NCBI GenBank assembly: GCA_965208125.1 | Contig: OZ242320.1 | Span: 1,216,001 to 1,280,000, forward strand | Direction of reading: 5' to 3' | From: Candidatus Latescibacterota bacterium | GTDB lineage: Bacteria; Latescibacterota; UBA2968 | DNA length: 64,000 nucleotides | Shown: one piece after another, positions 1 through 64,000 of the stretch | Layout of the letters: every line of letters begins with the position of its first letter | How positions within the stretch are numbered: position 1 is the first letter of the stretch | Program-made: the position numbers and the translations under genes | Notes under the pieces: model-generated | Told to the model about the DNA's origin: nothing | The model's database searches: none | Seen by the model: the letters and a program-made list of their open reading frames with translations, nothing else

Positions 1-26
1 TAAAGTCACACATCGCGTATAATTTT

Positions 27-407
27 CTAACAAATATACTCTCTCAACCATTCGACAAGTTGCTCGCGGGAAACTTCTCCTGATGCGACGCCCAAAATAA
101 TTTGCTCTTGAATATCTTCTTCAATAGTATCAATTCTATATCCATTGGAACGCAAGAATACTTGCATTGCGGCATGCCCCACCCGTTTATTCCCATCGAC
201 AAAGGGATGATTCTGAATCAAAGAAAAGCACAAGGCTGCCGCCTTTTCTATAACAGTAGGATAGGGATCCAGTCCCTCAAACGCCATATGGGGTTGTGCA
301 ATGGCCGATTCCAGTCCACCAAGATCGCGCATCCCCGCAGATCCGCCACTTGTTTGAATAATATGATTGTGAAGTGCTAATATTTGATCTAAATTGATAT
401 AATTCAT
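27..407 (-). CDS. doc: Death-on-curing (Doc/Fic family) toxin
   Basis: Doc-type motif HPFVDGNKR and typical N-terminus (GG..G.RDLGGLESAIAQP). ATG at 407 overlaps the upstream TGA (TGATG). Confidence 0.92.
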   Translation of the reverse strand: MNYINLDQILALHNHIIQTSGGSAGMRDLGGLESAIAQPHMAFEGLDPYPTVIEKAAALCFSLIQNHPFVDGNKRVGHAAMQVFLRSNGYRIDTIEEDIQEQIILGVASGEVSREQLVEWLREYIC

Positions 408-1534
408 CAACTTAGCCTTTTGTATAGTTCTCTATTTTTCTTGAGTACTTGTTCACAGATATCCTTAAATCTCTGTTTCTCAAAAGATTTAATAGGCTCA
501 TCAAAACTCTGTCCTCGAAATACACCGTTTTGAAAAAAATTGATCGTGTCATCTTTTATTTGACAATACGATCCACGGCCACCTCTTCTAAATCCCAAAT
601 GATGGCCTATAACAATGCGTATGATCTCGGGAACTACGGCAGCAACTATGTTGAAGGTGTACTTTTTGGACTTCTCACCATCAAGTCCTTTTAGCTCTGG
701 TATTCGACCCGTGTGTGTCAGGAAATTACGCACCCGGTCAACATATTGAACGCGAGTCTTTTGATCAGGGGTTGGCGACGGATCTATAATTTCCAGTGAT
801 TGCAGAAGCGAAAATAATTTATCTAACAAAGATGGGCCACGATCAATCTGACCATGTAGCAAATTTCTATACCGTTCCACCTGATCTGGTTGAAGTTCTG
901 TTGTTTTTTCGAGAATATTACTGATCTCATTTTTAAGTTTCTTACGAATAGGCTTGCTGACTCTTTCATAGGTCATCTCATGCTGGTCGAGAACAATGTT
1001 GAGTGCCGTGCAGTAAGAAGCCGCACGTAATTGCAGGATGTTGGTATTCATTGCCTGATTGTACAATAGCAAAGCAAAGTGCAAATTTTTCGATACTAAG
1101 GATTCCCTATTTTGCCAGGCAAGTGCTGCCGCGCGCAAAGTCTCAATTTGAGCCACAGCATAGTCACCATATCCATCTGGGCGAACCCTCTCACAGTATT
1201 CTGCTGTTGCTACATTTCTACCCGTCAGAAACGTGAGCAAATTGCATAAATCCCACAGTCCTCCATCGTCGGCTACCTTGTCGAGAAGAATACTTTTTTC
1301 TCCTGCCCCTTTCCAGGACACAGTTGCTGTGGCTTGCCAGGTACCTTCGCGCGATGGTAAGAGTTGTTCCCCTGTTTCATTTAGGGTCCACATTGGAGGT
1401 TGAGGCAGTTGAGAAACTCTGGCATTGTAATCATCTGTGAGACGCACCTTAAGACAGCCAATACTACTCTCTGACCATGAGGGGCCGGGACGTGAATCGC
1501 CCATATAGAGATTGAAGATGTCAACTGTTTTCAT
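407..1534 (-). CDS. Putative HEPN-domain protein (ApeA-like) with C-terminal Phd-like antitoxin helix
   Basis: 375-aa ORF with AGGAG RBS. RxxxxH motif RNFLTH in the helical C-terminal half. Ends FKDICEQVLKKNRELYKRLS. Confidence 0.6.
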   Translation of the reverse strand: MKTVDIFNLYMGDSRPGPSWSESSIGCLKVRLTDDYNARVSQLPQPPMWTLNETGEQLLPSREGTWQATATVSWKGAGEKSILLDKVADDGGLWDLCNLLTFLTGRNVATAEYCERVRPDGYGDYAVAQIETLRAAALAWQNRESLVSKNLHFALLLYNQAMNTNILQLRAASYCTALNIVLDQHEMTYERVSKPIRKKLKNEISNILEKTTELQPDQVERYRNLLHGQIDRGPSLLDKLFSLLQSLEIIDPSPTPDQKTRVQYVDRVRNFLTHTGRIPELKGLDGEKSKKYTFNIVAAVVPEIIRIVIGHHLGFRRGGRGSYCQIKDDTINFFQNGVFRGQSFDEPIKSFEKQRFKDICEQVLKKNRELYKRLS

Positions 1535-1667
1535 TTGTTTTTTCTCCTATTAGATCGTGTCGAATACTTACTTACGCTTCTGCGTCAAGGGCACAACCGC
1601 CAACTTATCGGCATTCTGTGAACAGCTCCTGCGTCGGGATGCTACATATTACCTGTTAGCGATTGCG

Positions 1668-2216
1668 CTAACGAAACTTAGGTCCTTTCGCATAGGCGAA
1701 GGCTTCTTTTTGACTCATGCCCAATGTTATCGCGGTAGCATACGTGTTGGCTTCTTTTTCACTCATGCCCAGTGTGATCGCGGTATCATAGGCTTGGGCA
1801 AAGGTTCGGGCTGCTTCTTCGGTCTCACCTCTACTTATCCCTAAGGCATACTTGTGGGCTGCGGCTTCACTCATGCCCAGTGTGATCGCGGTATCATAGG
1901 CTTGGGCCGAGGTTCGGGCTGCTTCTTCGGTCTCCACACCTCCACTTATCCTTGAGGCATACAGGCTGGCTGCAGCTTCACTCATGCCCAGTGTGATCGC
2001 GGTATTATAGTATTGGGCAAAGGTTCGGGCTGCTTCTTCGGTCGAAAAAAATTGCCAGCGGGCTACATCTTCACTCACGCCCTGTGCTATTGCTACGGCA
2101 TAGGCTCTGGCGTGTTCATAGCTCCAGCCCGCTTCCCTCGCGGAGCGATAATTAACGGAACGAGTGATTTCGTCAACGATTATTCCTTTTTCTAGCAAAA
2201 AGTCTTTGACAGACAT
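1668..2216 (-). CDS. Hypothetical alpha-helical tandem-repeat protein
   Basis: AAGGAG RBS. About 36-aa repeat EEAARTFAQAYDTAITLGMSEAAA..YA..IS.G three times plus partial units. Confidence 0.75.
   Translation of the reverse strand: MSVKDFLLEKGIIVDEITRSVNYRSAREAGWSYEHARAYAVAIAQGVSEDVARWQFFSTEEAARTFAQYYNTAITLGMSEAAASLYASRISGGVETEEAARTSAQAYDTAITLGMSEAAAHKYALGISRGETEEAARTFAQAYDTAITLGMSEKEANTYATAITLGMSQKEAFAYAKGPKFR
1700..2045. repeat. Intragenic tandem repeats (108-111 bp period)
   Basis: cactcatgcccagtgtgatcgcggtat at ~1760, ~1868 and ~1979; degenerate copy at ~1712. Confidence 0.9.
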
Positions 2217-2237
2217 AACAATCTCCTTAATGATATG

Positions 2238-2300
2238 GAGTGCCGTGCAGTACGAAGTGACACAAAATTACAGGATGATGGTATTCATTGCTTTATTGTA
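2238..2300. repeat. Degenerate 63-bp copy of an internal segment (1001-1063) of the HEPN gene
   Basis: Ungapped alignment with about 10 mismatches in 63 nt, same orientation. Confidence 0.85.
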
Positions 2301-2323
2301 TAAATGATGTTACACAGCTTCAA
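2295..2323 (-). promoter_or_regulatory. Putative sigma70 promoter of the repeat-protein gene
   Basis: TTGAAG-N17-TACAAT on the minus strand. Confidence 0.5.
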
Positions 2324-2367
2324 AAGAGGGTATAATAACAGCTAATGAAGATGTAAATGCCGATCTT

Positions 2368-2452
2368 TCTGGATTGCGGCTTACACCATAGCCTGCCCCT
2401 ATATGCTTTAAGCAGGGGCCGCAATGACGGGCGAGGCCTGCCTCGCCCCTAC
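2368..2452. repeat. REP-like palindrome cluster
   Basis: ctggattgcggc...gccgcaatgac plus gggcgaggcctgcctcgcccctac; related elements at 40.3, 51.8, 52.7 and 55.4 kb. Confidence 0.75.
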
Positions 2453-2483
2453 AATGGATAACTGACCGCCTGCCTGCTGATTG

Positions 2484-3281
2484 CTACAAATTATCAACCG
2501 CATAAACAGCTTTCTCTATCTGTTCCTCTCCGACGGTTTTGACCTTCGCATCAGAACCGAGCAACAGGGCAATATCGCAAATATTGTTTATATCTCGTGG
2601 AATACCATTGGACGCTTGATAGAGCGCGTCGAGCGCGTCCTCGTCGAACAAGGACCGATCGGCTCCCGCTTTTTCCAGACGTGTTTGCACATAAGATAGG
2701 GTTTCTTCGCGCTTGAGCGGTGCGAGGTGATATTGCCGCGAGACCTGTTGTCCCAATGCCTCAACGCCCGCGACCCGTTCCACGAGGTCTGCCTGTCCAA
2801 CGAGGAGAAGGGTGAGAAAAAAACGCCCGTTGCGTTGAAAGCTGAACAGAGATTGCAACTCTTCAAATGTATTGTCGTCTTCTATTGCATGGGCATCATC
2901 GACAATGACGACCGTATATTTGCCTGCATTGGCACTCTTGACAGCCTGAACCTCAAGTGCGCGTTGCAATTTTCCGTTCGATTGGTCCTCAACGCCCAAT
3001 TGCCCGAGCATATCCCGTAGAAAGTCTTCCGGCGAAAGACCAGGTCCATTCATAAATGCGATCTTATACCTGTCAGATGACAGTTCCTGGACGAGCATGC
3101 GACTCACAGTGGTTTTGCCACAGCCCGTGTCGCCCGTGAGCACGGCAGCCCCCATGCGAGTATTGATCGCGTAAAACATTTGCAACAGTGCTCTCTGGTG
3201 ATCTGCTGAAGAATAAAAAAAACGCGGATCCGGCACACTTTCAAACGGCAATTCTGTCAGATTCCAATATTCCTGGTACAC
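2484..3281 (-). CDS. ExeA/GspA-family AAA ATPase
   Basis: N-terminal Y..YW.L...PF..VPDP.FFY, Walker A GDTGCGKT, Walker B VVIVDD, C-terminal SNGIPRDIN. Confidence 0.9.
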   Translation of the reverse strand: MYQEYWNLTELPFESVPDPRFFYSSADHQRALLQMFYAINTRMGAAVLTGDTGCGKTTVSRMLVQELSSDRYKIAFMNGPGLSPEDFLRDMLGQLGVEDQSNGKLQRALEVQAVKSANAGKYTVVIVDDAHAIEDDNTFEELQSLFSFQRNGRFFLTLLLVGQADLVERVAGVEALGQQVSRQYHLAPLKREETLSYVQTRLEKAGADRSLFDEDALDALYQASNGIPRDINNICDIALLLGSDAKVKTVGEEQIEKAVYAVDNL

Positions 3282-3558
3282 GGTTTTAATCCTTTATTTT
3301 AAGTCCGACTATGGACTTAAAAGCCCAATCGGAGTCGTGGTTTAACGCTGCTTATTGCACCTGTTTTATCGCAATCCAATATAGTTACCTCAAACGGTCT
3401 GTGTCAAGTAATCGGCAAAGCGATTTGAGGACTTTCCGATATTTTATACAACACGGAGACATTGGCACAAAATACTTTGACGGAACGTATCCAAACCCTA
3501 TATTTTGCTGCACTGCGCTGGTGATACATCTGTTTTGACTTTCATTTTGGAGATCTGT

Positions 3559-5055
3559 ATGGCCTGGTGGCAATCCGTTTTGCTGGCCACTTACAGCCTG
3601 GTGTTTGCATTGCTGATGCTCGTAAGCCTGCATCGACACTTGATGGTACACCTCTATTACAAGCACCGTCGCAAACAACACATTCCCCGCGGCACCTTTG
3701 ATGAATTACCCGTTGTGACAGTGCAATTGCCCGTATTCAATGAACGCTATGTGGTCGAACGGCTGATTCGCGCGGTCGCCAAGATGGATTATCCAACCGA
3801 CCGCCTCGAAATTCAGGTTTTAGACGACTCGACTGATGAAACAACCGCCATTGCCAGGCGGTGCGTAGATGAACTCCGGCGTTCGGGATTGGATATCGCG
3901 CTGATACACCGCAACACGCGCACCGGGTATAAAGCCGGTGCGCTCGCAGAGGGATTGCGGGTTGCACGCGGTGAATTAATCGCAATTTTTGACGCCGATT
4001 TTCTACCGCCACCGGATTTCTTGAACAAAACCATCCCGCATTTCGTCGAACCGCAGGTCGGCATGGTTCAGACGCGCTGGGGACATTTGAATCGGGATTA
4101 TTCCATTTTAACACGCGTACAGGCCATTTATCTCGACGGTCATTTTGTCATGGAACACGGTGCGCGTAGCCGCTCGGGTTTGTTCTTCAATTTTAACGGC
4201 ACAGCGGGCGTCTGGCGCCGAGCTTGTATCGAAGAAGCCGGCGGTTGGCAGCACGACACCTTGACCGAAGACCTCGATTTGAGCTATCGCGCGCAATTGG
4301 CGGGCTGGAGATTTGTCTATCTCGCGGATACCGTAACACCGGCGGAAATCCCCGTGGAAGTAAATGCCTGGAAATCACAGCAATTTCGGTGGGCAAAAGG
4401 CTCAGTTCAAACCGCAAAAAAAACACTAAAGACCCTGTTGAAAAGCCATCTTTCCTGGCGCGTGAAGGGCGAAGCCGCTTTTCATCTGGTAACCAATTTC
4501 GCATATTGTTTGATGGCAATGATCGCCATTCTCATTTTTCCCGCAATTGTCCTGCGGGAAGACCTGGGATGGCTCAGAGTGGTAATAATCGATTTTCCTC
4601 TATTTTTAGGCGCGACGGGCGTAATCTCGAGATACTACATCCACTCGCAACGAGAAATTTATTCGGATTGGAAATCGCGCATCCTGTATTTGCCATTCGT
4701 ACTCGCCCTGGGCATGGGGATTTCATTGAACAACGCGCGCGGAGTGATTCAGGCTCTGCGAGGACACGAGACCGCATTTAACCGCACCCCTAAATATCGC
4801 GTTATCGGCAGGAATGGAAATTGGTATCGCAAAAAGTACGCCCTGAAAAAAAATATAACTGCATTTTTGGAAATTGGACTCGGTCTTTATCTGCTGGTCG
4901 CCATGGCGTATTCAATTGCGAAAGGGCTGTATTTCCCCGTGCCATTCCTGATCTTGTTTGCCTCCGGCTTTTTTTTCGTAGGGGGCATGTCTTTGTTCCA
5001 GGGTATCTGGGCGAAAATGCATGCGCAATCAATTGAAGTCGCGGAGGCAAACTAA
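3559..5055 (+). CDS. Membrane glycosyltransferase family 2 (cellulose synthase-like, CslA-type)
   Basis: VTVQLPVFNE, DDSTD, KAG, FDADF, TEDLD and QQFRW motifs; several TM helices; GGAG RBS before ATG 3559. Confidence 0.92.
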   Translation: MAWWQSVLLATYSLVFALLMLVSLHRHLMVHLYYKHRRKQHIPRGTFDELPVVTVQLPVFNERYVVERLIRAVAKMDYPTDRLEIQVLDDSTDETTAIARRCVDELRRSGLDIALIHRNTRTGYKAGALAEGLRVARGELIAIFDADFLPPPDFLNKTIPHFVEPQVGMVQTRWGHLNRDYSILTRVQAIYLDGHFVMEHGARSRSGLFFNFNGTAGVWRRACIEEAGGWQHDTLTEDLDLSYRAQLAGWRFVYLADTVTPAEIPVEVNAWKSQQFRWAKGSVQTAKKTLKTLLKSHLSWRVKGEAAFHLVTNFAYCLMAMIAILIFPAIVLREDLGWLRVVIIDFPLFLGATGVISRYYIHSQREIYSDWKSRILYLPFVLALGMGISLNNARGVIQALRGHETAFNRTPKYRVIGRNGNWYRKKYALKKNITAFLEIGLGLYLLVAMAYSIAKGLYFPVPFLILFASGFFFVGGMSLFQGIWAKMHAQSIEVAEAN

Positions 5056-5081
5056 AAAACAATTAAAGGTAGAACGGGTAC

Positions 5082-5936
5082 ATGGCAACGCGACTCAACA
5101 ATCCATACCTCTGGGCTTATACCGCAGCCATTCTGCTGCACATTCTATTCCTGCTCGTAGAGAACCCGCTGTCTGCGATCATTGCGCCGCAGCCAGAAAA
5201 AATACCCGTATCACCACCCCTGACATTTGAATTTGTCGATGTGCCCCAAAATCGAGACGAGGTCCCGCCCGAAGAAACCCCGTTGCTCGCAGAGCGCGAT
5301 AACATCTCTCGCGATCAACAAACGGCTCCCTTGCCCGAAAGCCACTTGCCATTTTCCGATGGCATATCGCGGGCAAAGAACACAGCGGCACCAGCGCAGG
5401 GGAAGTCGCGCAGTGAGACACAGAGCGCAGACCGCTCATCGGAAACTGAAACTACTGACAATTCCTTTAGCTTTGTGGAGGTATTGCAGAAAAATCCCGA
5501 TGCAGCGCAAAAAGAGCGAGAACGCGCGGTACTGGGTGGGGAAGTACTGCCCCAATTGCGCATAGATATGGACAATAGCAAAACCCGTGCACTCGAACAC
5601 GGCGGATTGCAACTGAGCACGTATGCCTGGAACTATGCGCCCTATATGAAATATCTCCAGCGACGCATTGACCGCCATATTTATCCACCCCGCGCATTCG
5701 AGTTGGGTATGATCGACGGCAGGACCGTGGTGAAGTTTAGAATCTGGCGCGATGGTCGGCTCGAAGGTCCCGAACTGATCGACTATGAGGGCAGTGATTT
5801 GTTGCGCGATACGAGCCTGAAGGCTGTTGAACTCTCGGCACCATTCAGGGCATTACCACCAGATTTTCCGGAGGAGTACCTCGACATTACGGGTACTTTT
5901 GAATATATAATTTTTGGAAGAGGGCAAAGGCGATAA
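5082..5936 (+). CDS. tonB: TonB/TolA-family energy transducer
   Basis: N-terminal TM with His (AILLHILF), Pro-rich linker, C-terminal YP..A...G..G...V.F.I..DG domain; directly upstream of exbBD. Confidence 0.75.
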   Translation: MATRLNNPYLWAYTAAILLHILFLLVENPLSAIIAPQPEKIPVSPPLTFEFVDVPQNRDEVPPEETPLLAERDNISRDQQTAPLPESHLPFSDGISRAKNTAAPAQGKSRSETQSADRSSETETTDNSFSFVEVLQKNPDAAQKERERAVLGGEVLPQLRIDMDNSKTRALEHGGLQLSTYAWNYAPYMKYLQRRIDRHIYPPRAFELGMIDGRTVVKFRIWRDGRLEGPELIDYEGSDLLRDTSLKAVELSAPFRALPPDFPEEYLDITGTFEYIIFGRGQRR

Positions 5937-5940
5937 TAAT

Positions 5941-6564
5941 ATGGGCTGGGCACTATTTGAACAGGGTGGTCTCATCATGTATCCTCTGACTTTGTGCTCA
6001 GTACTGGCTTTGGGCATTGCAATTGAGCGCGGGTTTGCACTGCGCCGTCGCGCCATCATTCGGCCCGAGATTGTCAGTGTAATCGACAATATTCAAGGAC
6101 CAGAAGACATTGGGTTGGCCCTGAGCGTCTGTCGGCAGCACAAAGGTCCTTTCTCTGCGGTGATGCGTGCGGGATTAGACAATCGACATTTGTCCTTAGA
6201 AGAAATCCGAGAAAGTATTCTGGATCAGGGCCGTCAGGAGATGGGGATATTGCAAAAGGGACTGGTAGTTCTGGAAACCGTAGCGGGAGTTTCGCCGCTT
6301 TTGGGACTTTTGGGCACTGTTCTGGGCATGATTAAAGTTTTTCAACAGGTTTCAGAAGTGGGCGTAGGACAGGCCAATCTCCTGGCGGGGGGCATTTCCG
6401 AAGCGATTCTAACGACTGCCGCCGGACTTTTTATTGCAATTCCATCACTTGTATTTTACAATCTATACAGCAGTCGGGCAGAAAGCCTGATTTTGGAAAT
6501 TGAGAAATACGCCAACACCCTGCTAAAAAAACTCCGGGGGTTTCAAGGCTCCGAAGGTGGATAG
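5941..6564 (+). CDS. exbB: MotA/TolQ/ExbB proton channel protein
   Basis: SPLLGLLGTVLGMI and GISEAILTTAAGL motifs. Confidence 0.92.
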   Translation: MGWALFEQGGLIMYPLTLCSVLALGIAIERGFALRRRAIIRPEIVSVIDNIQGPEDIGLALSVCRQHKGPFSAVMRAGLDNRHLSLEEIRESILDQGRQEMGILQKGLVVLETVAGVSPLLGLLGTVLGMIKVFQQVSEVGVGQANLLAGGISEAILTTAAGLFIAIPSLVFYNLYSSRAESLILEIEKYANTLLKKLRGFQGSEGG

Positions 6565-6566
6565 CG

Positions 6567-6977
6567 ATGCGATTGCAAATGCCCGGCAAACGCCGCCCGG
6601 CCATCAATGTGACCTCTTTGATCGACGTCCTGTTTTTATTGCTCACATTTTTTCTCGTAACCACGCAATTTGTCGATCAATCTGCGCTCAAAGTCGAACT
6701 GCCCGCCATGGCACACGCGGAAAAAACGCAGCACGCGAGACGTTATATTCTCAACATATCGGCAGATGGTCAAATGGCATTAGATGGTCAGATCGTCGAT
6801 CAACCGACATTGCGTGAATTATTAAAACAACACGCGGCGGACATCGATGAAAGCGGGGGCCTGATTTTGCGGGCAGACCGCCAATTGTCTTATGGCGATG
6901 TAATGTCGATTCTGGACCTCGTCAGAGGTGTGGGAATCAGACGGATCACCAATGCCACAGCGGAAACCGATAAATAG
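6567..6977 (+). CDS. exbD: ExbD/TolR biopolymer transport protein
   Basis: INVTSLIDVLFLLLTFFLV and LILRAD..L.YG motifs. Confidence 0.92.
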   Translation: MRLQMPGKRRPAINVTSLIDVLFLLLTFFLVTTQFVDQSALKVELPAMAHAEKTQHARRYILNISADGQMALDGQIVDQPTLRELLKQHAADIDESGGLILRADRQLSYGDVMSILDLVRGVGIRRITNATAETDK

Positions 6978-7003
6978 CGGTTTCTGTCTCAGAGGTCGGA
7001 ACA

Positions 7004-7612
7004 ATGCGCGATTCCAAATCGTCCAATTTTTCACACATTGAAGATATCCAAATCGTCGCCCGGGTCTTAGAAGGCAACACAGAGGCTTTTTCTGTGCTGG
7101 TACAGCGACACCATGAACGCGTGTACAATACGGTTTACAGCTTCATTGGCGATCTCGACGAAGCCGACGATTTGGCGCAAGAAGCATTTCTCAAAGCATT
7201 TCGCGCCCTGAATCGATTTCGGGGACAATCGCTATTTTCAACATGGGTACACCGCATCGCTGTCAATTGCTGCTTAGACCATCTCAAATCCAGACATCGG
7301 CGCAGCTTTGTTTCTCTGGATGAACATCGAGAAAATTGGGACACATCGCGCATCTGGACGGACCAGCCCCAAAGTGCAGATGTGCGCGTTGAACGGCGGG
7401 AGCTTCAAGAAATTCTCGAACGCGCCCTGGACGATCTATCGGAAGAATATCGCGTGACCTTCGTTTTGAGAGAAATTGAAGGCCTGGCCTATGAAGAAAT
7501 TGCCGAATTGCTCAAATGCTCGATAGGAACTGTTAAATCTCGCCTGTTTCGCGGGCGGACAAAGCTCCGCGAAATTTTGCAAGTGCAATACGACAACTGG
7601 ATCGAGGCGTAA
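7004..7612 (+). CDS. ECF RNA polymerase sigma factor (RpoE/SigW-like)
   Basis: Region 2 DLAQEAFLKAF...FSTWVHRIAVN; region 4 YEEIAE.L..SIGTVKSRLFRGR. Confidence 0.95.
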   Translation: MRDSKSSNFSHIEDIQIVARVLEGNTEAFSVLVQRHHERVYNTVYSFIGDLDEADDLAQEAFLKAFRALNRFRGQSLFSTWVHRIAVNCCLDHLKSRHRRSFVSLDEHRENWDTSRIWTDQPQSADVRVERRELQEILERALDDLSEEYRVTFVLREIEGLAYEEIAELLKCSIGTVKSRLFRGRTKLREILQVQYDNWIEA

Positions 7613-7614
7613 AT

Positions 7615-8088
7615 ATGGACGCAGATAATACCATTGATATCAACCGCGAATTGTTGTCGGCTTATCTCGACGATGCGCTTACAGAAGCAGAACGGACCAG
7701 AGTTGAGAAGCTATTGCGCGTATCCGACAGTCTCAGGCGTGAACTGGCCGAGATGGTGCGGGTGCGACAGCTATTTGCTGCCTGGTCTCCACCTGCACCC
7801 GATCGTTTTTTTGTGCGGCGTGTAGATATAAAAGTCCGGGAGGAAATGGCGCGAATGAAGAACAGATGGGGGCTTCAAAAATTCGCCACTGCCGCAATAC
7901 TGCTGATTTCTATTGGCTCTCTGGCATTCTTAACCCAACGTCTGGAAAGAACTGTTGAACCTGTCACGCTGGATGCTTTCTTGCAAAGTTCGCTCGACCG
8001 CGAGGTTCGAGAAGTTGTGAGTTTGACCGAAGATGATTTCTCCAAAGACCGCGTACTCGACCTCGTCTTATCAGACAACACGCGTTAG
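7615..8088 (+). CDS. Transmembrane anti-sigma factor
   Basis: ELLSAYLD..L...E...VE..L N-terminus, single TM; directly after the ECF sigma. Confidence 0.8.
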   Translation: MDADNTIDINRELLSAYLDDALTEAERTRVEKLLRVSDSLRRELAEMVRVRQLFAAWSPPAPDRFFVRRVDIKVREEMARMKNRWGLQKFATAAILLISIGSLAFLTQRLERTVEPVTLDAFLQSSLDREVREVVSLTEDDFSKDRVLDLVLSDNTR

Positions 8089-8100
8089 AAGGTTTTTGTT

Positions 8101-8487
8101 ATGTTTATCTCGCGTTTTCGCTTTATATGCCTGCTCATCTTGTGTTTATTACTCGGCGCAGTGATAGGGACCGTTTACGAAAGTCTCGCGTCTGGTGATT
8201 CTGAAAAAAGGCGGGGGCGCCTGTCTGAAATGGTGGCAAAGCTCGACCTGTCAGATGAACAGAAAGCGCAACTGGACACCATCCTTGAGGAAGGGCGCAA
8301 ATGCATGGTCGATATCAACACGACCTATCGCGCTGAATTTGGAAAAGTGAGAAACACGACCCGCGCTCAAATTCAGAAAATTTTGACGCCTGATCAGCAA
8401 AAACAGTTTGATGAGATGATAGCTGAACAAGATGCCCGTCGGCGTCATCAGCGCAAAAGCAGGACCCCCGGCAATCAGGCCGAGTGA
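8101..8487 (+). CDS. Periplasmic Spy/CpxP-like (LTxxQ) protein
   Basis: Signal/TM segment, LDLSDEQ and ILTPDQQKQF motifs. Confidence 0.8.
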   Translation: MFISRFRFICLLILCLLLGAVIGTVYESLASGDSEKRRGRLSEMVAKLDLSDEQKAQLDTILEEGRKCMVDINTTYRAEFGKVRNTTRAQIQKILTPDQQKQFDEMIAEQDARRRHQRKSRTPGNQAE

Positions 8488-8557
8488 TAAAAAGAATTTT
8501 GTAAAAAAATAAGTGAGTAATTATTTACTTTCTTTAAAGATTTGAGAGGACGGAAGA

Positions 8558-10243
8558 ATGACAAAAAAAATAGCTAATTGCCGATGGTTCGTGCTGCTTT
8601 TTCTCGCGCTCTTTGCCTGTGGCGAAGAAGAAGCACAACAGGCAGAGGGCGGACGTGCTGGACGCGGCGGACGTGCTGGACGCGGTGGTGGTGCTGCGGC
8701 ACCCGTCAAGGTCGAGACTGTACAACGAGGGGATATTTCTGCATATATTCTCAAAAACACGACACTCGAAGCCGAAAGATGGGTTGACGTTCGAGCGCGC
8801 AGAGCCGGGCAGGTCATCGCATTACTAAAAGAAGAAGGCGACCCCGTACGCGCGGGTACCATCATGGCGCGGCTCGACGCCGACGCTGCCCAAATTAGTG
8901 TTGCACAGCGAGAAGTTGCGCATCTTGAAGCCAAACAGCGATATGAACGCGAAGATGCCTTATTTCAACGCAATCTGGGTAGCAAGCAGTCTTATGAAAA
9001 TGCCAAGACCCAATTCGAATCGTCCAAAGCGCAACTCGAACAGGCCAAACTCGATTTGAGTTACACGGCGATTAGATCACCCATTGAAGGCATTATGACG
9101 CTGAGAAATATCGAGGTCGGCAACATGGTCACCAACAATCAGGTGGTCGCCTCTGTAGCCAAATTCGATCCCCTGCTTGCGCGCATTCAGGTAACCGAAA
9201 AGGACTTTGGTAAAATCACCATAGGACAGATAGCACGCGTTACGGTTGAAGCTGCACCTGAAAAAGAATTTACGGGCACAGTCAAAATGATCAGCCCCGT
9301 GGTGGATCCCGAAAGCGGCACGGTCAAAGTAACCGTCGAGATCCCCCGAACAGATAAAACTCTGTTGCGGCCCGGGATGTTTGCCTCGGTTTATATTATC
9401 ACGGAAACGCGAAGAAACACCCTGGTTATTCCGAAAAAGGCCCTCGTACTCGAAGGAGAAGGCAACCAGGTATTCACCTTTGAAACCGACCCCGAAAGCG
9501 GGCGCGGGCAGGCACAACGCAGACGCATTGAAATTGGCTTTACAGACAGTGACCGTTTAGAGATTCTCTCGGGCCTTTCCTCGGGAGAGCAAGTCATTAC
9601 CGTAGGGCAGGAAGGATTGCGGCCCGGTTCTCCCGTGCGCCTCGTAGGCGAGGCAGCACCTCCCGCATTTGCCGGACGCGGTGGACAGGGACGCGCTGGA
9701 CGCGGACAGATGGGACAAGGTGGACAGGGCAGGCAGGGACGTGGACAAATGGGTGAAGGTGGACAGGGTAGGCAGGGACGCGGACAAATGGGACAGGGAG
9801 AAGGACGCGCTGGACGTGGACAGATGGGGCAAGGCGGACAGGGCAGGCAGGGACGTGGACAGATGGGACAAGGAGAAGGACGCGCTGGACGCGGGCAAAT
9901 GGGACAGGGCGGACAAGGTGGACAGGGCAGAGGATTTGCAGGTGGTGATGGACAAGGCAGGCAGGGACGCGGACAGATGGGGCAAGGAGAAGGACGCGCT
10001 GGACGCGGGCAAATGGGACAGGGCGGACAACGAGGTGGCGGTTTTGCCGGTGGGCAAGGCGGCGGTGATCCCACAGATCGCATAAAACGCATGATCGAGC
10101 GCTTCCCCGAAGTCAAAGCCGAATACGAAAAGCGCGTAAAAGACGACTCCGAACTCGCAACAAATATGGAAAAACTCCGCGCTTTTATAGCTGAGATGCA
10201 AGAAAAAGGATTGATGCCATCACGAGGCAGACGAGGTAATTAA
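8558..10243 (+). CDS. RND efflux periplasmic adaptor (MFP) lipoprotein with Gly/Arg/Gln-rich C-terminal extension
   Basis: Lipobox LFAC; IRSPIEG, ISPVVDPESGTVKV, LRPGMF and GL..GE.VIT.G motifs. Confidence 0.92.
   Translation: MTKKIANCRWFVLLFLALFACGEEEAQQAEGGRAGRGGRAGRGGGAAAPVKVETVQRGDISAYILKNTTLEAERWVDVRARRAGQVIALLKEEGDPVRAGTIMARLDADAAQISVAQREVAHLEAKQRYEREDALFQRNLGSKQSYENAKTQFESSKAQLEQAKLDLSYTAIRSPIEGIMTLRNIEVGNMVTNNQVVASVAKFDPLLARIQVTEKDFGKITIGQIARVTVEAAPEKEFTGTVKMISPVVDPESGTVKVTVEIPRTDKTLLRPGMFASVYIITETRRNTLVIPKKALVLEGEGNQVFTFETDPESGRGQAQRRRIEIGFTDSDRLEILSGLSSGEQVITVGQEGLRPGSPVRLVGEAAPPAFAGRGGQGRAGRGQMGQGGQGRQGRGQMGEGGQGRQGRGQMGQGEGRAGRGQMGQGGQGRQGRGQMGQGEGRAGRGQMGQGGQGGQGRGFAGGDGQGRQGRGQMGQGEGRAGRGQMGQGGQRGGGFAGGQGGGDPTDRIKRMIERFPEVKAEYEKRVKDDSELATNMEKLRAFIAEMQEKGLMPSRGRRGN
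9670..10065 (+). repeat. Low-complexity tandem repeats encoding GRGQMGQG(GQGRQ/EGRA)
   Basis: About 8 GRGQMG units at 36-39 bp spacing. Confidence 0.9.
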
Positions 10244-10248
10244 AATCT

Positions 10249-13200
10249 ATGAAACTCATTGAATTTTCGACCCGGCGACGAGTAACAGTAACGATGTTTG
10301 TGGCTGCGGCAGTGCTATTCGGCATGGTGGCTTTTCAACGCCTATCGATTAACCTGCTCCCCGACATCACCTATCCCACCCTGACGGTACGCACAGAATA
10401 CGAAGGCACAGCACCCTCAGAGATGGAACGCTTAATCACCGAACCGATTGAGGGATCTGTGGGTGTGGTAAACGGAGTTATCCGGGTAACCTCGGCCTCG
10501 CGTCCTGGCATATCGGATGTGGTTGTGGAATTCGCCTGGGGCACGGACATGGATTTTGCTTCACTCGATATTCGGGAAAAGCTCGATCAAGTGCGCCTGC
10601 CACAGGACGTGAGAAAACCCGTATTGCTGAGATTTGATCCTTCGCTCGACCCAATCATGCGCATCGGTCTCTACGGCGAAGAAAGTTTGATTTCGTTGCG
10701 TCTCCTGGCCGAAGAAGAAATCAAGCCTGAGTTGGAAAGCCTCGAGGGAGTCGCATCTGTGCGCGTCAATGGCGGTCTGGAAGAAGAAATACAAGTTGAG
10801 ATCGACCAACCCAAACTGGCTGTATTGCGCATTCCACTCGCTCAGGTCGTCAACCGCTTAGCCCAGGAAAATGTGAACTTAACGGGCGGAGAACTCAAAG
10901 ATGGCGAAGCGGAATACCTGGTTCGCACATTCAACGAATTTAAAACAATAGAAGAAATTCAGGATATTGTGGTGGGCCAGCGTCAGGGCACAGTTATCAC
11001 ATTAGCCGATGTAGGACTGGTGACCCGAGGACATCGCGAACGCACGGTAATCACGCGTATTGACGGGCAAGAAAGCGTCGAACTGGCCATATATAAAGAG
11101 GGCGACGCCAACACGGTAACAGTTGCACAAGCCGTTAAAGAAGCCATCGCGCAATTCCGCCGCACATCCGGCGATTTGCTCGGTAATTCGCGTATGGAGG
11201 TCGTCTCCGATCAATCGACATTCATTCGAGACTCGGTCTCCGAGGTCCTCAACACCGCTATTTTGGGCGGTTTTTTGGCCATCATCGTTCTCTACCTATT
11301 TTTGCAAAGCCCCAAAAGCACGGGCATCATCAGCGTATCTATTCCCATTTCAGTTGTTGCCACATTTTTCCTCATGTACGCATCGGATGTGAGTCTCAAC
11401 ATCATGTCATTGGGTGGACTCGCCCTTGGAATAGGCATGCTGGTTGACAACTCCATCGTCGTACTCGAAAGCGTACAGCGTTACCAGGAAAGCGGCATGA
11501 GTCCGCGTGAAGCCACCAACAAAGGGGGGTCTGAAGTGGGGCAGGCTGTGGTGGCATCTACAATGACGACAATATGTGTATTTGTCCCCATTGTCTTTGT
11601 AGAAGGCATTGCCGGACAGCTCTTCCGGGATCAGGCACTCACCGTGACCTATTCGCTCGTCGCTTCCCTCCTCGTCGCACTCACAGTTATTCCCATGCTG
11701 GCATCGTTGGAATTTTCATGGATCGGCGAATTTGCCGCCGTAGAGCAGCGAAAAAAGGAAAGCGGACACAAGGGTGGTGTAGAAGCACCAGCCCGTGCTA
11801 TGGGATTGTTGGGCACAGTTATAGGATGGATTGGACGTGGTATTCTGGCCTGTCTGGCACCCTTATTCTGGCTTTTCGACAGAGTGATTGGGCGAGCTTA
11901 TCTCATCTATCCGCACATTATCAGGTGGGCACTCAGGCATCGCCTGTATGTAATTGGGCTGGCAATAGCCCTCCTGGGCGGCACTATAACACTTGGCAAT
12001 AGACTGGGCAGTGAACTGATCCCCGAAATGAGTCAGGGAGCGTTCTCTATTGCAGTCGAGATGCCGCTGGGCACACCCCTTGCCGCCACCACACAAACCA
12101 TTCAAGCCATTGAGAGGATTGTGCGCAGTCAACCCGAAGTGCGCCTGGTGTACAGCATTGTCGGCACGCAATCCGCATCTGGAGGTAGCGGTGGAGAAGA
12201 AAGGGAAAATGTAGGCGAAGTCAATGTCGTACTCCACGAGGGCATTATTCGGGATCGCGAAATTGCCGTGATGGATCGCCTGCGCCAGATGATCCTGGAA
12301 ATTCCCGCCGTGGATACAAAATTTGCCCGCCCATCGCTATTTTCTTCCCGCACGCCAATCGAAGTAGAAGTCGCCGGTTATAATTTGCAGTCGCTACAGA
12401 TGATCGCCGGGGAAATGATGGCGCGCATGCAAACCATTCCGGGACTGACAGATATTAAAACCACGAGCGAGGGCGGTACACCCGAAGTGCAAATTCGGTT
12501 TGACCGCAAGCGCGTGGCGCAAATGGGCACGACGATTAATGCCATTGGCGAGATTATCCGCAATCAGGTTCAAGGGGAGGTCGCCACACAATTTACCCGA
12601 GGAGATCGGCGGGTCGATATTCGCGTTCGCGCCGAGGAGGAACATCGAAGTACAGTAGATGATCTGAGGCGATTGATCATCAGCCCCAACAATGCCCCAT
12701 CGCCAGTTCCTTTGAGTGTGGTCGCCGATTTACAGGTGGAAATGGGACCTGCTGAAATTCGCAGAATTGACCAGGAGCGCGTGGCATTGATTTCAGCCAA
12801 CCTGGTGGGACGAAGTCTGAGTGCTGTCGTCGCAGACCTCGAACGCGAAATCGATCGGATGGAATTGCCCGCCGATTTTGCAATCAAAGTGGGTGGACAA
12901 AATGAAGAGCAACAGCGGTCGTTTGAAAGTATGCAATTGGCGATTGGATTGGCGATCTTTCTCGTTTATCTGGTCATGGCATCGCAGTTTGAATCGCTCG
13001 TTCATCCCTTCGTGATCATGTTTGCCATCCCTTTTGCGCTGGTAGGTGTTTTTGCCCTGCTCCTCATTACCGGGCAGACCATCAGTGTGGTCGTGCTCAT
13101 CGGTTTGATTATGCTCGCCGGCATTGTCGTCAACAATGCCATCGTGCTCATCGATTATATCAACACGCTTCGCCGAGATGAGGGCATGCCCAAAATGGAA

Positions 13201-13524
13201 GCGATTGCACAAGGGGGCAGAGTGCGTCTGCGTCCCATTTTGATGACCACCTCGACAACCGTGCTCGGTTTGTTGCCCATGGCACTGGGCATTTTCAATT
13301 TCCAGCCCCTTGTCAAAAGCATCGAAGGTGCGCTGGACGGCATATTGTCCGGGCAGGTATTCATCGCAGTCATGACTGTGGTGGGTATGATATTCCCTGT
13401 GGGACAGGGCGCTGAGATACGCGCGCCTATGGCCATTACCGTTATTGGTGGCCTGGTCGTATCAACACTGGTAACCCTGGTACTGATCCCAACGCTATAT
13501 TCGCTAACCGACCGCAAGGAATAA
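10249..13524 (+). CDS. AcrB/AcrD/AcrF-family RND permease
   Basis: GMLVDNSIVVLE, GIVVNNAIVLID and RLRPILMT motifs; 12-TM pattern. Confidence 0.96.
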   Translation: MKLIEFSTRRRVTVTMFVAAAVLFGMVAFQRLSINLLPDITYPTLTVRTEYEGTAPSEMERLITEPIEGSVGVVNGVIRVTSASRPGISDVVVEFAWGTDMDFASLDIREKLDQVRLPQDVRKPVLLRFDPSLDPIMRIGLYGEESLISLRLLAEEEIKPELESLEGVASVRVNGGLEEEIQVEIDQPKLAVLRIPLAQVVNRLAQENVNLTGGELKDGEAEYLVRTFNEFKTIEEIQDIVVGQRQGTVITLADVGLVTRGHRERTVITRIDGQESVELAIYKEGDANTVTVAQAVKEAIAQFRRTSGDLLGNSRMEVVSDQSTFIRDSVSEVLNTAILGGFLAIIVLYLFLQSPKSTGIISVSIPISVVATFFLMYASDVSLNIMSLGGLALGIGMLVDNSIVVLESVQRYQESGMSPREATNKGGSEVGQAVVASTMTTICVFVPIVFVEGIAGQLFRDQALTVTYSLVASLLVALTVIPMLASLEFSWIGEFAAVEQRKKESGHKGGVEAPARAMGLLGTVIGWIGRGILACLAPLFWLFDRVIGRAYLIYPHIIRWALRHRLYVIGLAIALLGGTITLGNRLGSELIPEMSQGAFSIAVEMPLGTPLAATTQTIQAIERIVRSQPEVRLVYSIVGTQSASGGSGGEERENVGEVNVVLHEGIIRDREIAVMDRLRQMILEIPAVDTKFARPSLFSSRTPIEVEVAGYNLQSLQMIAGEMMARMQTIPGLTDIKTTSEGGTPEVQIRFDRKRVAQMGTTINAIGEIIRNQVQGEVATQFTRGDRRVDIRVRAEEEHRSTVDDLRRLIISPNNAPSPVPLSVVADLQVEMGPAEIRRIDQERVALISANLVGRSLSAVVADLEREIDRMELPADFAIKVGGQNEEQQRSFESMQLAIGLAIFLVYLVMASQFESLVHPFVIMFAIPFALVGVFALLLITGQTISVVVLIGLIMLAGIVVNNAIVLIDYINTLRRDEGMPKMEAIAQGGRVRLRPILMTTSTTVLGLLPMALGIFNFQPLVKSIEGALDGILSGQVFIAVMTVVGMIFPVGQGAEIRAPMAITVIGGLVVSTLVTLVLIPTLYSLTDRKE

Positions 13525-13525
13525 C

Positions 13526-14347
13526 ATGGAGCAGAGCCGAAATGAAGCGTTTGTCGAATCGCTTCAGAACTATTCGCTTTCGGAACTCGAAGATATTTAT
13601 TCACATCTGGATCGCGACCTGTTTCCAGAGCGATTCGATCAAGTCAGAGACGAAATTGAAGCGCGCTTAAAGGACTTTGATTCAAACGCTACGGGCATAA
13701 GTACACTAATTGAGCCACCCGGGTTTTTGAGACGCATTGCGTCGAGTGCGATTGATTTCTCCATGCAAGTGCTCGTTCCCTTTTTAATTTTTTTTCTACT
13801 CAAAAGCGTTCTTTTTCCAACCACCCCAACCGCAGGTGCTGGCGGCGGTGGACGCGGTGGCGGTGGACGCGGTGGACGTGGCGGGCGAGGTGGCGGTGGC
13901 GGAAATCAATCCGATGATCTCTGGTCAGACATCACGGGTTTTGTGGGAAGTGCGAAGGACATCGCTGTCGGATTGATTGAAGGGGATCCCGCAGTGCAGA
14001 GCAGGGCGATGCTTATCTGGAACGATTTTGGCATCATCCTGGTCATTTTACTCATTTTCCGGGTCTTCCTGACGCTATCGGGGTGGGCGCGTTCTGGGTT
14101 TACCCCTGGAATGCGCGAATTGGGCATTCGAGTTGAGCGCGTTGGAGGCGGTGTTCCAACCTGGTCACAAGCGGTGGGCAGATTTGTTCTACAGCCTCTG
14201 CTTTTTATCGCGACACTGGGTCTCAGTGGATTCTGGGCGCTATGGGATCGCGACAGTCGGGCACTTCACGATAAAATTCTCGGCACAAGGCTCGTTCGCA
14301 TGGTGCGTACCTGGGAAAAAACCGAAACCGAGAGAAGATTTGAATAG
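13526..14347 (+). CDS. RDD-family membrane protein with Gly/Arg-rich loop
   Basis: GFLRRIASSAID, G.TPGM...GIRV and RALHDKILGT RDD motifs. Confidence 0.85.
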   Translation: MEQSRNEAFVESLQNYSLSELEDIYSHLDRDLFPERFDQVRDEIEARLKDFDSNATGISTLIEPPGFLRRIASSAIDFSMQVLVPFLIFFLLKSVLFPTTPTAGAGGGGRGGGGRGGRGGRGGGGGNQSDDLWSDITGFVGSAKDIAVGLIEGDPAVQSRAMLIWNDFGIILVILLIFRVFLTLSGWARSGFTPGMRELGIRVERVGGGVPTWSQAVGRFVLQPLLFIATLGLSGFWALWDRDSRALHDKILGTRLVRMVRTWEKTETERRFE

Positions 14348-14426
14348 AATATACCAATTATCCGAAACTTTTGGTCATGTGCTCTCGTCTAAACCCTCGA
14401 AAATATTTAAAAGAGGAGTAAGTATT

Positions 14427-14864
14427 ATGTACAGGCGGATGTATAAAGTGTGTTGTGTCGTGCTGGCAACCGCATTTTTTCTGGGGTGTTTGGCCCCTGT
14501 TGCCGAAGCGCGGTCTTTTTTTACTGCACGGCGCACATTTGGTATCTTGTTTCTCGGTGGCAGTGCTTATATGGCCAAGCGCGCCATTGATTACAAGCGC
14601 GATGCAAACGACAATTACGAAGCTTACAAGGCGGCGACAGATACACGGGAAGCCGAACGGCTTTTTAACCGCACAAGTGATCGAGATACCAAGAGCCAGA
14701 TGAGTATTGGATTTTCCGCAATTTTGTTGATCAGTGGTTTGCGTTTGCTCATGCACAGCGGCGTGGATGATAAAATGCCCAAAATTGATCGACGAATCAA
14801 AATTAATCTCAACAGTGATATTCGCAAAAAGTCTGTTGGGATTGTATTAAAGAAAAAATTTTAA
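14427..14864 (+). CDS. Hypothetical secreted or membrane protein
   Basis: GAGGAG RBS before ATG 14427; signal peptide, hydrophobic segments flanking a YEAYKAAT helix. Confidence 0.75.
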   Translation: MYRRMYKVCCVVLATAFFLGCLAPVAEARSFFTARRTFGILFLGGSAYMAKRAIDYKRDANDNYEAYKAATDTREAERLFNRTSDRDTKSQMSIGFSAILLISGLRLLMHSGVDDKMPKIDRRIKINLNSDIRKKSVGIVLKKKF

Positions 14865-14894
14865 TCATCAATAATGGGCCATGAGGAGATTGTT

Positions 14895-17800
14895 ATGAAT
14901 CACTGGTGGACGCGCCGACTACAAGTCGGCCTTTTGGGGATTGCGATAATTTTAATAGCCATGTGGGGATGTGGACGCGAGCGCGTAAATCCAATTGACT
15001 CACAATATGAGGGTGAGGGAACCGTAGCTTTGAATTCGCCGGGCAATATTCGCGCCCAGGGTGATATTGGACGGATCATTTTGAACTGGAATCCGGTAAA
15101 CAGCACCAGCCTTGCGGGATACGGTATATGGCGATCAACATCGGCTACGGGAAGCTACGAGCTATTGCGCGGCGAATCATCTGTCCCCGACGTGACGACA
15201 GCACGGACGACTTATGTGGATTCAACAGTAGATGTTAGTGTATCAAAAATATACTTTTACAAACTCAGTAGCGTAGATGTAGAAGGGCAAGCGAGCGAAT
15301 TATCTACATTTGTGAGCGCGGAAGTCCTCGATGACACGCGCGCGCCGGCTATGCCGACAAATTTCGTCGCTATCACCGATGCCGATGGCAAACAGGTGAC
15401 ACTGGGCTGGTCAGCGCCAGAAACGGATGTGGGTAATCAGGAATTGACCGGCCTGTCCGGGTACAGAATTTTCAGGATCAAAGATTCGCAGGGCAAACTC
15501 CAGATACAAGGTGCGGAAACAGCACTGATTGCACTCGCAACAGAACTGGGCATTGACCTCGATAATCTGGGAGAAATATCCGAAGATTTGAAGGATATTT
15601 TCGTCGAACTTGGGACAGTGCCAGCCGGCCAGACTTATTTTCTCGATACCGATGGCCTCGAAGCTGGCGTACTTCACGTTTATGTGGTCATCGCTGTTGA
15701 TCCAGATGGCAACATTGGTCCTCCAGCACTTGCATTAGTGACCATAAGCGCACCGGGTGCAAACGTACCAGTGCCTGCTGGCTTGCGCGCAACACAAAAT
15801 GAACAGGCGCGCATTGTCATCTCCTGGAATCCCGTGAACGACCCCAATTTGCTGGGCTATCTGGTCTTGCGGTCACAATCGACGCAAGGTCCTTTCACAC
15901 CCGTCACAAGCGATACGCTCTTTACCACGGGGCAGACGACCTATGTCGATTCGCTTGTCGCCACCGATCAAGTGTATTTCTACAAAGTTCAAACCGTTGT
16001 GCAAGATCCCAATCTTGGACTATTGCACAGTGATCCTTCCACTTTTATCGACGGACAGGCACTCGCCGACCAGAGTGCGCCTGGTGCGCCATCGGATCTC
16101 ATTGTCAGTTTAGACGATGCGAATTTCCAGCGCGTGATGCTCAGCTGGACTGCACCTGTAACAGACAGAAATGGGAATGAGTTGACCGGATTGGCCTCCT
16201 TTGAGATCTACCGGTCACGCGACAACAACACATCCTTTGCGCTGATCGCTACAGTATCGAGCGATCAGGCGAGTTTTGTGGATACTTCTGTCGAATTGCT
16301 CACGACGTATTTCTACGCGATCAGAGCAGTGGATCAGGCAGGCAATGCTGGACCCCGGTCTCAGCCGATATCTGTGACCACGAAGGGCTTTGCCATTCCA
16401 CGCAACGTGCAAGCCGCTGGTGGTGAGCAGAAAATCACCTTGACCTGGGCGGCAAACACCGAGCCGGAATTGACTGGATATGAGATACTCCGCTATACAG
16501 ATCCCACACATGAAACACCTGACAAAACCTTCTCTTCTGTATTGACGACATATGTGGATACCCCCGTCACAGCAGATCAGCCCTTTGTCTATCGCGTGCG
16601 TGCGGTTGGCACCGCCAATGTGAAGAGCGAACTGTCGGCTCCCGTCTCTGCACAGGCCACTGAATCTGCGCCAGTTTTGGCAGCCCCGCGCAATGTGCAG
16701 GCAAGGGGTGGAATAGGACACATTACCATCACCTGGTCAGCCAATACAGAAGCAGAACTGACCGGGTATCGCGTAATGCGCTATACGGACCCGGCACAGA
16801 CAGTGGCCGAAGCGACCTTTACCACTGTGCAGACGACTTATGTCGATTCGCCGCTGGTAGCAGAACAGACCTATGTGTATCGCGTGCAGGCGGTTGGTAC
16901 CAACAACGAAGAAAGCGAAACTTCGCTGTATGCTTCTGCAACCGTCTCAGCCGATCAGAGCGCTCCTGGTGCTCCCTCAGATCTCATCCTCAGCTTAGAC
17001 GATGCGAATTTCCAACGCGTGATGCTCAGCTGGACGGCTCCCACAAGAGACAGCAATAACAATGAGTTGACTGGTCTGGCCTCCTTTGAGATCTATCGCT
17101 CACGCGGGAACAACACATCCTTTGCACTGATCGCTACAGTATCGAGCGACCAGGCGAGTTATGAGGACACATCTGTCGAATTGCTCACGACGTATTTCTA
17201 CGCAGTCAGAGCAGTGGATCAGTCAGGCAACGCTGGACCTCGTTCACAGTCGGTTTCCGTGACCACGAAGGGCTTTGCCGTTCCACGCAACGTGCAAGCC
17301 GCTGGTGGTGAGCAGAAAATCACCCTGACCTGGGCAGCAAACACCGAGCCAGAACTGACTGGATACGAGATATTGCGCTATACAGATCCCACGCAAGAAA
17401 CACCTGACCAGACCTTCTCTTCTGTATTGACGACGTATGTGGATACCCCCGTCACAGCAGATCAGCCCTTTGTCTATCGCGTGCGTGCGGTTGGTCCTTC
17501 CAACGTGAAGAGTGAACTATCGGCCTTTGTCTCTGCCCAGGCCACTGAATCTGCGCCAGTTTTGGCAGCACCGCGCAATGTGCAGGCAAGAGGTGGAATA
17601 GGACACATTACCATCACCTGGTCAGCCAATACAGAAGCAGAACTGACCGGATATCGCGTGTTGCGCTATACAGACCCTGCTCAAACCGAAGCTGAAGCGA
17701 CCTTCACAACCGTACAGACGACTTATGTTGACTCTCCGCTGGTAGCAGAACAGACCTATGTGTATCGCGTACAGGCGGTTGGTACCAACAACGAAGAAAG

Positions 17801-20800
17801 CGAACTCTCGCTGTATGCTTCTGCGACAGTCTCTGCTGATCAGAGTGCGCCTGGTGCGCCTTCGGATCTCATCCTCAGCTTAGACGATGCGAATTTCCAG
17901 CGTGTGATGCTTAGCTGGACGGCTCCCACGAGAGACAGCAATAACAATGAATTGACTGGACTGGCCTCCTTTGAGATCTACCGGTCACGCGGGAACAACA
18001 CATCCTTTGCGTTGATCGCTACAGTATCGAGTGATCAGGCGAGTTATGAGGACACATCTGTCGAATTGCTCACGACGTATTTCTACGCAGTCAGAGCAGT
18101 GGATCAGGCAGGCAACGCTGGACCTCGTTCACAGTCGGTTTCCGTGACCACGAAGGGCTTTGCCATTCCACGCAACGTGCAAGCCGCTGGTGGTGAGCAG
18201 AAAATCACCTTGACCTGGGCTGCAAACACCGAGCCGGAATTGGTGGGCTATGAGATACTCCGCTATACAGATCCCACGCACGAAACACCCGACAAGATCT
18301 TCTCTTCTGTGTTGACGACATATGTGGATACCCCCGTTACAGCAGATCAGCCCTTTGTCTATCGCGTGCGTGCGGTTGGCACCGCCAATGTGAAGAGCGA
18401 ACTGTCGGCTCCCGTCTCTGCACAGGCCACTGAATCTGCGCCTGTATTGGTAGCCCCGCGCAATGTGCAGGCAAGGGGTGGAATCAATCAGATTACCATC
18501 ACCTGGACTGCCAACACAGAAGCAGAACTGACCGGGTATCGCGTAATGCGCTATACAGACCCGGCACAGACAGTGGCTAAAGCGACCTTTACCACTGTGC
18601 AGACGACCTATGTCGATTCGCCACTGGTATCAGGACAGACCTATGTCTATCGCGTACAGGCGGTTGGCACCAATAACGAAAAGAGTGAACTGTCGCTGTA
18701 TGCTTCTGCGACAGTTGCAACCGATCAGAGTGCGCCTGGTGCTCCCTCAGATCTCATTGTCAGCTTAGACGATGCGAATTTCCAGCGCGTGATGCTCAGC
18801 TGGACGGCTCCCACAAGAGACAGCAATAACAATGAGTTGACTGGTCTGGCCTCCTTTGAAATTTATCGCTCACGCGGGAACAACACATCCTTTGCACTGC
18901 TCACTACAGTATCGAGCGATCAAGCGAGTTATGAGGACACATCTGTCGAATTGCTCACGACGTATTTCTACGCAGTCAGAGCAGTGGATCAGTCAGGCAA
19001 TGCCGGACCTCGTTCACAGTCGGTTTCCGTGACCACGAAGGGCTTTGCCGTTCCACGCAACGTGCAAGCCGCTGGTGGTGAGCAGAAAATCACCCTGACC
19101 TGGGCAGCAAACACCGAGCCAGAACTGACTGGATACGAGATCTTGCGCTATACAGATCTCACCCAAGCTACACCTGACCGGACCTTCTCTTCTATATTGA
19201 CGACGTATGTGGATACACCTGTCACAGCAGATCAGCCCTTTGTCTATCGCGTGCGTGCGGTTGGTCCTTCCAATGTCAAGAGTGAACTCTCGGCTCCCGT
19301 CTCTGCCCAGGCCCTGGAATCTGCGCCAGTTTTGGCAGCCCCGCGCAATGTGCAGGCAAGGGGTGGAATAGGACACATTACCATCACCTGGTCAGCCAAT
19401 ACAGAAGCAGAACTGACCGGGTATCGCGTAATGCGCTATACGGACCCTGCTCAAACCGAGGCCGATGCGACCTTTACCACTGTGCAGACGACTTATGTCG
19501 ATTCGCCGCTGGTAGCAGAACAGACCTATGTGTATCGCGTACAGGCTGTTGGCACCAATAACGAAGAAAGCGAAACTTCGCTGTATGCCTCTGCGACAGT
19601 TGCAACCGATCAGAGCGCGCCTGGCGCCCCCTCAGATCTCATCCTCAGCTTAGACGAGGCGAATTTCCAACGCGTGATGCTCAGTTGGACTGCACCTGTA
19701 ACAGACAGAAATGGCAATGAGTTGACAGGTCTGGCCTCCTTTGAAATCTACCGGTCACGCGACAACAACGCCTCCTTTGCACTGATCGCCACAGTATCGA
19801 GTGATCGGGTGAGTTACGTAGATTCTTCTGTCGAATTGCTCACCACGTATTTCTATACCGTCAGAGCAGTGGATCAGGCAGGCAACGCTGGACCCCGGTC
19901 ACAGCCAGTATCTGTGACCACGAAGGGCTTTGCCATCCCGCGCAATGTGCAAGCCGCTGGTGGTGAGCAGAAAATCACCTTGACCTGGGCTGCAAACACC
20001 GAGCCAGAACTGACCGGATATGAGATATTGCGCTATACAGATCTCACACAAGCAACACCTGACCGGACCTTCTCTTCCATATTGACGACGTATGTGGATA
20101 CGCCTGTCACAGCAGATCAGCCCTTTGTCTATCGCGTGCGTGCGGTTGGTCCTTCCAACGTGAAGAGTGAACTCTCGGCTCCCGTCTCTGCCCAGGCCAC
20201 TGCGCCTGCGCCTGTATTGGCAGCCCCGCGCAATGTGCAGGCAATTGATGGAATTGAGTACATTGCCATCACCTGGTTAGCCAATACAGAAGCAGAACTG
20301 ATCGGATATCGCGTGTTGCGCTATACAGACCCGGCGCAAACCGAAGCCGAAGCGACCTTTACCACTGTGCAGACGACTTATATCGATGCGGAGGTGGTAG
20401 TGGGGCGGACCTACGTGTATCGCGTGCAGGCGATTGGTTCTAATAACGAAGAAAGTGAACTCTCGCTATTTGCCTCTGCAGAGGTACTGCCTGATAACAG
20501 CCCACCTGCTACCCCCAGCAATTTTGAAGCTGCTCTGGCAAGTAGCGGCACATCAATTGAGTTGAGTTGGGATGCACCCACAAGGGATAGGGATATCAAC
20601 ATTCTGACTGGACTCGCTGGCTTTGTGATCTATCGTTTGGAAGTATCCAGTACGGACGCATCGAATGTTGCATTAACTAGGATAGCAACCATAGATGATC
20701 CGACGCAGGAAATGTATCGGGATACCAATCTGCGAAGCCAAACGGAGTACAGGTATCGGATCTCTGCCATTGACCACCGTGGCAATGAGAGCCCTCCCTC

Positions 20801-21134
20801 GTCCATCAAGACGGTGACCACAACTGATTTGATCGTCGTGCCGCCAACAAATCTGCAGGCTGAGTACAATGACAGTGGTCCCGCGGTCGTTTTGAACTGG
20901 ACAGCCCCTGACGAGTTTGACAGTTTTACGATTCAACGTGCAGTACTCGCCGCAGGTACTTCCAGTCAAGCCTTAACAGACGCAGATTATACGACTTTGG
21001 CCTCCGCAATTCAGAGCGATTTTTATAGCGATACAAATATTCAAAGTGGCACCATCTATGTTTACCGGGTCCACACAAATCTTTCCGGACGGATCAGTGT
21101 TCCTTCAGATACTGTGCTTATGCCGGTTCCATAG
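14895..21134 (+). CDS. Giant fibronectin type III repeat lipoprotein (~20 FN3 domains)
   Basis: GAGGAG RBS, lipobox-like AMWGC, repeated I.L.W....Y.I.R....YVD......Y.YRV.AV FN3 pattern. Confidence 0.93.
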   Translation: MNHWWTRRLQVGLLGIAIILIAMWGCGRERVNPIDSQYEGEGTVALNSPGNIRAQGDIGRIILNWNPVNSTSLAGYGIWRSTSATGSYELLRGESSVPDVTTARTTYVDSTVDVSVSKIYFYKLSSVDVEGQASELSTFVSAEVLDDTRAPAMPTNFVAITDADGKQVTLGWSAPETDVGNQELTGLSGYRIFRIKDSQGKLQIQGAETALIALATELGIDLDNLGEISEDLKDIFVELGTVPAGQTYFLDTDGLEAGVLHVYVVIAVDPDGNIGPPALALVTISAPGANVPVPAGLRATQNEQARIVISWNPVNDPNLLGYLVLRSQSTQGPFTPVTSDTLFTTGQTTYVDSLVATDQVYFYKVQTVVQDPNLGLLHSDPSTFIDGQALADQSAPGAPSDLIVSLDDANFQRVMLSWTAPVTDRNGNELTGLASFEIYRSRDNNTSFALIATVSSDQASFVDTSVELLTTYFYAIRAVDQAGNAGPRSQPISVTTKGFAIPRNVQAAGGEQKITLTWAANTEPELTGYEILRYTDPTHETPDKTFSSVLTTYVDTPVTADQPFVYRVRAVGTANVKSELSAPVSAQATESAPVLAAPRNVQARGGIGHITITWSANTEAELTGYRVMRYTDPAQTVAEATFTTVQTTYVDSPLVAEQTYVYRVQAVGTNNEESETSLYASATVSADQSAPGAPSDLILSLDDANFQRVMLSWTAPTRDSNNNELTGLASFEIYRSRGNNTSFALIATVSSDQASYEDTSVELLTTYFYAVRAVDQSGNAGPRSQSVSVTTKGFAVPRNVQAAGGEQKITLTWAANTEPELTGYEILRYTDPTQETPDQTFSSVLTTYVDTPVTADQPFVYRVRAVGPSNVKSELSAFVSAQATESAPVLAAPRNVQARGGIGHITITWSANTEAELTGYRVLRYTDPAQTEAEATFTTVQTTYVDSPLVAEQTYVYRVQAVGTNNEESELSLYASATVSADQSAPGAPSDLILSLDDANFQRVMLSWTAPTRDSNNNELTGLASFEIYRSRGNNTSFALIATVSSDQASYEDTSVELLTTYFYAVRAVDQAGNAGPRSQSVSVTTKGFAIPRNVQAAGGEQKITLTWAANTEPELVGYEILRYTDPTHETPDKIFSSVLTTYVDTPVTADQPFVYRVRAVGTANVKSELSAPVSAQATESAPVLVAPRNVQARGGINQITITWTANTEAELTGYRVMRYTDPAQTVAKATFTTVQTTYVDSPLVSGQTYVYRVQAVGTNNEKSELSLYASATVATDQSAPGAPSDLIVSLDDANFQRVMLSWTAPTRDSNNNELTGLASFEIYRSRGNNTSFALLTTVSSDQASYEDTSVELLTTYFYAVRAVDQSGNAGPRSQSVSVTTKGFAVPRNVQAAGGEQKITLTWAANTEPELTGYEILRYTDLTQATPDRTFSSILTTYVDTPVTADQPFVYRVRAVGPSNVKSELSAPVSAQALESAPVLAAPRNVQARGGIGHITITWSANTEAELTGYRVMRYTDPAQTEADATFTTVQTTYVDSPLVAEQTYVYRVQAVGTNNEESETSLYASATVATDQSAPGAPSDLILSLDEANFQRVMLSWTAPVTDRNGNELTGLASFEIYRSRDNNASFALIATVSSDRVSYVDSSVELLTTYFYTVRAVDQAGNAGPRSQPVSVTTKGFAIPRNVQAAGGEQKITLTWAANTEPELTGYEILRYTDLTQATPDRTFSSILTTYVDTPVTADQPFVYRVRAVGPSNVKSELSAPVSAQATAPAPVLAAPRNVQAIDGIEYIAITWLANTEAELIGYRVLRYTDPAQTEAEATFTTVQTTYIDAEVVVGRTYVYRVQAIGSNNEESELSLFASAEVLPDNSPPATPSNFEAALASSGTSIELSWDAPTRDRDINILTGLAGFVIYRLEVSSTDASNVALTRIATIDDPTQEMYRDTNLRSQTEYRYRISAIDHRGNESPPSSIKTVTTTDLIVVPPTNLQAEYNDSGPAVVLNWTAPDEFDSFTIQRAVLAAGTSSQALTDADYTTLASAIQSDFYSDTNIQSGTIYVYRVHTNLSGRISVPSDTVLMPVP
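16066..20490 (+). repeat. Five tandem 885-bp repeats (295 aa, 3 FN3 domains each)
   Basis: Anchor ctgg(t/c)gc at 16081, 16966, 17851, 18736 and 19621. Confidence 0.95.
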
Positions 21135-21149
21135 AAGTCCGCAAGAAAG

Positions 21150-21191
21150 GAAAAAAATGGCGTCCTTCAAAAGAAGGACGCTATTTTTTTT
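21150..21191 (+). terminator. Intrinsic terminator after the FN3 gene, probably bidirectional
   Basis: A-tract, hairpin atggcgtccttc-aaaa-gaaggacgctat, T-tract. Confidence 0.88.
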
Positions 21192-21273
21192 ATATAAATA
21201 GAAGCCAAACTGTCGCCTTTTATGCGTCAGATGTACGAGTCAAAAATTTTCATAATATCTTTAACTGATTTTT

Positions 21274-21318
21274 TATCAACATGTTATAAATTTTATTACT
21301 CCTGGCACACATTATGCA
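21274..21318 (+). promoter_or_regulatory. Sigma54 -24/-12 promoter with upstream IHF site
   Basis: TGGCACACATTATGCA (GG-N10-GC) at 21303-21318; TATCAACATGTTA at 21274-21286 matches the IHF consensus WATCAAN4TTR. Confidence 0.7.
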
Positions 21319-21360
21319 TGATGTCTCTTGTAAAACAACTCATTACATACTGGAGGTTTT

Positions 21361-22710
21361 ATGGGAGACATACTGATTGTTGATGGAAACCCGCAACGCG
21401 CAATGCAATTGGCGCAACTGGTAGAAGAACTGGGTGCCAACACGCGCATAGCGGGTTCTTTTTTTTACTGCTTGAAACGCATTGAAGAAAGAAAGCCCGA
21501 TCTCGCCCTTGTCGCTGAAATCCTCCCCGACGGACGGGGCTTAAAACTACTTCCCGTATTTGATGGCCTGTGTCCCGTCGTAATTGTGGGTGAATATATG
21601 GCATCTGATAGAATACTCGAGGCTTTATCGTCGGGAGCGCGCGATTTTCTCGTACACCCCATTGACCGGCAGACGCTGGATATTCTGATCTCTCAATTGC
21701 AAGTTGAGGGCAAAATCGCACTGCACTATCTGTCTCAGAATCCCAGAGGCGAGTCGCCCACGGGGATGGTGATTGGATCGTGTCCAGACATGTTATTCGC
21801 ACTCAAGCGCGCGGGCCTGGCATCGCGAACATCAGCCACGGTCCTGATCTATGGTGAAAGTGGAACCGGAAAAGAGTTAATGGCGCGAGAAATCCATCGG
21901 GCATCGGGACGGGTGGGTGCATTTGTAGCACTCAATTGTGCGGCAATAGCGGAAAACATTGCCGAAAGCGAACTCTTTGGGCATGAGCGAGGTGCTTTTA
22001 CCGGCGCCATAACCCGTCGGGCAGGGTGTTTTGAACAAGCCGATGGTGGCACGCTCTTTCTCGACGAAATTGGCGAAGCTTCGCCTGCATTTCAGGCCAA
22101 GCTATTGCGGGTATTAGACCGCGGTGAATTTGTCAGAGTTGGCGGGCAATCCCCCATACAAACGCAGGTTCGGATCATTGCTGCCACCAACCGCGATCTC
22201 GACGCCATGATTGAACAAGGCGAATTTCGTCTGGATTTGTTTTACAGGCTCAGTGCCGTGACCATATCCCTCCCCCCTCTGCGAGAGCGCAGCGGAGATA
22301 TTCCACACATTGTTCAAGCAATGCTAACGCGATTGAAAACCGATACGGGCGTAGAGGTTCAAGGGGTATCTGAAGCGGCAGTTGCGTATCTGGCGAGATG
22401 TGAATGGCCAGGCAATTTAAGGGAATTGCAACACGCCATTTACCGCGCAGCCCTGGCCTGTCAGAAAGGGGTCATTCGACCCGAACATATCGATGTGCTC
22501 AGGCCCACACATGCCAGCGCACAGGACAAAATTGAAACCCTGAATGAAATCGAACAAGCGCATATTGAGCGGGTGTTACTCACGACCGATGGCAACCAGG
22601 GGCGTGCCTGTGAGTTGCTCGGGATATCGAGACCGACGCTGAGACGAAAAATACGCCGATACGCGGCTGAAAGAACAAAAAATGGTCAGGTGAGTTCGAC
22701 CTTGACTTGA
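21361..22710 (+). CDS. Sigma54-dependent transcriptional activator (NtrC-like, atypical receiver, Fis HTH)
   Basis: GESGTGKE, ESELFGHERGAFTGA, LFLDEIGE and WPGNLREL motifs; C-terminal HTH. Confidence 0.95.
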   Translation: MGDILIVDGNPQRAMQLAQLVEELGANTRIAGSFFYCLKRIEERKPDLALVAEILPDGRGLKLLPVFDGLCPVVIVGEYMASDRILEALSSGARDFLVHPIDRQTLDILISQLQVEGKIALHYLSQNPRGESPTGMVIGSCPDMLFALKRAGLASRTSATVLIYGESGTGKELMAREIHRASGRVGAFVALNCAAIAENIAESELFGHERGAFTGAITRRAGCFEQADGGTLFLDEIGEASPAFQAKLLRVLDRGEFVRVGGQSPIQTQVRIIAATNRDLDAMIEQGEFRLDLFYRLSAVTISLPPLRERSGDIPHIVQAMLTRLKTDTGVEVQGVSEAAVAYLARCEWPGNLRELQHAIYRAALACQKGVIRPEHIDVLRPTHASAQDKIETLNEIEQAHIERVLLTTDGNQGRACELLGISRPTLRRKIRRYAAERTKNGQVSSTLT

Positions 22711-22730
22711 AAAAGAGTGCGACTCATACT
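22702..22730 (+). promoter_or_regulatory. Putative sigma70 promoter of thrC
   Basis: TTGACT-N17-CATACT. Confidence 0.55.
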
Positions 22731-22764
22731 ATGGTGAGTTCTCAATCTTTTTCAGGAGGTATTT

Positions 22765-23931
22765 ATGGGATTTCTCATTGATCTAATTTGCACAAAAACG
22801 GGCAAAGCCTATTCCAAAGACCGGCTCTGGAATTTGAGCCCAGAGGCAGAGGCACCGTTCTTTGCCCGATATGATCTCGATGCAGTTGCAAAAGCCATGC
22901 GCCGGGAAAAACTCGCAGCACGAGTACCGACAATGTGGCGTTATGCCGAAGTTTTGCCGGTCGAAAACGAGCAATTTCAGGTGAGTCTCGGCGAAGGATT
23001 TACCCCATTGTTACAAGCAACATCGCTGGGGCGAAAAATCGGTATGCCAAAGCTGTACATCAAAGACGAAGGGTTAAACCCGACAGGGTCATTTAAAGCG
23101 CGAGGCATGTCGGCGGCAATTTCAAAAGCTGCAGAACTGGGCGCTCAGGCCATTGCCATACCCTCGGCAGGCAATGCAGGCGGTGCAACAGCCGCTTATG
23201 CTGCGCGAGCGGGCTTGCCAGCGCATATTTTTATGCCCAAAGATGTACCACAGGCCAATTACATCGAATGCAAGGTCCTGGGCGCACATGTCGAATTAAT
23301 CGACGGCCTGATTTCCGATTGTGGAAAAATTGTGGCATCGCGCAAAGAAGTCGAAGGCTGGTTCGATATCTCGACACTCAAAGAACCATACCGCGTGGAA
23401 GGCAAAAAAACAATGGGCTATGAATTGGCCGAACAATTTGATTGGGAATTGCCAGAAGTCGTCATCTATCCAACCGGAGGTGGCACGGGACTGATAGGCA
23501 TGTGGAAGGCATTTGACGAAATGGAACAAATGGGCTGGATTGGCTCAGAACGCCCCCGCATGATATCCGTACAAGCCGAGGGATGCGCGCCTATTGTCCG
23601 GGCTTATCGCGCAGGAGAAGAACACGCCGAACCGTGGACCGATGCCGAAACAATCGCCGCAGGTCTGCGCGTTCCCGCTGCGGTAGGCGACTTTTTGATG
23701 CTAAAAGCCATTCGCGACAGCGGTGGATGCGCGCTTTCCGTCACAGATGAAGAACTGATGGCATCCGCGTCAAAAATGGCTGCTGCCGTGGGTTCATTTC
23801 CCGCACCCGAAGGCGCGGCTACCCTCGCTGCGCTTGAGAAACTCATAGCACAAAATCTGGTTAACGAACGCGAGCGCGTCGTATTATTCAACACGGGAAC
23901 GGGCTTAAAATACATCGAACTATTTGAGTAA
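22765..23931 (+). CDS. thrC: Threonine synthase (PLP fold II)
   Basis: LGEGFTPL, NPTGSFKARG, SAGNAG, EGKKTMGYE and FNTGTGLKY motifs. Confidence 0.9.
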   Translation: MGFLIDLICTKTGKAYSKDRLWNLSPEAEAPFFARYDLDAVAKAMRREKLAARVPTMWRYAEVLPVENEQFQVSLGEGFTPLLQATSLGRKIGMPKLYIKDEGLNPTGSFKARGMSAAISKAAELGAQAIAIPSAGNAGGATAAYAARAGLPAHIFMPKDVPQANYIECKVLGAHVELIDGLISDCGKIVASRKEVEGWFDISTLKEPYRVEGKKTMGYELAEQFDWELPEVVIYPTGGGTGLIGMWKAFDEMEQMGWIGSERPRMISVQAEGCAPIVRAYRAGEEHAEPWTDAETIAAGLRVPAAVGDFLMLKAIRDSGGCALSVTDEELMASASKMAAAVGSFPAPEGAATLAALEKLIAQNLVNERERVVLFNTGTGLKYIELFE

Positions 23932-25239
23932 TACAGCATCTGCAGCCGCATACCCACTCCTGACAGCGCCTTCGATAGTCGGTGGCAATCCAGTGTCAGT
24001 CCAATCGCCCGCGAGAAACAGACGGGGGTGTGGCGTCTGGGTTTTGGGCACTGCACAAGAAAGTGGCAACGCGCAAGTCGCCGCGTGTTCGCATATCACT
24101 TTGGCGTGTAATATCTCGGCCTGTCGGCTTTCGGGAAAGACCTGATGGAGTTCTCTACAAGCCATGTCAATGAGATCATCATTTGACATGTGTAAAAGAT
24201 GATGCGCCGCACTTGCAACCATGGTGAGAAAGCCCTCAGAAGCGCAGTCATAGTTACCATAGAGCACGGACTTGTTAAAAACCCATTCCATTGTCGTACC
24301 GAGCAACCCGCACATAGGTTCCCGCATAATGGGTCGATCAAACCACAAGTTTACAGAAAGAATGGGTGATGGCTCGTATTGACAAAGCGTGTGATGGAGT
24401 TCGGCAAAGATTTTCCCACAAATCATCCTGGCGAGTTGTAGCGGAGGAACCGCCGCAATACACATATCTGTATCTATCACATCTCCCGAACGGGTATGGA
24501 TGCGAACGCCAGAAGAAGCAGGCACAATAGATGTCACGGCTTTTCCGCACAGAACCTCGCCATCCCGTTTTGAGATATATTCCCGTGCGCGATTCTCAAA
24601 CAAGCCGCTCAGACCCGTCCGCGCATATCCCAACCGCGCGCCATCTGGCTCGCCCCAAAAAGCTTCTCGCAGCACGGCTTGAAGATACCGCGCACTGGCA
24701 TTTTGAGGTCGTTGGTTAAGGGCGGCAATACAAAGCGGATCCCAGAAAGCCTCCCGCATACGCGGTTTCTGGCCGCAATCGTCGAGCCAGGCATCCACCG
24801 TAAGACCGATATCCAGATCCTTGTGCAACTCCGCCACAATTTTTCTCAACGGCGGGATATCTGTCCAGTGAACCGCACCAAATCGCAAAAAGCCCAACAA
24901 CAGATTCAGCGACACGGGTAAAAAGGATGGAAACCTCAATGTGTACGCGCCATCAACGGCGTGGCGAAAGTCTATTCTGAACTGAGGTTGAAACACCACA
25001 TCGTCGCGCGCACCAATCCGATCGAGAAAATCGAGCGTCTCCCGATAGCACTTCATCAACAGATGCTGCCCATTGTCAACAGTATCGCCCGTAACGGGAT
25101 CTGTAAACGAAAAGGTACGCCCTCCCAATTGCTGCCGCCGCTCCAAAAGTGTAACGGAATATCCGGCATCGCAAAGGCGAACAGCTGCTGCAAGACCCGC
25201 AAACCCTCCCCCGATTATGGTTACGCGTTTCACAATCAC
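23920..25239 (-). CDS. hpnE: Hydroxysqualene dehydroxylase HpnE (FAD amine-oxidase fold)
   Basis: GGGFAGLAAA, DNGQHLL and LAGDWTDTGLPPTIEGAVRSG motifs; follows hpnCD; GTG start overlaps the hpnD stop. Confidence 0.92.
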   Translation of the reverse strand: MIVKRVTIIGGGFAGLAAAVRLCDAGYSVTLLERRQQLGGRTFSFTDPVTGDTVDNGQHLLMKCYRETLDFLDRIGARDDVVFQPQFRIDFRHAVDGAYTLRFPSFLPVSLNLLLGFLRFGAVHWTDIPPLRKIVAELHKDLDIGLTVDAWLDDCGQKPRMREAFWDPLCIAALNQRPQNASARYLQAVLREAFWGEPDGARLGYARTGLSGLFENRAREYISKRDGEVLCGKAVTSIVPASSGVRIHTRSGDVIDTDMCIAAVPPLQLARMICGKIFAELHHTLCQYEPSPILSVNLWFDRPIMREPMCGLLGTTMEWVFNKSVLYGNYDCASEGFLTMVASAAHHLLHMSNDDLIDMACRELHQVFPESRQAEILHAKVICEHAATCALPLSCAVPKTQTPHPRLFLAGDWTDTGLPPTIEGAVRSGYAAADAVLLK

Positions 25240-26084
25240 CCCCAGGCGAAACGACTGCCCAGCCAATAGCGCAGTGCAATGCCCAGTTTGTGCAAATCGT
25301 TGAGGCGAATAGACGCGCCAAAAACATCGTAGTTGGCGCGCTGGATCTTCACGAGCAACTGGGCATAAATTTTACCCATAATCTGCGCCGAAAACATGGA
25401 AGCCCGGTCCTCGGCTGGAAGCAATTCTTCGGCTGTTTGATAGTAGGTCCACGCGCGCTGCGCTTGAAACCGCATCAAATCGATAAACGCCGCGTTATAA
25501 TCTCCACGAGCAAGAGCCTTTTCCGTATATCCAAACCGCGTCATCTCTTCCTGCGGAAGATAAATGCGGTCCTGTTGCCAATCCGTATGCACATCTCGCA
25601 AAATATTGGTCAGTTGAAGCGCGAGCCCCAGGTTGACGGCGTAGTCGCGGGTCTGCGGATTGCGGTACCCAAAAATTTCAATACAAATTAACCCCACAAC
25701 CGATGCGACCCGATAGCAGTATTCGCGCAACTCGTCAAACGTCGCATACCGATTCTTAGTCAAATCCATCTCAACACCCTCAATAAGCGCCAGAAAATGC
25801 GCTTTGGGAATGGGAAAATCCCGCAAAACGCCCTGCAGATTCTGCGCGATTGGATGGGTGGCATTGCCCTTATAGCAGGCGTGGAGTTGCTCGCGCCATG
25901 CATTGAGTCGGCACCGCGCCTCTTCTGGCGAAGCCGCATCATCCACGATATCATCTGTATGTCGGCTAAACGCATAAGCCGAAAAAATGGCCTCGCGTTT
26001 TTTGCGCGGCAAAAAAACAAAAGCGTAAAAAAAATTCGTTCGAGCGCCTCGCACGATCTTGGCAATGTGTTTTTTGAGGTTCAC
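25236..26084 (-). CDS. hpnD: Presqualene diphosphate synthase HpnD
   Basis: NFFYAF, DDIVD, YCYRVASVVG and LQLTNILRD motifs. Confidence 0.92.
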   Translation of the reverse strand: MNLKKHIAKIVRGARTNFFYAFVFLPRKKREAIFSAYAFSRHTDDIVDDAASPEEARCRLNAWREQLHACYKGNATHPIAQNLQGVLRDFPIPKAHFLALIEGVEMDLTKNRYATFDELREYCYRVASVVGLICIEIFGYRNPQTRDYAVNLGLALQLTNILRDVHTDWQQDRIYLPQEEMTRFGYTEKALARGDYNAAFIDLMRFQAQRAWTYYQTAEELLPAEDRASMFSAQIMGKIYAQLLVKIQRANYDVFGASIRLNDLHKLGIALRYWLGSRFAWG

Positions 26085-26965
26085 GATTGGACGCCTCGAA
26101 AAAAAAGCGTTTTCAACAAAAGCACGGGCAAATCGCGTTTTGTAATAGTGGGTCGTCGATGAAAAACATCACAATCGTTATCGCGAATCTTCTTTAGAAT
26201 ACGCATCCCCCCCAAACAGGTCAACCGCAGTTCAAAGCGCAACCGCCCTTTCACCATACCCAGCAGGGGATAACCCTCCACAAATAGATCCCGTGTGCGA
26301 TTGATGAGATAATCCATAAGCCTGCAAAATTGCGGCGTAACGCGCTGATCGCGCAAATCTGAAATCCCCACGCCAAACCGTTTGAGATCCTCCTGCGGGA
26401 GATAAATGCGCCCGCGCGAAAAATCAATTGCAATATCCTGCCAGAAATTGGCGAGTTGCAACGCGCTACATATCGCGTCAGAATACCGCGCATAGTCCTC
26501 GCCGCGATACCCAAACAGATGGAGAATAAGCCGCCCCACGGGATTGGCAGAAAAAGTGCAGTACGCCAGCAAATCCCGATACGTCTGATGCCGTTGCGTC
26601 GTCACATCCATGCGAAACGCCGTGAGCAAATCCCTGAGCAATTGCACGGGCAAATCGCGCGTGCGAATCGTCTCTGCAAGTGCCGTAAATATCGGACCAA
26701 CCGGATCTGAAAGACACGCATCGAGACGCGCTTCCCACTCAGCCAGATGATCGAGACGCTCATGCATCGTCAAACCCGGCTCATCGGCAAAATCATCCGC
26801 CGTGCGCGCAAACGCATAGATACTATACACATGGGGCCGCATCGATTTGGGGATAAGCACCGAACCAACCGGAAAATTCTCATAATGCGCACGGGTAAGT
26901 GCCTCGCAATGGGCATAAGCCTCTGCAATCGCAATCCCGCGGGTATTGTATGCGGTCTGTGACAT
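26081..26965 (-). CDS. hpnC: Squalene synthase HpnC
   Basis: HYENFPVGS, ADDFADE, SANPVGR and LQLANFWQD motifs. Confidence 0.93.
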   Translation of the reverse strand: MSQTAYNTRGIAIAEAYAHCEALTRAHYENFPVGSVLIPKSMRPHVYSIYAFARTADDFADEPGLTMHERLDHLAEWEARLDACLSDPVGPIFTALAETIRTRDLPVQLLRDLLTAFRMDVTTQRHQTYRDLLAYCTFSANPVGRLILHLFGYRGEDYARYSDAICSALQLANFWQDIAIDFSRGRIYLPQEDLKRFGVGISDLRDQRVTPQFCRLMDYLINRTRDLFVEGYPLLGMVKGRLRFELRLTCLGGMRILKKIRDNDCDVFHRRPTITKRDLPVLLLKTLFFRGVQS

Positions 26966-26971
26966 AAGGTG

Positions 26972-27000
26972 AAGATACGACAGGGATGTTGTAAAATCAA
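26972..27000 (-). promoter_or_regulatory. Putative promoter giving a leaderless hpnC mRNA
   Basis: TTGATT-N17-TATCTT ends 6 nt before the ATG; no SD sequence. Confidence 0.5.
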
Positions 27001-27020
27001 TATCTTGACTTCTACGGCAC

Positions 27021-27068
27021 AAAAAGAAAACACCCCAGCATCTTTGTGCCGGGGCGTTTTGTGTGTCA
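27021..27068 (-). terminator. Shared terminator element, copy T1
   Basis: Minus strand AAAACGCCCCGGCACAAAGATGCTGGGGTGTTTTCTTTTT. Confidence 0.8.
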
Positions 27069-27162
27069 TTTAAATTCAATACCAAAACGGTTATTTATTT
27101 TTTCACTTTTCACTGCGACCAGTGCACGGAATAAGCGTGTTATGTCTCGGAGGCTGAGAACA

Positions 27163-27387
27163 TCAATCAGAACGAGAACTGCATGCTTGTAAGATGAGAC
27201 GTTCTTTTTGTTCGCTTACCGTGACGGATTCCTCGCAATCTTTAATGATTTCGTCCAACTCCCGTGCAACTGCATGCATATTGTCACCATGGCAACCACC
27301 AAAGAACAATCTTGGACAGGTTCCGACATAACATTGATCAATTTCTGACCATTGTACTGTGCCACCATATTTTGTTGTCATTGCCAT
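27163..27387 (-). CDS. hicB: HicB-like antitoxin (short form)
   Basis: KY...VQWSE.DQCYVG.CP.LF.GGCHG pattern; lies downstream of a hicA remnant. Confidence 0.75.
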   Translation of the reverse strand: MAMTTKYGGTVQWSEIDQCYVGTCPRLFFGGCHGDNMHAVARELDEIIKDCEESVTVSEQKERLILQACSSRSD

Positions 27388-27389
27388 AT

Positions 27390-27476
27390 TTAAGCCCTCT
27401 TAATAGCGTCTTTTACAGCTTTTTCTTGATAAGGTTTTGCATCACTACCGAGGTCCCCTTGTCTTTTAACAGGCAT
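27390..27476 (-). pseudogene. hicA: Internally deleted hicA toxin remnant (28 codons)
   Basis: MPVKRQGDLGSDAKPYQEKAVKDAIKRA* with AGGAGG RBS. The HicA-like C-terminal DAKPYQEK is present; the central GSH core is missing. Confidence 0.65.
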
Positions 27477-27529
27477 CTCATGCCTCCTGAAATAAAAACT
27501 TTGCAATTCAATCCCATATACTTAAAACG

Positions 27530-27561
27530 AAAGTAGCCGATTTCTATGGACCTGTCAACAC
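27530..27561 (-). promoter_or_regulatory. Sigma70 promoter, identical 32-bp copy 1
   Basis: TTGACA-N17-TACTTT; identical to 37696-37727. Confidence 0.8.
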
Positions 27562-27725
27562 CTGCATCGCGTCACATAATGGGCGACCGTGGGCTTGCAT
27601 TAGCAAATGAATGCGACCTGGTCCAAACCAAAAAGGAAACCCACAATAATGTTGTCCATACCTGAAACCCGTATTGCCTTGAATCTGTTGTTCAAACAAT
27701 AGCCCTACATTAAATGCAACAGTAC

Positions 27726-27780
27726 AAAAGAGAACGCCACAGCATCGTTGTGCCGGGGTGCTTTTGTGTGTCAGATAACC
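27726..27780 (-). terminator. Shared terminator element, copy T2
   Basis: aaaagagaacgccacagcatcgttgtgccggggtgcttttgtgtgtcag. Confidence 0.75.
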
Positions 27781-27801
27781 AATTTCCAATATGTTTCATC
27801 T

Positions 27802-28851
27802 TTACGCGGAATCCAACGGGTGTTTATCCAAATACGCAAATAAATCATTCATAAAATCATTGGTAAGCCTGCCAATAACGTATGCTTTATCTTGTCCTGG
27901 TTTCCAAAAGGCTTCATGTATCGCACCGCTGCGATAGCCATAGATGAGGTCTAACGTTTCACGTTTTCGTTTATCAAAAAACTCGCTCTTATCAGCGCAT
28001 AGATGATCGCACATCTGCTTAAAATTTCGCTCTATTTGCTCTCCTTTCTTGTTTATGGTATAAATCTCATTTTTAGTCAGGGGTTTATAAACGTACTTAA
28101 TCAGTGTTTCAGTGACCTTTCCACAAAGCATGATCGTCGCCAGATAACACTGATTTATGTAGCATTCAGAAGCCTCTTCAAGCATGTGCTCTATGGCATC
28201 CACTATGTCTTTGTCAAAATCAGGTGAAGCAGATTCCAATGCATTAAATTGCAAGGGGTCCTCAGTGTTTTTATTTTGTAATTTGGTGTAAATTTTTTTT
28301 ATTAATTTTTTTATTTGATTGCTTAGGGATATTTGATTTGGAGTTATATACGATAGGTATGCTCCAAACGATTCTGAAAACTCGCGCCTCTTCAAATATT
28401 CGACATATTCTTTAACGACTTGCTCAACTTCCATATTTTTTTTAGCATCGTCTGTATTTAAATAAGTTAAATAGTCATTAAGAATTTCCATTGGCAGAGA
28501 TTCGGTCCGAAACTCTGCCCTGAGTGCTCGTATTGCCTGCATATCTATTTCTGTATATTTCGGTTCACATATCAACACCTGGAATATATCTAAAAACGAA
28601 CTCCCCGTACTCTCAAAATAAAATCTCCGTAAGCCCTCTTCTGGTCCTTCAAACCATTTTTCAGGAGGTGCGACCATCCCATAAAGTCGTTCAGCAATTA
28701 GTTCGTCATAGTCTGGAACTTCCAATTTAAGTGGCGAAACGATTTTACGAATAAGTTCATATACCTTTTTATCTGGTCTTAACGAGAACAGGATAAAAGC
28801 AATCGCAAGCCGAGAAAATGTCTTGGCGTTCAATTCGTTGACGTCGTCCAT
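27802..28851 (-). CDS. AT-rich protein with C-terminal HEPN (DUF4145-like) domain
   Basis: EA..CY....YLATIMLCGK..E helix and RxxxxH motif RSGAIH. Confidence 0.6.
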   Translation of the reverse strand: MDDVNELNAKTFSRLAIAFILFSLRPDKKVYELIRKIVSPLKLEVPDYDELIAERLYGMVAPPEKWFEGPEEGLRRFYFESTGSSFLDIFQVLICEPKYTEIDMQAIRALRAEFRTESLPMEILNDYLTYLNTDDAKKNMEVEQVVKEYVEYLKRREFSESFGAYLSYITPNQISLSNQIKKLIKKIYTKLQNKNTEDPLQFNALESASPDFDKDIVDAIEHMLEEASECYINQCYLATIMLCGKVTETLIKYVYKPLTKNEIYTINKKGEQIERNFKQMCDHLCADKSEFFDKRKRETLDLIYGYRSGAIHEAFWKPGQDKAYVIGRLTNDFMNDLFAYLDKHPLDSA

Positions 28852-28961
28852 ATTTGGTCATCTCCCAAGAGGGTGAACTGTCGTACTCTTATCAGGAACT
28901 AAATTAGCCTGCCACTGTCAAGCACGCAAGATTTTTGACTTGCACGGCGAAGCGACCGCAG

Positions 28962-29035
28962 AAAAATAGAACGCCCCAGCATCGTTGTGCCGGGGCGTTC
29001 TCTCCAGGTGAATTCATCCTATATTCATGCTATAT
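28962..29035 (-). terminator. Shared terminator element, copy T3
   Basis: aaaaatagaacgccccagcatcgttgtgccggggcgttct; flank similar to T5. Confidence 0.8.
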
Positions 29036-29064
29036 TTCCATAACATCACATTCCCCTCAATCTT

Positions 29065-31581
29065 TTAACGCGACAGAAGTGGCCGGTAAACCTTTTTGCC
29101 ATCTGAGATTAAATTTCCTCCGGAATTCCACGCTAAATCTGTAACTGTAGCACCTGTTCGAATCTGTTTTTCTCGTAGCCAACCATCTGTTCGCCAGAAG
29201 GTTATGATACCGTCTTCGTCTCCGACAGCGAGATACCGCCCATCAGGTCTAAAAGCAATGGCAAATACATTACCTGCATTCAGCCGTCGAACCTCTGCCC
29301 CGCTACTTACTCTCCATAAGACCACACTGGTATTACTCCCATCGTAGCCATCGGTAGCGAGATATTGTCCATCCGGACTGAACGCGACTGCACGGACATT
29401 GCCCCCAGGTGCCATAAATTGACTATTTACATCGTCTGTCCACCAACTGCTCACCTCCCAAAGAACCGCATAGCCAGCATCATCCCCCGTAGCGAGATAA
29501 CGTCCATTGGGACTAAACGCGACATCATAGACCTCAGAGGCGTCTCGTGCTCCCCACCCGGTCCGTCTGTCACTATTCAGATCCCAGAGCCACGCCCAGC
29601 GAAGATCAACCCCTATTGCGACATAATTCCCATTGGGGCTGAACGCGACTGAATTGACTCGATCTGCATCACTACTCGATGCACCAACCCCCGTTCGTTG
29701 GATCTCTGTGCCACTGCTCACATCTAACAGGACCACATGGGGTTCACTACTGCCTAAGCCATCGGCAGCGATATACCGCCCATCGGAGCTGAAGGCAACG
29801 GATGCGACTTCACCACCAAGACTCTTCCACCAGAGATTCGTGCCACTGCTCACCTCCCAAAGACCTATATCGCCTTCGTCATCTCCCGTTGCGATATATC
29901 TTCCATTGGGACTAAAAGCAACTGAAAGACTGCGACTATAAAGAGAATAGACCTCCTGGCTACCAAGTGCAAGCGTCCCCGTCTTTAAGGGATACTCAAA
30001 GAAGTTGAAATCCCAGGATACGGCGGCAAAATTTCCACCCAACCCAATTTTGTCGAAAATTGCAGCTTGTACACCAGCGTACCCATCTACACCCGCATGT
30101 AACGACCAATCAATCCGGCTCTGTGCTCGATTTGTCACCGCAGTAAAATCCAGGTAAGGTTTCAACCCAAAATAAGGTCCGGCTACAGCATACAAATTAA
30201 AATCTACTTGACCACGTATATAGCCGCGAATAGTCGCCGCGCCTTGTAGTTCTACGGTAGAATCCAGCACTTTGTAGGTCGCTTCGGAACCGTCCGTCAA
30301 TTTCTGCCACAAGCCATCTTTGTATATCGTCCCAACCTCAACAGGCTTTGTCATTGTTATACCCGAAATGATCCGCCCGTCAAATTCAGCACTGAAATCC
30401 GCCCCCACGCCAAATTCCACCCTCACCTCAACCACAACGGGAATCCCACCCACTACAAAGAAGGCGTAATTGGTCACTTGCGCCACGGGTTGGTCTGCAT
30501 TCAGAGTAAAAGCACGAAATGCTTCCAGAGACATTTCTAATGTGACAACGAGATCGCCATTTACTCCCACCTTTAGAGAATCCAACTTAGAACCTTCGAT
30601 ATTCATCTTAAACTCATACTCCGGCGAGAAAGAAATATCGCAAGTGGTCACGCGTAGCTTTGCAGAAGCATCGTTATACAGGGTAATGGGGTCCTGTATT
30701 GTTGGGTTTGCCAACGCGGGCTTTGTCGCTGGAAAACGAAAAGTCCGGCTTATCGAAGCATCTTCAATCACCTCCGTCAAGGCGGCATCTCTGGTCATCA
30801 CAACGACTTCACGGGCATCTTGTCGGCTCACGCTAACTACTTTCTTTAAAAAATAAGGCTCCACCGTATTGACCATGACATCACCGACTTTCACACGCGG
30901 CGCTGTTCCTTGCACAGAAAAGGTTATCTGATCGCCCGTTGTAGTCTGATACATCAAAGGCCCGTCCGGAACGCCCACCAGGACCGCAGCATCAGAGATA
31001 GAGACCACTTCCACTTTCACCGTATCGGGCCTGCTGGCATCCTGCCCGTCATGCACCACCAGTTGAAACAGGTAAGTGCCCGGCCTTTGTGCGCGAAAGG
31101 CCGGTTGGGCAACGGTCACCCCGGAAAGAGCGACGGATTCACCTCCAACTTGACGCCATTCGTAGGTCAATGTTTCGCCTTCAGGGTCGCTACTATTGGC
31201 CCCGTCCAATGTCACTGTTTCACGTTTATCGACGCTTTGGTCTTCGCCTGCCTGAGCTATGGGCAATTGATTTTGTCGTGCTGTTTGCCCAAAGAAATCG
31301 ACAAAGATGAGGAAGTCAGAAATCCCCACCACGCCATTGCTATCCAGATCGTACTTTGCATCATACGTCCCATCGCCGCGGCTTGACCCGAAATGATCGA
31401 CAAACAGCAAAAAATCGGGAATATCAACTATCCCATTGCCGTCAAAGTCAGCATCCGCCGCAGTTTGAGCAGCCACAGGGCACGCCAGACTCAACAGCAT
31501 CGCCGCAGCAACAAATAACCGATACAGAATAATTTCCTCCCAAAGATGATCCTTACGTGTCTTTAAATCACGACGATTCAC
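29065..31581 (-). CDS. Secreted dockerin/EF-hand + PKD + beta-rich domain + WD40 propeller protein
   Basis: Signal peptide, DFDGNG..D..DFL.F twice, PIAQAGEDQ...LDG.NSSDP (PKD), repeated VAFSPNG.Y.ATG WD40 units. Start codon uncertain. Confidence 0.85.
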   Translation of the reverse strand: MNRRDLKTRKDHLWEEIILYRLFVAAAMLLSLACPVAAQTAADADFDGNGIVDIPDFLLFVDHFGSSRGDGTYDAKYDLDSNGVVGISDFLIFVDFFGQTARQNQLPIAQAGEDQSVDKRETVTLDGANSSDPEGETLTYEWRQVGGESVALSGVTVAQPAFRAQRPGTYLFQLVVHDGQDASRPDTVKVEVVSISDAAVLVGVPDGPLMYQTTTGDQITFSVQGTAPRVKVGDVMVNTVEPYFLKKVVSVSRQDAREVVVMTRDAALTEVIEDASISRTFRFPATKPALANPTIQDPITLYNDASAKLRVTTCDISFSPEYEFKMNIEGSKLDSLKVGVNGDLVVTLEMSLEAFRAFTLNADQPVAQVTNYAFFVVGGIPVVVEVRVEFGVGADFSAEFDGRIISGITMTKPVEVGTIYKDGLWQKLTDGSEATYKVLDSTVELQGAATIRGYIRGQVDFNLYAVAGPYFGLKPYLDFTAVTNRAQSRIDWSLHAGVDGYAGVQAAIFDKIGLGGNFAAVSWDFNFFEYPLKTGTLALGSQEVYSLYSRSLSVAFSPNGRYIATGDDEGDIGLWEVSSGTNLWWKSLGGEVASVAFSSDGRYIAADGLGSSEPHVVLLDVSSGTEIQRTGVGASSSDADRVNSVAFSPNGNYVAIGVDLRWAWLWDLNSDRRTGWGARDASEVYDVAFSPNGRYLATGDDAGYAVLWEVSSWWTDDVNSQFMAPGGNVRAVAFSPDGQYLATDGYDGSNTSVVLWRVSSGAEVRRLNAGNVFAIAFRPDGRYLAVGDEDGIITFWRTDGWLREKQIRTGATVTDLAWNSGGNLISDGKKVYRPLLSR

Positions 31582-31594
31582 CTTTCAGCTAACT

Positions 31595-34251
31595 TCACTC
31601 TCCGATGATGTGGATAATACGACCCTTCTCATCCGACACGTAGATTGGCCCCTTCAGGCTACAGTCCCCCCACTCGTAGTTCTGGCGGCCAACGAGCTTA
31701 CCGCTTATGGGGTCGGGTAGTCTGTACGCATCGGCCTGACTAACGTCAACGCGGTAGCCGAGATCGGCCAAAGACTGGATCGTGATCGCGCTCAGGGGAT
31801 TGGCTTCGTAACTGTATATAGGAGTCATAAGTTCGGTACCCAACACGGACTCCCTCCAGTGGCTGCCATCACTCTCTGTTGGGACCTTTGCCCCGTTGTA
31901 GTTCCTACCACCCGCATTGTTGAACGCTTGAATCGATAGCGAGCCGGTGAAGTGCCTGTTGCTACTACTCCCGCGGAGCAAGTCCAATTCTTTCCAAAGT
32001 GTCCCAATCCCCAGAACGTGACCCATCTCATGTAATATCACTGTCCGCAGGGATCCTTCCTCTTCAATTTTCTGCAGGTCGGCCTTATCTAACCATATCT
32101 TTCCAAGGATTGGCAATCTGTTGTCCTCCCGTATCCAAAACGGGGCTCCCTTCCCTGCAGTATCGCCGAAGCCGTCAATCTCGACAGCCCGCACAAATAT
32201 CCTCAGGTCATCTACAATGTCATTAACGCGAATCCGCGTGCCCAAATCCGCGTCCCACTTGTTATACGGATTGGTCGAAAAGTCGGTATCCCTGAGGTCT
32301 TCTGTAATGATCGACATCCAGTGCCTTGCCGCCTGCTGGAATACCGCCTTTTGAGAGGAAGTGAAGTCATCGTCGTTGACGAAGACGAGTTCGATATTGA
32401 AGTCTCCGCGCGTACCCGACGTCGATTCCTGACCCGCCTCAAAACGCACATGCAAGTCATAGCTGCCAGTGTTATAGCCTTCCACTTCAATATAATAGGC
32501 CCCCGGAAAGACCTGGCTCATTATTCCGAAATTATTTCCGCTTCCACTGTCGTCATCACTTGTCCAAAGATAAGGCACATCTCCATTTCCAATATCATAT
32601 AGATAACCCCGAGTATCGATATTGCCTGTCGTGAAGACGGTCAACGCACCAGGCTTGCTTACCTGCACTTTGAAGTAATCTTTATCATTGAGGTTTTCTA
32701 TCCATCCTATGCGATCAATGCCCAAAGAACCCGAAGTATTTAAAACGACCCATGAAAGGGCAGTCGCACCGACCCATGTATTGCTATCATCCGAATAAAA
32801 AAGTGCATTCAAGGTATAGCTTCCGGTCTCTGATCCATAGCCTTCTACTTTGATGTAATAGGTGCCTGAATTTACGACATAATTTATTCCGAAATTATTT
32901 CCGCTTGCACCGTCGTCATCAGTTTCAAAGTAGAACCAGAACTATTTTGTAGCGCACCTTGAGTATCGAGGTTGCCTGTCGTATAAACCGTCAACACACC
33001 GTATCCGCTGACCTGCACGCTGAAGTAATCTACATCAGTGCCGGTTTCTATCTGTCCTGATTTCTCGGCTTCTACATATCCCAGATCATCTAAATAAGTC
33101 ACCTGAATTGAGTCTAAAAACCCCCACCTGAGCCTGGTTGCGCCAGACCTATTATTGCTATGGTCATCGCTTGATTCGGAAATCTGCCAGTTCGCCTGGC
33201 CGGTGTTTCCATCGTCACAAGTGTAGCTTAAAACACCTCCCGTAATTGAACTAAAGGTAAGTTGGTTTCTGCAGCTACCACCGGAGTATTGATTATCATC
33301 ATAGTTTTGCGTAAGCGTGCCAGTATTCGGACCGGTATTCGAATATGTATAACTCCCTGGATAGGTAGAGGTATCTCCATCAGAGATTATGATTTCCCTG
33401 AAACGGCCAGCAGACACAAACTCAATAATAAAATTAAAATTTGATATTACTAAGCGTTTGCCAACCAAAAGGCTGTTGAATGCCTGCTGATCTACTGGCG
33501 CAAAACCAGAAGACGGGTTTGGACTGCCACCTCCACCACCTCCGCTCGGGGGAGATACAGATTTACCGAAGTCGTTGGTGAAGATCAAAAAATCTGGAAA
33601 GCCAATCGCGCCATCGCTATCCAGATCGTACTTCGCTTGATATGTCCCATCACCTCGGCTTGCCCCATACACACCTGCAAACTGCAGAAAGTCGACAAAG
33701 CCCACCATACCATCGCCATCAAAGTCAGGAGAAAGTGTGGCATTAAACCTGATCACATCTCTTGTTGTAATCTCGTCGCGCAATGACGCACTTTCAGCAA
33801 GCGTAACCTGCTTAATGCCAATAGAAAATTCCCGACCCGTTACATCTACAGCCGTAGTAAACTCAGCGCGTGCCAGAAAACCAGATGATGGCAAGGTGAC
33901 AGGTGCAGTAGCGGCGAAGTTTATGCCAGTCGCTTCTGGAATCGCAAAGAGAAACGCACTGTTCTCCGCTTTTTCAAACTTCAAAACAGACGTATCAAAG
34001 TCAAATATGACTTTCACACCAACCAGCGGTGTAGTCACACCTGTTGCGAAAACTTCAACCGCAATTTTTGTGCCCTGTCCAGAGACCGTGCCCGAAACAA
34101 CGCCATTATCTCTCTGATTACCCGACCCGCCATCGGGAATAAGATCAAGCGACAGTGTCGCACCAGCATTTGAACCAGCAGAGGCTTGACCCACAAATAC
34201 CAGTAATGCAAGAATAACTATGACGACAAAATTAGTGATCCATTTATACAT
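31595..34251 (-). pseudogene. Cohesin-like + dockerin + 2x PPC + leishmanolysin-like zinc metalloprotease, split by a 1-nt frameshift near 32926
   Basis: ORFs 32884..34293 and 31595..32812 join in a shifted frame (GSTL/ETDDDGASGNNFGINY..GTYYIKVEGY). HEMGHVLG..SHW..ELMT motifs. Confidence 0.8.
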
Positions 34252-34292
34252 CTTTTTTGACGAATAGAGGAGGACCCTTTTGGGATCATACA

Positions 34293-34988
34293 CTATTTCC
34301 CGATAGGCAAGCCGATACCAACCTGAAGGGCAATAGACCGGTTCTTAACATCATCATTTTCTACTTTGCTAAACGATTGGACCCCCAAAGTGTACAGCAA
34401 TTCGACTAAGAATGTCATCCCTTCGGAAATCGCTATCTCAGTACCGATCCCTCCAGTAATGCCCAAGTCCACCGTCCTGGTCTTGACGAAGTCCCCACAA
34501 TCCACTGGTTTCCCTGTTGTTGACCCATCTGTACCCACGATTCCGCACTTGACATTGAACGCCACCGCCGGTCCAGCGAGCACATATATGGAAGTTGGGC
34601 CTCCGGGTGGGACGAGCGAGGCGATACCCAGGCCTGAAAATTCGATATAATCAAGGTTTGCACTGCCACTTAAATTATCAATGCCAAAAAAGTCCAAAAA
34701 GCCGTCTTCGACAACATCGGCTTGCCACCCTTTCTGCACATAGTTACCACTGAGTTGAAGGGCGAATCTATCCTGTATTGTGATAGTTGCAGAAGTACCG
34801 ACTTTGATGCCTGTACGCGCGCCCATGTCCAAGCCTTCTAGGGACGCGTCATCTCCGCCTATGGTCGCTCGACTCAAGCCTCCCCGAATAGCGATTGTTG
34901 TCTGCCCAAAAACAGGGATAGGATCGTGCAGGGCCGCCAAGGCTATTACACCCATGATAACGATGTAATGAAATGATAAGTGTTTCAT
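34293..34988 (-). CDS. Outer-membrane beta-barrel (PorT/OmpA-like porin family) protein
   Basis: Signal peptide, alternating beta strands, LDYIEF, C-terminal KNRSIALQVGIGL; AGGTGAGG RBS. Confidence 0.8.
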   Translation of the reverse strand: MKHLSFHYIVIMGVIALAALHDPIPVFGQTTIAIRGGLSRATIGGDDASLEGLDMGARTGIKVGTSATITIQDRFALQLSGNYVQKGWQADVVEDGFLDFFGIDNLSGSANLDYIEFSGLGIASLVPPGGPTSIYVLAGPAVAFNVKCGIVGTDGSTTGKPVDCGDFVKTRTVDLGITGGIGTEIAISEGMTFLVELLYTLGVQSFSKVENDDVKNRSIALQVGIGLPIGK

Positions 34989-35061
34989 ATCTATATACCT
35001 CACCTGTAAAAAAGATGATGCCAAAATGGTCTCTGATTGGTAGAATCGAAAAAAATGTAAC

Positions 35062-35213
35062 TTGATGTTGTGGTTGTGGAACTTTACATTTTGATACAGA
35101 GCGGGTTGCGGTTTGCAAGACCGTTTCCTCTCTGTATGTTGCGGCAGAAGGCCACAGGCAGCCAAACCGAGCGGCCTTCTGCCATTCCCGCAGACATCAT
35201 ACATGTTTGCGGT
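35062..35213 (+). ncRNA. Structured element B, copy 1 (promoter plus putative sRNA 35096-35213)
   Basis: TTGATG-N17-TACATT followed by two conserved hairpin domains; near-identical to the 36.1 and 44.4 kb copies. Confidence 0.6.
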
Positions 35214-35241
35214 ACAGATCTCTCTTTTTTCTTTCTACCTT

Positions 35242-35736
35242 CTATTCTGCCTTCTTTATCTTCTCTATTTTGATCTGTACGGGTTGTGTTGAAATAAATT
35301 TCACCGATGCATCGCCAGAAGGGACAATTTTAACGGGTATATCGACAGCACCTGTTTGTTGGCTCGTAAGAGTAACGCTGATTCTCTCTGGGTATAAATC
35401 ATATAATGATCCTGCCATGTAATCTACCATGAGACCCACACCGGACCCGAGAAGATCAAGAAGGACAACTCCAATGTCCACTTTTTTTCTGATTCTCACC
35501 TGACGTGTCTCGTATCCTTCTTTTGAAATTGTAACATTATAATTCTGATTACGTTCCAATTCTGCTTCTGCTGGTGTGGTATATGTCTCGCCTTCTATAT
35601 CAACGGTGCTTCCTGGTGGTGTCGATCTAATGCTAATAAGTTGAGTAGAGCCATTAAGAATCAATCCACATCCAGAAAAAGAAAACAAAGAGAAAGTACA
35701 CAGCAATGCTAATGATACGGACAGGCAATTTTTCAT
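35242..35736 (-). CDS. PEGA-domain lipoprotein
   Basis: Lipobox FSGC; S.PPG..V.I.G...TP...L......VTISKEGY PEGA pattern; AAGGAAGG RBS. Confidence 0.85.
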   Translation of the reverse strand: MKNCLSVSLALLCTFSLFSFSGCGLILNGSTQLISIRSTPPGSTVDIEGETYTTPAEAELERNQNYNVTISKEGYETRQVRIRKKVDIGVVLLDLLGSGVGLMVDYMAGSLYDLYPERISVTLTSQQTGAVDIPVKIVPSGDASVKFISTQPVQIKIEKIKKAE

Positions 35737-36048
35737 AACAACAATCCTTCCTTTTCTTAAAGGTCAAATACGTAACTAAATGTGAGTGATGTCTCATTGA
35801 TGGCGACTATAATCTATCACCCACATCAAATTCTTTTTTTGCACAAAACTAACACCGCGAAATTCTAAACTCAATGAGACGACATGCTTTCTGATCTTAT
35901 CCTCCTTTCAAAAGCAAATATTACTGATAGATTGAATTACCCTGCTCCGCATCTAGGTTAATACTTCTCGCCTAGTAACAGATCGGGCACAGACATAAGT
36001 TTTAAGCCTTCTCCTCCTTTCTCGTTGCATCAAACGGGAAAATGCAAC

Positions 36049-36210
36049 TTGCTTTTGTGATAGTGGCACTTTACATTGTGAACAGAGCGGGTTGCGGTTT
36101 GCAGAACCGTTTCCCCCTCTGTATGTTGCGGCAGAAGGCCACAGGCAGCCAAACCGAGCGGCCTTCTGCCATTCCCGCAGACATAATTACCTGTTTGCGG
36201 TTTTTTTTAT
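36049..36210 (+). ncRNA. Structured element B, copy 2 (promoter plus putative sRNA 36082-36210 with terminator)
   Basis: TTGCTT-N17-TACATT; 3' hairpin ccgcagaca...tgtttgcgg followed by T8. Confidence 0.65.
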
Positions 36211-36260
36211 AATAAGCGTTCAGCAGTCAGCAAAACAAGCTATTCGCTGATTTTCAGCAA

Positions 36261-36300
36261 TAAAAAAACCGCGTGTCCAGAACCAGATGACACGCGGTTG
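36261..36300 (-). terminator. Intrinsic terminator downstream of element A
   Basis: Minus strand AACCGCGTGTC-loop-GACACGCGGTT followed by a T-tract. Confidence 0.85.
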
Positions 36301-36319
36301 ATTATTGTGCTATAAATAA

Positions 36320-36544
36320 TACCGAATGCCATATCACCTATGGCATCCGGTTGCATTATAGAGCCGGTCAAATGCCACAGGCTGTTAGACTCTATCTATA
36401 GCCCAGATTGAGCTCGGCCCTTTCGGAAACCGAAACCATAGCATTTAACCGGCTGGAAGTTGCACAGTATATCCGGCCCCTCCAGCCGGTGCTATAAATA
36501 AAGCCTAACGGCCTTATATTACAACATAAAAGAATCGTTTGCAA
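36320..36544 (-). ncRNA. Structured element A, copy 1, with its promoter
   Basis: TTGCAA-N17-TAATAT (36544-36516); hairpin, three-way junction and terminator-like hairpin; homologous to 44581-44814. Confidence 0.62.
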
Positions 36545-36754
36545 GAAGAAATTGCTCATAAAATTTGCTGGCGCAGTCTGGTATAAAGCGGGCCAATCCA
36601 TAGATTGTACACCCCGCTTCAGTGTGGGGCAGGACCCAAAGTAAGACCACAATGTACATACACTCACAGGTACAGAGAGGTTTCAAATTTATTCATGCTG
36701 AGTCACCGAACAACACCAGTATCGCGTGATAAAGGAGCGTGGATTTGCGTTTTA

Positions 36755-36833
36755 ACGCGAAGCAACAGCACAAAAAGAGAACGCCCCAGCATCGTTGTGC
36801 CGGGGCGTTCTCTTTTTGTGTATCAGGTAAACC
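36755..36833 (-). terminator. Shared terminator element, copy T4 (longest stem)
   Basis: cacaaaaagagaacgccccagca-tcgttg-tgccggggcgttctctttttgtg. Confidence 0.85.
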
Positions 36834-36910
36834 AAAAAACGATTGTAAAAAAAGGCTTTTTCCAGACCCGTTCTCCGACCAGTTGCACCATTGCGCCTGT
36901 TCGTAACAAC

Positions 36911-37630
36911 TCAATGTACCAATTTGATGCCCCATTCAACACACCGCGTTTCGACTTCATCAAGCGGTGCCATGGTCACGATCACGCCATCGACTGTTTT
37001 ATCGGGGTGCAAAGTCCGCATCAACCCCACTTTATCGGCAAAGCGATCCACATCTTCCACCTCGCAAACAGACTTCACTTCAAACACCAGTAAAGTGCTG
37101 TTATAGACCAGAATATCGACTTCGTAGCGGCGCCCTGAAGGTCCAATCATGCCATCCTCATCTTCAAGAGGCTGTCGCAAACGCACATTTTCAGATACAA
37201 TATCGTCTCGCCCAAGAACCAATCTCATCGTGCCAGCAACAACATCCTCGAGTTTTCTGCCAGACCGCGTTTGGAAGCGTCCCACGATCATCTCAACCCA
37301 ATCTCTCAGATCGGAAAAACGCTGATCCATCTGGTCAAACCGTTCATCAACTTTCTCAAATCGCTCATCAACTTTCTCAAATCGCTCATCAACTTTCTCA
37401 AACCGTTCATTGACTTCCGACTGAAATGTATCCATGCCTGACCGAAATGTATCAAACTCGCCACGAAAATCGCGCAATTCAGAAAGGATTGCTGCGACTT
37501 CTTCCTTAGTAGCAAAAGTCCGCATAAAAGCCGTATAGACGCGCCGTTCCATCTCTGGATGGCGTGCAAGCAAAGCCGGCAACTGCTTCTCAAGCGTCTC
37601 TAATAATTCTTCATCTGTCAACAAGGCCAT
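36911..37630 (-). CDS. Coiled-coil + PD-(D/E)xK nuclease-fold protein (DUF3782-like)
   Basis: Heptad repeats ERFEKVD x3 (21-bp repeats at ~37344-37410); E..EVDI...VFEVKS motif. Confidence 0.75.
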   Translation of the reverse strand: MALLTDEELLETLEKQLPALLARHPEMERRVYTAFMRTFATKEEVAAILSELRDFRGEFDTFRSGMDTFQSEVNERFEKVDERFEKVDERFEKVDERFDQMDQRFSDLRDWVEMIVGRFQTRSGRKLEDVVAGTMRLVLGRDDIVSENVRLRQPLEDEDGMIGPSGRRYEVDILVYNSTLLVFEVKSVCEVEDVDRFADKVGLMRTLHPDKTVDGVIVTMAPLDEVETRCVEWGIKLVH

Positions 37631-37695
37631 CTCTCATTCCTCATTAGAATTTCCATAACGCAAGGCCAACTGTTCCAATGACCTTTATCAGATCA

Positions 37696-37727
37696 AAAGT
37701 AGCCGATTTCTATGGACCTGTCAACAC
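37696..37727 (-). promoter_or_regulatory. Sigma70 promoter, identical 32-bp copy 2
   Basis: Identical to 27530-27561. Confidence 0.8.
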
Positions 37728-37736
37728 TCCTCAATG

Positions 37737-37808
37737 AACTACGCCCCAGCATCGAAATGCCGGGGCGTTCTTATGTGTCAGGTAAACTCATCCTGAATTC
37801 ATACTATT
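37737..37808 (-). terminator. Shared terminator element, copy T5 (U-tract eroded)
   Basis: acgccccagcatcgaaatgccggggcgttc...caggtaaactcatcctgaattcatactat. Confidence 0.7.
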
Positions 37809-37884
37809 CGCCATAGGGATTTGAGTCAACGCCATCGTCCACCCAATCCGAAATCCAATATAGTCTCTGATCGCTCTGCGGTCA

Positions 37885-39897
37885 TCAAAACTGCACCGTA
37901 ACTCCTCTGCCTTGAAGGGCTGGAATATGCGTGTTGATTGATGCGTCACTCAGAGGATTATCCCGCACATCAACCCTGTCTCCACTACCCCATCCCGTAT
38001 TTGCTACCAATGGCGAAAGGTCCGTGATTGAGTTATTGCGAAGCCATAATGTTTCTATATTGGTCAAGTTAGACAGCGGCGAAATATCCACGATTGAGTT
38101 ATAGTTAAGAACCAGATATGTCAGATGGGTTAAATCTGACAGTGGTGACACATCCGAGATGGTGTTATTGTTAAGAATCAGACTTGTCAAACTGGTCAAA
38201 CCGGACAGCGGGGACACATCCGAGATGGTATTACTGTTAAGCACCAGACTTGTTAAACTGGTCAAACCGGACAGTCCAGATATGTCCGAGATGCTGTTGC
38301 TGTCAAGACGTAGCCTTGTCAGGCGGGTCAACTCTGACAGTGCTGACACGGCCGAAATGGAGTTGTTGTGAAGAGTCAGATACGTCAGACTGGTCAAGCC
38401 TGACAGTGGTGACACATCCGAGATGCTGTTGCTGGAAAGACTTAGACTGCTCAGACTGGTCAAGCCTGACAGTGGTGAAAGGTCTGTGATCGAGTTGTTG
38501 GAAAGCAATAGCCTTGTCAGAATGATTGCAAACTCCAGACCGGTCAAATCGCTAATGTTCGAGTTCGGTGCATCAAGGCGGGTTAGAGTTGACATATCGC
38601 TTCTGGTGATCGTCTCGCCGCTCGACTTATCCAAAGCGTCCTCAATGGCAACACGCAGATTCGTGTCTGGGATGCTCACAGGCGTTGGGTCGATAACGTT
38701 AAAAACCACCCTAACCCCTCTATCTTGAAGGGCTGGAATGTGTGTGTTGATTGATGTTGTACCCAGAGGATTATCCTTCACATTAACATCGTCACCACTG
38801 CCTAATCCCGTATTTGCCACCAATGGCGCGAGATCGGAGATAGAGTTGTTTTGAAGCCATAGAGTTTGCAGATTGGTCAAGCCTGACAGCGGTGTGAGGT
38901 CAGAAATTGAGTTGTTGATAAGAATCAGCCCTTGCAGATTGGTCAAGTTAGACAGCGGTGAAAGATCCGTAATTGAGTTGTTGACAAGCAACAGCCCTGT
39001 CAGATTGGTCGCAAACTCAAGCCCGGTCAAATCGCTAATATTCGCATTCACTGCGGCAAAGAGGGTTAAGGTTGCCATCTCATCTCTGGAAATCGGAGCA
39101 CCACTCGCCTTGTTCAGACTGTCCTCAACCACAGCGCGCAGATTCATATCTGGAATAGAAACCATCCCTTCATCGCCACCATCAGAAGGAGACACCGTTT
39201 GACCATATTTACCTATAAGAATCCTCAAATCGCCCGCTGCAATCACCCCATCCCTATCCAGATCGTATTTCGCAACATCATCAGCTCGCCGAGACCCATA
39301 CACGCTGATCAGAAGCAGAAGGTCGGATTTACCGACAACACCATCCCCATCAAAATCGGGGGAAGGTGCGACATTAAACCTGATCACCTCTGTTGTTGTA
39401 ATAACATCCTCCACAGGCCTCGCGTTCGTATCTCCAGCAAGCACAATCCTCTTAATGCCAATAGAAAACTCTCGCCCCGTTACATCCACTGCGGTAGTAA
39501 ACTCTGCCCGTGCTAAAAAACCAGACTCAGACAAAGTCGCAGGTGAACTTGCTAATGTTCCCAAGACTGTACCAGTCGCTTCATTTTGAAGTGTAATCAG
39601 AGATGCACTGCTCCTGGCTCCGACATAGGCCAAAACAGACGCATCAAAATCAAATTCAATTCGTACACCAAGCAACGGCGTGGTCACACCTTTTGCGAAA
39701 ACTTCAACCGCGATTTTTGTCCCCTGTCCAGACACTCTACCTGAAGTAACGCCATCATCTCTCTCATTACCTGCCCCTCCATCGGCAATCAAATCAAGCG
39801 ACAAAACCGCATTCGCATTGGGACCAGCAGTCGTTTCTCCTGTACATATCAACAACCCAAAAAGGGTAAAAAACAATAATCCTTTTCTCAAAAACAT
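37885..39897 (-). CDS. Secreted cohesin-like + dockerin + two internalin-type LRR modules
   Basis: Signal peptide; PDFDGDG/YDLDRDG pair; IPD.NLR cap; 22-aa L..L.L..N.ISD.SPLSGLT repeats. Confidence 0.9.
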   Translation of the reverse strand: MFLRKGLLFFTLFGLLICTGETTAGPNANAVLSLDLIADGGAGNERDDGVTSGRVSGQGTKIAVEVFAKGVTTPLLGVRIEFDFDASVLAYVGARSSASLITLQNEATGTVLGTLASSPATLSESGFLARAEFTTAVDVTGREFSIGIKRIVLAGDTNARPVEDVITTTEVIRFNVAPSPDFDGDGVVGKSDLLLLISVYGSRRADDVAKYDLDRDGVIAAGDLRILIGKYGQTVSPSDGGDEGMVSIPDMNLRAVVEDSLNKASGAPISRDEMATLTLFAAVNANISDLTGLEFATNLTGLLLVNNSITDLSPLSNLTNLQGLILINNSISDLTPLSGLTNLQTLWLQNNSISDLAPLVANTGLGSGDDVNVKDNPLGTTSINTHIPALQDRGVRVVFNVIDPTPVSIPDTNLRVAIEDALDKSSGETITRSDMSTLTRLDAPNSNISDLTGLEFAIILTRLLLSNNSITDLSPLSGLTSLSSLSLSSNSISDVSPLSGLTSLTYLTLHNNSISAVSALSELTRLTRLRLDSNSISDISGLSGLTSLTSLVLNSNTISDVSPLSGLTSLTSLILNNNTISDVSPLSDLTHLTYLVLNYNSIVDISPLSNLTNIETLWLRNNSITDLSPLVANTGWGSGDRVDVRDNPLSDASINTHIPALQGRGVTVQF

Positions 39898-39989
39898 TTA
39901 CAACTCTCCTCTCCTATGTAGTGATGTGGTTTACGCAGAACCTGCACCCGTTCTGCTTCTTGCCCTTTCGGGATCCGAACGCCATATAG

Positions 39990-40005
39990 TGCAAAAAGCG
40001 TGCCA
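39990..40005 (-). promoter_or_regulatory. Consensus sigma54 promoter of the LRR gene
   Basis: TGGCACGCTTTTTGCA on the minus strand, about 90 nt upstream of the ATG. Confidence 0.85.
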
Positions 40006-40341
40006 ATATGAGCGTTGTTATAGATCTATATTCGTAAAGCGTTGTTTTACAAAAAGAAAAAGAGCCAATCTAACTATATTATATCGTCGCAGAATAGTCG
40101 GATTGGCTCTTACACAAGACCCTATATCGTCTTAAAAGACGTAATAGGGTCTCAATAGTCCCGAGACCACAGTACATTCTTCATTATCATTTTTCGTTTG
40201 CAAGTGTGAGATGCAATGTATGAATTAGTTTTTTCCCATATCATAAGGTTCTCTATGACCAAACCACTTGATCCCACAGGCATCTAATGGCCGAGCGCAG
40301 GCTTGCATTTTGCGGTGTGTATATGTATCTTTGCACGCGAC

Positions 40342-40477
40342 AAAAACCTTCTGGATCGCGGCTCGACAGCACGCCCGATGACAGGCAAAAACCTCTGGAT
40401 TGCGGCTCGAAACCATGCCGCGATGACAGACGGGACGGCACAGGGGCCGTCCCCTACAACACCATACCGCAATGACA
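40342..40477. repeat. REP-like palindrome cluster
   Basis: Two ctggat(c/t)gcggctc...gatgac units plus gggacggcacaggggccgtcccctac. Confidence 0.8.
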
Positions 40478-40500
40478 ACTAAAACCAAAGGAAAAAAATA

Positions 40501-41697
40501 ATGTTTGAAACACTGACAATGGCACCTGCGGATCCCATTATAGGATTGACCGAAGCATTCAAAAATGACCCAAACCCCGACAAAATAAACCTCGGCGTTG
40601 GCGTGTACAAAGACGGCGACGGCAACACGCCGATATTTGCCTCTGTAAAAACAGCGGAAGAACGCCTTTTAACACACGAAGACACCAAAAATTATCTCGG
40701 CATAGAAGGCGACGAAGCGTATAACAAAGCCGTCCAAGAACTCCTCTGGGGAACAGATCACGAAATACTCACCAGTGGTCGCGCCGGAACAGCCCAGGCA
40801 CCGGGCGGTACTGGCGCATTGCGCATTGCCGGCGACTTTATTCATCAGCACTATCCCCATGCCCGCGTATGGCTGAGCGATCCCACCTGGGCAAACCACC
40901 CCAAAATTTTTGAATCTGCTGGCGTACCCACAGAAACCTACCGCTATTACAACCCCGCGTCTTTTGGCCTAGACTTTGACGCACTTATCCAGGACCTCGG
41001 GCAAATCCCCGCAGGCGATGTCGTCTTGCTACACGGATGTTGCCACAACCCCACCGGCGTCGATCCCTCCGCCGAACAATGGGCGCAAATAGCCGATATC
41101 ATCGCAGATCGCGGCATCATCCCACTCGTAGATTTTGCCTATCAGGGCCTGGGCAACGGCCTCGTCGAAGACGCAGTCGGACTCCTATCTCTCAGCCGGC
41201 CCGGCTGCGAACTCCTCGTCGCCAGTTCCTTCTCCAAAAACTTTGGCCTCTACCGCGAGCGCACGGGCGCATTGACCCTCGTCGGAAAAGACGCCACCGC
41301 CGTTGAAAAAGCGATGAGCCACATCAAAATCTGCATCCGCACAAATTATTCCAACCCGCCATCGCACGGCGCCCAGGCAGTCGCAACGGTTCTCAACGAC
41401 CCCGACTTGCGGGCACAATGGGACGGCGAAGTAAAAGCCATGCGCGACCGCATCAACAACATGCGCACCCTATTTGTGGATACCCTCGAAACAAAAGGCG
41501 TGCGGCGCGACTTTTCGTTTATCGCACACCAGAGGGGAATGTTCTCTTTCTCCGGATTGACTCCCGAGCAAGTAGAAGCATTGCGCGAGAAATTTTCAAT
41601 ATACATCGTCAATTCGGGACGGATTAACGTGGCGGGCATGACAAAGGACAACATCGGGCCATTGTGCGAAGCGATAGCGGAAGTGATGGACGAATAG
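40501..41697 (+). CDS. aspC: Aspartate/aromatic aminotransferase (class I)
   Basis: KINLGVGVY, GGTGAL, HGCCHNPTG, DFAYQG and SFSKNFGLYRER motifs. Confidence 0.95.
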   Translation: MFETLTMAPADPIIGLTEAFKNDPNPDKINLGVGVYKDGDGNTPIFASVKTAEERLLTHEDTKNYLGIEGDEAYNKAVQELLWGTDHEILTSGRAGTAQAPGGTGALRIAGDFIHQHYPHARVWLSDPTWANHPKIFESAGVPTETYRYYNPASFGLDFDALIQDLGQIPAGDVVLLHGCCHNPTGVDPSAEQWAQIADIIADRGIIPLVDFAYQGLGNGLVEDAVGLLSLSRPGCELLVASSFSKNFGLYRERTGALTLVGKDATAVEKAMSHIKICIRTNYSNPPSHGAQAVATVLNDPDLRAQWDGEVKAMRDRINNMRTLFVDTLETKGVRRDFSFIAHQRGMFSFSGLTPEQVEALREKFSIYIVNSGRINVAGMTKDNIGPLCEAIAEVMDE

Positions 41698-41850
41698 ACG
41701 GAGCGGTAACTGGTCGTTTCTCAGGCCAGTTCATCAACGGAGCGGGGTAACGCCAGACTGTACCATCGCTGTTGAGCGATGAAGGTTATACGACGGCGTG
41801 TGTGGGCAATTTAATCCTGTAAAGCGTGCAAAAAATTTCCCTTTTCAGTA

Positions 41851-44313
41851 CTATTGGTTCACAATAATCTGGTTGTGTTCGTTGTCACCAATGACCTCCC
41901 ACGGGGTTGGCGCATCCACTGTGCCTATGATGTTAATCAGCACCTTGCCAGAGGTTTTTACCCGGATTCCGACAGTATTCGCGCGAATAAAACCCGTGAC
42001 AATAATCGTGATGTCGCCAGTCTCACTCTCGGCACTGATGCCGATTCCGTGGCGGTTGCTGGCGATAATGGTGCCGTCGATGACAATCTCTATATCGCCG
42101 CTACCCGCCGGGCGCGAGGGGTCGTAGAGTACATTTTTACTTTCGGCTAAAATCCCGATAGCTCTGGGACCAGACACGACGATATCACCGCTGTTGTCGA
42201 TGACGATATCACCAGCTGAATACACGCGGGTTTCCCCGTCAACGGTGATGTCCCTGCCATACGCTTGGGCATATATCCCGTGAGAGCGGGCTCGGCTCGT
42301 CTCAATGCGACCCGAGTTGGCGATTTCGATCTTGCCGCCGAGGCCGTGATGTGCCCTCAGCCCGCTTGCATCCTCTCCGCGTGTTGTGATCTGACCGGTA
42401 TTCGCCGCGTAGGTCAGCCGAGTTTCTCCGATGGGATCAGGGGGCAACAATCTGAATTTTTCTCGGCTGCGCTGGTCGAGAAGATCGTGGAACGGCGTGA
42501 TATCAAACCCAGGAATCCAGAAGGCGAAAGCCAAAAGGCCCGAAGACCTCAAGCCAGTAGTTGAAACAGTTCCTTCATTGATGCCATAAGCTTGACCAGA
42601 CCTCTTCGCTGCGACCGCAATTCCAGGGCTGCGGCGCCCCGTTGTCTCGATGATGCCGGTGCGGTAGTTTCGCGCGTATGCAGCACCTGCGGCATTGGTT
42701 TTCGGCCGCGTTATGATTTCCTCTTGTATGTGGTGGCAACCCTCATTGTCAAAATAGGCAGCACAGGTCTCGGAATGAATACCATCGCTGAGTCTTCCCC
42801 TTGTCGTTACGCTGCCGGTATTATGCGTCTGCGTTGTGCCCCACAAGGTCTGCGCTGCCACTCCGCGGCTACTAACGCCCTCTACATCGATGGTTCCGTA
42901 GTTGATTGAGCGGGCAAGCTGGCCGCCGGTCTCGACGAATAGGCCATCTTGTCGGCCTTCGTCCCCAGTGATGAGAATACTGCCGCTCGACAGGTTGATG
43001 GACTCGGCAACATGTGTGTCGTCGTGTGGTGCGGCACTCTTGTGGATTTGGCTCGCGATGCCCCGTAGCGTTTTATCCGTCGAGTTATCGATTGTTACCG
43101 TACCGTAATTAGCTGTGTATACATTTCCACTGCCGCGCGAATATGTCCGCAGTCCTATACCCCATTCGAGTATTTGGATCATGCCCTTATTGACCAGCAT
43201 TAAATCGTCGGTATTTCCATACGTTATAATATTTATAGCAAACGCATTGGTCGCGTTGATCCCCGCTGTTTCTGTGAATGTGGCCGCGTATGCCTGCTTT
43301 TTTTCGTCTGAACTGTTGATGAAATTGAGGGCTGAGGTACCGGAGGGAACAGTGATCGTGCCTGCATCGTAATAGACATGGGTGGCGATGTCGGGATCAG
43401 AGGCTGTCGCTGGATTTAGCGGCGTTACCCTGTCGCCTTCGTAGCTATCGGTTATTGGGAGGGTAATTGTGTAATCCCTTACCGGGTATGGCGAAAAAGC
43501 TGGAGAAGGGTTGGACAGCGTGAGATGATCAAAGCGTACATTAACCCCTCTCTCAGATAGGGCGGGAATGTGCGTATTGAGCGACATGGCACTCAGCGGA
43601 TTATTATTCAGTAAAACCCAGTCGTCCTTGTCCAATCCCGTATTAGCTACCAATGGCGCGATATCCGAGATTGTATTGCCACGAAGATATAGATGTGTCA
43701 GGCCGGTCAGGTTGGCAACTGGCGCAATATCCGAGATCGCATTGCCATCGAGATTCAGCCATCTCAGGCTGGTCAACTCATCTATCGGTGCGATGGTAGA
43801 TATGTCGTTGCTGTTTACTTTTCGCCCCTCTATCCAATCATAGCCAAAATTTAGCCGTGTCAGATTCGTTGCATACTCGAGACCTGTCAAATTGCGAATG
43901 GCTTTGTTAGGTGCGTCAAGGCGCGTCAATTTTGACATATCGTCCGGGGTAATAGGTGCATCGCTTGTTTTGCCGAGAATTTTGGCAATGACCGCACGCA
44001 GGTTCTCATCTGGAATGTCAACAGTCGTTGTGCCGCCACTGCCTGACGGCGGAAATGTCTTGCCCCAATTGGAAATAAGGAGCCTTAAGTCCAATTCATC
44101 AACGATCTTATCACTTTTCAGATCAAACTTCGCATCCCAATTTGGTCCACCTGCTCGCGTTCCCCAATTGGAAATAAGGAGCCTTAAGTCCAATTCATCA
44201 ACGATCCCATCGTCGTTAAAGTCAGGAGAAGGCGTAGGGGTCTGAGATGCAAGAGACAGCGGATAGGCCAACACACATAAACAAATCATCAAAAACGCAA
44301 CACGAAACTTCAT
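41851..44313 (-). CDS. Secreted dockerin + LRR + autotransporter-passenger-like beta-helix protein
   Basis: Signal peptide, duplicated IVDELDLRLLISNWG, LRR module, N.G.I.T.G..S.GI.A repeats; no C-terminal beta-barrel. Confidence 0.82.
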   Translation of the reverse strand: MKFRVAFLMICLCVLAYPLSLASQTPTPSPDFNDDGIVDELDLRLLISNWGTRAGGPNWDAKFDLKSDKIVDELDLRLLISNWGKTFPPSGSGGTTTVDIPDENLRAVIAKILGKTSDAPITPDDMSKLTRLDAPNKAIRNLTGLEYATNLTRLNFGYDWIEGRKVNSNDISTIAPIDELTSLRWLNLDGNAISDIAPVANLTGLTHLYLRGNTISDIAPLVANTGLDKDDWVLLNNNPLSAMSLNTHIPALSERGVNVRFDHLTLSNPSPAFSPYPVRDYTITLPITDSYEGDRVTPLNPATASDPDIATHVYYDAGTITVPSGTSALNFINSSDEKKQAYAATFTETAGINATNAFAINIITYGNTDDLMLVNKGMIQILEWGIGLRTYSRGSGNVYTANYGTVTIDNSTDKTLRGIASQIHKSAAPHDDTHVAESINLSSGSILITGDEGRQDGLFVETGGQLARSINYGTIDVEGVSSRGVAAQTLWGTTQTHNTGSVTTRGRLSDGIHSETCAAYFDNEGCHHIQEEIITRPKTNAAGAAYARNYRTGIIETTGRRSPGIAVAAKRSGQAYGINEGTVSTTGLRSSGLLAFAFWIPGFDITPFHDLLDQRSREKFRLLPPDPIGETRLTYAANTGQITTRGEDASGLRAHHGLGGKIEIANSGRIETSRARSHGIYAQAYGRDITVDGETRVYSAGDIVIDNSGDIVVSGPRAIGILAESKNVLYDPSRPAGSGDIEIVIDGTIIASNRHGIGISAESETGDITIIVTGFIRANTVGIRVKTSGKVLINIIGTVDAPTPWEVIGDNEHNQIIVNQ
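44063..44206. repeat. Perfect 45-bp direct repeat (99-bp period) forming the two dockerin halves
   Basis: ccccaattggaaataaggagccttaagtccaattcatcaacgatc at 44063 and 44162. Confidence 0.9.
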
Positions 44314-44361
44314 GATCGCCCCTCCCTTTCTCGTCGCATTCCTCAACCGGAAAAATGCAAC

Positions 44362-44522
44362 TTGATTTTGTGGTGGTGGAACTTTACATTGTGCATAGAG
44401 CGGGTTGCGGTTTGCAAGACCGTTCCCCTCTCTGTATGTTGCGGCAGAAGGCCACAGGTGGCCAAACCGAGCGGCCTTCTGTCATTCCCGCAAACATAAC
44501 ACACGTTTGCAGGTTTTTATTT
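44362..44522 (+). ncRNA. Structured element B, copy 3
   Basis: TTGATT-N17-TACATT; same hairpins; gcaaac...gtttgc followed by a T-tract. Confidence 0.62.
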
Positions 44523-44580
44523 ACGACAATCGTTCTGTCAGGACTTTCTCATCTTCTCGATTTACAGTCTGGAATCAGAC

Positions 44581-44814
44581 AAAAAAACACCGAATGCCAT
44601 ATCACCTATGACATCCGGTTTCTCTATTGAATATGCCGATTAAATGCCACAGGCTACCTTCTTAATCTATAGCCTAGATTAAGTTCGGTTCCTTTAGTCC
44701 CCGAAGCCATAGCATTTAACCGGCTGGAAGTTGCACAGTATATCCGGCTCCCTCCAGCCGGTAGGCTATATTTAAGAAGGCACCTTATGATAAACATTAA
44801 TAAACTTTACGCAA
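44581..44814 (-). ncRNA. Structured element A, copy 2, ending in an intrinsic terminator
   Basis: TTGCGT-N16-TATCAT; compensatory changes relative to copy 1; hairpin followed by GTTTTTTT. Confidence 0.62.
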
Positions 44815-44847
44815 TAAAAAACGCATAAGCCTTTCCAAGGAGAAATC

Positions 44848-45621
44848 ATGACACTCAAAGACCGCGTGGCAATCGTCACTGGCGCAAGCTCTGGCATAGG
44901 GCGGGGCATAGCACTGGCACTGGCACGGGAAGGCGCGTGTGTAGCCGTGGCCGATATACAGGAAGCACCCAAACAGGGCATATATCACGACACCGACTTA
45001 ACCACTTCTACGGTAGAGGAAATAGAAAAACGCGGTAGAAAAGGAATCTTTGTACAGACCGACGTATCGGATGACGAAGCGGTACGCAACCTGATCGAAC
45101 GGACAGTCTCCGAATTTGGCAAACTGGACATCCTGGTAAACAACGCCGGCATCACAATACCCGGCGGCATTGAAGAAACAACCATCGCCGACTACGACAC
45201 CGTAATGGGCGTAAACCTCCGGGCACTATATGTAGCCAGCAAACTCGCCATGCCACACCTGAAAAAACCCTCCGGCAGAATCATCCACATCGCATCTGTA
45301 CAATCATTTGGCGGGGGTGGTGGACCTGCGTATGCCGCATCAAAAGCCGGCGTCGTCAACCTCACGCGAGACACCGCCCTGGAACTGGCCCCCTTTGGCG
45401 CAACCGTCAATGCAATATGCCCGGGCTACATCGAAACGCCCATACAGGACTATCTCACACCGCAGGACATTGAAGACTGCCGGGTAAAAACCCCCCTGCC
45501 GCGCCTGGGCTTGCCATCGGACATCGGCAACGCCGCGGTATTCTTCGCATCAGACGCCGCCGCCTGGATCACTGGCACAGCCCTACCTGTAGATGGCGGA
45601 TGGATGGCGTCTATTTTTTAA
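44848..45621 (+). CDS. SDR family NAD(P)-dependent oxidoreductase
   Basis: TGASSGIG, NNAG and YAASK motifs. Confidence 0.95.
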   Translation: MTLKDRVAIVTGASSGIGRGIALALAREGACVAVADIQEAPKQGIYHDTDLTTSTVEEIEKRGRKGIFVQTDVSDDEAVRNLIERTVSEFGKLDILVNNAGITIPGGIEETTIADYDTVMGVNLRALYVASKLAMPHLKKPSGRIIHIASVQSFGGGGGPAYAASKAGVVNLTRDTALELAPFGATVNAICPGYIETPIQDYLTPQDIEDCRVKTPLPRLGLPSDIGNAAVFFASDAAAWITGTALPVDGGWMASIF

Positions 45622-45627
45622 TTCGCA

Positions 45628-48102
45628 CTAATGCGGTATCCCCAACTGATGCATCCTTCGGTGAATCGCTGCACGGGCTTCGACAAAGGGACGTTCCAGG
45701 TACGCGAGATGGTCCAACTCGCCGTGATGGTGCGTCGCCGTACCGAGATCGTGCCGGGCAGCGGTCTGACGGATGTACGCCAGATCGCCATCGATAAGCG
45801 TCAGCATATACTGCGCAGCCTCCAGATCGAACATCCACCACTCGCCACCGCAAGCGATATAAATCGGCGACGTATGGGCGAAAATCCCCCGTCCCCAGCC
45901 ATCGTGATGGGGAACACTGGTATAATTGGGACCGGCACATCGGGCGGCAATCCACGTATGCCCATCCACCTTCACCTTCGCCTTCAACGCCAGTCGCCGC
46001 GCACCTTTATTATCTTCCGTCGAAGCAACAACGCGCCCTGCCTGAACGATCTCGAGCGTATGAATCGGGAAAATACTCTCCGCCCATGCTTCAACCTCCA
46101 CCGTACCAGCTCCCGACAACTGCATTGTATCGCCAACCTGGTGTCCATCCGCGGTGAGATGAATGATGGGACCACCGCTGTGAAATGTTCGCCCCTGCGA
46201 CACACTTTTGCACCAATTATCGTAGGTAAACTCCTCATCGGGCAAATAGGCATACGTGCGGTAAATACCAACGGGCACATCGCTACTCATCTTATCCGTC
46301 CCGCCAACCAGCGGCAAGCGGTAGCCGCAGTTGAGATAGCGGTAGTATTCCAGATGGTTAAACGGCGCATGACGCAGCATCTCCACGCCATCCACGCGAC
46401 CAGTAGCAATCAGTGCCGCAGGCTCACCATTCGGATTTGGAAGATGCGGAATAATAACCGAGCCACCCTGCGCGTGACACTGATCCGCCCAATCACTCAT
46501 CGTGATCTCCAGCGTACCACCCAGTTCGGACTCACCGGGACCATCACTGCACCACGGCATCACCGGCTCTTTGAGACCCCACAGAATGAGATGCCCCAAA
46601 AAGTGCTGCCTATTCTCCTGACCGACATAGACGATATTATTCCCATCTTGCGAGATACTCGGTCGTCCCGTAAAATCCTCCGTATTGGTAAAAAGATTGC
46701 CCCACTGCGACGGAAGCAAATTAACGATATTGAGATCCTCTCCCTGGGACTCCGTATGACTGCCCTGTGTCGAGAGAAAGTGAACGTGCGAATCCCCGCT
46801 GTACCATCCCCCCTCGTTCATGTGAATCCATCGCTTGAGACGCAAAGTCAGTTCGCGTTGACCCGGTTGGATCTTCACCCGCGTCCGCAACGGCTCATAC
46901 TCGAATCCCCGGGCGACATCCACGATAACCTCACCGCGCGGCAACCACCCCTGGCAACGACCGTCGATATACGCATAAGTGATTTGTCCAAGCCGAAGAT
47001 CTCCGCCAATATCAATATGCCAGCTATCGAGATTGGAATTGACCTGATTGTGATGCCCATAAGGCTGATAGGGAATCCCTTCCGGCGAGCGGAAATGAAC
47101 GCGGCAGGGGATGGGTTTACCCGTATCGTCATCGAGAACAGTAACGTGAACCCAGTTCCGTCCCCGGTCCAGGAGTTCCACACGCATGCGCGGGGTCTCA
47201 ACCACCTTCTTCTCCTCGACATCACCCCACTTGACCTCGCCCACCTTTTCCTCGCCCTGCTTCACCGTCATCGTAGCCGACGAAGTGGCAGCGACCTCGA
47301 CATAAGCCGGACTCGATTTGGGATTCTGCGCCTCTCCCCAGCCAGCGAAATCATCATTGATAAAATCATCGGCAGACGCTTCGGGCAGTGGATGAACATA
47401 AGTTGCCGTCCCCCGATCCACCTCCACGCTAAGATCAAACGCTTTTTCCGCATCTTCGGGATGGGTCAGGATCAGACGCGCTTCGCGCTTCCCGTGTCGC
47501 ACAAAGGGATACTCGTCCAGATGCGAAAGCGTAACACCCGCGATAATAAAACGCGGACCACCCGGGATAATCTCCAGCGACTCGACCGTGCGATCCGGTT
47601 GAGGATTCTCCCACGCCCACAAAAAATAACCGCGTGCCGACCCGCGCGACACCTCGGTCTGACGTCGCCCCATATCCGCCCATCTCCCTTCGTAACGCGG
47701 CAATAGCTGGTCGTTCTGGTCCGGAAGAGCGAGAAAGGGCGCACCGCCGCTGGATAAATGTGCAATCTCAAAACGCTCACGGACGGGAATACGAAATTCT
47801 TCACCCTCCGCCATCCGAAACAGATAATGCGCCACGGTCTCCCCCAACGGGCCGCCCTCCATCAGATCGGAATCCAACAGGCGATGGGCAATAATCACGC
47901 GGCGTGCCGACTCATTGATCGGAATCGTCACGCGACCAGAAGCCTCATCCAGCGCGATAAAACAATTCGAACCGTCGTCATTTACCAAAAACGGCAAACC
48001 GCGGAATAATTGTTTGCCTATAGGGGCATTCGCATTGGCGCCCAGAACTTCAAGCCCTGCATTGCACAACGCCGACAAATCGAGAGGTTGATAGTCTGCC
48101 AT
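45628..48102 (-). CDS. CehA/McbA-family metallohydrolase (PHP-like)
   Basis: GWYSGDSHVH, GQENRQH.LGH, LNCGYRLP..GGTD and FAHTSPIY motifs. Confidence 0.8.
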   Translation of the reverse strand: MADYQPLDLSALCNAGLEVLGANANAPIGKQLFRGLPFLVNDDGSNCFIALDEASGRVTIPINESARRVIIAHRLLDSDLMEGGPLGETVAHYLFRMAEGEEFRIPVRERFEIAHLSSGGAPFLALPDQNDQLLPRYEGRWADMGRRQTEVSRGSARGYFLWAWENPQPDRTVESLEIIPGGPRFIIAGVTLSHLDEYPFVRHGKREARLILTHPEDAEKAFDLSVEVDRGTATYVHPLPEASADDFINDDFAGWGEAQNPKSSPAYVEVAATSSATMTVKQGEEKVGEVKWGDVEEKKVVETPRMRVELLDRGRNWVHVTVLDDDTGKPIPCRVHFRSPEGIPYQPYGHHNQVNSNLDSWHIDIGGDLRLGQITYAYIDGRCQGWLPRGEVIVDVARGFEYEPLRTRVKIQPGQRELTLRLKRWIHMNEGGWYSGDSHVHFLSTQGSHTESQGEDLNIVNLLPSQWGNLFTNTEDFTGRPSISQDGNNIVYVGQENRQHFLGHLILWGLKEPVMPWCSDGPGESELGGTLEITMSDWADQCHAQGGSVIIPHLPNPNGEPAALIATGRVDGVEMLRHAPFNHLEYYRYLNCGYRLPLVGGTDKMSSDVPVGIYRTYAYLPDEEFTYDNWCKSVSQGRTFHSGGPIIHLTADGHQVGDTMQLSGAGTVEVEAWAESIFPIHTLEIVQAGRVVASTEDNKGARRLALKAKVKVDGHTWIAARCAGPNYTSVPHHDGWGRGIFAHTSPIYIACGGEWWMFDLEAAQYMLTLIDGDLAYIRQTAARHDLGTATHHHGELDHLAYLERPFVEARAAIHRRMHQLGIPH

Positions 48103-48135
48103 AACAGGTATCCTTTCTTTATGGGTGTCTATATC

Positions 48136-49824
48136 TCACAAAAAATCCAGATCCGCACCGAGGTGAGCGGGCAAAACGCATTTGGCATACAGGTGTCGCC
48201 ATCCGCGCTCTGGAATTGGCGCAGGAACAAAAGCCTCGCGGCGACGCGCAAGCTCTGCCTCATTGACCAGCAAATCAATGCGGCGTTCTCTTGCATTCAA
48301 CTCAACCATATCGCCATCGCGCACAAAAGCAAGCGGTCCCCCTGTCGCCGCCTCGGGAGAACAGTGCAACACCACCGTGCCATAAGACGTCCCACTCATA
48401 CGCGCATCGGAAATCCGCACCATATCTTTGACCCCTCTCTGCGCCAGATATTTGGGAATAGGCAAAGACCCCGCCTCCGGAAACCCATCGCCCACGGGCC
48501 CGGCATTCCGCAAAATCATCACATGATCCGGCGTAATATTGAGAGAGGGATCATCAATCCGCGCAGACGCATCCTCAGCAGAATCAAAAACAACCGCGGG
48601 ACCCCGGTGCGCGAGCAATTCAGGAGACGCCGCAGCAACCTTCAGCACAGCCCCATCCGGCGCCAGATTGCCGCGAACCACAATCAGCGCGCCCGTAGCA
48701 CCAAGAGGATCGTCCAGCGTGCGAATAGTACTTTGCCAAGACTGAGGGGGTTGAACCGTCTTCAAATAATCGCCCAACGCCTGCCCTGTAATCGTCGGCA
48801 CAGAACAATCCAGCAAAGACGCCAGCGCCTTGAGCAACGCAGGAACACCACCCGCATCGTGAAAATCCTCCATATAACCCACACCTGAGGGCTTGCAATC
48901 CACGAGCAAAGGCACCTGTTGCGACACCTCGTGCATATCCTCAAGAGTAAGCGCGGTCCCCGCCCGCCGTGCAATAGCCAGAAGATGCACAATCGCATTC
49001 GTAGAACCACCCAGCGCGTGGAGCACCGCAAGCGCATTGAGAAAAGACGCCCGCGTAAGCAATTGTACAGGACGCCGTCCCGCGCGGGCAAGAGCAACGG
49101 CCATGCGTCCAGACCGCACACCCACGCGCAATCGATCTCCCGTACCCGAAAGCGGTGTCGCCCCGCCAGAAACCATCAAACCCAGCGTCTCCACCACACT
49201 CGCCATCGTCGAAGCAGTCCCCATAACCATACACGTCCCCGGCGTACTGCAAAGCGACTGCGTCACACCTTCGATTTGCTGCTCATTCAATTCACCAGCG
49301 CGAAATTGCGCCCAATAACGGCGGCAATCTGTACACGCACCCAATCTCTCTCCCTGCCACGAACCGGTTCGCATCGCACCCGACACAACCTGAACAGCGG
49401 GAATATTAGCCGAAGCAGCAGCCATCAATTGCGCTGGCACAGTCTTATCGCACCCCCCCATCAGCACCACCGCATCCATAGGTTGCGCCCTGATCAGTTC
49501 CTCGGTCTCCATAGACAGCAAATTCCGAAAAAGCATCGTCGTAGGCGAAAAGAAAATTTCATTCAGCGAAATCGTGGGAAACACAAAAGGCAGGCCACCG
49601 CCTTCGAAAACCCCGCGTTTGACTGCCTCGATCAAATCCGACATATGCCCGTGGCAGGGATTATAATCAGAAGCCGTCGAAGCAATGCCAATAACGGGAC
49701 GATCCACATCCTCGCCATCATATCCCGCAGCCGCGAGAAACGCCCTGCGAATATATTTGCTAAATTCCGGATCGCCGTAACTCGTCAAATTCCGGTTAAT
49801 ACCTGTATCTGTCGATTGGGTCAT
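48136..49824 (-). CDS. IlvD/Edd-family dihydroxy-acid (sugar-acid) dehydratase
   Basis: NPCH, GCDKT, MGTASTM, GGSTNA and SDARMSGT motifs. Confidence 0.93.
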   Translation of the reverse strand: MTQSTDTGINRNLTSYGDPEFSKYIRRAFLAAAGYDGEDVDRPVIGIASTASDYNPCHGHMSDLIEAVKRGVFEGGGLPFVFPTISLNEIFFSPTTMLFRNLLSMETEELIRAQPMDAVVLMGGCDKTVPAQLMAAASANIPAVQVVSGAMRTGSWQGERLGACTDCRRYWAQFRAGELNEQQIEGVTQSLCSTPGTCMVMGTASTMASVVETLGLMVSGGATPLSGTGDRLRVGVRSGRMAVALARAGRRPVQLLTRASFLNALAVLHALGGSTNAIVHLLAIARRAGTALTLEDMHEVSQQVPLLVDCKPSGVGYMEDFHDAGGVPALLKALASLLDCSVPTITGQALGDYLKTVQPPQSWQSTIRTLDDPLGATGALIVVRGNLAPDGAVLKVAAASPELLAHRGPAVVFDSAEDASARIDDPSLNITPDHVMILRNAGPVGDGFPEAGSLPIPKYLAQRGVKDMVRISDARMSGTSYGTVVLHCSPEAATGGPLAFVRDGDMVELNARERRIDLLVNEAELARRREAFVPAPIPERGWRHLYAKCVLPAHLGADLDFL

Positions 49825-49831
49825 AGTAAAT

Positions 49832-49926
49832 GAAGTGTGAAGTGTGAAGGAGGAAGTGTGAAATGAGTAGAAGCATCAGCCTTTGGGCGGTTGGGCGGGG
49901 CCTTCTTACTTCTTACTTCTTACTTC
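49832..49926. repeat. Heptamer tandem repeats (GAAGTGT)n and (CTTCTTA)3
   Basis: Directly visible between the dehydratase start and the mutase stop. Confidence 0.75.
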
Positions 49927-51756
49927 CTTTAGCGCGCACTCCGCTGAATCGAGCATGCCATAGATAATCTCCTGGGCGAACTGATCGACATTTTTCCGCG
50001 TCTGAGTCAGATCCTCCCCAGCCAGATCCGCATAATCAGCCGAAGTCGCCGAAACGTAATACTTGATCTTCGGTTCTGTACCAGAAGGCCGAGCTGTTAC
50101 CCGCGTGTACCCTTTCTCCGACAAGGTAAACGCGAGAACATTGCCCGTACTCCCCTCAATTGTCCGCATAGTACCCGTCTGAACATTATGCACAGTATTC
50201 GTCTCGCGATCAATAACCTCAACCACCCTGTACCCACCAATTTCAGCAGGCGGATATTGGCGCAGACCATTCATAGTCTGGGCAATCTCCTCATTGCCCC
50301 GTGCGCCTTCTCGATACGTCGATTTCTGCACCTCGCAAAAATATCCGAATGCGCGATAAATATCATCCAAATAATCCCGCAACGTGCGACCTTGCCTCTT
50401 GAGTTGAGCCGCGCACTCCGCGAGCAAAACCGCAGCAACAGCGGCATCTTTATCGCGCACAAAATCCGTAAACAAATAACCGTGGCTCTCTTCCGTCCCA
50501 AACACAAAAGTCTCATCATCTGCCAGACTATTGATCACATCACCAATATATTTGAATCCAACGAGCAGATTGTCAACAGGTATCAGACCAAAATCCCTCG
50601 CAATAAGACTAATGAGATCTGTCGTAACAATCGTCTTGCACACAATTCCCCTATCGGGCAATTTATCCTGCTCCCTGAGCGAAGTCAAAATATAATAGCA
50701 CAAAATAGCGCCGATCTGATTGCCATTAATCGCGAGATCTTCAGGAGCGGCATCCCAACCCTTCTGCGGATCGGGCAGCGCACAACCCAGACGATCGGCA
50801 TCTGGATCGCTCGCCAGAACAACATCAGCCCGAACCTGTCTTGCCTCTTCAATAGCCAGAGAAAGCGCACCCGGATCTTCGGGATTTGCCACACCCCCTG
50901 CCACTGTAGGAAAATTGCCATCCGGAACATCTTGCGTCTCAACAACGCGCAAATGGGAATACCCCAGATTCTGAAGCGCGGGCACAACACTCGTTGAACC
51001 AACACCGTGTAATGGCGTATATACAACACGTATATCGCGGGCATCGCAAAGGGAAAGATCGACCAGCTTTTCAACATATTGTGCGTCGAGCTTCTCATCG
51101 AGCACCTCAATCAACTCCCGATCCACCCCGTCCGCATAGTCAATTCTATCGAGACGCTTAACAGCACCAACCTCGGCAATAATATTCTTATCGTGCGGCG
51201 GAACCACCTGCCCGCCATCAATCCAGCACGCCTTAAAACCATTATCCGAAGGCGGATTGTGACTCGCGCTAATAACCACACCAGCAACAGCCCCTGTCTG
51301 GCGCAGCGCAAAAGAAAGATGAGGCGTTGCGCGGGGACCGTCAAACAGACGCGCGACAATACCATTACCAGCAATAATCGCAGCCGTCTCCCGCGCGAAA
51401 ACATCCGAATTGTTCCGCGTATCGTACGCAATCACCACACCCATATCTCTGGCATCTTCAATACCCGACTTGAGTATGTACTGTGCCAAACCCTGCGCCG
51501 CCTCTCCAATCGTCCTCAAATTGATCCGATTGGGACCCGGACCCATCTTGCCCCGAATACCCCCCGTGCCAAACTCGATATGGGTGCGAAAAGCATCCTC
51601 AATCTCGTCTATATCTTCATCTTCAATAAGCAATTGAATTTCCGGAACAAAATCGGCAAATTCCGGATCAACAAGCCATTGTGAAAGTCCTTGAAATGCC
51701 GCGGCAGAAATCCTGTTCTCTGCCGCCCAATCTTTGATCTGCTGGTGTATCTTCAT
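49906..51756 (-). CDS. Phosphoglucomutase/phosphomannomutase
   Basis: FGTGGIRG, SASHNP, DPDADR, GTEES.G and RPSGTEPKIK motifs. Confidence 0.95.
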   Translation of the reverse strand: MKIHQQIKDWAAENRISAAAFQGLSQWLVDPEFADFVPEIQLLIEDEDIDEIEDAFRTHIEFGTGGIRGKMGPGPNRINLRTIGEAAQGLAQYILKSGIEDARDMGVVIAYDTRNNSDVFARETAAIIAGNGIVARLFDGPRATPHLSFALRQTGAVAGVVISASHNPPSDNGFKACWIDGGQVVPPHDKNIIAEVGAVKRLDRIDYADGVDRELIEVLDEKLDAQYVEKLVDLSLCDARDIRVVYTPLHGVGSTSVVPALQNLGYSHLRVVETQDVPDGNFPTVAGGVANPEDPGALSLAIEEARQVRADVVLASDPDADRLGCALPDPQKGWDAAPEDLAINGNQIGAILCYYILTSLREQDKLPDRGIVCKTIVTTDLISLIARDFGLIPVDNLLVGFKYIGDVINSLADDETFVFGTEESHGYLFTDFVRDKDAAVAAVLLAECAAQLKRQGRTLRDYLDDIYRAFGYFCEVQKSTYREGARGNEEIAQTMNGLRQYPPAEIGGYRVVEVIDRETNTVHNVQTGTMRTIEGSTGNVLAFTLSEKGYTRVTARPSGTEPKIKYYVSATSADYADLAGEDLTQTRKNVDQFAQEIIYGMLDSAECALKEVRSKK

Positions 51757-51791
51757 AAATACTCCTGTTTATCAGCGATCAGCAGTCAGCT

Positions 51792-51877
51792 AAAAACCTT
51801 CTGGATTGCGGCTCAAAACCCTGCCGCAATGACGATTAGTGCTCGTCACGCCTGCATGCTTAAAGCAGGCGTCCAGG
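51792..51877. repeat. REP-like palindrome pair
   Basis: ctggattgcggc..gccgcaatgac and gtcacgcctgc..gcaggcgtccag in inverted arrangement. Confidence 0.75.
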
Positions 51878-51992
51878 ATGGAGGGTATTTTAACTTTTCA
51901 TTTGTACCATATATTGTCATCTACGCGCCACCGTGTCAAGTGCATAGGCAAAACTACTTGACTTTAACGCTCATTTTTGCCCTATTTTGAAA

Positions 51993-52769
51993 ATGCTCAC
52001 AACAATCCTCATCGCCATTGGCCTTGTGCTGGGTATCCCCCTCGCGATTCTGGTACTCTTCATATTCTTGCCAATCCGCGCAGGTGCAACGGGATACTAC
52101 CGCGAAAATGACTATAACATATCCGGTTTCGCGCGCGGGTGTGCCGGACTATGCGGTATTATCTGCGACATCGACAAAAAGGGAATACAATTGCGCGTCG
52201 TTATCGGACGCTGGACCGCGTGGCGACCCAGAGAAAAACCGCCATCATCAGCCCCAACAACAGAACCCGAAAGAGATACCGCCACCGAACCAAAACGGGA
52301 TAGACCCAAAAAATCATATCCGACAACAAAACCCTCCTATTGGTCGCGTTTGCAAACCCTGCACGCAAAAACAAAACAATACCTGGACTACGCCGCGGAT
52401 GTGCGTCCCATTCTGACGCGATTTATGAAGCGCCTATCAAAAACAATAGCATTTCAACACGCAGAATTGAATCTGGAACTGGGAACAGACGACCCCGCTT
52501 TCACCGGGCGTCTATTTGGATATATCGAAGCGTTCAAGCGCATCTTTGGCAAACGCATCCACATCTCACTCACCCCTGATTTTTTGCAACCGCGCTTTGC
52601 CGGATCGGGAACCTTGAAACTCTCCATTTATCTTCACCGTTTGATATTCGCCGCACTCGCCCTAACTATACGCGGCGGACTCTGGCGCGCAAAAATCTGG
52701 TGGACAAAACGCAAAAACAGGCGCAAAGTTAGGACGGCACAGGGGCCGTCCCCTACGATGATATTGTGA
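51993..52769 (+). CDS. DUF2953-domain (YtfI-like) membrane protein
   Basis: N-terminal TM, LGTDDPAFTG.LFG and TPDF motifs; upstream of a ytfJ homologue. Confidence 0.75.
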   Translation: MLTTILIAIGLVLGIPLAILVLFIFLPIRAGATGYYRENDYNISGFARGCAGLCGIICDIDKKGIQLRVVIGRWTAWRPREKPPSSAPTTEPERDTATEPKRDRPKKSYPTTKPSYWSRLQTLHAKTKQYLDYAADVRPILTRFMKRLSKTIAFQHAELNLELGTDDPAFTGRLFGYIEAFKRIFGKRIHISLTPDFLQPRFAGSGTLKLSIYLHRLIFAALALTIRGGLWRAKIWWTKRKNRRKVRTAQGPSPTMIL

Positions 52770-52838
52770 TTTTTGTAGGGGCGACCCCCTGTGGTCGCCC
52801 GCTGACTGCTGGGACGGCACAGGGGCCGTCCCCTACGG
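52731..52838. repeat. GTAG-type REP/REPIN cluster (3 units)
   Basis: ggacggcacaggggccgtcccctac twice and gtaggggcgaccccctgtggtcgccc. Confidence 0.85.
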
Positions 52839-52872
52839 CTAATTACTGCGACTTTATTTATTGGGAGGCGAC

Positions 52873-53259
52873 ATGGCTATAGAAGACATGGTGCGAACAA
52901 TGTTAAACGAACTGCGTGAAATCGTAAAAACCGAAACCGTAGTAGGCGAACCCGTTGTCGTGGGCGAGGTCACCATCATACCCGTATCCAAAATCTCCTT
53001 TGGATTTGGTGCAGGAGGTGGACAGAGCGAAAAAGACGACGGAAGCAGTGGCACGGGCGGAGGTGGATCTGTGCAACCCGTGGCATTCATCGTCATACAA
53101 AAAGGCAAAGCACAGCTTCTACCCATAGAAGACAAAAGCATGTCCATCGCCGACCTGCTCAAATACGCGCCTGATTTAATTGAAAAAATCAAAGCATTTA
53201 AAGACAAACGAAAAAAACAGAAAGATGGCGAGGAAGGCGACAGCGAAGAAAAAAAATAG
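52873..53259 (+). CDS. YtfJ/GerW family protein
   Basis: TVVGEP....TIIPVSKISFGFGAGGG...GGGG...PVAFIV signature. Confidence 0.9.
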   Translation: MAIEDMVRTMLNELREIVKTETVVGEPVVVGEVTIIPVSKISFGFGAGGGQSEKDDGSSGTGGGGSVQPVAFIVIQKGKAQLLPIEDKSMSIADLLKYAPDLIEKIKAFKDKRKKQKDGEEGDSEEKK

Positions 53260-53265
53260 AACAAT

Positions 53266-55359
53266 ATGCTCTCAAACTTAAACCAGCCCTTGCGAACACT
53301 GCCGGGCATTGGGCCAAAGCGCGAAAAAGTATTGGAAAACGCTGGCATCGCCACCGTGGGCGATCTGCTATTGTATTTGCCCTATCGGTACATAGATCGT
53401 TCTACCGAAGTCGGAATCGCACACCTGCCGCTGGAGCGAGAAGTCACCGCAGTCGGTGAAATCGTAAGCATGCAGACAATCCCCGGCAAGCGTCGGCGAT
53501 TCGTCATGACAGTCGAAGACCAGACCGGATCGGTCGCCTGTACGTGGTTCGGAGGCATTCAATACCTCAAAAACGCATATCGCGCGGGCGACATCGTGGC
53601 ACTCGGGGGAAAATTGACGCGATTCGGGCGCACCCTGCAAATAGTACACCCCGAAATAGAAGTTCTCGCAAACGAAGACGACGACAATCAGCGGCTACAT
53701 ACCGGACGCATCATCCCCCTGTATTCGACCACATCAAAAATGAAAGCAGACCGCCTCACAGCCCGCGCACTCCGCCGTCTCCTATTCGCCGCGCTACGAG
53801 CTATTGGAGATCAGATCGAAGACCCATTGGACAAAAACATACGCAAACGCTGTGGCCTGATGCGCCTGCGAGACGCAATTGAAAAAATCCATTTCCCAGA
53901 CACTACAACGGACATAGACACCGCGCGGCAACGCCTATCATTTGACGAAATCTTCTACATCCAGCTCTATCTGGGACAAGCAAAAAAGCTACGCCAGCGC
54001 ACACCCGGACGCGTACTGACATCCAGCGGTCCCCTGACGCAACAACTCGTGGCGAATCTACCCTTCAAACTAACGCATGCACAAACGCACGCCATTGTAG
54101 AAATCGGCCATGACTTACAACGCCCCGTAGCCATGCACCGCCTGTTGCAGGGCGACGTGGGATCCGGCAAAACCCTGGTCGCCCTCCACGCCATGTTGTG
54201 TGCCGCAGACAGCGGCGCGCAGGCCGCCCTGATGGCCCCCACAGAGATCCTGGCCGAGCAACACGCCCATACCATTCGGGAACTCATCGCACCACTGGGC
54301 TTAGACATAGCACTGGTAACAGGACGCATGCCAAAGGCTCAACGCACCAGAGTGCTGGACGGATTGCGTTCTGGAGAAATAAAAATAGCAGTCGGCACAC
54401 ATGCCCTGTTGCAAAACGACATCGCATTTGCCGACATCGCACTCATCGTCGTCGATGAACAACATCGTTTTGGCGTGGTACAGCGCGCCATGCTGCGTGA
54501 AAAAGGCAACACGCCCCATCTTCTGGTCATGACCGCCACCCCCATACCCAGATCCCTATCGCTGACCCTGTATGGCGATCTGGATGTCACCATCATCGAC
54601 GCCCTGCCGCCCGGTCGCATCCCTGTACGCACGGGATGGCGTTATGCACAGGACCGCGGCCGCGCACTGCAATTTCTGCGTAGCGAACTGCAACAGGGAC
54701 ATCAGGCATATATCGTCTATCCACTCGTATCCGAATCCGAAAAAAGCGACCTGCAAGCCGCCACCGCCGCCTTTGAAGACCTGCAACAAGGCGCACTCTC
54801 CAACTTCCAATTGGGCTTGCTTCACGGCCGCCTAAAACGCGACGAAAAAGAAACCACAATGTCTGCCTTCAGACGCGGCGACCTGGATGCGCTGGTCACG
54901 ACAACAGTCATAGAAGTCGGCGTCGATGTTCCCAATGCCACAGTCATGATGGTCGAACACGCCGAGCGTTTTGGACTATCGCAACTACACCAATTGCGCG
55001 GGCGCGTGGGCCGCGGTCAACATCAATCCTACTGCATCTTAATCGCAGATCCCCAGGAAGGATTATCGGATGACGCGCGTGAACGCCTCGACGCCATGGC
55101 GCGAACAACGGACGGATTCGAAATTTCAGAAGCCGACTTGTGCATCCGGGGACCCGGACATATTTTTGGCACACAACAAGCCGGCTTCCCCAAATTTCAC
55201 TTTGCCGACCTCGCCCGCGATGGCGCCTTAATCACCGCTGCACGCCGAGAAGCACAGACACTCCTGGACCGCAACCCCAATTTGACCGCGCACACTGTTT
55301 TAAGACGAGAATTAGACGCAACCGCGCTCCACGACAGGCAAATTGTGGAAGCGGGGTGA
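53266..55359 (+). CDS. recG: ATP-dependent DNA helicase RecG
   Basis: LQGDVGSGKT, DEQHRFG, MTATPIPR and QLHQLRGRVGRG motifs. Confidence 0.97.
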   Translation: MLSNLNQPLRTLPGIGPKREKVLENAGIATVGDLLLYLPYRYIDRSTEVGIAHLPLEREVTAVGEIVSMQTIPGKRRRFVMTVEDQTGSVACTWFGGIQYLKNAYRAGDIVALGGKLTRFGRTLQIVHPEIEVLANEDDDNQRLHTGRIIPLYSTTSKMKADRLTARALRRLLFAALRAIGDQIEDPLDKNIRKRCGLMRLRDAIEKIHFPDTTTDIDTARQRLSFDEIFYIQLYLGQAKKLRQRTPGRVLTSSGPLTQQLVANLPFKLTHAQTHAIVEIGHDLQRPVAMHRLLQGDVGSGKTLVALHAMLCAADSGAQAALMAPTEILAEQHAHTIRELIAPLGLDIALVTGRMPKAQRTRVLDGLRSGEIKIAVGTHALLQNDIAFADIALIVVDEQHRFGVVQRAMLREKGNTPHLLVMTATPIPRSLSLTLYGDLDVTIIDALPPGRIPVRTGWRYAQDRGRALQFLRSELQQGHQAYIVYPLVSESEKSDLQAATAAFEDLQQGALSNFQLGLLHGRLKRDEKETTMSAFRRGDLDALVTTTVIEVGVDVPNATVMMVEHAERFGLSQLHQLRGRVGRGQHQSYCILIADPQEGLSDDARERLDAMARTTDGFEISEADLCIRGPGHIFGTQQAGFPKFHFADLARDGALITAARREAQTLLDRNPNLTAHTVLRRELDATALHDRQIVEAG

Positions 55360-55364
55360 CTGAT

Positions 55365-55440
55365 CGGGACGGCACAGGGGCCGTCCCCTACGGCAGATTG
55401 TTACATGTGTTGTAGGGGCGACCCCCTGTGGTCGCCCGCT
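55365..55440. repeat. GTAG-type REPIN (2 units)
   Basis: Same two REP units as at 52.7 kb. Confidence 0.85.
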
Positions 55441-55452
55441 GACCGCTAATAG

Positions 55453-55481
55453 TTGACACCCCTATTGTATTATGGTAGATT
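55453..55481 (+). promoter_or_regulatory. Sigma70 promoter of the pfkB-hflKC operon
   Basis: TTGACA-N17-TAGATT. Confidence 0.7.
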
Positions 55482-55534
55482 GATTCGGTTTCATCTGCGG
55501 ATGATCTTTTTCACCATTACCCGGAAACTGACTG

Positions 55535-56545
55535 ATGAATCAAGAGCTGCGCATTGCGTTGCTTGGCACGATTAACCGCGACACGATTCACACCGCCGAT
55601 GGCGTGACAACCGAAAGCTACGGCGGTTTGTTGTACAGCATCCTGGCACTGGCCGAGATCGCATCTTCCCAGGTAGCGATTTACCCCATCTGCAATGTAG
55701 GCGCAGACATGGAAGCCGTAGTGCGCAAAAAACTCGCGCCATATCCACATGTCAAATTCGACGGCATTCAATTTGTATCGGGCAAAAATCCCCACTGCTT
55801 TTTGGATTACGACGCAAACGGACGCAAACGCGAAACCCTGCACAACGATGTCCCGAAAATCTCTTTTTTTCAAATTGAACCATTTTTAGACTGCGATGCA
55901 ATATGCTTTAATTTTATCACCGGAATGGAACTCGCCCTCAAAACCGCACAGCGCGTGCGTCGTTCCGCCACTGGCTTATTGTTAATGGATGTCCACAGTT
56001 TGACCCTGGGCATGGATGAAAAACGCCGCCGATTCTGGCGCGTGCCCCCGCAGTGGAAAAAATGGATGGGATGCGTAGATGTCGTACAAATGAATGAGCA
56101 AGAAGGCGCTTTGCTCGCTGGCGAAACACTCGATAGCAAAGATGCAACACGCCGTTTTGCAAAACAGGTACTGTGCGCGGGACCTTCAGTCTTGATGATC
56201 ACGCGCAGCAATCGCGGTTCTGAGACAATTTTTCAAAATGATCGCTCAGACATTGTAATCGACCCGTTCGGCCCCGCGCCCATAGCCGAACCCTGCGACG
56301 AAACCGGATGTGGCGACACCTTTTTAATGGGATATACCTGGGCCTTCTTGCAAACGGGCAATCGCGCATTTGCCAGTCGTTTTGCCAATCGAGTGGCGGG
56401 TATCAACGTGTGTTTGCGCGGCATTGAGGGCATTGCGAAAATAAGCCAATTCTTAAACCCCGAAGACCTGCCTGTGCAGGACACGCAGACAGGTCAATCT
56501 GCCGTATTAAACGGCATTCTCCCCGGTCCTGAAAGGAGGGCCTGA
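55535..56545 (+). CDS. PfkB-family carbohydrate kinase
   Basis: N..E and DETGCGDTF motifs. Confidence 0.85.
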   Translation: MNQELRIALLGTINRDTIHTADGVTTESYGGLLYSILALAEIASSQVAIYPICNVGADMEAVVRKKLAPYPHVKFDGIQFVSGKNPHCFLDYDANGRKRETLHNDVPKISFFQIEPFLDCDAICFNFITGMELALKTAQRVRRSATGLLLMDVHSLTLGMDEKRRRFWRVPPQWKKWMGCVDVVQMNEQEGALLAGETLDSKDATRRFAKQVLCAGPSVLMITRSNRGSETIFQNDRSDIVIDPFGPAPIAEPCDETGCGDTFLMGYTWAFLQTGNRAFASRFANRVAGINVCLRGIEGIAKISQFLNPEDLPVQDTQTGQSAVLNGILPGPERRA

Positions 56546-57519
56546 TGCAAGAATATCAATTTCCAAACCGTCCAAATTTCGACTTGCAATTCAACCCCAA
56601 GTTCATCTATTACGGGTTAATTGTACTGGCATTGCTCTGGTTGGCCAGTGGCATCTATACGGTGCGGCAAGATGAGCAAGCAGTCGTATTTCGATTCGGA
56701 CAAGCGGTAAGCCTGGAAGATCCCGGCATCCACTACCACTGGCCCACACCCATCGAGCGCATTGAAAAAGAGCGCGTATCAGAGGTAAAACGCCTCGAAG
56801 TCGGCTTTCGCACCATCAGCGTAACGCCCACGCCGAGATACCAGAAGGTCTCAGCCGAATCCGCCATGTTGACCGGCGATGAGAATATCGTCGATGTAGA
56901 ATTGATCGTTCAGTACCGCATCCGCGACTTGGAGAACTACTTGTTCCAGGTCAACGACCAGCGAAAAGCCATCAAAGATGTGACCGAGGCCGCATTGCGC
57001 CAGGTCGTTGGGCAGCGCACCATCGACGAGGCTCTCACAGAGGGCAAGCTGGAAATACAAGAAGAGATACTGAAACAGGTTCAGGAAGTCCTGGACCTCT
57101 ACCAAATTGGCGTGCGCGTCGATCAAGCAAAATTGCAAACCGTGTCTGTACCCCAGGAAGTCGATCACGCATTTAAGGACGTCGCCAACGCGCGAGAAGA
57201 CAAAGAACGTCTCCGCAACGAAGCCGAAGCCTATCGCAATGACATCATCCCAAAAACGCGCGGTGAAGCCGAAAGAATGATCCGCGAAGCCGAAGCCTAT
57301 AAAGTCGAGCGCGTCAAGCGCTCACAGGGCGATGCAGACCGCTTCGTCGAGGTGCTCAAAGAATATCGCAATGCAAAAGACGTGACCGAAACGCGAATGT
57401 ACCTCGAAACAATGGAAAAAATTCTGCCCGGCATACAAAAATACGTCGTCGAATCCGATGGCAAGGGCGGTATCCTCAACGTTCTCAATCTGCAAAAGCC
57501 ATTAGGAGGAGGAAATTGA
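56545..57519 (+). CDS. hflK: FtsH modulator HflK
   Basis: SPFH domain, MLTGDENIV, RMYLETMEKIL. Confidence 0.95.
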   Translation: MQEYQFPNRPNFDLQFNPKFIYYGLIVLALLWLASGIYTVRQDEQAVVFRFGQAVSLEDPGIHYHWPTPIERIEKERVSEVKRLEVGFRTISVTPTPRYQKVSAESAMLTGDENIVDVELIVQYRIRDLENYLFQVNDQRKAIKDVTEAALRQVVGQRTIDEALTEGKLEIQEEILKQVQEVLDLYQIGVRVDQAKLQTVSVPQEVDHAFKDVANAREDKERLRNEAEAYRNDIIPKTRGEAERMIREAEAYKVERVKRSQGDADRFVEVLKEYRNAKDVTETRMYLETMEKILPGIQKYVVESDGKGGILNVLNLQKPLGGGN

Positions 57520-57520
57520 C

Positions 57521-58381
57521 ATGCGCAACCTCGTAACTCTGGTGGTCATTTTGATCGCAGGGAGTATTTTACTGAATGCATCGTGTTATATCGTGGATGA
57601 ACGCGAACAGGTCGTCGTCACAGAATTTGGACAACCCGTACGCACCGTACAGTCCCCTGGTCTGCATTTTAAAATTCCGTTTATCCAACAATTGCACACC
57701 TTCGAAGATCGCCTGCTGTACAGCGATGCCGATCCCAGACAAATTTACACACAGGACAAGAAAAACCTCATCGTCGATAATTTCGCCCGCTGGCGCATCA
57801 CAGATCCACTCAAGTTTTTGGTATCTGTGCAAAATGTCTCTTATGCACAATCGCGCCTGGACGACATCATTTTTTCTGCTGTTCGAGAAGAACTCGGACA
57901 ACGCACGCTGGTCGAGATCGTAGTTACGCACCGCGAGGAAATCATGAAAAAAGTGACAGAGCGCTCCCACGAGGCAGCACTCGGACTGGGCATTGATATC
58001 CTCGATGTGCGGATTAAACGCGCAGACCTGCCGCGGGAAAACAAAAACAACGTATTTGAACGCATGCGTGCCGAGCGCGATCGGCAGGCCAAAGAATACC
58101 GCGCCGAGGGCGAAGAAGCGGCTCTGAAAATCCGCGCGGAAACCGACCTTGAAGTCGCGCGACTCAAATCCGAGGCCCTGCAAAAATCGCAGTTGATCCG
58201 CGGCGAGGGCGATGCCGAGGCATTGCGCATCTATGCCGATGCCTTTGAACAAGACCCCCGCTTTTTTCAATTCTGGCGCACCCTCGAAGCCTATGAAAAA
58301 ACCCTGGGCGAAGGAACAACCGTCGTGATGCCACCCACCAGCGATTTCTTTCAGTACCTGACCAAAAAGCGTCCACGGTAG
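57521..58381 (+). CDS. hflC: FtsH modulator HflC
   Basis: PGLHFKIPF, DKKNLIVD and RMRAER motifs. Confidence 0.95.
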   Translation: MRNLVTLVVILIAGSILLNASCYIVDEREQVVVTEFGQPVRTVQSPGLHFKIPFIQQLHTFEDRLLYSDADPRQIYTQDKKNLIVDNFARWRITDPLKFLVSVQNVSYAQSRLDDIIFSAVREELGQRTLVEIVVTHREEIMKKVTERSHEAALGLGIDILDVRIKRADLPRENKNNVFERMRAERDRQAKEYRAEGEEAALKIRAETDLEVARLKSEALQKSQLIRGEGDAEALRIYADAFEQDPRFFQFWRTLEAYEKTLGEGTTVVMPPTSDFFQYLTKKRPR

Positions 58382-58389
58382 AAATGGAC

Positions 58390-58420
58390 CGTAGGTGCGG
58401 GTTTTAAACCCGCACCTACG
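58390..58420. repeat. Perfect GTAG-type palindrome (REP-like)
   Basis: cgtaggtgcgggttt-t-aaacccgcacctacg. Confidence 0.8.
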
Positions 58421-58441
58421 CCTCAACGCAGAGGCAACCCC

Positions 58442-59374
58442 ATGTCTGCCCGTTCAACGAAAATCTCGTATCTCTGCTTTCTCCTCCTCTTCTCTTTTTC
58501 CGCAGCAAACGCGACAGAATGGCACAGATTTAAACGCGATGACCTCGCCTTATACCTCGCGCATACCGATACGGTTCGAGCACAGACATTCTTGAACGCG
58601 CTCCTTATTGGGCGCAATGAAATCCGGCGCAAACTGGGCGGTGCCCCCGAAATTCCCATAGCGGTTTATCTCGCGCCGAACGAAGCTGTTTTTCGAGAAT
58701 TGACACACGGGCGATTGCCGCACTGGAGCGCGGGGGTTGCATTCCTCGAATCGCGCACCATTGTTCTACAAGCCAGCGCCGACAACTTACTACAGGTTGC
58801 GCGGCACGAATTTGCCCATATATTTTTGCACGCCATCGCGCCATCACGCGTGCCCGTCTGGTTTCACGAAGGCGTGGCGATGTGGGCGTCGCACGAGTGG
58901 CGCTTGCGACAAAGCGCGGCTGTATTTTACGCGGTCTTTTCGGAAAACTTAATCCCGCTCTCCGAAATTGATGAAGTCCTTTCTTTCCCCTCGGCAAAAG
59001 CCGATCTGGCCTACACGGAAAGTTTGCTGGCAGTCTCGTTTTTGATCCGTCTGGGCGGTCCCAATGCCGTGGTCGTCATGCTCTCCGAACTGGAAGCAGG
59101 CGCACCCTTTGAAGTCGCACTATTTCGCGTAACTGGCGAAACACCCCGCGAATTTGAACGGCGATGGCGCGATGATGTACAGGCGCGATTCAGTCTGATG
59201 ACGTTGCTTTTTTCGCCCGATTTGATCTGGCTGTATCTCACCTTGCTCTTGCTACTCGCCTATATATGCGTAAGGCTGCGGAATCGCGCGACCTTGCGGC
59301 GGTGGGAAGCCGAAGACGCAGCCGAAGAATTGACCTTACAATTGCGCGTATATCGCCGAGAGGACGAGCAGTGA
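58442..59374 (+). CDS. Peptidase MA-like metallopeptidase domain membrane protein
   Basis: HEFAH and PVWFHEGVA motifs; signal peptide and C-terminal TM. Confidence 0.8.
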   Translation: MSARSTKISYLCFLLLFSFSAANATEWHRFKRDDLALYLAHTDTVRAQTFLNALLIGRNEIRRKLGGAPEIPIAVYLAPNEAVFRELTHGRLPHWSAGVAFLESRTIVLQASADNLLQVARHEFAHIFLHAIAPSRVPVWFHEGVAMWASHEWRLRQSAAVFYAVFSENLIPLSEIDEVLSFPSAKADLAYTESLLAVSFLIRLGGPNAVVVMLSELEAGAPFEVALFRVTGETPREFERRWRDDVQARFSLMTLLFSPDLIWLYLTLLLLLAYICVRLRNRATLRRWEAEDAAEELTLQLRVYRREDEQ

Positions 59375-59973
59375 TCATAGGCGTAACAGGAGGCATTGGC
59401 GCGGGAAAAAGCACCGTATGCGCTGTATTTGAAGAAGCTGGCGCGCGCGTAATCGACGCCGATGCAACAGGTCACGAAGTACTCCGCGACCCAATTGTAA
59501 TTCACAACCTGACCGACGTATTCGGACGAGAGATTCTGGATGCCGACGGACAAATCGCACGCCGGGAATTGGGCAAGCGAGCCTTTGCGTCTGACAAAAA
59601 TCGCGAAAAACTCAACGCCATCGTATGGCAACCGCTTCGGCAGTTATTGCTGGACAAAATTCATGCGGCTCTGGACAGAGAACCCACACGCCCCGTAGTC
59701 GTGGATGCGGCCCTGCTGGTCGAGCGCGGCGATCCGAAAAAAATCGTCGATATACTCGTAGTAGTAACAGCTCCCGAAGCCTTGCGGATTCAGCGGACAA
59801 TGGCGCGATTGGGCATATCCAGAGCCGAAGTTGCGGCGCGACTATCCGCACAATTGCCCGAAGAAGACAAAGTCGCGGTTGCGGATTTTGTCGTAGTCAA
59901 TGATAAAACACCCGCCGTGTGTCGCCAGCGCGCGCGGGCTATCTGGAACAAATTGCAATGTGAGGAACAATGA
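59371..59973 (+). CDS. coaE: Dephospho-CoA kinase
   Basis: IIGVTGGIGAGKS and IDAD motifs; GTG overlaps the upstream stop. Confidence 0.95.
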   Translation: MIIGVTGGIGAGKSTVCAVFEEAGARVIDADATGHEVLRDPIVIHNLTDVFGREILDADGQIARRELGKRAFASDKNREKLNAIVWQPLRQLLLDKIHAALDREPTRPVVVDAALLVERGDPKKIVDILVVVTAPEALRIQRTMARLGISRAEVAARLSAQLPEEDKVAVADFVVVNDKTPAVCRQRARAIWNKLQCEEQ

Positions 59974-61301
59974 ATTACACGCCACATACAGAACGCGATA
60001 TTCAGCACATGCTCAACGTGATCGGAGTAGCATCCACAGATGATCTGTTTGCACCCGTTCCCGAAACGCTGCGCCTGAACGCGCTCAATTTGCCCCCTGG
60101 AATCAGTGAAATGGAAGCGACGGCTTTTGTGCAATCGCTAACCGATTGCGGGAGCGAGACATCCCTATCGTTTTTGGGCGGAGGTGCTTACGATCACTTT
60201 TCGCCCAGCGTGGTCGATGCCATCATTTCACGAGGCGAATTTTTCACAGCCTACACGCCCTATCAGCCCGAAGTGAGCCAGGGAACCCTTCGGGCTATTT
60301 TTGAATTTCAATCCATGATTTGTGAACTGACCAACATGGAAGTCGCCAATGCGTCCATGTACGACGGTGCTTCTGCACTGGCTGAAGCCGTACTTATGTC
60401 GGTCCGGCTGAACAACCGCACGCGCGTCTTATTGCCGCGCAGCCTGCACCCATTTTACCGCCAGGTGGTGGCGACCTATGTGCGGGGGATAGATCTCGAA
60501 CTCGTGGATATCCCCTGGTCCGACTCCGGCGCACTGGATATCGCCGTTTTGAAGCGCGAATTGAACGACAACACTGCCGCCGTAGTCGTGCAAAATCCGA
60601 ATTTTTTGGGCGTGCTCGAACACCTACACGAAATTGGCGACCTGATCAACAATACCAGAACAGCTTTTATAGCCTGCGTCAACCCCATATCCCTGAGCGC
60701 GATTCGTCCGCCGGGCGACTTCGGCGCCGATATAGTCGTAGGCGATGGGCAGCCATTGGGCCTGCCCCTGTCTTACGGCGGACCTTATGTCGGCTTTTTT
60801 GCATCGCGGGACGCACACGTGCGAAAAATGCCTGGTCGCATCTGCGGCCAGACCACCGATGTAGATGGCAAGCGCGGCTTTGTACTGACATTGCAAACCC
60901 GCGAGCAACACATTCGACGCGAACGCGCCACATCAAACATCTGCACCAACCAGACCCTTTGCGCAACCGCAGCAACCGTGTACCTATCCTCTGTCGGACC
61001 GCAGGGCTTCCGCGAAGTTGGCGAATTGAACTGGCATCAAAGCCATCGCGCATTGCAGGCCTTGACCGCATTAGACGGCGTGCGCCAGAAATTCTCCGGT
61101 CCAATATTTAACGAATTCGTTCTGGAAACAGACCGCAAAGCATCCGATGTCCTGACGGCATTGCGGCATCGTGGCATCGAAGCCGGCATAGACCTGGGCA
61201 GATTTTATCCCGCACTCGAAAATTGTATTCTCACATGTGTCACAGAAAAATGCACAGACGCCGACATTGATCGCCTGATCGATGCATGGAGGACATTGTA
61301 A
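59970..61301 (+). CDS. gcvPA: Glycine dehydrogenase subunit 1
   Basis: TAYTPYQPEVSQG and REQHIRRERATSNICTNQ motifs. Confidence 0.96.
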   Translation: MNYTPHTERDIQHMLNVIGVASTDDLFAPVPETLRLNALNLPPGISEMEATAFVQSLTDCGSETSLSFLGGGAYDHFSPSVVDAIISRGEFFTAYTPYQPEVSQGTLRAIFEFQSMICELTNMEVANASMYDGASALAEAVLMSVRLNNRTRVLLPRSLHPFYRQVVATYVRGIDLELVDIPWSDSGALDIAVLKRELNDNTAAVVVQNPNFLGVLEHLHEIGDLINNTRTAFIACVNPISLSAIRPPGDFGADIVVGDGQPLGLPLSYGGPYVGFFASRDAHVRKMPGRICGQTTDVDGKRGFVLTLQTREQHIRRERATSNICTNQTLCATAATVYLSSVGPQGFREVGELNWHQSHRALQALTALDGVRQKFSGPIFNEFVLETDRKASDVLTALRHRGIEAGIDLGRFYPALENCILTCVTEKCTDADIDRLIDAWRTL

Positions 61302-62740
61302 TGGATCGCGATATATTGATCTTTGAACGCGGCGCACCAGACAGACGCTGTGTCGCATTTCCCGCTGCCGTGGATTCCGGAACAGCGATACCCGAAACCA
61401 TGCGCCGCGACATCCCACCCGGTCTCCCCGAAGTGAGCGAACTGGAACTCGTGCGCCACTACACCGCGCTCTCACAGATGAATTTCAGCATCGATACGCA
61501 TTTTTATCCCCTGGGATCCTGCACGATGAAATACAATCCCAGAGTACATGAAAAAGCGGCGCGTATCCCACAGATCGCGGGATTGCATCCCCTATCGGAA
61601 AATACCCAACCCGCCCTGCAAGTCATCTGGGAAATGGAACAAGTGCTCAAAGCCGTCAGCGGAATGGATGGATTCACCTTTCAACCCACAGCCGGAGCGC
61701 AGGGCGAATTTGTGGGCATCTCACTGATCGCCGCCTATCACAGGGCACAGGACAACGCCAAAAAAATAGTCCTTATCCCCGACTCTGCCCACGGCACAAA
61801 CCCGGCAACCGCGGCAATCTGCGGATATGCAGTACAGGCGATAAAATCAACAGAACGCGGCACAGTTGACGTAGAGGACCTCAAAACGCACTTGACAGAA
61901 GACGTAGCCGGATTGATGTTGACCAATCCCAACACATTTGGCGTATTTGAAGACGAAATTGAAGACATCGCCACGTTGGTACACGACGCGGGTGGCCTCT
62001 TGTATTACGATGGCGCGAACCTGAATGCCTTTCTGGGCCAGTGTCGCCCCGGCGACATGGGCTTTGACGTCGTACACATCAACCTGCACAAAACATTTAC
62101 CACGCCTCACGGAGGCGGGGGACCCGGCTCTGGTCCGGTAGGCGTAAAAAAAGCACTCTTGCCATTCTTACCCCTGCCCGTAGTCCTGAAAGAAGGGGAT
62201 ACATTCAAGCTCGACTTTGACCGCCCGGAATCCATCGGCAAAGTGAGTTCATTCTACGGCAATTTTGGCATGGTCATACGCGCGCTGGTCTATGCCAAAA
62301 TGCTCGGCGCAGAAGGCATGCGCCGCACCAGTGAAATGGCCGTCTTGAATGCCAATTATATCGCGGCAAAACTCGACCCCCACTACGACCGCCCAAAAAA
62401 TGCACAACCCATGCACGAAATGGTATTCTCGGCATCGCGACAAAAAAAGGCGAACGGAATCACCGCAACCGACATCGCCAAACGGCTGATCGATTACGGC
62501 GTCCATCCGCCCACGATCTACTTTCCCCTGCCCAATGTCGCGCCCGAAACCATGCTAATCGAACCGACCGAAACCGAAAGCCTCGAACAGGTCAACGACT
62601 TTATCGAAGCCATGATTCAAATTGCAAAAGAAGCCGAAGAAAATCCCGACCTCCTCAGAGAAGCTCCCCACGCAACGCCCGTGCGAAGACTGGACGAAGC
62701 AACCGCCGCGCGAAAACCCATCCTGCGCTGGAAACTGTAA
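61301..62740 (+). CDS. gcvPB: Glycine dehydrogenase subunit 2
   Basis: PLGSCTMKYNP, NLHKTFTTPHGGGGPG and EPTETE motifs. Confidence 0.96.
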   Translation: MDRDILIFERGAPDRRCVAFPAAVDSGTAIPETMRRDIPPGLPEVSELELVRHYTALSQMNFSIDTHFYPLGSCTMKYNPRVHEKAARIPQIAGLHPLSENTQPALQVIWEMEQVLKAVSGMDGFTFQPTAGAQGEFVGISLIAAYHRAQDNAKKIVLIPDSAHGTNPATAAICGYAVQAIKSTERGTVDVEDLKTHLTEDVAGLMLTNPNTFGVFEDEIEDIATLVHDAGGLLYYDGANLNAFLGQCRPGDMGFDVVHINLHKTFTTPHGGGGPGSGPVGVKKALLPFLPLPVVLKEGDTFKLDFDRPESIGKVSSFYGNFGMVIRALVYAKMLGAEGMRRTSEMAVLNANYIAAKLDPHYDRPKNAQPMHEMVFSASRQKKANGITATDIAKRLIDYGVHPPTIYFPLPNVAPETMLIEPTETESLEQVNDFIEAMIQIAKEAEENPDLLREAPHATPVRRLDEATAARKPILRWKL

Positions 62741-62768
62741 AACACCACACCAAAAAGCAGGTGTTATC

Positions 62769-63587
62769 ATGTCCTTCCAATTCACAGAAAAACACATCGC
62801 CGATTACCACACCCTCGGCTACACCATTTTCCAGGACATCATACCCACATCCCTGGTCACAGACCTGCGCCGCGTCACTGACAAAGCCAGAGAAATAGCG
62901 CGCAAAGTCACCGGACCACAGGCGCAGCGTCTCCAGCCCATAGCCAAATACGACCTCGACCAGCACCCCTTCAAAGACTACGGCGCGTTACCAGAACTCA
63001 ACGACGCCATCCATCGCGTCCTCACCCCGCATCACTACCACGCCGACCTCAACCGCACCGGCATCCTGCTCGAACCCGCCCAATACCCCTGGTGTACGGA
63101 CTGGCACCGCGACTGGCGTGATCACATGCCCCGGGAAGTATTCGAATCTGAATTTCGCGAAGAATGGCAATGGCAATCCTTCCACATCGACTACCAGAAC
63201 CAGGTCAACTGCGCCCTATACGAAGACCCCTCCACCTGGATCGTACCCGGCAGCCACTATCGCCAGCGCAACCTCCCCGGCGAAACCGCCGCCAAAAACG
63301 CCTATGACCGCGACAAATTCCGCAATCAGAAACCCGTATCCAACGAACAACAAGAACGCGACTGCCTCGACTACACGCGCAACATGCCCGGTGCAGTGCA
63401 ACTGCGCCTCAACGCGGGCGACTTCGCCCTCTACCGCTCCAGCGCCTGGCACCTCGGCAACTACGTCCCCTACAGAAAACGCGCCACCATCCACGACTTC
63501 TGCGGCACACCTGAATATTCCCAACACATCAACGAACGCGTTGAAAGAAAAGAAACCGCCATCAAACGCCTTGCATCTGCGACATAA
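62769..63587 (+). CDS. Phytanoyl-CoA dioxygenase (PhyH) family Fe(II)/2OG oxygenase
   Basis: Y...GY, WHRD, VPGSH and L.AGD...WH motifs. Confidence 0.8.
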   Translation: MSFQFTEKHIADYHTLGYTIFQDIIPTSLVTDLRRVTDKAREIARKVTGPQAQRLQPIAKYDLDQHPFKDYGALPELNDAIHRVLTPHHYHADLNRTGILLEPAQYPWCTDWHRDWRDHMPREVFESEFREEWQWQSFHIDYQNQVNCALYEDPSTWIVPGSHYRQRNLPGETAAKNAYDRDKFRNQKPVSNEQQERDCLDYTRNMPGAVQLRLNAGDFALYRSSAWHLGNYVPYRKRATIHDFCGTPEYSQHINERVERKETAIKRLASAT

Positions 63588-63689
63588 ATACATCCGACGT
63601 CATGCACATAACTATTGTCTCTGAATTTTTCTATTCGTAAATTTAGCAACAATTATACAAATCACACGTTCACCTACAGGAGCCATGTC

Positions 63690-64000
63690 ATGCAACTCAC
63701 ACCCGAACAAATCCGCGAATTTTACGACCGCGGTTACGTCAAAATACCTGGAGCCATATCAAAAGCCATGGTCGATACCGCGCGTCAGGCCGTCAACCAT
63801 TCCATCGGCACCCTGGGCCCAAATGGCGAAGACATGTCCAAACATCGCGCAGCGCAATTCTGCCGCGACTTGAATGGTGCCCCGGTTATCATGAACCTCT
63901 TCAACGCCAGCCCGGTCATCTCCCTCGCCGAATCCCTCATGGGAGAAGGCAACTTGCAAAAACCCATCAGAGGCGCGCAAGTCGCCCCGCGCTTTCCCAC
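63690..64000 (+). CDS. Second PhyH-like dioxygenase (partial, runs off the window)
   Basis: AGGAG RBS; MQLTPEQIREFYDRGYVKIPGAI, open to the window end. Confidence 0.65.
   Translation, partial: MQLTPEQIREFYDRGYVKIPGAISKAMVDTARQAVNHSIGTLGPNGEDMSKHRAAQFCRDLNGAPVIMNLFNASPVISLAESLMGEGNLQKPIRGAQVAPRFP

Follow-up and report, generated by a model that had tools for sequence, protein, structure and literature searches.

A doc module of Latescibacterota in which a HEPN-like protein with a predicted Doc-neutralising tail probably replaces the small DNA-binding antitoxin

The usual picture of a type II antitoxin is that of a small, labile protein that binds DNA and neutralises its toxin with a short peptide. 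The Fic motif of Doc-type toxins has the form HxFx(D/E)(A/G)NKR, and the Phd-Doc pair of phage P1 is reportedly the subject of the studies of Garcia-Pino (2008) and Castro-Roa (2013). In the HEPN toxin HepT, the motif is Rx4HxY and the AMPylated residue is the Tyr at position +2 after the His. According to the available text of Ernits et al. (2023; PMC10440598), the Phd-C element appended to the PanA domain in the PanA-Phd-C:Doc system of Corynebacterium doosanense neutralises Doc alone; the accessory domain is dispensable for neutralisation and a SUMO-Phd-C fusion is sufficient, making the neutralising peptide a portable one. Among HEPN proteins, ApeA is presented in the accessible part of a preprint (bioRxiv 10.64898/2026.01.26.701840) as a mostly helical anticodon nuclease forming decamers or dodecamers, with an N-terminal domain (residues 1-198), a Mid domain (199-309) and a split HEPN domain (335-583). 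Neighbourhoods combining RloC-like ABC-HEPN, R-M and DOC genes were proposed to form a multi-level defence with RNA and protein targets (Anantharaman et al. 2013, PMC3710099); HEPN and Doc are separate genes there, and the available text reports neither a physical link nor an antitoxin tail on the HEPN protein.

The window considered here is a stretch of 64,000 nucleotides of a Latescibacterota genome. On its minus strand, the gene of a 375-aa HEPN-like protein (407..1534), the C-terminus of which reads ...FKDICEQVLKKNRELYKRLS, precedes doc, the gene of a 126-aa Doc-family (Fic-fold) toxin (27..407, including the stop codon at 27-29). The TGA of the first gene (407-409) and the ATG of the second (405-407) are merged in a TGATG overlap at 405..409, and in the locus sequence no small antitoxin ORF lies between the two. 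The preliminary description, in which doc lacks a small phd gene upstream and is coupled by TGATG to a 375-aa RNFLTH protein, is thus confirmed from the sequence. As in P1 Phd-Doc (M95666.1), the antitoxin gene lies upstream of doc and overlaps it, and as in the neighbourhoods cited above (PMC3710099) HEPN and Doc genes occur together. The overlap suggests translational coupling of doc to the 375-aa gene. An AGGAG is found about 10 nt 5' of the ATG of the latter (1532-1534), and 133 nt separate this gene from an unrelated 182-aa gene upstream. Across the phylum, 29 of the 30 best Doc loci share this one-base overlap, whichever type of gene lies upstream, and it is kept in all 11 HEPN-linked loci, where the upstream gene is co-oriented. 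Promoter and terminator scans of the locus gave counts equal to the shuffled expectation. Logan contigs from relatives (85-97% alike) span the HEPN/doc junction in three of four metatranscriptomic runs from two studies and no contig bridges it in run X21, such RNA-library contigs being no proof of transcription or of a single transcript. The locus is probably a type II toxin-antitoxin module whose small DNA-binding antitoxin has given way to a large HEPN-family protein.

By profile, the 126-aa protein is a clear Doc-family toxin, with 84.3 bits (1.1e-23; cut-off 24) against PF02661 and 71.5 bits (6.4e-20; cut-off 38.65) against TIGR01550 (DOC_P1). It shares 29.8% identity with P1 Doc over 97% of its length, as well as the Fic fold with a K-containing motif. 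This motif, HPFVDGNKR, is intact at residues 67-75, and N66, H67, P68, F69, G72, N73, K74 and R75 are invariant across 26 Docs. In the Doc tree, the HEPN-linked Docs are a single clade (support 100/99) that sits inside a larger one of 30 rows (100/98), which also contains the Docs linked to RHH antitoxin tails.

The last 21 residues of the 375-aa protein (residues 355-375, positions 410..472), RFKDICEQVLKKNRELYKRLS, make up the predicted Doc-neutralising tail, a Phd-C-type helix sharing 14 of its 21 residues with the tails of the small RHH antitoxins found in congeners. Among 168 Latescibacterota genomes, the 30 best Doc loci have a HEPN-like upstream gene in 11 cases, a small ORF in 18 and a degraded frame in one (L050). 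The 18 small ORFs, of 63-118 aa, terminate in ..DFEHAAEHVLKKNRELYRRLS or a close variant and have the same overlap with doc; the ending F......VL..N.ELY.RL, previously quoted for many doc-linked antitoxins, is therefore borne out in the phylum, where 18/30 loci have such a small ORF and 11/30 the HEPN-like gene. RHH_1 (PF01402) is above cut-off in the small ORF of L048 (1.3e-06), the remaining ones have weak RHH or DUF6290 matches, and no PF02604 (Phd/YefM) match was obtained for the small donor-type antitoxins. These RHH-antitoxin/Doc modules (L026-L049) have a near-identical tail, the TGATG coupling and a Doc 55-70% identical to the present one, but they possess a 40-residue RHH DNA-binding part where the 345-residue HEPN-like protein and a linker are found here. 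On sequence grounds, the tail is homologous to the C-terminal end of small RHH antitoxins encoded ahead of the nearest Doc relatives in the phylum.

The C-terminus of P1 Phd, quoted earlier as ..FASLFDTLDSTNKELVNR in agreement with record M95666.1, aligns with the tail through the pattern F...N.EL..R, both C-terminal helices having F...N(K/R)EL..R. The naming of the tail as Phd-type consequently holds for a Phd-like C-terminal element and fails for its source, the donor being an RHH antitoxin with no Phd/YefM fold. The conserved tail columns in 24 sequences (alignment A3, including 13 small RHH antitoxins) are F31, V38, L39, N42, E44, L45, Y46, R48, L49 and S50. With a 25-column tail profile, matches were found in 44 of the 168 phylum genomes (per-genome E down to 1e-15), exclusively in small antitoxin-sized frames and HEPN fusions. 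Among the 26 aligned homologues, the tail is present in 21, down to about 64% identity. A word-based search of the last 40 residues against short proteins gave three candidates, apparently fragments of the HEPN-like family; this search was too insensitive for the small antitoxins, which were revealed by the Doc loci.

Modelling of the complex between Doc and the tail gave ipSAE values of 0.83, 0.85 and 0.85 in three runs and 0.00 for the best of three controls; as the tool cautions, such values may stem from resemblance to the solved Phd-Doc complex. Of 80 solved complexes, 58 reach the docking mark, as do 2 of 110 mismatched pairs, a calibration which holds only roughly here because user-made alignments were supplied. 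At least 98% of contacts were common to the runs, with a partner pLDDT of at least 64. The modelled interface comprises residues 355-356, 359-364 and 366-375 on the tail side and residues 8-22, 72-87 (which include the Fic-motif residues G72, K74 and R75) and 97-105 on the Doc side, and the conserved tail columns coincide with interface residues. From this model we infer that the tail, seated in the groove of Doc next to the Fic motif, holds the kinase in an inactive state. The 375-aa protein is very probably the antitoxin of this Doc, by linear neutralisation in the way of Phd and PanA-Phd-C. The view of the tail as a genuine Doc-antitoxin element stands, on its homology to small antitoxin tails and its modelled position on the Doc groove (ipSAE 0.85).

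The intact fusion gene is found in 12 of the 168 Latescibacterota genomes, all species-level and belonging to two families, with 60-90% protein identity; eleven of them also have doc, which is deleted in G085, and in a further genome (G087) both genes are decayed. HEPN-tail/doc pairs are accordingly recurrent, with 11 genomes having both, and not a one-off. The gene directly 3' of tail-bearing genes is doc at 10 of 11 genome-contig loci and at the single metagenome locus, versus none of three tail-less relatives on genome contigs and none of 22 in metagenomes, the metagenome scan having used a 14-row alignment. Since all tail-bearing genes belong to one clade, this correlation counts as one evolutionary event, and the fusion has a single origin, within the clade of RHH-linked Docs. 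Over ten pairs, the N-terminal domain had a dN/dS of 0.24-0.48, the HEPN domain one of 0.16-0.43 and the tail one of 0-0.43; both genes are retained together under purifying selection. A fortuitous read-through fusion or annotation artefact without function could be suspected from the restriction of tail-bearing genes to one lineage and from the absence of the tail in a close homologue (P0076, 57% identical). Yet 12 species-level genomes from two families retain the fusion, as do at least 21 of the 26 protein clusters sampled, purifying selection acts on the tail and the overlap with doc is conserved, which makes such an accident extremely improbable.

The same distribution bears on a second reading, according to which Doc and the tail would be a selfish retention device shielding a costly or dangerous HEPN defence gene from mutational loss. 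Because the helix is made by the last 21 codons, any nonsense mutation, frameshift or deletion would remove the antitoxin and kill the cell, and the position of the tail at the extreme C-terminus together with the translational coupling of doc agrees with this reading. So do the genome counts: 11 with both genes, one with the HEPN-tail gene only (G085), one with both decayed (G087) and none in which a Doc of the HEPN-linked clade lacks an intact upstream gene, all 11 loci of that clade having this gene present and untruncated. The observed states fit an order in which the toxin may go first and the antitoxin may not, and the synteny of the locus within genus g1 (7 of 11 genome-contig loci) is consistent with long vertical retention. 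Nevertheless, the counts are low and come from related genomes, any toxin-antitoxin pair should give such a pattern, a missense inactivation of the RNase would go unpoliced, and the replacement of the RHH domain, as opposed to its retention, is left unexplained. A device of this kind is accordingly held to be somewhat unlikely. The intact tail of G085 in the absence of doc suggests either a slow loss of the tail after that of its partner or a doc-independent role.

Apart from the tail, the AF2 model of the 375-aa protein (pLDDT 86.8) comprises an N-terminal alpha/beta domain (residues 1-142, positions 1109..1534), a HEPN-like helical domain (residues 143-345, positions 500..1108) and a linker joining this body to the tail (residues 346-354, positions 473..499). 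The linker is predicted to be disordered (pLDDT <50) and differs in length among homologues, with indels of 0 to about 22 residues in alignments A1 and A3. The helical domain contains RNFLTH (residues 269-274, positions 713..730), an Rx4H HEPN signature. The protein has 91 homologues. All 26 close relatives in A1 retain R269, N270 and H274 and, in 58 diverse members down to about 20% identity (A4), G105 and R269-N270-x3-H274 are the only invariant columns. G105 belongs to a nearly invariant WDLCxLLTFLTGRRV motif (residues 94-108) of the N-terminal domain. The separate model of this domain (pLDDT 93.5) had a best Z of 3.7 in a wide VIA-align comparison with the PDB, with HMA/ferredoxin-like domains; no match reached Z>=5, and consequently no fold is assigned.

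In a VIA-align search of the 375-aa model over 48,161 chains, the top rows were Csm6, HEPN toxins and HEPN domains, covering residues ~142-316 with Z of 5.5-7.4, a "middling" range. They included Csm6 8jbc (Z 7.4, below 8; rmsd 5.3 over 126 aligned residues), the HEPN toxin 8xdj (Z 6.8, also below 8; rmsd 3.9, 111/130 aligned), 7ae2 (6.7), 4nqf (6.6), 2hsb (6.6), 5yep (6.5) and the Sacsin HEPN domain 3o10 (5.7), a consistent ranking. Foldseek, named in the preliminary description as a means of recognising the fold, returned nothing from the PDB at E<=0.001 with the whole model or the N-domain model. The 375-aa protein lies below every Pfam HEPN cut-off, PF18739 reaching E 0.02 and 15.8 bits (cut-off 24.4). 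At E<=0.01, family members match PF18739 in 3 of 58 cases (best 5.9e-06), PF18735 (RiboL-PSP) in two and PF18731 (Swt1) in one; PADLOC models match one of 58 as Csx1/Csm6 and one as Cas13-ApeA and, for the 375-aa protein itself, gave PDC-S58 at E 0.002 and nothing at E<=0.001. The 58-member profile had chance-level matches only to PDB sequences (E 0.3-2.5), and hhalign of the family profile with the neighbouring Swt1-like HEPN aligned only a 19-residue motif, with a probability of 0.7%. In the ESM Atlas, the nearest clusters are unnamed, and those labelled HEPN_Apea or ApeA_NTD1 come in only at 0.88 and serve as no more than a lead. Shiga-toxin and sigma-factor rows of NCBIfam (10.7/720 and 15/162 bits) were set aside as chance. 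The proposal of a HEPN protein is upheld by the invariant RNxxxH and by the best fold matches being HEPN, and is not by the Z of 5.5-7.4 and the scores below Pfam HEPN cut-offs. Membership of residues 143-345 in the HEPN superfamily, suggested by the motif and modest fold scores, is therefore not secure.

The protein resembles ApeA as a single-gene HEPN protein with extra N-terminal sequence in defence contexts, and the weak sequence ties of the family point the same way (PF18739 in 3/58, the Cas13-ApeA PADLOC model in 1/58). It differs from ApeA (about 580 aa or more in the available description, bioRxiv 10.64898/2026.01.26.701840) in having 375 aa, a 142-residue alpha/beta N-domain and no Mid domain, and Pfam shows no match to ApeA_NTD1 (PF18862). 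With HepT-MntA, a type VII toxin-antitoxin system represented by 7ae2, 8xdj and 5yep (Z 6.5-6.8), it shares the Rx4H motif, but no MNT nucleotidyltransferase gene is adjacent and the motif reads RNxxxH(T/A/S/G/R)G, without Tyr. Moreover, the HEPN protein of HepT-MntA is the neutralised toxin, whereas here it carries the predicted neutralising element for another toxin.

These comparisons bear on the idea that Doc modifies the HEPN protein as MntA AMPylates HepT, with the HEPN RNase as the real toxin. The AMPylated HEPN toxin 8xdj (Z 6.8) and the HEPN-MNT structure 7ae2 (Z 6.7) are among the best structural matches, and hydroxyl side chains are targets of Fic-fold enzymes. Against this, the residue following H274 varies (T, A, S, G or R) with no Tyr at +2, tail-less family members exist without any Doc, the present Doc falls in a clade of ordinary Docs controlled by RHH antitoxins, and the modelled contact is an antitoxin-type helix in the Doc groove with no substrate loop. 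Modification of HEPN by Doc, suggested beforehand by analogy with HEPN/MNT, thus finds neither a conserved residue after the His nor a Tyr, and is very unlikely.

Another possibility is that the HEPN-like body serves the tail only as a scaffold or as a dimerisation or stabilising domain, in the way open to Panacea or SUMO, with no nuclease role in this clade. The sufficiency of SUMO-Phd-C to neutralise Doc implies that any stable domain could serve (PMC10440598, available text), HEPN domains dimerise like the DNA-binding domains of antitoxins (bioRxiv 10.64898/2026.01.26.701840, part available), and HEPN membership is weakly supported. On the other hand, R269, N270, H274 and G105 never vary, either across the 21 tail-bearing rows of A1 or across the 58 rows of A4, the N-terminal and HEPN parts have dN/dS of 0.16-0.48, and the gene is intact without doc in G085. 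A scaffold role only is therefore considered improbable.

For the preferred reading of a toxin-antitoxin module with a HEPN-like antitoxin, the lack of a DNA-binding part has further consequences. At E<=1, Pfam shows no Phd/YefM, RHH, AbrB or Xre domain in the 375-aa protein, with no match to PF02604 in particular; contrary to P1 Phd, the antitoxin body is neither Phd/YefM nor DNA-binding. The usual type II autoregulation is consequently without counterpart here, and conditional cooperativity on DNA cannot work as in P1 Phd-Doc in the absence of an operator-binding domain. The closest counterpart is PanA-Phd-C, which likewise bears a C-terminal Phd-like helical element on a globular, non-DNA-binding accessory domain (PMC10440598, available text). 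The accessory part here is nevertheless of the HEPN family, with 345 residues in two domains and an intact RNase-type motif, instead of a small Panacea domain. In addition, the HEPN-tail protein descends from a family of solitary genes in defence contexts, and its tail, derived from an RHH antitoxin, is predicted to form a single helix of about 21 residues. Since a Phd-C tail on an accessory domain is already published for PanA (PMC10440598), the HEPN-tail is a new variant of a known principle; the claim of an undescribed architecture stands for the variant and not, judging from the part of that paper available, for the principle.

Relatives without the tail are encoded by solitary genes amid defence or mobile functions, next to C5 and MmeI methyltransferases, Mrr, AbiEii, Abi_C and KAP NTPase genes and also to TrwC relaxase, ArdC and serine recombinase genes, with no conserved partner gene in the 21 loci inspected. 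The HEPN-like family numbers about 130 clusters at 50% identity and has no Pfam or PADLOC model of its own. Its context raises the possibility of a guard or two-effector abortive infection system, in line with the guard or dual-toxin module of the preliminary description, in which a HEPN phage sensor and RNase, once triggered, remodelled or destroyed during infection, would free Doc, and RNA cleavage plus EF-Tu phosphorylation would stop translation. The defence-island or mobile context of the relatives, the sharing of an accessory islet with a Swt1-like HEPN gene in G000, and the intact catalytic motif under purifying selection are in its favour. The same applies to ApeA, a distant HEPN relative, as a ligand-activated abortive tRNase (bioRxiv 10.64898/2026.01.26.701840, available part), and to the sensory role that Ernits et al. 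propose for accessory domains of Phd-C antitoxins (PMC10440598, available text). The predicted disorder of the linker, in contrast, speaks against a tight allosteric coupling of tail and HEPN body, and this reading elaborates the antitoxin role rather than replacing it; it is possible without being probable.

Under the preferred reading, the tail helix would lie in the Doc groove and doc translation would be coupled to the HEPN-tail gene by the TGATG. Neutralisation by the tail and this coupling would together make Doc silent only while full-length HEPN-tail protein is made, and truncation, loss or destruction of this protein would release free Doc and block translation, by analogy to P1 Doc through EF-Tu phosphorylation. 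The HEPN body, probably still an active and normally restrained putative RNase of a solitary defence-type family, may act as the accessory or sensor part, a role held by Panacea or DNA-binding domains in other antitoxins. The module would either lock the HEPN gene into the genome or gain Doc as a second effector. A tentative extension, to which we give limited credence, is an interlocked two-toxin immune module where one effector stays silent only as long as the other is whole or at rest, so that phage attack on HEPN or its activation would unleash Doc and HEPN truncation would be lethal. If true, it would represent a natural defence gene made 'un-losable' by a C-terminal antitoxin peptide. 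In any case, the locus appears to represent the natural capture of a neutralising peptide by a large, enzyme-like protein whose family is found in defence contexts, in a fusion long retained across two Latescibacterota families, and it defines an unnamed HEPN-like family with a new N-terminal domain. It offers a testable system for asking if a toxin-neutralising tail can couple two effectors or police the integrity of a defence gene, and what antitoxin accessory domains sense.

Concerning the surroundings, the neighbours of the 375-aa gene are doc, a repeat protein, AAA_22 and the Swt1-like HEPN gene, and in G000 the module is part of an accessory islet of about 3.9 kb that includes the latter, second HEPN gene. 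AAA_22 was rejected as a component of the system, as it adjoins the module in genus g1 only; in all five congeners without the module, a PhyH gene comes directly after AAA_22. A 71-nt relic of the HEPN-like gene was also observed at 2233..2303 on the minus strand (direct repeat D4), corresponding to codons ~157-180 with 82% identity and an in-frame stop.

The doc gene (27..407, minus strand; 126 aa) lies downstream of the gene for the 375-aa HEPN-like protein (407..1534, minus strand), whose stop codon TGA overlaps the doc ATG as TGATG; the window is G000:C1:1216001-1280000 of a genome of 5.75 Mb in a single contig. Its product matches PF02661 (1.1e-23) and TIGR01550 (DOC_P1; 6.4e-20), both above the curated cut-offs, and the HPFVDGNKR motif at Doc residues 67-75 is invariant across 26 aligned Docs. 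ORF reading agrees with the preliminary description, which had doc without a small antitoxin gene and coupled to the 375-aa ORF: no small antitoxin ORF was found in the sequence between the two genes or just upstream of them, where 133 nt precede the 375-aa gene, followed by an unrelated gene for a 182-aa repeat protein.

The C-terminal ending RF..IC..VL.KN.ELY.RLS is present in 21 of the 26 aligned close homologues, those at no less than 64% identity, and the five more distant rows (P0087, P0089, P0090 and the nearest tail-less homologues, P0076 at 57% and P0080 at 45% identity) have different ends. The protein collection clustered at 90% holds 91 homologues of the 375-aa protein; at 50% clustering there are 133 family representatives at E<=1e-3 (80 of these at <=1e-10), only two of which have an alignment reaching residue 375, both within the window protein's own cluster. 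Since the tail is confined to the closest homologues, it is a late gain of one clade.

A Doc search of 168 Latescibacterota genomes gave matches at E<=1e-10 in 74, and the upstream ORFs were read at the best 30 Doc loci and at 20 more distant ones. Among the best 30, the HEPN-like gene stands upstream of doc at 11, none of these HEPN-linked loci being without the upstream gene (0/11); at 18 an ORF of 63-118 aa overlaps doc by the same single base and has ..DFEHAAEHVLKKNRELYRRLS, or a close variant of it, as its C-terminus; and at one (locus L050) the frame is degraded. The tails of the HEPN-like proteins and of the small antitoxins are homologous, their last 21 residues aligning without gaps, and the window tail is identical at 14/21 residues to the small antitoxins of congeners. 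Judging by their sequences, the small tail donors are ribbon-helix-helix (RHH) proteins; the one at locus L048 matches PF01402 at 1.3e-06, above cut-off, and the others match weakly. The tail had been described as Phd-type, which holds for the C-terminal pattern, as P1 Phd (M95666.1), ending ..EFASLFDTLDSTNKELVNR, aligns via the common F...N(K/R)EL..R, but not for the donors, which are not of the Phd/YefM family. More distant Docs (35-44% identity) have MazE/AbrB-type or other RHH antitoxins as partners, with related yet different tails.

A maximum-likelihood tree built from 50 Docs unites the 11 HEPN-linked ones in one clade (support 100/99), nested in a 30-row clade (100/98) together with RHH-tail-linked Docs, and this nesting indicates a single fusion event out of an RHH-Doc module. 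Scanned with a 25-column tail profile, 44 of the 168 genomes gave 47 places: 12 lie in the fusions (frames of 379-470 aa), one lies in the remnant of genome G087, and the other 34 have frames of 23-131 aa. This profile found no further large tail carrier in these genomes.

Complex models, which had been proposed as a check, were built with a Doc alignment and a 50-residue C-terminal alignment as chains. The tail docks on Doc with ipSAE values of 0.83, 0.85 and 0.85 in three runs compared with 0.00 for the best of three controls, a pass that may reflect likeness and not independent prediction because Phd-Doc complexes have already been solved. The score mark is reached by 58/80 solved complexes versus 2/110 mismatched pairs, a calibration which holds only roughly since user-built alignments were supplied. 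The runs had at least 98% of contacts in common, with a partner pLDDT of at least 64, and the confident interface comprised residues 355-356, 359-364 and 366-375 of the tail and residues 8-22, 72-87 (including Fic-motif G72, K74 and R75) and 97-105 of Doc. These models support, rather than show, binding of the tail to Doc.

The 375-aa protein has no match above threshold in Pfam, NCBIfam or PADLOC, its best HEPN-related Pfam row being PF18739 (HEPN_Apea; E 0.02, 15.8 bits, cut-off 24.4). Across 58 diverse full-length family members, down to ~20% identity, the only invariant columns are G105, R269, N270 and H274, the last three together being the RNxxxH signature of HEPN RNases. Sporadic matches among these 58 members are to HEPN models without exception, with PF18739 in three, PF18735 in two and PF18731 in one for Pfam, and Csx1/Csm6 and Cas13-ApeA in one each for PADLOC. 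With an AlphaFold2 model from 26 sequences (pLDDT 86.8, pTM 0.81), Foldseek found nothing in the PDB at E<=0.001, and an exhaustive VIA-align search placed HEPN proteins at the top, each aligned to model residues ~142-316, with Z in the tool's middling range: Csm6 8jbc (Z 7.4, rmsd 5.3, 126 aligned), the AMPylated HEPN toxin 8xdj (Z 6.8, 111/130 aligned), HEPN-MNT 7ae2 (Z 6.7), 4nqf and 2hsb (Z 6.6 each), 5yep (Z 6.5) and Sacsin HEPN 3o10 (Z 5.7). The assignment to HEPN made beforehand thus gains from the invariant motif and the first rank of HEPN structures and loses from the Pfam score, below cut-off, and from the middling Z, owing to which the fold predicted from motif and structural ranking is graded probable, short of proven. 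Residues 1-142 form a confidently modelled alpha/beta domain (pLDDT 93.5) with no recognisable relatives (best Z 3.7; nothing by Foldseek). An identity with ApeA was considered and rejected: that protein (bioRxiv 10.64898/2026.01.26.701840) spans ~580 residues, divided into N-terminal, Mid and split-HEPN domains, and assembles into doughnut-shaped oligomers.

The best-supported reading of the locus is a type II module acting by linear neutralisation, in which the tail of the HEPN-family protein would sit in the Doc groove and the HEPN-family body would stand in for the DNA-binding domain. The earlier claim of the HEPN-like protein as Doc antitoxin, here via a captured tail, has good in silico support: tail homology, single origin, conservation and coupling to doc are shown by computation, and the docking model agrees. 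The protein would be expected to bind and neutralise Doc and may itself be an RNase, and Doc, by analogy with P1 Doc, would target EF-Tu. The idea, also put forward beforehand, that Doc modifies the HEPN protein finds no support. A pure scaffold role for the HEPN body is disfavoured by the invariant motif, as well as by genome G085, where the tail-bearing gene is intact at the syntenic site (L100) with other DNA in place of doc.

The HEPN-like gene was found in 13 of the 168 genomes of the phylum, nine of genus g1 (including that of the window) and four of g25, a genus of another family, and 11 of the 13 hold doc as well. Doc is directly 3' of tail-bearing genes at 10/11 genome_contigs loci and 1/1 metagenome locus, and beside tail-less relatives at 0/3 and 0/22 loci, some of which end early downstream; these counts are not independent because the tail-bearing genes are one clade. 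At the syntenic site, G085 and G087 illustrate how the pair decays in nature. Locus L013, the same place in apparently the same genome as the G085 locus, has a 502-aa ORF there, which we take from its N-terminal sequence to be a DNA methylase, and G087 (L105) keeps remnants only, namely a TAG-containing piece that covers HEPN residues 219-375 and a scrap of doc for residues 107-124.

The N-domain, the HEPN domain and the tail are all under purifying selection, with pairwise dN/dS (NG86, 10 pairs) of 0.24-0.48, 0.16-0.43 and 0-0.43 respectively. With both genes in 11 genomes, in one clade and with dN/dS of the HEPN-tail gene at most 0.48, the one-off chance fusion considered earlier does not describe the pair. 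The natural losses, in which doc disappears before the HEPN gene starts to decay, fit both ordinary toxin-antitoxin logic and an addiction lock whereby any truncation of the HEPN ORF would remove the antitoxin, but the pattern comes from 13 related genomes and such a lock is considered doubtful. It would not exclude the guard or two-effector abortive system proposed in the preliminary description, itself an unlikely reading.

Within g1 (21 genomes), HEPN-tail/doc is found in nine genomes and RHH-tail/doc in seven, with no genome having both. Because the tails of the two modules are nearly identical, this exclusivity might result from cross-neutralisation or redundancy; shared ancestry is an equally good account.

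The closest published case to a module of linear neutralisation with a HEPN-family body is PanA-Phd-C:Doc (Ernits, PMC10440598), in which a Phd-like C-terminal element on a Panacea domain neutralises Doc, SUMO-Phd-C being enough; these authors name the mode linear neutralisation and suggest that the accessory domain may act as a sensor. Other sources give AbrB, Xre, YhfG and PHD antitoxins as Doc partners (Makarova et al. 2009, PMC2701414) and RloC-like HEPN genes in R-M loci also encoding DOC toxins, HEPN and DOC being separate genes there (Anantharaman et al. 2013, PMC3710099). A HEPN-family protein with a Doc-neutralising tail was not found in searches of bioRxiv and the main texts of open PMC papers. 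The HEPN-tail/doc pair offers a clean experimental system for asking what antitoxin accessory domains do and whether two effectors can be interlocked through an antitoxin tail.

Tail-less relatives have surroundings of defence-island or mobile-element type, with C5 methylase and GHKL ATPase, AbiEii, Mrr_cat, Abi_C, MmeI and KAP NTPase as well as serine recombinase, TrwC relaxase and ArdC beside them, and no conserved neighbour in the loci inspected. In the window's genome (G000), the module is flanked by an AAA_22 gene on one side and PhyH-type dioxygenase genes on the other (window 1-3281 plus locus L138, G000:C1:1204001-1216400). In 5/5 congeners without the module at this site, AAA_22 directly abuts that PhyH gene (97% identical), and therefore ~3.9 kb with genes for the repeat protein, the HEPN-tail protein, Doc and a Swt1-like HEPN protein form an accessory islet. 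The Swt1-like HEPN gene (349 aa, minus strand; PF18731 6.9e-11) is just left of the window at G000:C1:1214704-1215753 (L001:52-1101), on the same strand as doc and 273 nt downstream, so that the islet holds two different HEPN proteins; genome G084 keeps only the C-terminal half of it at the corresponding place. The AAA_22 ATPase (265 aa, window 2484-3281, minus strand; PF13401 6.4e-19), with an N-terminus that we take to be ExeA/GspA-like, keeps its synteny with a GT2 glycosyltransferase (3505-5055) throughout the genus. It was rejected as part of the module, as it adjoins the module only in g1 and module-free congeners keep its gene next to PhyH. The wider flanks of the islet are metabolic (sulfatases, GH43, GT2, TonB/ExbB).

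The 182-aa repeat protein (window 1668-2216, minus strand), which has no Pfam family, is built of ~36-aa repeats (..EEAARTFAQAYDTAITLGMSE..), and its DNA shows repeats of 108-111 nt; of the related loci searched, only that of G000 has its gene at this site. Between this gene and the AAA_22 gene, a 71-nt stretch with an in-frame stop (2233-2303) directly repeats, at 82% identity, codons ~157-180 of the HEPN-like gene (996-1066), and looks like the remains of another HEPN-like copy or of a rearrangement importing the repeat-protein gene. Similar copies of the locus (window 1-1540) occur in RNA libraries whose run labels read sponge, coral and coded organisms, and metatranscriptomic-library contigs of 85-97% similarity span the HEPN/doc junction in 3/4 runs, which is compatible with expression of the locus and does not show it. 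The likeness of these contigs to the window breaks off, with loose ends at 1519 and 1534, exactly upstream of where the HEPN gene begins, the place at which G000 carries the extra repeat-protein gene.

Follow-up and report, generated by a model that had tools for sequence, protein, structure and literature searches.

A hairpin element, here called T, occurs five times at the ends of unrelated accessory genes in a Candidatus Latescibacterota bacterium; it has homologues in other genomes and mosaic flanks, and some copies belong to a larger, duplicated module. We consider T to be probably a lineage-specific portable terminator, or terminator–promoter repeat, that bounds shuffled transcription units.

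Five copies of one hairpin

A search of the window (the whole 64-kb stretch of DNA analysed) for a 29-mer hairpin, allowing up to three mismatches, returned five matches, all on the plus strand (2, 3, 0, 0 and 3 mismatches for T1 to T5), and none of 100 dinucleotide shuffles gave a match (chance expectation 0). A covariance model (R1), run with filters off on both strands of the entire window, gave the same five copies that the preliminary description had claimed:

27013..27078, plus strand: T1 (hairpin 27030-27058; R1 75.8 bits)
27718..27783, plus strand: T2 (hairpin 27734-27762; R1 74.1 bits)
28954..29016, plus strand: T3 (hairpin 28971-28999; R1 66.3 bits)
36764..36835, plus strand: T4 (hairpin 36781-36809; R1 81.2 bits)
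37724..37790, plus strand: T5 (hairpin 37741-37769; R1 65.3 bits)

These alone reach 65–81 bits; their reverse-strand echoes score 18–31 bits, and the next-best match in the window scores 13.5 bits (E 0.37). R1 found no sixth copy on either strand of the 64 kb: all five lie within 27.0–37.8 kb, packed into 10.8 kb of accessory genes, and the other 53 kb of the window has none. The element is a module of about 67 nt, made of an A-tract, an 11-bp GC-rich stem with a 6-nt loop, and a T-tract. The stem is continuous apart from one 1 × 1 mismatch, and the palindrome measures 28–54 nt. As described earlier, the A.C mismatch of the plus strand is G.U on the minus strand, in both sequence and folds. 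Loops differ between copies (T4 TCGTTG and T5 TCGAAA; T1 TCTTTG and T2 TCGTTG).

The conserved flanks reported for all copies hold in part. The motif gcgaagc..cagcac is common to T3 and T4, and T1 carries a deleted form; tgtgtcaggtaaac is present in T4 and T5, and T1 and T2 have only variants of it. The extra right flank attributed to T3 and T5 is indeed common to both (about 65 nt, 78% identity). The left flank of T1 extends into the promoter region of an hpnC-like gene.

Genes around the copies

Each copy stands 3' of a minus-strand gene (5/5), 39–115 nt past its stop, and the layout of genes and copies is as described previously:

26081..26965, minus strand: hpnC-like squalene/phytoene synthase gene, the first housekeeping-type gene downstream of the array
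27163..27387, minus strand: 74-aa gene, HicB-like as a lead only
27390..27506, minus strand: 38-aa ORF upstream of the 74-aa gene, called hicA in the preliminary description
27802..28851, minus strand: 349-aa gene, C-terminal domain HEPN-like (RSGAIH)
29065..31581, minus strand: WD40/PKD gene with an N-terminal dockerin-like segment, by similarity only
36911..37630, minus strand: 239-aa gene, heptad coiled coil and C-terminal PD-(D/E)xK nuclease fold
37885..39897, minus strand: LRR/dockerin gene, ending ahead of T5

T1 lies 104 nt past the stop of the 74-aa gene, T4 101 nt past that of the 239-aa gene and T5 115 nt past that of the LRR/dockerin gene. T3, 65 nt past the stop of the WD40/PKD/dockerin gene, closes a minus-strand block of five genes (29065-35736: PEGA, OMP barrel, 469-aa, M8-like peptidase and, last, WD40/PKD). 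T2 is 39 nt past the stop of the 349-aa gene and also 3' of a plus-strand small-gene relic, so that the two are convergent.

The earlier gene labels fared unevenly. The PD-(D/E)xK label is supported: D172, E184 and K186 of the 239-aa protein are invariant, and Foldseek matched EndoMS/NucS at 6e-4 as well as Card1, Can2 and NucC. The HEPN label is moderately supported, with R307 and H312 of the 349-aa protein nearly invariant, matches to HEPN structures at TM 0.56–0.77 (target-normalised) but E >0.07, and an Atlas lead to DUF4145. This family is rare (11 clusters, including one that is the window's own protein), and the gene has a GC content of 0.34–0.40, against 0.50–0.55 in the hpn genes. The identity of the 74-aa/38-aa pair as hicAB is only a lead: Atlas clusters with HicB families in 12–37% of members score 0.87–0.88 for the 74-aa gene, searches of Pfam, NCBIfam, PADLOC and PDB gave the pair no match, and the searches made lent the hicA label of the 38-aa ORF no support.

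Homologues in other genomes

A genome scan that demanded the exact core returned at least 121 loci, among which nine are true homologues, at 66–88 bits with R1; the remaining 112 loci listed score at most 26.2 bits. Eight of the nine record titles name Latescibacterota or Latescibacteria and one reads "uncultured bacterium"; related chromosomes have 1–3 exact cores each among the matches listed, and plasmid and phage collections gave no match to the element. Going by these sequences, T appears to be a lineage-specific, old family in several Latescibacterota-titled genomes.

At every one of the 14 copies, one or more frames of at least 60 codons end 16–115 nt away, pointing into the hairpin (at locus L087 this frame contains only the small-gene relic), and the gene is on the same side as in the window in 10 of the 14. 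Convergent pairs surround the hairpin at L033 and L086, and at T2 too if its relic counts, which at 17 codons is below the 60-codon limit and hence outside the frame count. Genes ahead of the element elsewhere include dockerin, T9SS-tail, PQQ/BamB-like and enolase-superfamily genes and a DUF1854/ABC operon. The proposal that T collects defence genes is at odds with this range, and PADLOC found no defence system in the window.

Element-bounded units are modular across genomes, as two loci support. At L016 a HEPN-like gene (its product 52% identical to the 349-aa protein), its 5' flank and T3 recur behind a different dockerin gene, and at L087 the PD-(D/E)xK gene, promoter box and T5 recur, with unrelated DNA from 45 nt past the hairpin. 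L001, L015 and L072 have T at one orthologous site, where L072 and L015 carry a small gene that L001 lacks; there is one hairpin in both states, not the hairpin–insert–hairpin arrangement that an empty site was expected to reveal.

The core is conserved far better than the flanks, which are 40–67% identical among the window copies. Neighbouring flanks (T1–T2 64%, T2–T3 46%, T4–T5 50%) are less alike than those of partners in other genomes (T1–L087 80%, T2–L016 77%, T4–L086 76%), so the copies are old, having arisen before these genomes diverged. This runs against the earlier suggestion that the element is duplicated on gene acquisition.

A portable module

T2 and T5 are parts of a larger module of about 172 nt, which comprises a promoter-like box, P(A), an XhlA-like relic and the hairpin:

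27530..27561, minus strand: P(A), first copy (TTGACA, 17 nt, TACTTT), upstream of the 38-aa/74-aa pair
37696..37727, minus strand: P(A), second copy, ahead of the 239-aa gene, with 13 nt between it and the T5 hairpin
27649..27702, plus strand: relic of an XhlA-like coiled-coil/membrane small gene, 17 codons (MLSIPETRIALNLLFKQ, then a stop)

The two window copies of P(A) are 100% identical over 32 nt and 91–94% identical to those of L086 and L087. P(A) is a putative promoter; the copy at 27530..27561 is absent from the list made by a consensus promoter scan. P(A) with the hairpin precedes three unrelated genes at four loci. L072 and L015 have intact versions of the relic (75 aa), which stop at the same hairpin; the small gene matches PF10779 at 3e-5, under the cut-off, and 9 of its 18 homologue clusters carry PF10779. 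L086 and L087, 1.6 kb apart on OZ241986.1, each hold P(A), relic and T with an identical deletion junction, and both sides diverge. Since this module, with one deletion junction, sits between different genes, it was copied independently of them; its ends show neither a target duplication nor a terminal repeat.

Predicted terminator function

Minus-strand folds of T1, T3 and T4 reach −24.1, −29.7 and −42.6 kcal/mol and precede a U-rich tail (CUUUUUGUG in T1), and none of 200 shuffles folds as well. The T4 stem is lengthened to 23 bp (36768-36821; z −13.7). The plus strand folds too (−22 to −42 kcal/mol), with TTTTTG next in most copies, and a pattern scan called two copies terminator-like, among them T3 on the minus strand. 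Constraint at the RNA level is suggested by the stem change of T1 and the common A.C, each of which gives a G.U pair on the gene strand, and by a compensatory C:G to T:A change in L047. T is most likely a Rho-independent terminator, predicted to act on transcription arriving from either side. It cannot function as such at every copy, since the T2 stem is decayed (two additional mismatches, fold z-score −1.1) and deletion of the A-tract side leaves T5 without a U-tract on the gene strand.

Alternative explanations

Five copies clustered in 10.8 kb would also be expected of a site-specific cassette system, in which T is either attC-like (CALIN) or, with a dif-like 11+6+11 layout, a target of a host tyrosine recombinase, and an enzyme encoded elsewhere cuts out promoter–gene–T circles and integrates them at further copies of T. 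The copies are same-strand direct repeats, 0.7–1.2 kb apart inside each of two sub-arrays and thus under the 4-kb clustering rule for attC sites (PMC4889954), and the T core has the 28-bp 11+6+11 geometry given for dif sites (PMC6449649). Low-GC, nuclease or toxin-like genes lie between copies, neighbours across T vary between genomes, and L086 and L087 are direct repeats around about 1.4 kb. CALINs, as outlined in PMC4889954, likewise have folded direct repeats after each ORF, less than 4 kb apart per sub-array, around toxin or nuclease-like genes with no integrase nearby. T differs in its shorter palindrome, its terminator-typical A and T tracts and a stem that lacks an unpaired central spacer, extra-helical bases and R/L boxes; the attC features had been noted as absent, as had a local integrase. 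Integron cassettes seldom contain promoters (PMC4889954), whereas at least two window units carry the promoter-like P(A). In Acinetobacter plasmids, as described in PMC6449649 and PMC13141974, accessory or toxin–antitoxin modules are bounded by 28-bp 11+6+11 dif sites and carry no dedicated recombinase gene, but T is unrelated to dif in sequence, is chromosomal and had no match in the plasmid collection. The loop, the would-be central region, differs between the supposed partners T4/T5 and T1/T2, adjacent sites are no more similar than distant ones, the sole indel seen at a T site keeps one T in both states, and housekeeping-type genes also precede T. Dif sites alternate in orientation and carry an ATAA/TTAT inner motif, whereas all T copies share one orientation and T lacks the motif. 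The proposed search for a recombinase was negative: the 47 window ORFs scanned include no integrase, transposase, recombinase or Y1 enzyme. A cassette system is improbable; only part of the integron-like reading has support, namely the modularity of the units, and nothing seen points to integron-type machinery for gene capture.

T could instead be a non-autonomous transposon, REP/REPIN-like or an IS200/IS605-type subterminal hairpin served by a Y1 enzyme (RAYT/TnpA) in trans, found after genes because insertions are tolerated there. T is extragenic and imperfectly palindromic, has a stem mismatch that is conserved, occupies non-homologous intergenic sites in several genomes and flanks short gene segments in one orientation, and long-lived, vertically inherited REP-type elements are described (10.1101/2022.05.22.493013). 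We think this unlikely, given five copies in one region of 64 kb, few exact cores per related chromosome among the matches listed, single copies where REPINs are defined as inverted doublets (PMC3337134), and the lack of a Y1 transposase among the window ORFs scanned. What is conserved beside T consists of gene and promoter pieces rather than element ends, and the L086/L087 module has no end signatures. GTAG/CTAC, expected beside a REP-type stem, does not abut it. Nor do we give much weight to a reading without mobility, in which ordinary terminators were inherited with their genes and resemble one another through old segmental duplications of gene-plus-terminator blocks. Each window copy does have a closer relative elsewhere on the same gene (T3–L016, T5–L087), and the site in L001, L015 and L072 is orthologous, but T-attached genes are unrelated to one another, the L086/L087 module sits between different genes, and conservation is far higher in the core than in the flanks. 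Least probable by far is that the stem is an inverted-repeat DNA-uptake signal, as in Neisseria and Pasteurellaceae terminators, although some bacteria have such signals in terminator stems (PMC1852404). Beyond the five copies, the core occurs in neither orientation across 64 kb. Uptake signals number about one per kb genome-wide.

A probable portable intergenic repeat

A portable terminator repeat has its closest parallels in REP/BIME of enterobacteria, Correia of Neisseria and RUP/BOX of pneumococci: like T, these are short, structured, lineage-specific intergenic repeats that lie after genes at non-homologous sites, have mosaic flanks, persist over speciation and can carry terminator or promoter activity, which for T is predicted. 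T differs in being low-copy and clustered among the copies listed, single rather than in doublets, without terminal inverted repeats, target duplications or an associated transposase seen, and in carrying a promoter box and small-gene relic as flanks. Neisseria minimal mobile elements are alternative cassettes exchanged between conserved anchors by homologous recombination, with no element-encoded enzyme; their anchors are flanking genes, hundreds of bases long, whereas the only shared anchors of T are 30–170-nt intergenic modules.

Intrinsic terminators usually drift in sequence, and stems that are almost the same at non-homologous sites call for a further cause, be it copying, gene conversion or a sequence-specific partner. 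Spread and neighbour shuffling may reflect general recombination, homologous or illegitimate, in which scattered copies exchange and then decay by deletion, with no dedicated recombinase. With 29–67 nt of homology, at a mean identity of about 76%, the copies offer little length for RecA-type exchange, which counts against recombination between them.

We propose that T closes five successive minus-strand transcription units just upstream of the hpnCDE-like genes: the LRR/dockerin gene, the PD-(D/E)xK gene, the five-gene secreted-protein block, the HEPN-like gene and the 38/74-aa pair. T would travel with short flanking pieces, most clearly as the terminator–promoter module copied to different gene junctions. 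The conserved hairpin, which separates adjacent accessory genes, resembles a reusable intergenic building block.

A hairpin family confined to one part of the window

All five copies of the hairpin element (T) reported in the preliminary description were recovered on the plus strand with 0–3 mismatches, and no match to T occurred in 100 dinucleotide-preserving shuffles of the window. All genes between 23.9 and 39.9 kb are on the minus strand, and each copy lies 39–115 nt past a minus-strand stop codon (5/5), as had been proposed. Listed by descending coordinate, the features are:

LRR/dockerin gene, minus strand
37741, plus strand, hairpin copy T5
37696..37727, minus strand, promoter-like box P(A)
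36911–37630, minus strand, 239-aa gene
36781, plus strand, hairpin copy T4
1.2 kb of non-coding DNA
Five-gene block, minus strand: PEGA, outer-membrane barrel, 469-aa protein, M8-like peptidase, WD40/PKD protein
28971, plus strand, hairpin copy T3
349-aa gene, minus strand
27734, plus strand, hairpin copy T2
27530..27561, minus strand, promoter-like box P(A)
38-aa and 74-aa ORFs, minus strand
27030, plus strand, hairpin copy T1
hpnC/D/E-like genes, minus strand

The copies are spaced by 704 nt (T1–T2), 1237 nt (T2–T3), 7810 nt (T3–T4) and 960 nt (T4–T5). A covariance model of T (R1), built from the 5 window copies and 9 homologues from other genomes and run on the whole window with filters off, recovered only T1–T5 (65–81 bits) and their own reverse-strand echoes (18–31 bits); the next match scored 13.5 bits. 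T in the window is therefore a discrete five-member family confined to 10.8 kb and does not serve the region as its general terminator: the LRR/dockerin gene at 41851–44346, for instance, has no copy.

The unit of ~67 nt consists of AACAGCAC, an A-rich run, an 11-bp stem enclosing a 6-nt loop, a T-rich run and GTGTCAGGTAAA. Its core arms and loop read ACGCCCCAGCA, TCGTTG and TGCCGGGGCGT (11 + 6 + 11 = 28 bp), and the stem is continuous, with a single A.C mismatch. Sequence and folds bear out that this mismatch becomes G.U on the gene strand, as does the extra change in T1. Alignments with loci in other genomes (L-numbers) reveal shared flank types. Right flank 'a' (GGTAAACCAATTTCCAA) occurs in T2, L016, L086 and L033 and partly in T4; right flank 'b' (GGTAAATTCATCCTGAATTCA) occurs in T3, T5 and L087 and loosely in T1 and L001; left flank 'c' (GCGAAGCAACAGCAC) occurs in T3, T4 and L016, and in T1 with a deletion.

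No Rfam family reached its gathering score in the window, where only sub-threshold terminator-like matches appeared (34900–37000). T4 with its flanks had no match in plasmid and phage collections, the 22-mer core did not occur in the literature searched by core sequence, and the window contains no tRNA or tmRNA usable as an integration site.

Predicted two-way termination

Folded on the gene strand, T1, T3 and T4 reach −24, −30 and −43 kcal/mol, respectively (0/200 shuffles as stable), with U-rich tails next to them. These three have the form of intrinsic terminators, a GC-rich hairpin followed directly by a U-tract, and a pattern scan for terminators lists two of them. The stem of T2 has decayed (two further mismatches, fold z −1.1); T5 has lost its A-tract side and with it the gene-strand U-tract, and therefore lacks the intrinsic-terminator form. 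The plus strand of T folds well too, with TTTTTG next in most family members. All 14 copies, in the window and elsewhere, have at least one frame of at least 60 codons that points into the hairpin and ends 16–115 nt away; at L087 this frame contains only the relic of a small gene. T is built like a two-way intrinsic (Rho-independent) terminator and most likely acts as one.

Homologues in other genomes

Scanning genome contigs with a degenerate 17-base core returned at least 121 loci. Nine of the 121 listed are true homologues (66–88 bits with R1); none of the other 112 exceeds 26.2 bits, over the core alone, and these were rejected as chance matches in genomes that are unrelated and for the most part GC-rich. 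Because the scan demanded the exact core, stem invariance in the nine is uninformative, and their flanks provide the independent evidence. Eight of the nine listed loci are in five records whose titles name Latescibacterota or Latescibacteria: OZ241986.1 (at least three), OX638329.1 (at least two), and OZ244847.1, OZ220741.1 and CBDDPH010000002.1 (at least one each). The ninth, L016, is on an 'uncultured bacterium' contig. The source chromosome is not among the matches listed, and copy numbers per genome are lower bounds. The contexts of individual loci are as follows:

L016 and L086, T after dockerin-domain genes
L094, T after a gene with a T9SS sorting tail
L047, T after a DUF1854 gene in an ABC-transporter operon
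L001, T after a PQQ/BamB-like gene
L033, T between a convergent enolase-superfamily gene and a 598-aa ORF

The gene contexts and orientations of the 14 copies indicate that T is tied neither to toxin genes nor to one strand. The idea that it collects defence genes is not supported: copies also follow ABC-operon, PQQ/BamB-like and T9SS-tail genes, and PADLOC recognized no defence system in the window.

At L001, the PQQ/BamB-like gene adjoining T is split by a ~1.35-kb insert (2358–3707, OZ244847.1). Its 415-aa ORF has weak transposase matches, far below cut-offs, to IS256 (E 1e-4) and IS6 (2e-3). The insert probably represents an undescribed type of insertion sequence.

Genes between the window copies

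The 239-aa protein combines a heptad coiled coil with a C-terminal domain modelled at pLDDT 70–91. The structure matches of this domain (EndoMS/NucS 6.3e-4, Card1 9.2e-4, also Can2, NucC and AF1548) and the invariance of D172, E184 and K186 in 22 sequences support the PD-(D/E)xK label given earlier, that is, a restriction-endonuclease-like fold and a predicted nuclease. PDB sequence matches were set aside as coiled-coil noise. The protein has more than 580 homologues at 47–95% identity, and the lengths of many differ by 7-residue steps (211, 218, 225 ... 246), corresponding to the number of ERFEKVD-type heptads. Its gene contains a 21-nt tandem repeat (3.6 copies, 37335–37410), and the coiled coil looks like a length-variable stalk.

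The family of the 349-aa protein is rare: 11 clusters, including the window's own protein, among 5.8 billion sequences, none of them named. HEPN domains have a four-helix fold and an Rx4-6H motif. A HEPN-like label for the protein has moderate support: its C-terminal helices match the HEPN structures 2hsb, 3o10, 7bxo_F, 1ufb and 1o3u (target-normalized TM 0.56–0.77, probabilities 0.80–1.00), R307-x4-H312 is nearly invariant in 11 sequences, and an Atlas cluster at score 0.93 has DUF4145 in 19% of its members. However, the E values of the structure matches are weak (0.27–1.9), and the protein has no sequence match in Pfam, NCBIfam, PADLOC or PDB.

The name hicAB, which had been attached to the 38-aa and 74-aa ORFs, is not upheld. 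Neither ORF matches HicA or HicB in Pfam, NCBIfam, PADLOC or PDB sequences, and the sole lead is a set of Atlas clusters at 0.87–0.88 with HicB families in 12% or 37% of members. GC content is 0.34–0.43 across 27.0–28.9 kb versus 0.50–0.55 in the hpn genes; that of the 239-aa gene (0.48) is ordinary for its surroundings.

A small gene and a putative promoter–hairpin module

L001, L015 and L072 come from closely related genomes and represent one orthologous site (DNA 88–95% identical); two have a 75-aa gene there and the third lacks it, a 430-nt indel. The gene and its relic in the window are:

L072 2093–2317, minus strand, 75-aa gene (coiled coil and membrane helix), ends at the hairpin
L015 2091–2315, minus strand, 75-aa gene (coiled coil and membrane helix), ends at the hairpin
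27649–27702, left flank of T2 in the window, small-gene relic with an in-frame deletion, MLSIPETRIALNLLFKQ*

In L072 and L015 the gene runs on the strand that reads ACGCCCCAGCA. Its protein has a weak XhlA match, with PF10779 in 9 of 18 homologue clusters. An 85-aa frame beside T at these three loci, first taken as a gene, was rejected: it is antisense to the real 75-aa gene, and L015 and L072 are 93% identical over it but L001 merely 24%. Elsewhere the gene persists only as deletion relics, in the window, L086 and L087.

L086 and L087, which are 1.6 kb apart on OZ241986.1, each retain only the gene's final ~18 codons, joined to the 32-nt P(A) box (TTGACA, 17 nt, TACTTT on the gene strand). 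Because the two share a deletion junction, are nearly identical over ~172 nt from P(A) to GGTAAA and diverge on both sides, the deletion arose a single time, and the bare module of promoter-like box, relic and hairpin was afterwards duplicated into a second gene junction. By eye, the module ends have neither terminal inverted repeats nor target duplications.

In the window, one P(A) box precedes the 38/74-aa pair and another the 239-aa gene, with 100% identity over 32 nt. The T5 locus corresponds to L087, sharing 97% identity over the first 37 residues of the 239-aa protein and 90% over the 5' region. T5 has lost a further 87 nt from the interval separating P(A) from the hairpin; homology stops 45 nt past the hairpin. 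P(A) with T stands in front of three unrelated genes at four loci. P(A) is a putative promoter; a promoter consensus scan of the window did not list it.

Origin and reshuffling of the hairpin copies

Outside the core, the window copies are 40–67% identical to each other. Adjacent flanks share 64% (T1–T2), 46% (T2–T3) and 50% (T4–T5), whereas the best partners are in other genomes: L087 for T1 (80%), L016 for T2 (77%) and L086 for T4 (76%). The closest flanks are not those of adjacent copies. The copies predate the split of these genomes and did not arise with each gene gain, and the proposal that the element is duplicated on gene acquisition is not supported.

Our leading reading, which we consider reasonably probable, is that T is a lineage-specific, portable two-way terminator that forms a terminator–promoter module with P(A) and bounds the transcription units of a variable accessory-gene stretch; general recombination and deletion would account for its spread and reshuffling. 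The deletions at T2, T5 and L086/L087 are ragged. The unit of T3, 5' region and 349-aa gene recurs in L016 behind a different dockerin gene (protein 52% identical, non-coding flank 81% over 148 nt), and the T5 unit recurs in L087 with other DNA beyond. Homology between T3 and L016 seemed to break off sharply at the hairpin, but this was rejected as a breakpoint, as T3 has a short T-tract deletion.

In both cases examined the neighbour across T differs between genomes, which speaks for cassette exchange. A dedicated recombination system acting on T is nevertheless, in our view, very unlikely. In such a scheme, T would be the crossover site of a chromosomal Latescibacterota cassette system without an element-encoded enzyme. 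Promoter–gene–T circles would be excised by a recombinase of the host, or by an enzyme acting on single-strand hairpins whose gene lies elsewhere, and re-inserted at other T copies, so that nuclease and toxin genes accumulate in arrays between genes for secreted proteins. The earlier observation that no integrase is encoded locally stands: by Pfam, none of the 47 window ORFs scanned is an integrase or other recombinase, a transposase, a Y1 enzyme or a RAYT. The 6-nt loop, which would be the overlap region if T were a tyrosine-recombinase site, differs at 3/6 positions between T4 and T5 and at 1/6 between T1 and T2. Comparison of empty and filled sites did find gene presence and absence at T (L001, L015 and L072), but a single T accompanies both states, so this sole indel is not of a hairpin–insert–hairpin kind.

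The integron-like interpretation survives in the spacing and common strand of the copies, but not in site structure or in the relatedness of adjacent copies. According to PMC4889954, attC sites have R''–L'' and L'–R' boxes, an unpaired central spacer and extra-helical bases, all absent from the T stem; AAC/GTT triplets at the stem foot recall R boxes and nothing else does. With two or more copies sharing a strand at spacings below 4 kb (T3–T4 excepted) and no integrase, the array resembles a CALIN, from which it differs in site structure. Xer/dif sites have conserved inner arms near the dif consensus and a central region common to partner sites, whereas the arms of T are GC-rich, unlike that consensus, and its central 6 nt vary between neighbours. 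T does share the 28-bp, 11 + 6 + 11 geometry outlined for dif in PMC6449649, but so does any hairpin with a 6-nt loop.

We also think it unlikely that T is a Y1-type hairpin transposon. REPINs, as defined in PMC3337134, are mobile units of two REPs in inverted orientation, whereas 14/14 T copies are single; covariance search of the window and nine loci found no second T nearby save the palindrome's reverse-strand echo. Copy number is apparently low compared with the high numbers of REPs, with our counts being lower bounds. Some families of extragenic palindromic repeats also serve as terminators, and T would work in the same way.

Other repeats and secreted proteins

A second repeat family comprises three ~170-nt copies that are 88–91% identical (35043–35221, 36030–36208 and 44343–44521), extended by similarity between 36314–36496 and 44582–44770. 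The plus strand of each copy combines a TTGATT-N17-TACATT-like box with three strong hairpins and one final hairpin, followed by a T-run in the 36030 and 44343 copies and not in the 35043 copy. The copies are upstream of, or antisense to, the minus-strand starts of outer-membrane barrel, PEGA and LRR/dockerin genes; they have no Rfam match and are a candidate small RNA or leader family. One lies within 35737–36910, 1.17 kb without a convincing ORF between the PEGA and 239-aa genes, which also contains a terminator-like hairpin (~36262–36300) and the sequence repeated at 44582–44770.

Dockerin-like N-terminal segments at 33556–34206, 39196–39369, 43489–44316 and 31282–31467, belonging to the LRR, WD40, 469-aa and second LRR proteins, are paralogous (31–61% identity), that of the WD40/PKD protein being detected by similarity alone. 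By sequence, a cluster of related, predicted secreted proteins occupies this part of the window. Elsewhere, a 2086-aa fibronectin-III protein (14874–21134) contains five 885-nt repeats that are 86–88% identical, and a HlyD-like gene contains a glycine-rich (GGACGCGG-type) repeat region (9674–10029).

Implications

The array would matter far more if the T copies were true recombination sites, which the evidence makes unlikely; they would then belong to a third kind of cassette system beside integrons and dif modules, with a site that doubles as a two-way terminator. If T is instead a portable terminator reshuffled by general recombination, it would provide a clear example, from a little-studied phylum, of a terminator (or terminator–promoter) reused as a ready-made unit boundary. 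T boundaries would then mark sites at which accessory genes, including nuclease-like, HEPN-like and secreted dockerin/LRR genes, are reshuffled between genomes, and R1 offers a specific marker for locating variable gene slots in these genomes.

Follow-up and report, generated by a model that had tools for sequence, protein, structure and literature searches.

Small RNAs encoded in paralogous families and the Element B repeat

Duplicated small RNA (sRNA) genes that have their own promoters and Rho-independent terminators and regulate outer-membrane proteins are known in enterobacteria as OmrA and OmrB. A different arrangement is found in the par locus of pAD1, a type I toxin-antitoxin system, where the convergent RNA I and RNA II interact through short repeats. 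Latescibacterota, the phylum studied here, and Bacteroides thetaiotaomicron both belong to the FCB superphylum. In the latter, according to the report on FopS/GibS, there is a 14-member paralogous family of stand-alone sRNAs with their own promoters, mostly intergenic, that act in trans on the translation-initiation regions of outer-membrane/surface-protein (SusC-like) mRNAs; the FopS RNAs are about 65-70 nt long, have a single-stranded seed at the 5' end and sigma-ABfr promoters, and work with the partner protein RbpB, and OmrA/OmrB are named in the same report as paralogous sRNAs (PMC11697453).

When the 64,000-nt window, which is the whole stretch of DNA that was analysed, was searched for repeats, three units of about 180 bp each were found on the + strand (repeat family D7), and these are called Element B. 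The initial annotation had placed three non-coding copies here, and both the repeat family and an unfiltered covariance search of the window confirmed them, the latter returning the three copies alone at 140-147 bits with the runner-up at 22 bits. Mean column identity over the transcribed part of about 125 nt was 91% in the alignment of the three copies, and the invariant 16-mer of hairpin 2 had 5 matches at up to 3 mismatches compared to 0.38 expected, a number reached in 0 of 100 shuffles. The repeat is real and non-random. Its parts are as follows.

35043-35221, + strand: Element B unit, copy 1 (family D7)
35062..35090, + strand: promoter-like site of copy 1, -35 TTGATG (35062-35067), 17-nt spacer, -10 TACATT (35085-35090)
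35096..35212, + strand: RNA body of copy 1 (fold z -6.94; covariance models R1 149.7 bits, R2 140.4 bits), with P1 at ~35096-35135, P2 at 35143-35183 and the 3' hairpin at 35188-35212
36030-36208, + strand: Element B unit, copy 2 (family D7)
36049..36077, + strand: promoter-like site of copy 2, -35 TTGCTT (36049-36054), 17-nt spacer, -10 TACATT (36072-36077)
36083..36208, + strand: RNA body of copy 2 (fold z -7.55; R1 154 bits)
36175-36208, + strand: intrinsic terminator of copy 2, stem 36175-36200 and T8 36201-36208 (terminator scanner)
44343-44521, + strand: Element B unit, copy 3 (family D7)
44362..44390, + strand: promoter-like site of copy 3, -35 TTGATT (44362-44367), 17-nt spacer, -10 TACATT (44385-44390)
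44396..44522, + strand: RNA body of copy 3 (fold z -5.11; R1 148.4 bits)
~44487-44513, + strand: terminator hairpin of copy 3, followed by the tail TTTTTATTT

The proposal that this is a non-coding, + strand, putative sRNA of about 125 nt with its own promoter held in every computational test that was run. Element B is probably a regulatory small RNA, and its distribution and structure point to a new lineage-specific multicopy family that is most likely trans-acting; the complete reading, namely a family of stand-alone non-coding sRNA genes of about 125 nt in a Latescibacterota clade that act in trans, is the one towards which we lean. Like FopS/GibS, as that report presents them, Element B is multicopy and stand-alone with its own putative promoter for each copy, and unlike them it is about 125 nt long, its predicted 5' end is paired in P1 and its promoter is sigma-70-like, a comparison made by description only. 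On that footing FopS/GibS is the best model for how Element B may work. With OmrA/OmrB it shares several copies, a promoter-like site and a Rho-independent terminator, in a different phylum, and since Rfam gave no match the two are unrelated in sequence and structure. Over the whole window Rfam 15 gave 0 matches at gathering scores, and at E up to 10 in the interval 35000-36300 no match overlapped the sRNA body of either copy; a below-threshold match to the snoRNA snoU83D at 35012-35064 touches merely the first bases of the copy 1 -35. This agrees with the earlier view that the element is no known riboswitch or housekeeping RNA.

Homologues, promoter, fold and terminator

A covariance model built from the three window copies was used to scan 118 fetched loci and it found six homologues, all in metagenome-assembled genomes of related Latescibacterota and distributed over five other genomes: L023 (151 bits), L073 (118), L113 (112), L002 (106), L087 (77) and L050 (53.5). 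All the remaining loci scored 16.5 bits or less and thus, among the 118 loci, full-length homologues of Element B are restricted to Latescibacterota. The pattern TTGnnn-N17-TACATT that had been noted in front of each copy on the + strand is present in all three, and in the alignment of nine sequences 8 members retain the -35 CTTG, the -10 TA.ATT and the 17-nt spacing, so that the family pattern reads TTGnTT, 17 nt, TA[C/A]ATT; in that alignment L050 has no promoter-like site. In L002, L087 and L113 the promoter signals are kept and the sequence further upstream is unrelated. By manual count each site in the window agrees with the sigma-70 consensus at just 8 of 12 positions, and because the threshold of the consensus promoter scanner is 9 of 12 the scanner did not list them. 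The case for this putative promoter rests on conservation and not on match strength.

The two-domain fold with a 3' hairpin was reproduced in all three + strand copies: a CAGAG..CTCTG domain, a GGCAGAAGGCC..GGCCTTCTGCC domain and the last hairpin, with z-scores of -6.9, -7.6 and -5.1 for copies 1, 2 and 3, and for each copy 0 of 200 shuffles folded as well. P1 is an interrupted stem of about 16 bp and P2 is a G+C-rich stem of 11 bp with a conserved loop of about 19 nt on top, the two being joined by an 8-nt single-stranded linker. The minus strand folds almost equally (z -5.8, -6.7 and -5.0); over the nine members there are 33 G.U cells compared to 11 A.C cells, and 23 compared to 2 in P1, and this excess of G.U over A.C favours the + strand. 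The most conserved stretch, GCGGGTTGCGGTTTGCA, sits within a stem, an unusual place for a seed. Copy 1, L073 and L002 carry one-base indels that put every long reading frame out of register, and no ORF common to all nine copies was found, from which Element B is judged to be non-coding.

Standard pairs occupy 93.1% of the pair cells in the nine sequences compared to 46-50% when the partners are slid. Five pairs are changed on both sides; four belong to the terminator stem and the fifth to the inner P1 helix of L050, and the alignment thus indicates that the terminator stem is maintained through compensatory changes. The absence of double-sided changes from P2 is explained by the 17-nt key of the homologue search, which left no room for change in the linker or the P2 5' arm. 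In 500 shuffles the number of covarying pairs was reached 26 times and the covariation score 9 times; in this sample of nine close relatives the covariation is thin and the shuffle control is exceeded only moderately.

The U tract is clear in copies 2 and 3, as had been stated, with T8 in copy 2, and copy 1 has the 3' hairpin without a U tract. A canonical hairpin with a U tract ends 6 of the 9 members; copy 1, L087 and L050 have none or a degenerate one. The initial annotation had also proposed mutually exclusive folds, and this part found no support: on paper ATGTTGCGG can pair with the last hairpin's 5' arm, and changes in that downstream partner are compensated in the terminator helix and not in the alternative one. 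The idea would make the element a conditional terminator, riboswitch-like or an attenuator responsive to RNA or protein, in which the linker UGUUGCGG and the terminator 5' arm form an antiterminator and read-through yields an RNA antisense to the convergent unit (Element A, described below, in six loci and the PEGA gene at copy 1). Element B is like riboswitch- or attenuator-controlled antisense transcripts in that its terminator faces a convergent unit, which read-through would oppose in all nine copies, and in that the alternative helix can be drawn, with 7-9 of 9 pairs in 7 of the 8 copies that retain the region; the copy 1 hairpin that lacks a U tract would also fit. It is unlike them in having no known aptamer in Rfam and no covariation of the alternative helix, and the latter could not appear in the nine-sequence set because the 5' partner, which is invariant, is inside the search key. 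Where the 3' partner changes, the terminator stem compensates or, as in L023, both helices are broken. The fold of minimum free energy has the terminator form in every case, the linker and the terminator 3' arm no longer resemble each other in L002 and L113, and a downstream gene on the same strand is found in 0 of 9 loci. The strong U tracts suggest default termination. We regard a conditional terminator as the least probable of the explanations considered here.

Divergent genes and the shared upstream region

The genes and the repeat next to the three copies are listed below.

34293..34988, - strand: outer-membrane beta-barrel protein, divergent neighbour of copy 1 (Pfam OMP_b-brl_2, 5.8e-11)
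35242..35736, - strand: PEGA-domain lipoprotein gene (Pfam PEGA, 2.4e-08)
36024..36048, - strand: inverted repeat GTTGCAT..ATGCAAC, flanked by the -35 of the sRNA and by the divergent leader's Shine-Dalgarno
41851..44313, - strand: dockerin/LRR protein, divergent neighbour of copy 3 (Pfam LRR_4, Dockerin_1)

In all 8 loci that could be read (L113 is unreadable) the gene upstream of Element B is divergent, the unit downstream is convergent in 9 of 9, and a co-directional downstream gene occurs in 0 of 9. This excludes that Element B is the leader or riboswitch of a downstream gene, and it would therefore be a stand-alone sRNA gene. The fixed orientation also bears on whether the unit is a MITE- or REP-like intergenic repeat, selfish or neutral, whose hairpins are fortuitous and which does not function at the RNA level. 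Such a repeat would be multicopy, exclusively intergenic and nearly identical within one genome, as Element B is, the window has further hairpin repeat families (D16/D17 and D20), and L087 and L050 resemble decaying copies. Neither B nor B together with A is flanked by terminal inverted repeats of at least 12 nt in 35980-36600 and 44290-44850 (copies 2 and 3), where the inverted repeats found were internal hairpins only, and the plasmid and phage collections gave no match to Element B. A selfish repeat is also hard to reconcile with the constant orientation, with promoter hexamers and spacing that persist across genomes while the flanks diverge, and with the compensatory changes in the terminator stem and in the L050 P1 helix, and we consider it very unlikely.

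It had been claimed that each copy lies upstream of a minus-strand gene for a secreted or outer-membrane protein. This is so for copies 1 and 3, where the beta-barrel gene has a start better placed at 34988 (MKHLSFHYIVIMGVIALAAL...) and a hydrophobic N-terminus and the dockerin/LRR gene starts at 44313 (MKFRVAFLMICLCVLAYPLSLA...) with a signal-peptide-like N-terminus, secretion being judged by eye from the N-termini. For copy 2 the first real gene on the divergent side is the PEGA lipoprotein gene, which is 343 nt away with a conserved degenerate leader between; the same gene is convergent with copy 1, whose RNA body abuts its 3' end. The link to secreted proteins stands in 5 of the 8 readable loci and fails in L002 (an ankyrin protein), L087 (a short, apparently cytoplasmic N-terminus) and L050 (a small membrane protein). 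The further suggestion that the RNA is antisense to any long leader is unlikely, as the divergent genes share a conserved leader whose start seems to lie within the promoter of the sRNA.

This shared region leads to another explanation, that what is selected is DNA, a cis-acting cassette made of a bidirectional promoter, a 5' UTR and a Shine-Dalgarno for the minus-strand gene, in which transcription of B mainly competes with or insulates the divergent promoter and the RNA product is functionless. The conserved block of copy 2, copy 3, L023 and L073 extends leftwards by about 90 nt and takes in the divergent gene's ribosome-binding site, GAGAAAGGAGG. Seven of the 9 copies have a minus-strand [T/C]TGCAA in the P1 loop, 18-19 nt before CACAAT, AATAAT, GATAAT or CATAAT (copy 1 has a poor match, TCAAAA, and L050 none); the second hexamer overlaps the + strand -10 and the two start sites would be about 15 bp apart. 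The inverted repeat, whose equivalent in copy 3 is at 44333-44361, stays paired through its substitutions in copy 3 and L073 only as G.U on the minus-strand RNA, in two events, and it would be either a minus-strand 5' UTR hairpin or an operator. On the other side, this minus-strand promoter is inferred, the scanner did not list it and 4 of the 9 copies have the weaker CTGCAA as its -35, and a cassette could do without a structured body of 125 nt and a terminator stem that shows compensatory changes. L002, L113 and L087 keep B, promoter and terminator despite an unrelated upstream region, and therefore the conserved unit is B itself. We hold the cassette to be quite unlikely as the sole explanation of the conservation.

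In the preferred reading of a trans-acting sRNA family each copy would consist of its own sigma-70-type promoter, body and Rho-independent terminator, P1 and P2 would fold co-transcriptionally as two stable hairpins, and the RNA would act in trans as a regulator. The linker UAUGUUGC and the P2 loop ACAGGC.GCCAA.CCGA, which are both invariant and unpaired, may pair with mRNAs or another RNA in the way of paralogous sRNA families by which cell-envelope and secreted proteins are tuned, and having several copies would serve dosage or allow promoters to be wired differently. A second layer is conceivable, in which the sRNA promoter and the likely promoter of the divergent gene overlap back-to-back, and therefore the firing of one should exclude the other. 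No target emerged from the exact 10-mer complements of B in the window (19 compared to about 15 expected by estimate, which is about chance) or from a duplex scan with four accessible segments, whose minima were within 0.5 to 3 kcal/mol of those of shuffled segments.

The convergent Element A

In 6 of the 9 loci, from four genomes, the convergent neighbour of B is a second conserved non-coding unit of about 250 nt, Element A, which lies 50-100 nt downstream of B; copy 1, L073 and L050 have no adjoining Element A. Within the window it occurs solely next to B, in both instances.

36262..36544, - strand: Element A beside copy 2 (alignments; fold -113 kcal/mol; terminator scanner)
44575..44814, - strand: Element A beside copy 3, without the second terminator hairpin

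On the copy 2 side it has a putative promoter (TTGCAA 36544-36539, 17-nt spacer, TAATAT 36521-36516), a structured body of about 250 nt and two tandem terminator hairpins with a T7 end at ~36262; there the overlapping ORF had no match in Pfam and Element A had no credible match in Rfam. The ATG ORFs in the four full copies are 13/18, 15/19, 19/23 and 17/36 codons, and they vary in length and end point and are non-hydrophobic by eye, so that no conserved small hydrophobic toxin ORF was found. As in the par locus of pAD1, B and A face each other across terminators and a short same-strand sequence present in both units, GCCACAGG, makes the B and A RNAs complementary; unlike in that locus, Element A has no conserved toxin ORF, the terminators are separate and not shared, and the complementarity is not statistically secure.

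It is conceivable, and in our judgement unlikely, that B and A form a module of two RNAs in which B acts on A or the reverse, as sponge and sRNA or as an RNA switch, with the P2 loop GCCACAGG(CUG) of B pairing with the invariant tract CCUGUGGC of A. The match alone is not significant, as shuffles reach it in 1, 3, 27, 27, 68 and 84 of 300 for the six pairs, the partners do not covary, and mismatches stand beside the 8-nt core in w2, L023, w3 and L087. The predicted accessibility of the A site is low (0.01-0.24), cofolding gives other contacts that are weak and inconsistent (4-7 kcal/mol), and three of the B copies have no A alongside. What speaks for the module, besides the convergent placement of A next to B in six loci, is that the longest Watson-Crick complement of each cognate B and A is always the same site, 8 to 11 nt long, and that in both RNAs this site belongs to the block with the highest conservation. 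The A tract can also pair within A to AAAUGCUAUGG, a helix with which B would compete, and a displacement mechanism would be possible.

Copies and homologues of Element B

The initial annotation had placed three copies of Element B, a putative sRNA of about 125 nt, on the plus strand of the window, and a repeat search of the window returned them at the same places, grouped as repeat family D7. In the alignment of these three copies (A2) the mean column identity of the transcribed parts was 91%, and the invariant 16-mer from P2, the second hairpin, had 5 matches at up to 3 mismatches when 0.38 were expected, a number that was reached by none of 100 shuffles. When the window was searched with a covariance model of B (R2) with the filters off, no further copies were found. 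A region at 40019-40157 on the minus strand scored 22 bits on hairpin geometry only, without sequence similarity, and it was not counted as a degenerate member. This AT-rich region of three hairpins lies within the leader of the LRR/dockerin gene at 37885-39897 and, in contrast to B, it is co-directional with its gene.

Genomes were scanned for exact matches to the invariant 17-mer of B, a key that is too unspecific for G+C-rich genomes, and at least 118 loci were obtained, 112 of those listed being chance matches. A covariance model built from the three window copies (R1) split the listed loci cleanly, as six of them scored 53-151 bits and all others listed scored 16.5 bits or less. These six, which exclude the window's own copies, were among the matches listed all in Latescibacterota/Latescibacteria records, and two of them (L113 and L087) are on one chromosome, 5.1 kb apart. 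The copies counted per genome are lower bounds because the key required an exact match and the loci numbered at least 118.

Element B loci: position or record with R1 score, and the divergent gene upstream
Copy 1: window 35043-35221, plus strand, family D7; OMP beta-barrel protein
Copy 2: window 36030-36208, plus strand, family D7; PEGA lipoprotein, 343 nt distant
Copy 3: window 44343-44521, plus strand, family D7; dockerin/LRR protein
L023: OZ244847.1, 151 bits; lipoprotein-like N-terminus
L073: OZ241986.1, 118 bits; lipoprotein-like N-terminus
L113: OX638317.1, 112 bits; left out of the upstream count (254 nt flank, no clear ORF)
L002: JAJEHL010000008.1, 106 bits; ankyrin-repeat protein
L087: OX638317.1, 77 bits; short N-terminus, apparently cytoplasmic
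L050: OZ242311.1, 53.5 bits; small membrane protein

The view that B is unlike known RNA families was upheld, as a search of the whole window against Rfam 15 gave no match at gathering scores. When matches with E up to 10 were admitted, nothing was found over the sRNA body of copies 1 and 2; a snoRNA match below threshold reaches no further than the beginning of the copy 1 promoter. Membership in a known Rfam family was rejected, since the regions of copies 1-2 and of Element A, a non-coding unit converging on B, gave sub-threshold noise only at this E limit, with c4-2 at 21.5 bits where the threshold is 41. The Latescibacterota are uncultured, a full-text literature search turned up no publication on sRNAs of Latescibacteria/Latescibacterota, and to our knowledge nothing is known of RNA-based regulation in this phylum. 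As a kind of element, sRNA genes that have a promoter and an intrinsic terminator are familiar, but the B family is new and could readily be proposed to Rfam as a family of its own.

Expression signals, structure and strand

The pattern TTGnnn-17 nt-TACATT was read from the sequence upstream of every window copy; these promoter-like sites have 8 of the 12 sigma-70 consensus positions when counted by hand and were not listed by the consensus scanner. In the alignment of all nine B sequences with their flanks (A3) the -35 (C)TTG, the -10 TA[C/A]ATT and the 17-nt spacing were kept in 8/9, and in L002, L087 and L113 the promoter is still kept where the sequence upstream of it is unrelated. This conservation supports the proposal that B has its own promoter, and the predicted signals, which are sigma-70-like and not of the Bacteroidota type, offer a handle on transcription signals in Latescibacterota. 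At the 3' end a hairpin with a U tract is present in 6/9 copies, including copy 2, whose terminator was listed by the scanner (stem 36175-36200, then T8). Copy 1 has the terminator hairpin only, L087 has lost this hairpin, and L050 is without promoter and without terminator.

The plus-strand folds gave the same three hairpins in all three window copies (z = -6.9, -7.6 and -5.1), namely P1, P2 after an 8-nt linker, and the terminator, and the reverse-strand folds were almost as stable (z = -5.8, -6.7 and -5.0). In a model-based alignment (A5) standard pairs filled 93.1% of the pair cells compared to 46-50% when partners were slid by 1-3 columns. Five pairs changed on both sides. Four of them belong to the terminator stem, where for example GACA/UGUU became GGCA/UGCC in L002 and L113. 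The fifth is in L050, in the inner helix of P1, where C-G is replaced by U-A and the adjoining G.U by A-U. The nine sequences are close relatives, and P2 cannot show covariation here because its 5' arm, like the linker, was kept constant by the search key; the covarying-pair count was reached by 26 of 500 shuffles, so that the control was exceeded only moderately. The mutually exclusive folds suggested by the initial annotation, a terminator/antiterminator switch, are formally possible, since the alternative helix can form in 7/8 copies, but every compensatory change favours the terminator helix and none the alternative helix.

In the pair cells G.U combinations outnumbered A.C by 33 to 11, and within P1 by 23 to 2, an excess that points to the plus strand as the transcribed one, with the structure itself being derived from plus-strand folds. 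Coding potential was ruled out because one-base indels in copy 1 (in P1) and in L073 and L002 (in the P2 loop) shift all long frames and no ORF common to all nine copies was found. A C-rich anti-Shine-Dalgarno role for CCCCUCUCU in P1 was set aside, as the motif is fully paired and varies between copies.

Gene context and the convergent Element A

The upstream gene is opposite in strand to B in all eight readable loci. That B lies beside secreted-protein genes was borne out in 5/8 loci, secretion being judged by eye, and did not stand as a rule; the link is a tendency. Downstream, a unit converges on B in 9/9 loci, so that B precedes no gene on its own strand as a leader and an ordinary riboswitch or attenuator is ruled out. 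This unit is a PEGA gene at copy 1, a regulator C-terminus at L050, a transposase-like ORF at L073 (727-1215, minus strand), standing where other loci have Element A, and Element A itself in the remaining 6/9, at 50-100 nt from the B terminator. It is unlikely that B is a selfish repeat, as its orientation relative to its neighbours is fixed and its expression signals are conserved, and a mobile element was rejected on the grounds that neither terminal inverted repeats around copies 2 and 3 (35980-36600 and 44290-44850) nor matches in plasmid and phage collections were found. The best-supported reading of these sequence data is that B would be a stand-alone, lineage-specific, multicopy sRNA gene.

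Element A at the B loci
Window 36262-36544, minus strand: Element A beside copy 2
Window 44575-44814, minus strand: Element A beside copy 3
L023 788-1100, minus strand: Element A
L002 170-479, plus strand: Element A
L113 and L087: partial Element A

In the window Element A is found only adjoining copies 2 and 3. Its promoter (TTGCAA, 17 nt, TAATAT, with TG just before) was graded good/strong, and its body of about 250 nt has a fold of -113 kcal/mol with conserved inner hairpins, terminator hairpins in tandem, an invariant tract CCUGUGGCAUUU, and a long 5'-3' closing helix that varies in sequence between copies while, by our own reading, complementarity is kept. No Pfam or Rfam match to Element A was found, and coding potential was ruled out as its small ORFs differ from copy to copy. 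This conserved convergent pairing of B with a second structured RNA of no known family is the unusual part. A minus-strand segment at 40280-40345, upstream of the LRR gene leader, has GCAAAGATACATA, AAAATGCAAGCC, GCTCGG and CATTA in this order and resembles the region upstream of the A promoter at about 1100-1190 (minus strand) of L023; it may be a dispersed repeat.

Copies 2 and 3, L023 and L073 have a conserved block that continues on the divergent side for about 90 nt leftwards, as far as a ribosome-binding site, GAGAAAGGAGG. In copy 3 the divergent gene starts directly at this site; in the other three only a remnant follows it and the real gene is preceded by a second ribosome-binding site. 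The degenerate conserved leader between copy 2 and the PEGA gene (window 35737-36030; L023 215-500; L073 403-500; all minus strand) has the first site with a 12-codon remnant and then the conserved second site TTTTGAAGGGAGG, and looks like a duplicated promoter/UTR segment fronting another gene's own leader.

An inverted repeat, GTTGCAT..ATGCAAC, lies between the sRNA -35 and the GAGAAAGGAGG site, and by our own reading of alignment A6 its two observed substitutions preserve the pairing solely as G.U on the minus-strand RNA, which suggests a start of the divergent mRNA within the sRNA promoter. On the minus strand a plausible promoter would be [T/C]TGCAA in the P1 loop followed after 18-19 nt by CACAAT, AATAAT, GATAAT or CATAAT; the second hexamer is good in 7/9 copies, poor in copy 1 (TCAAAA) and absent in L050. 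With this promoter the -10 elements would overlap, and the divergent mRNA would start about 15 bp to the left of B. If this is right, the two RNAs would not overlap and the promoters would compete, and the initial annotation's reading of B as antisense to any long leader would fall away.

Possible function and other features of the region

B would most likely be trans-acting, by way of the linker and the P2 loop, which are invariant and unpaired. It is a candidate for regulating the region's dominant surface and secreted repeat proteins (LRR, dockerin, OMP, lipoproteins). The closest working model is the FopS family of Bacteroides, 14 paralogous sRNAs with their own promoters that repress translation of SusC-like outer-membrane proteins (PMC11697453). 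When targets of B were sought in the 64-kb window, a scope that says little in either direction, exact complements of at least 10 nt occurred at about chance level and in a duplex scan the minima for four B segments were close to what shuffled versions gave.

The first 8 nt of CCUGUGGCAUUU in Element A are complementary to the invariant GCCACAGG atop the P2 hairpin of B, the complementarity reaches 11 nt in L002 and L113, and this match is the longest complement in all cognate B-A pairs. The length was also reached by shuffles in 1 to 84 of 300 trials and is thus marginal, no covariation was seen at the positions flanking the complement, the tract can pair within A in a AAAUGCUAUGG:CCUGUGGCAUUU helix, and cofolding B with A gave other contacts that were weak and inconsistent; the full-length duplex prediction is meaningless as it ignores intramolecular structure. 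For these reasons the pairing may be taken as a lead and not as a finding. We think it improbable, on the present sequences, that B and A make up a device of two RNAs dedicated to each other, restricted to Latescibacterota and repeatedly placed beside surface or secreted-protein genes. In such a device invasion of A by the P2 loop at CCUGUGGC would displace the AAAUGCUAUGG:CCUGUGGCAUUU helix, or else B would be sequestered by A, and a bidirectional promoter would make transcription of the sRNA and of its neighbour mutually exclusive. If true, it would be an RNA regulatory cassette of a modular, copy-and-paste type undescribed in any phylum. In any event B and Element A offer a case of linked non-coding RNA genes that can be put to the test.

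Other repeats and a large gene were observed in the window. The hairpins of families D16/D17 probably are bidirectional terminators reused between genes, and the D20 palindromes are G+C-rich, REP-like and intergenic.

Other repeats and a large ORF in the window
27022-27054, 27726-27758, 28963-28995, 36773-36805 and 37733-37765: five copies of the D16/D17 hairpin repeat, CGCCCCAGCATCGTTGTGCCGGGGCG with A and T runs on its flanks
40421-40457, 52720-52756, 52800-52836 and 55355-55391: four copies of the D20 palindromic repeat, GGGACGGCACAGGGGCCGTCCCCTAC
14874-21134, plus strand: ORF of 2086 aa with five tandem repeats of about 885 nt (D1-D5; 85-90% identity)

The product of this ORF is most likely a giant repetitive surface protein, and near it are WD40/PKD, LRR/dockerin and leishmanolysin-like proteins, with many eukaryote-like repeat proteins among the neighbours.
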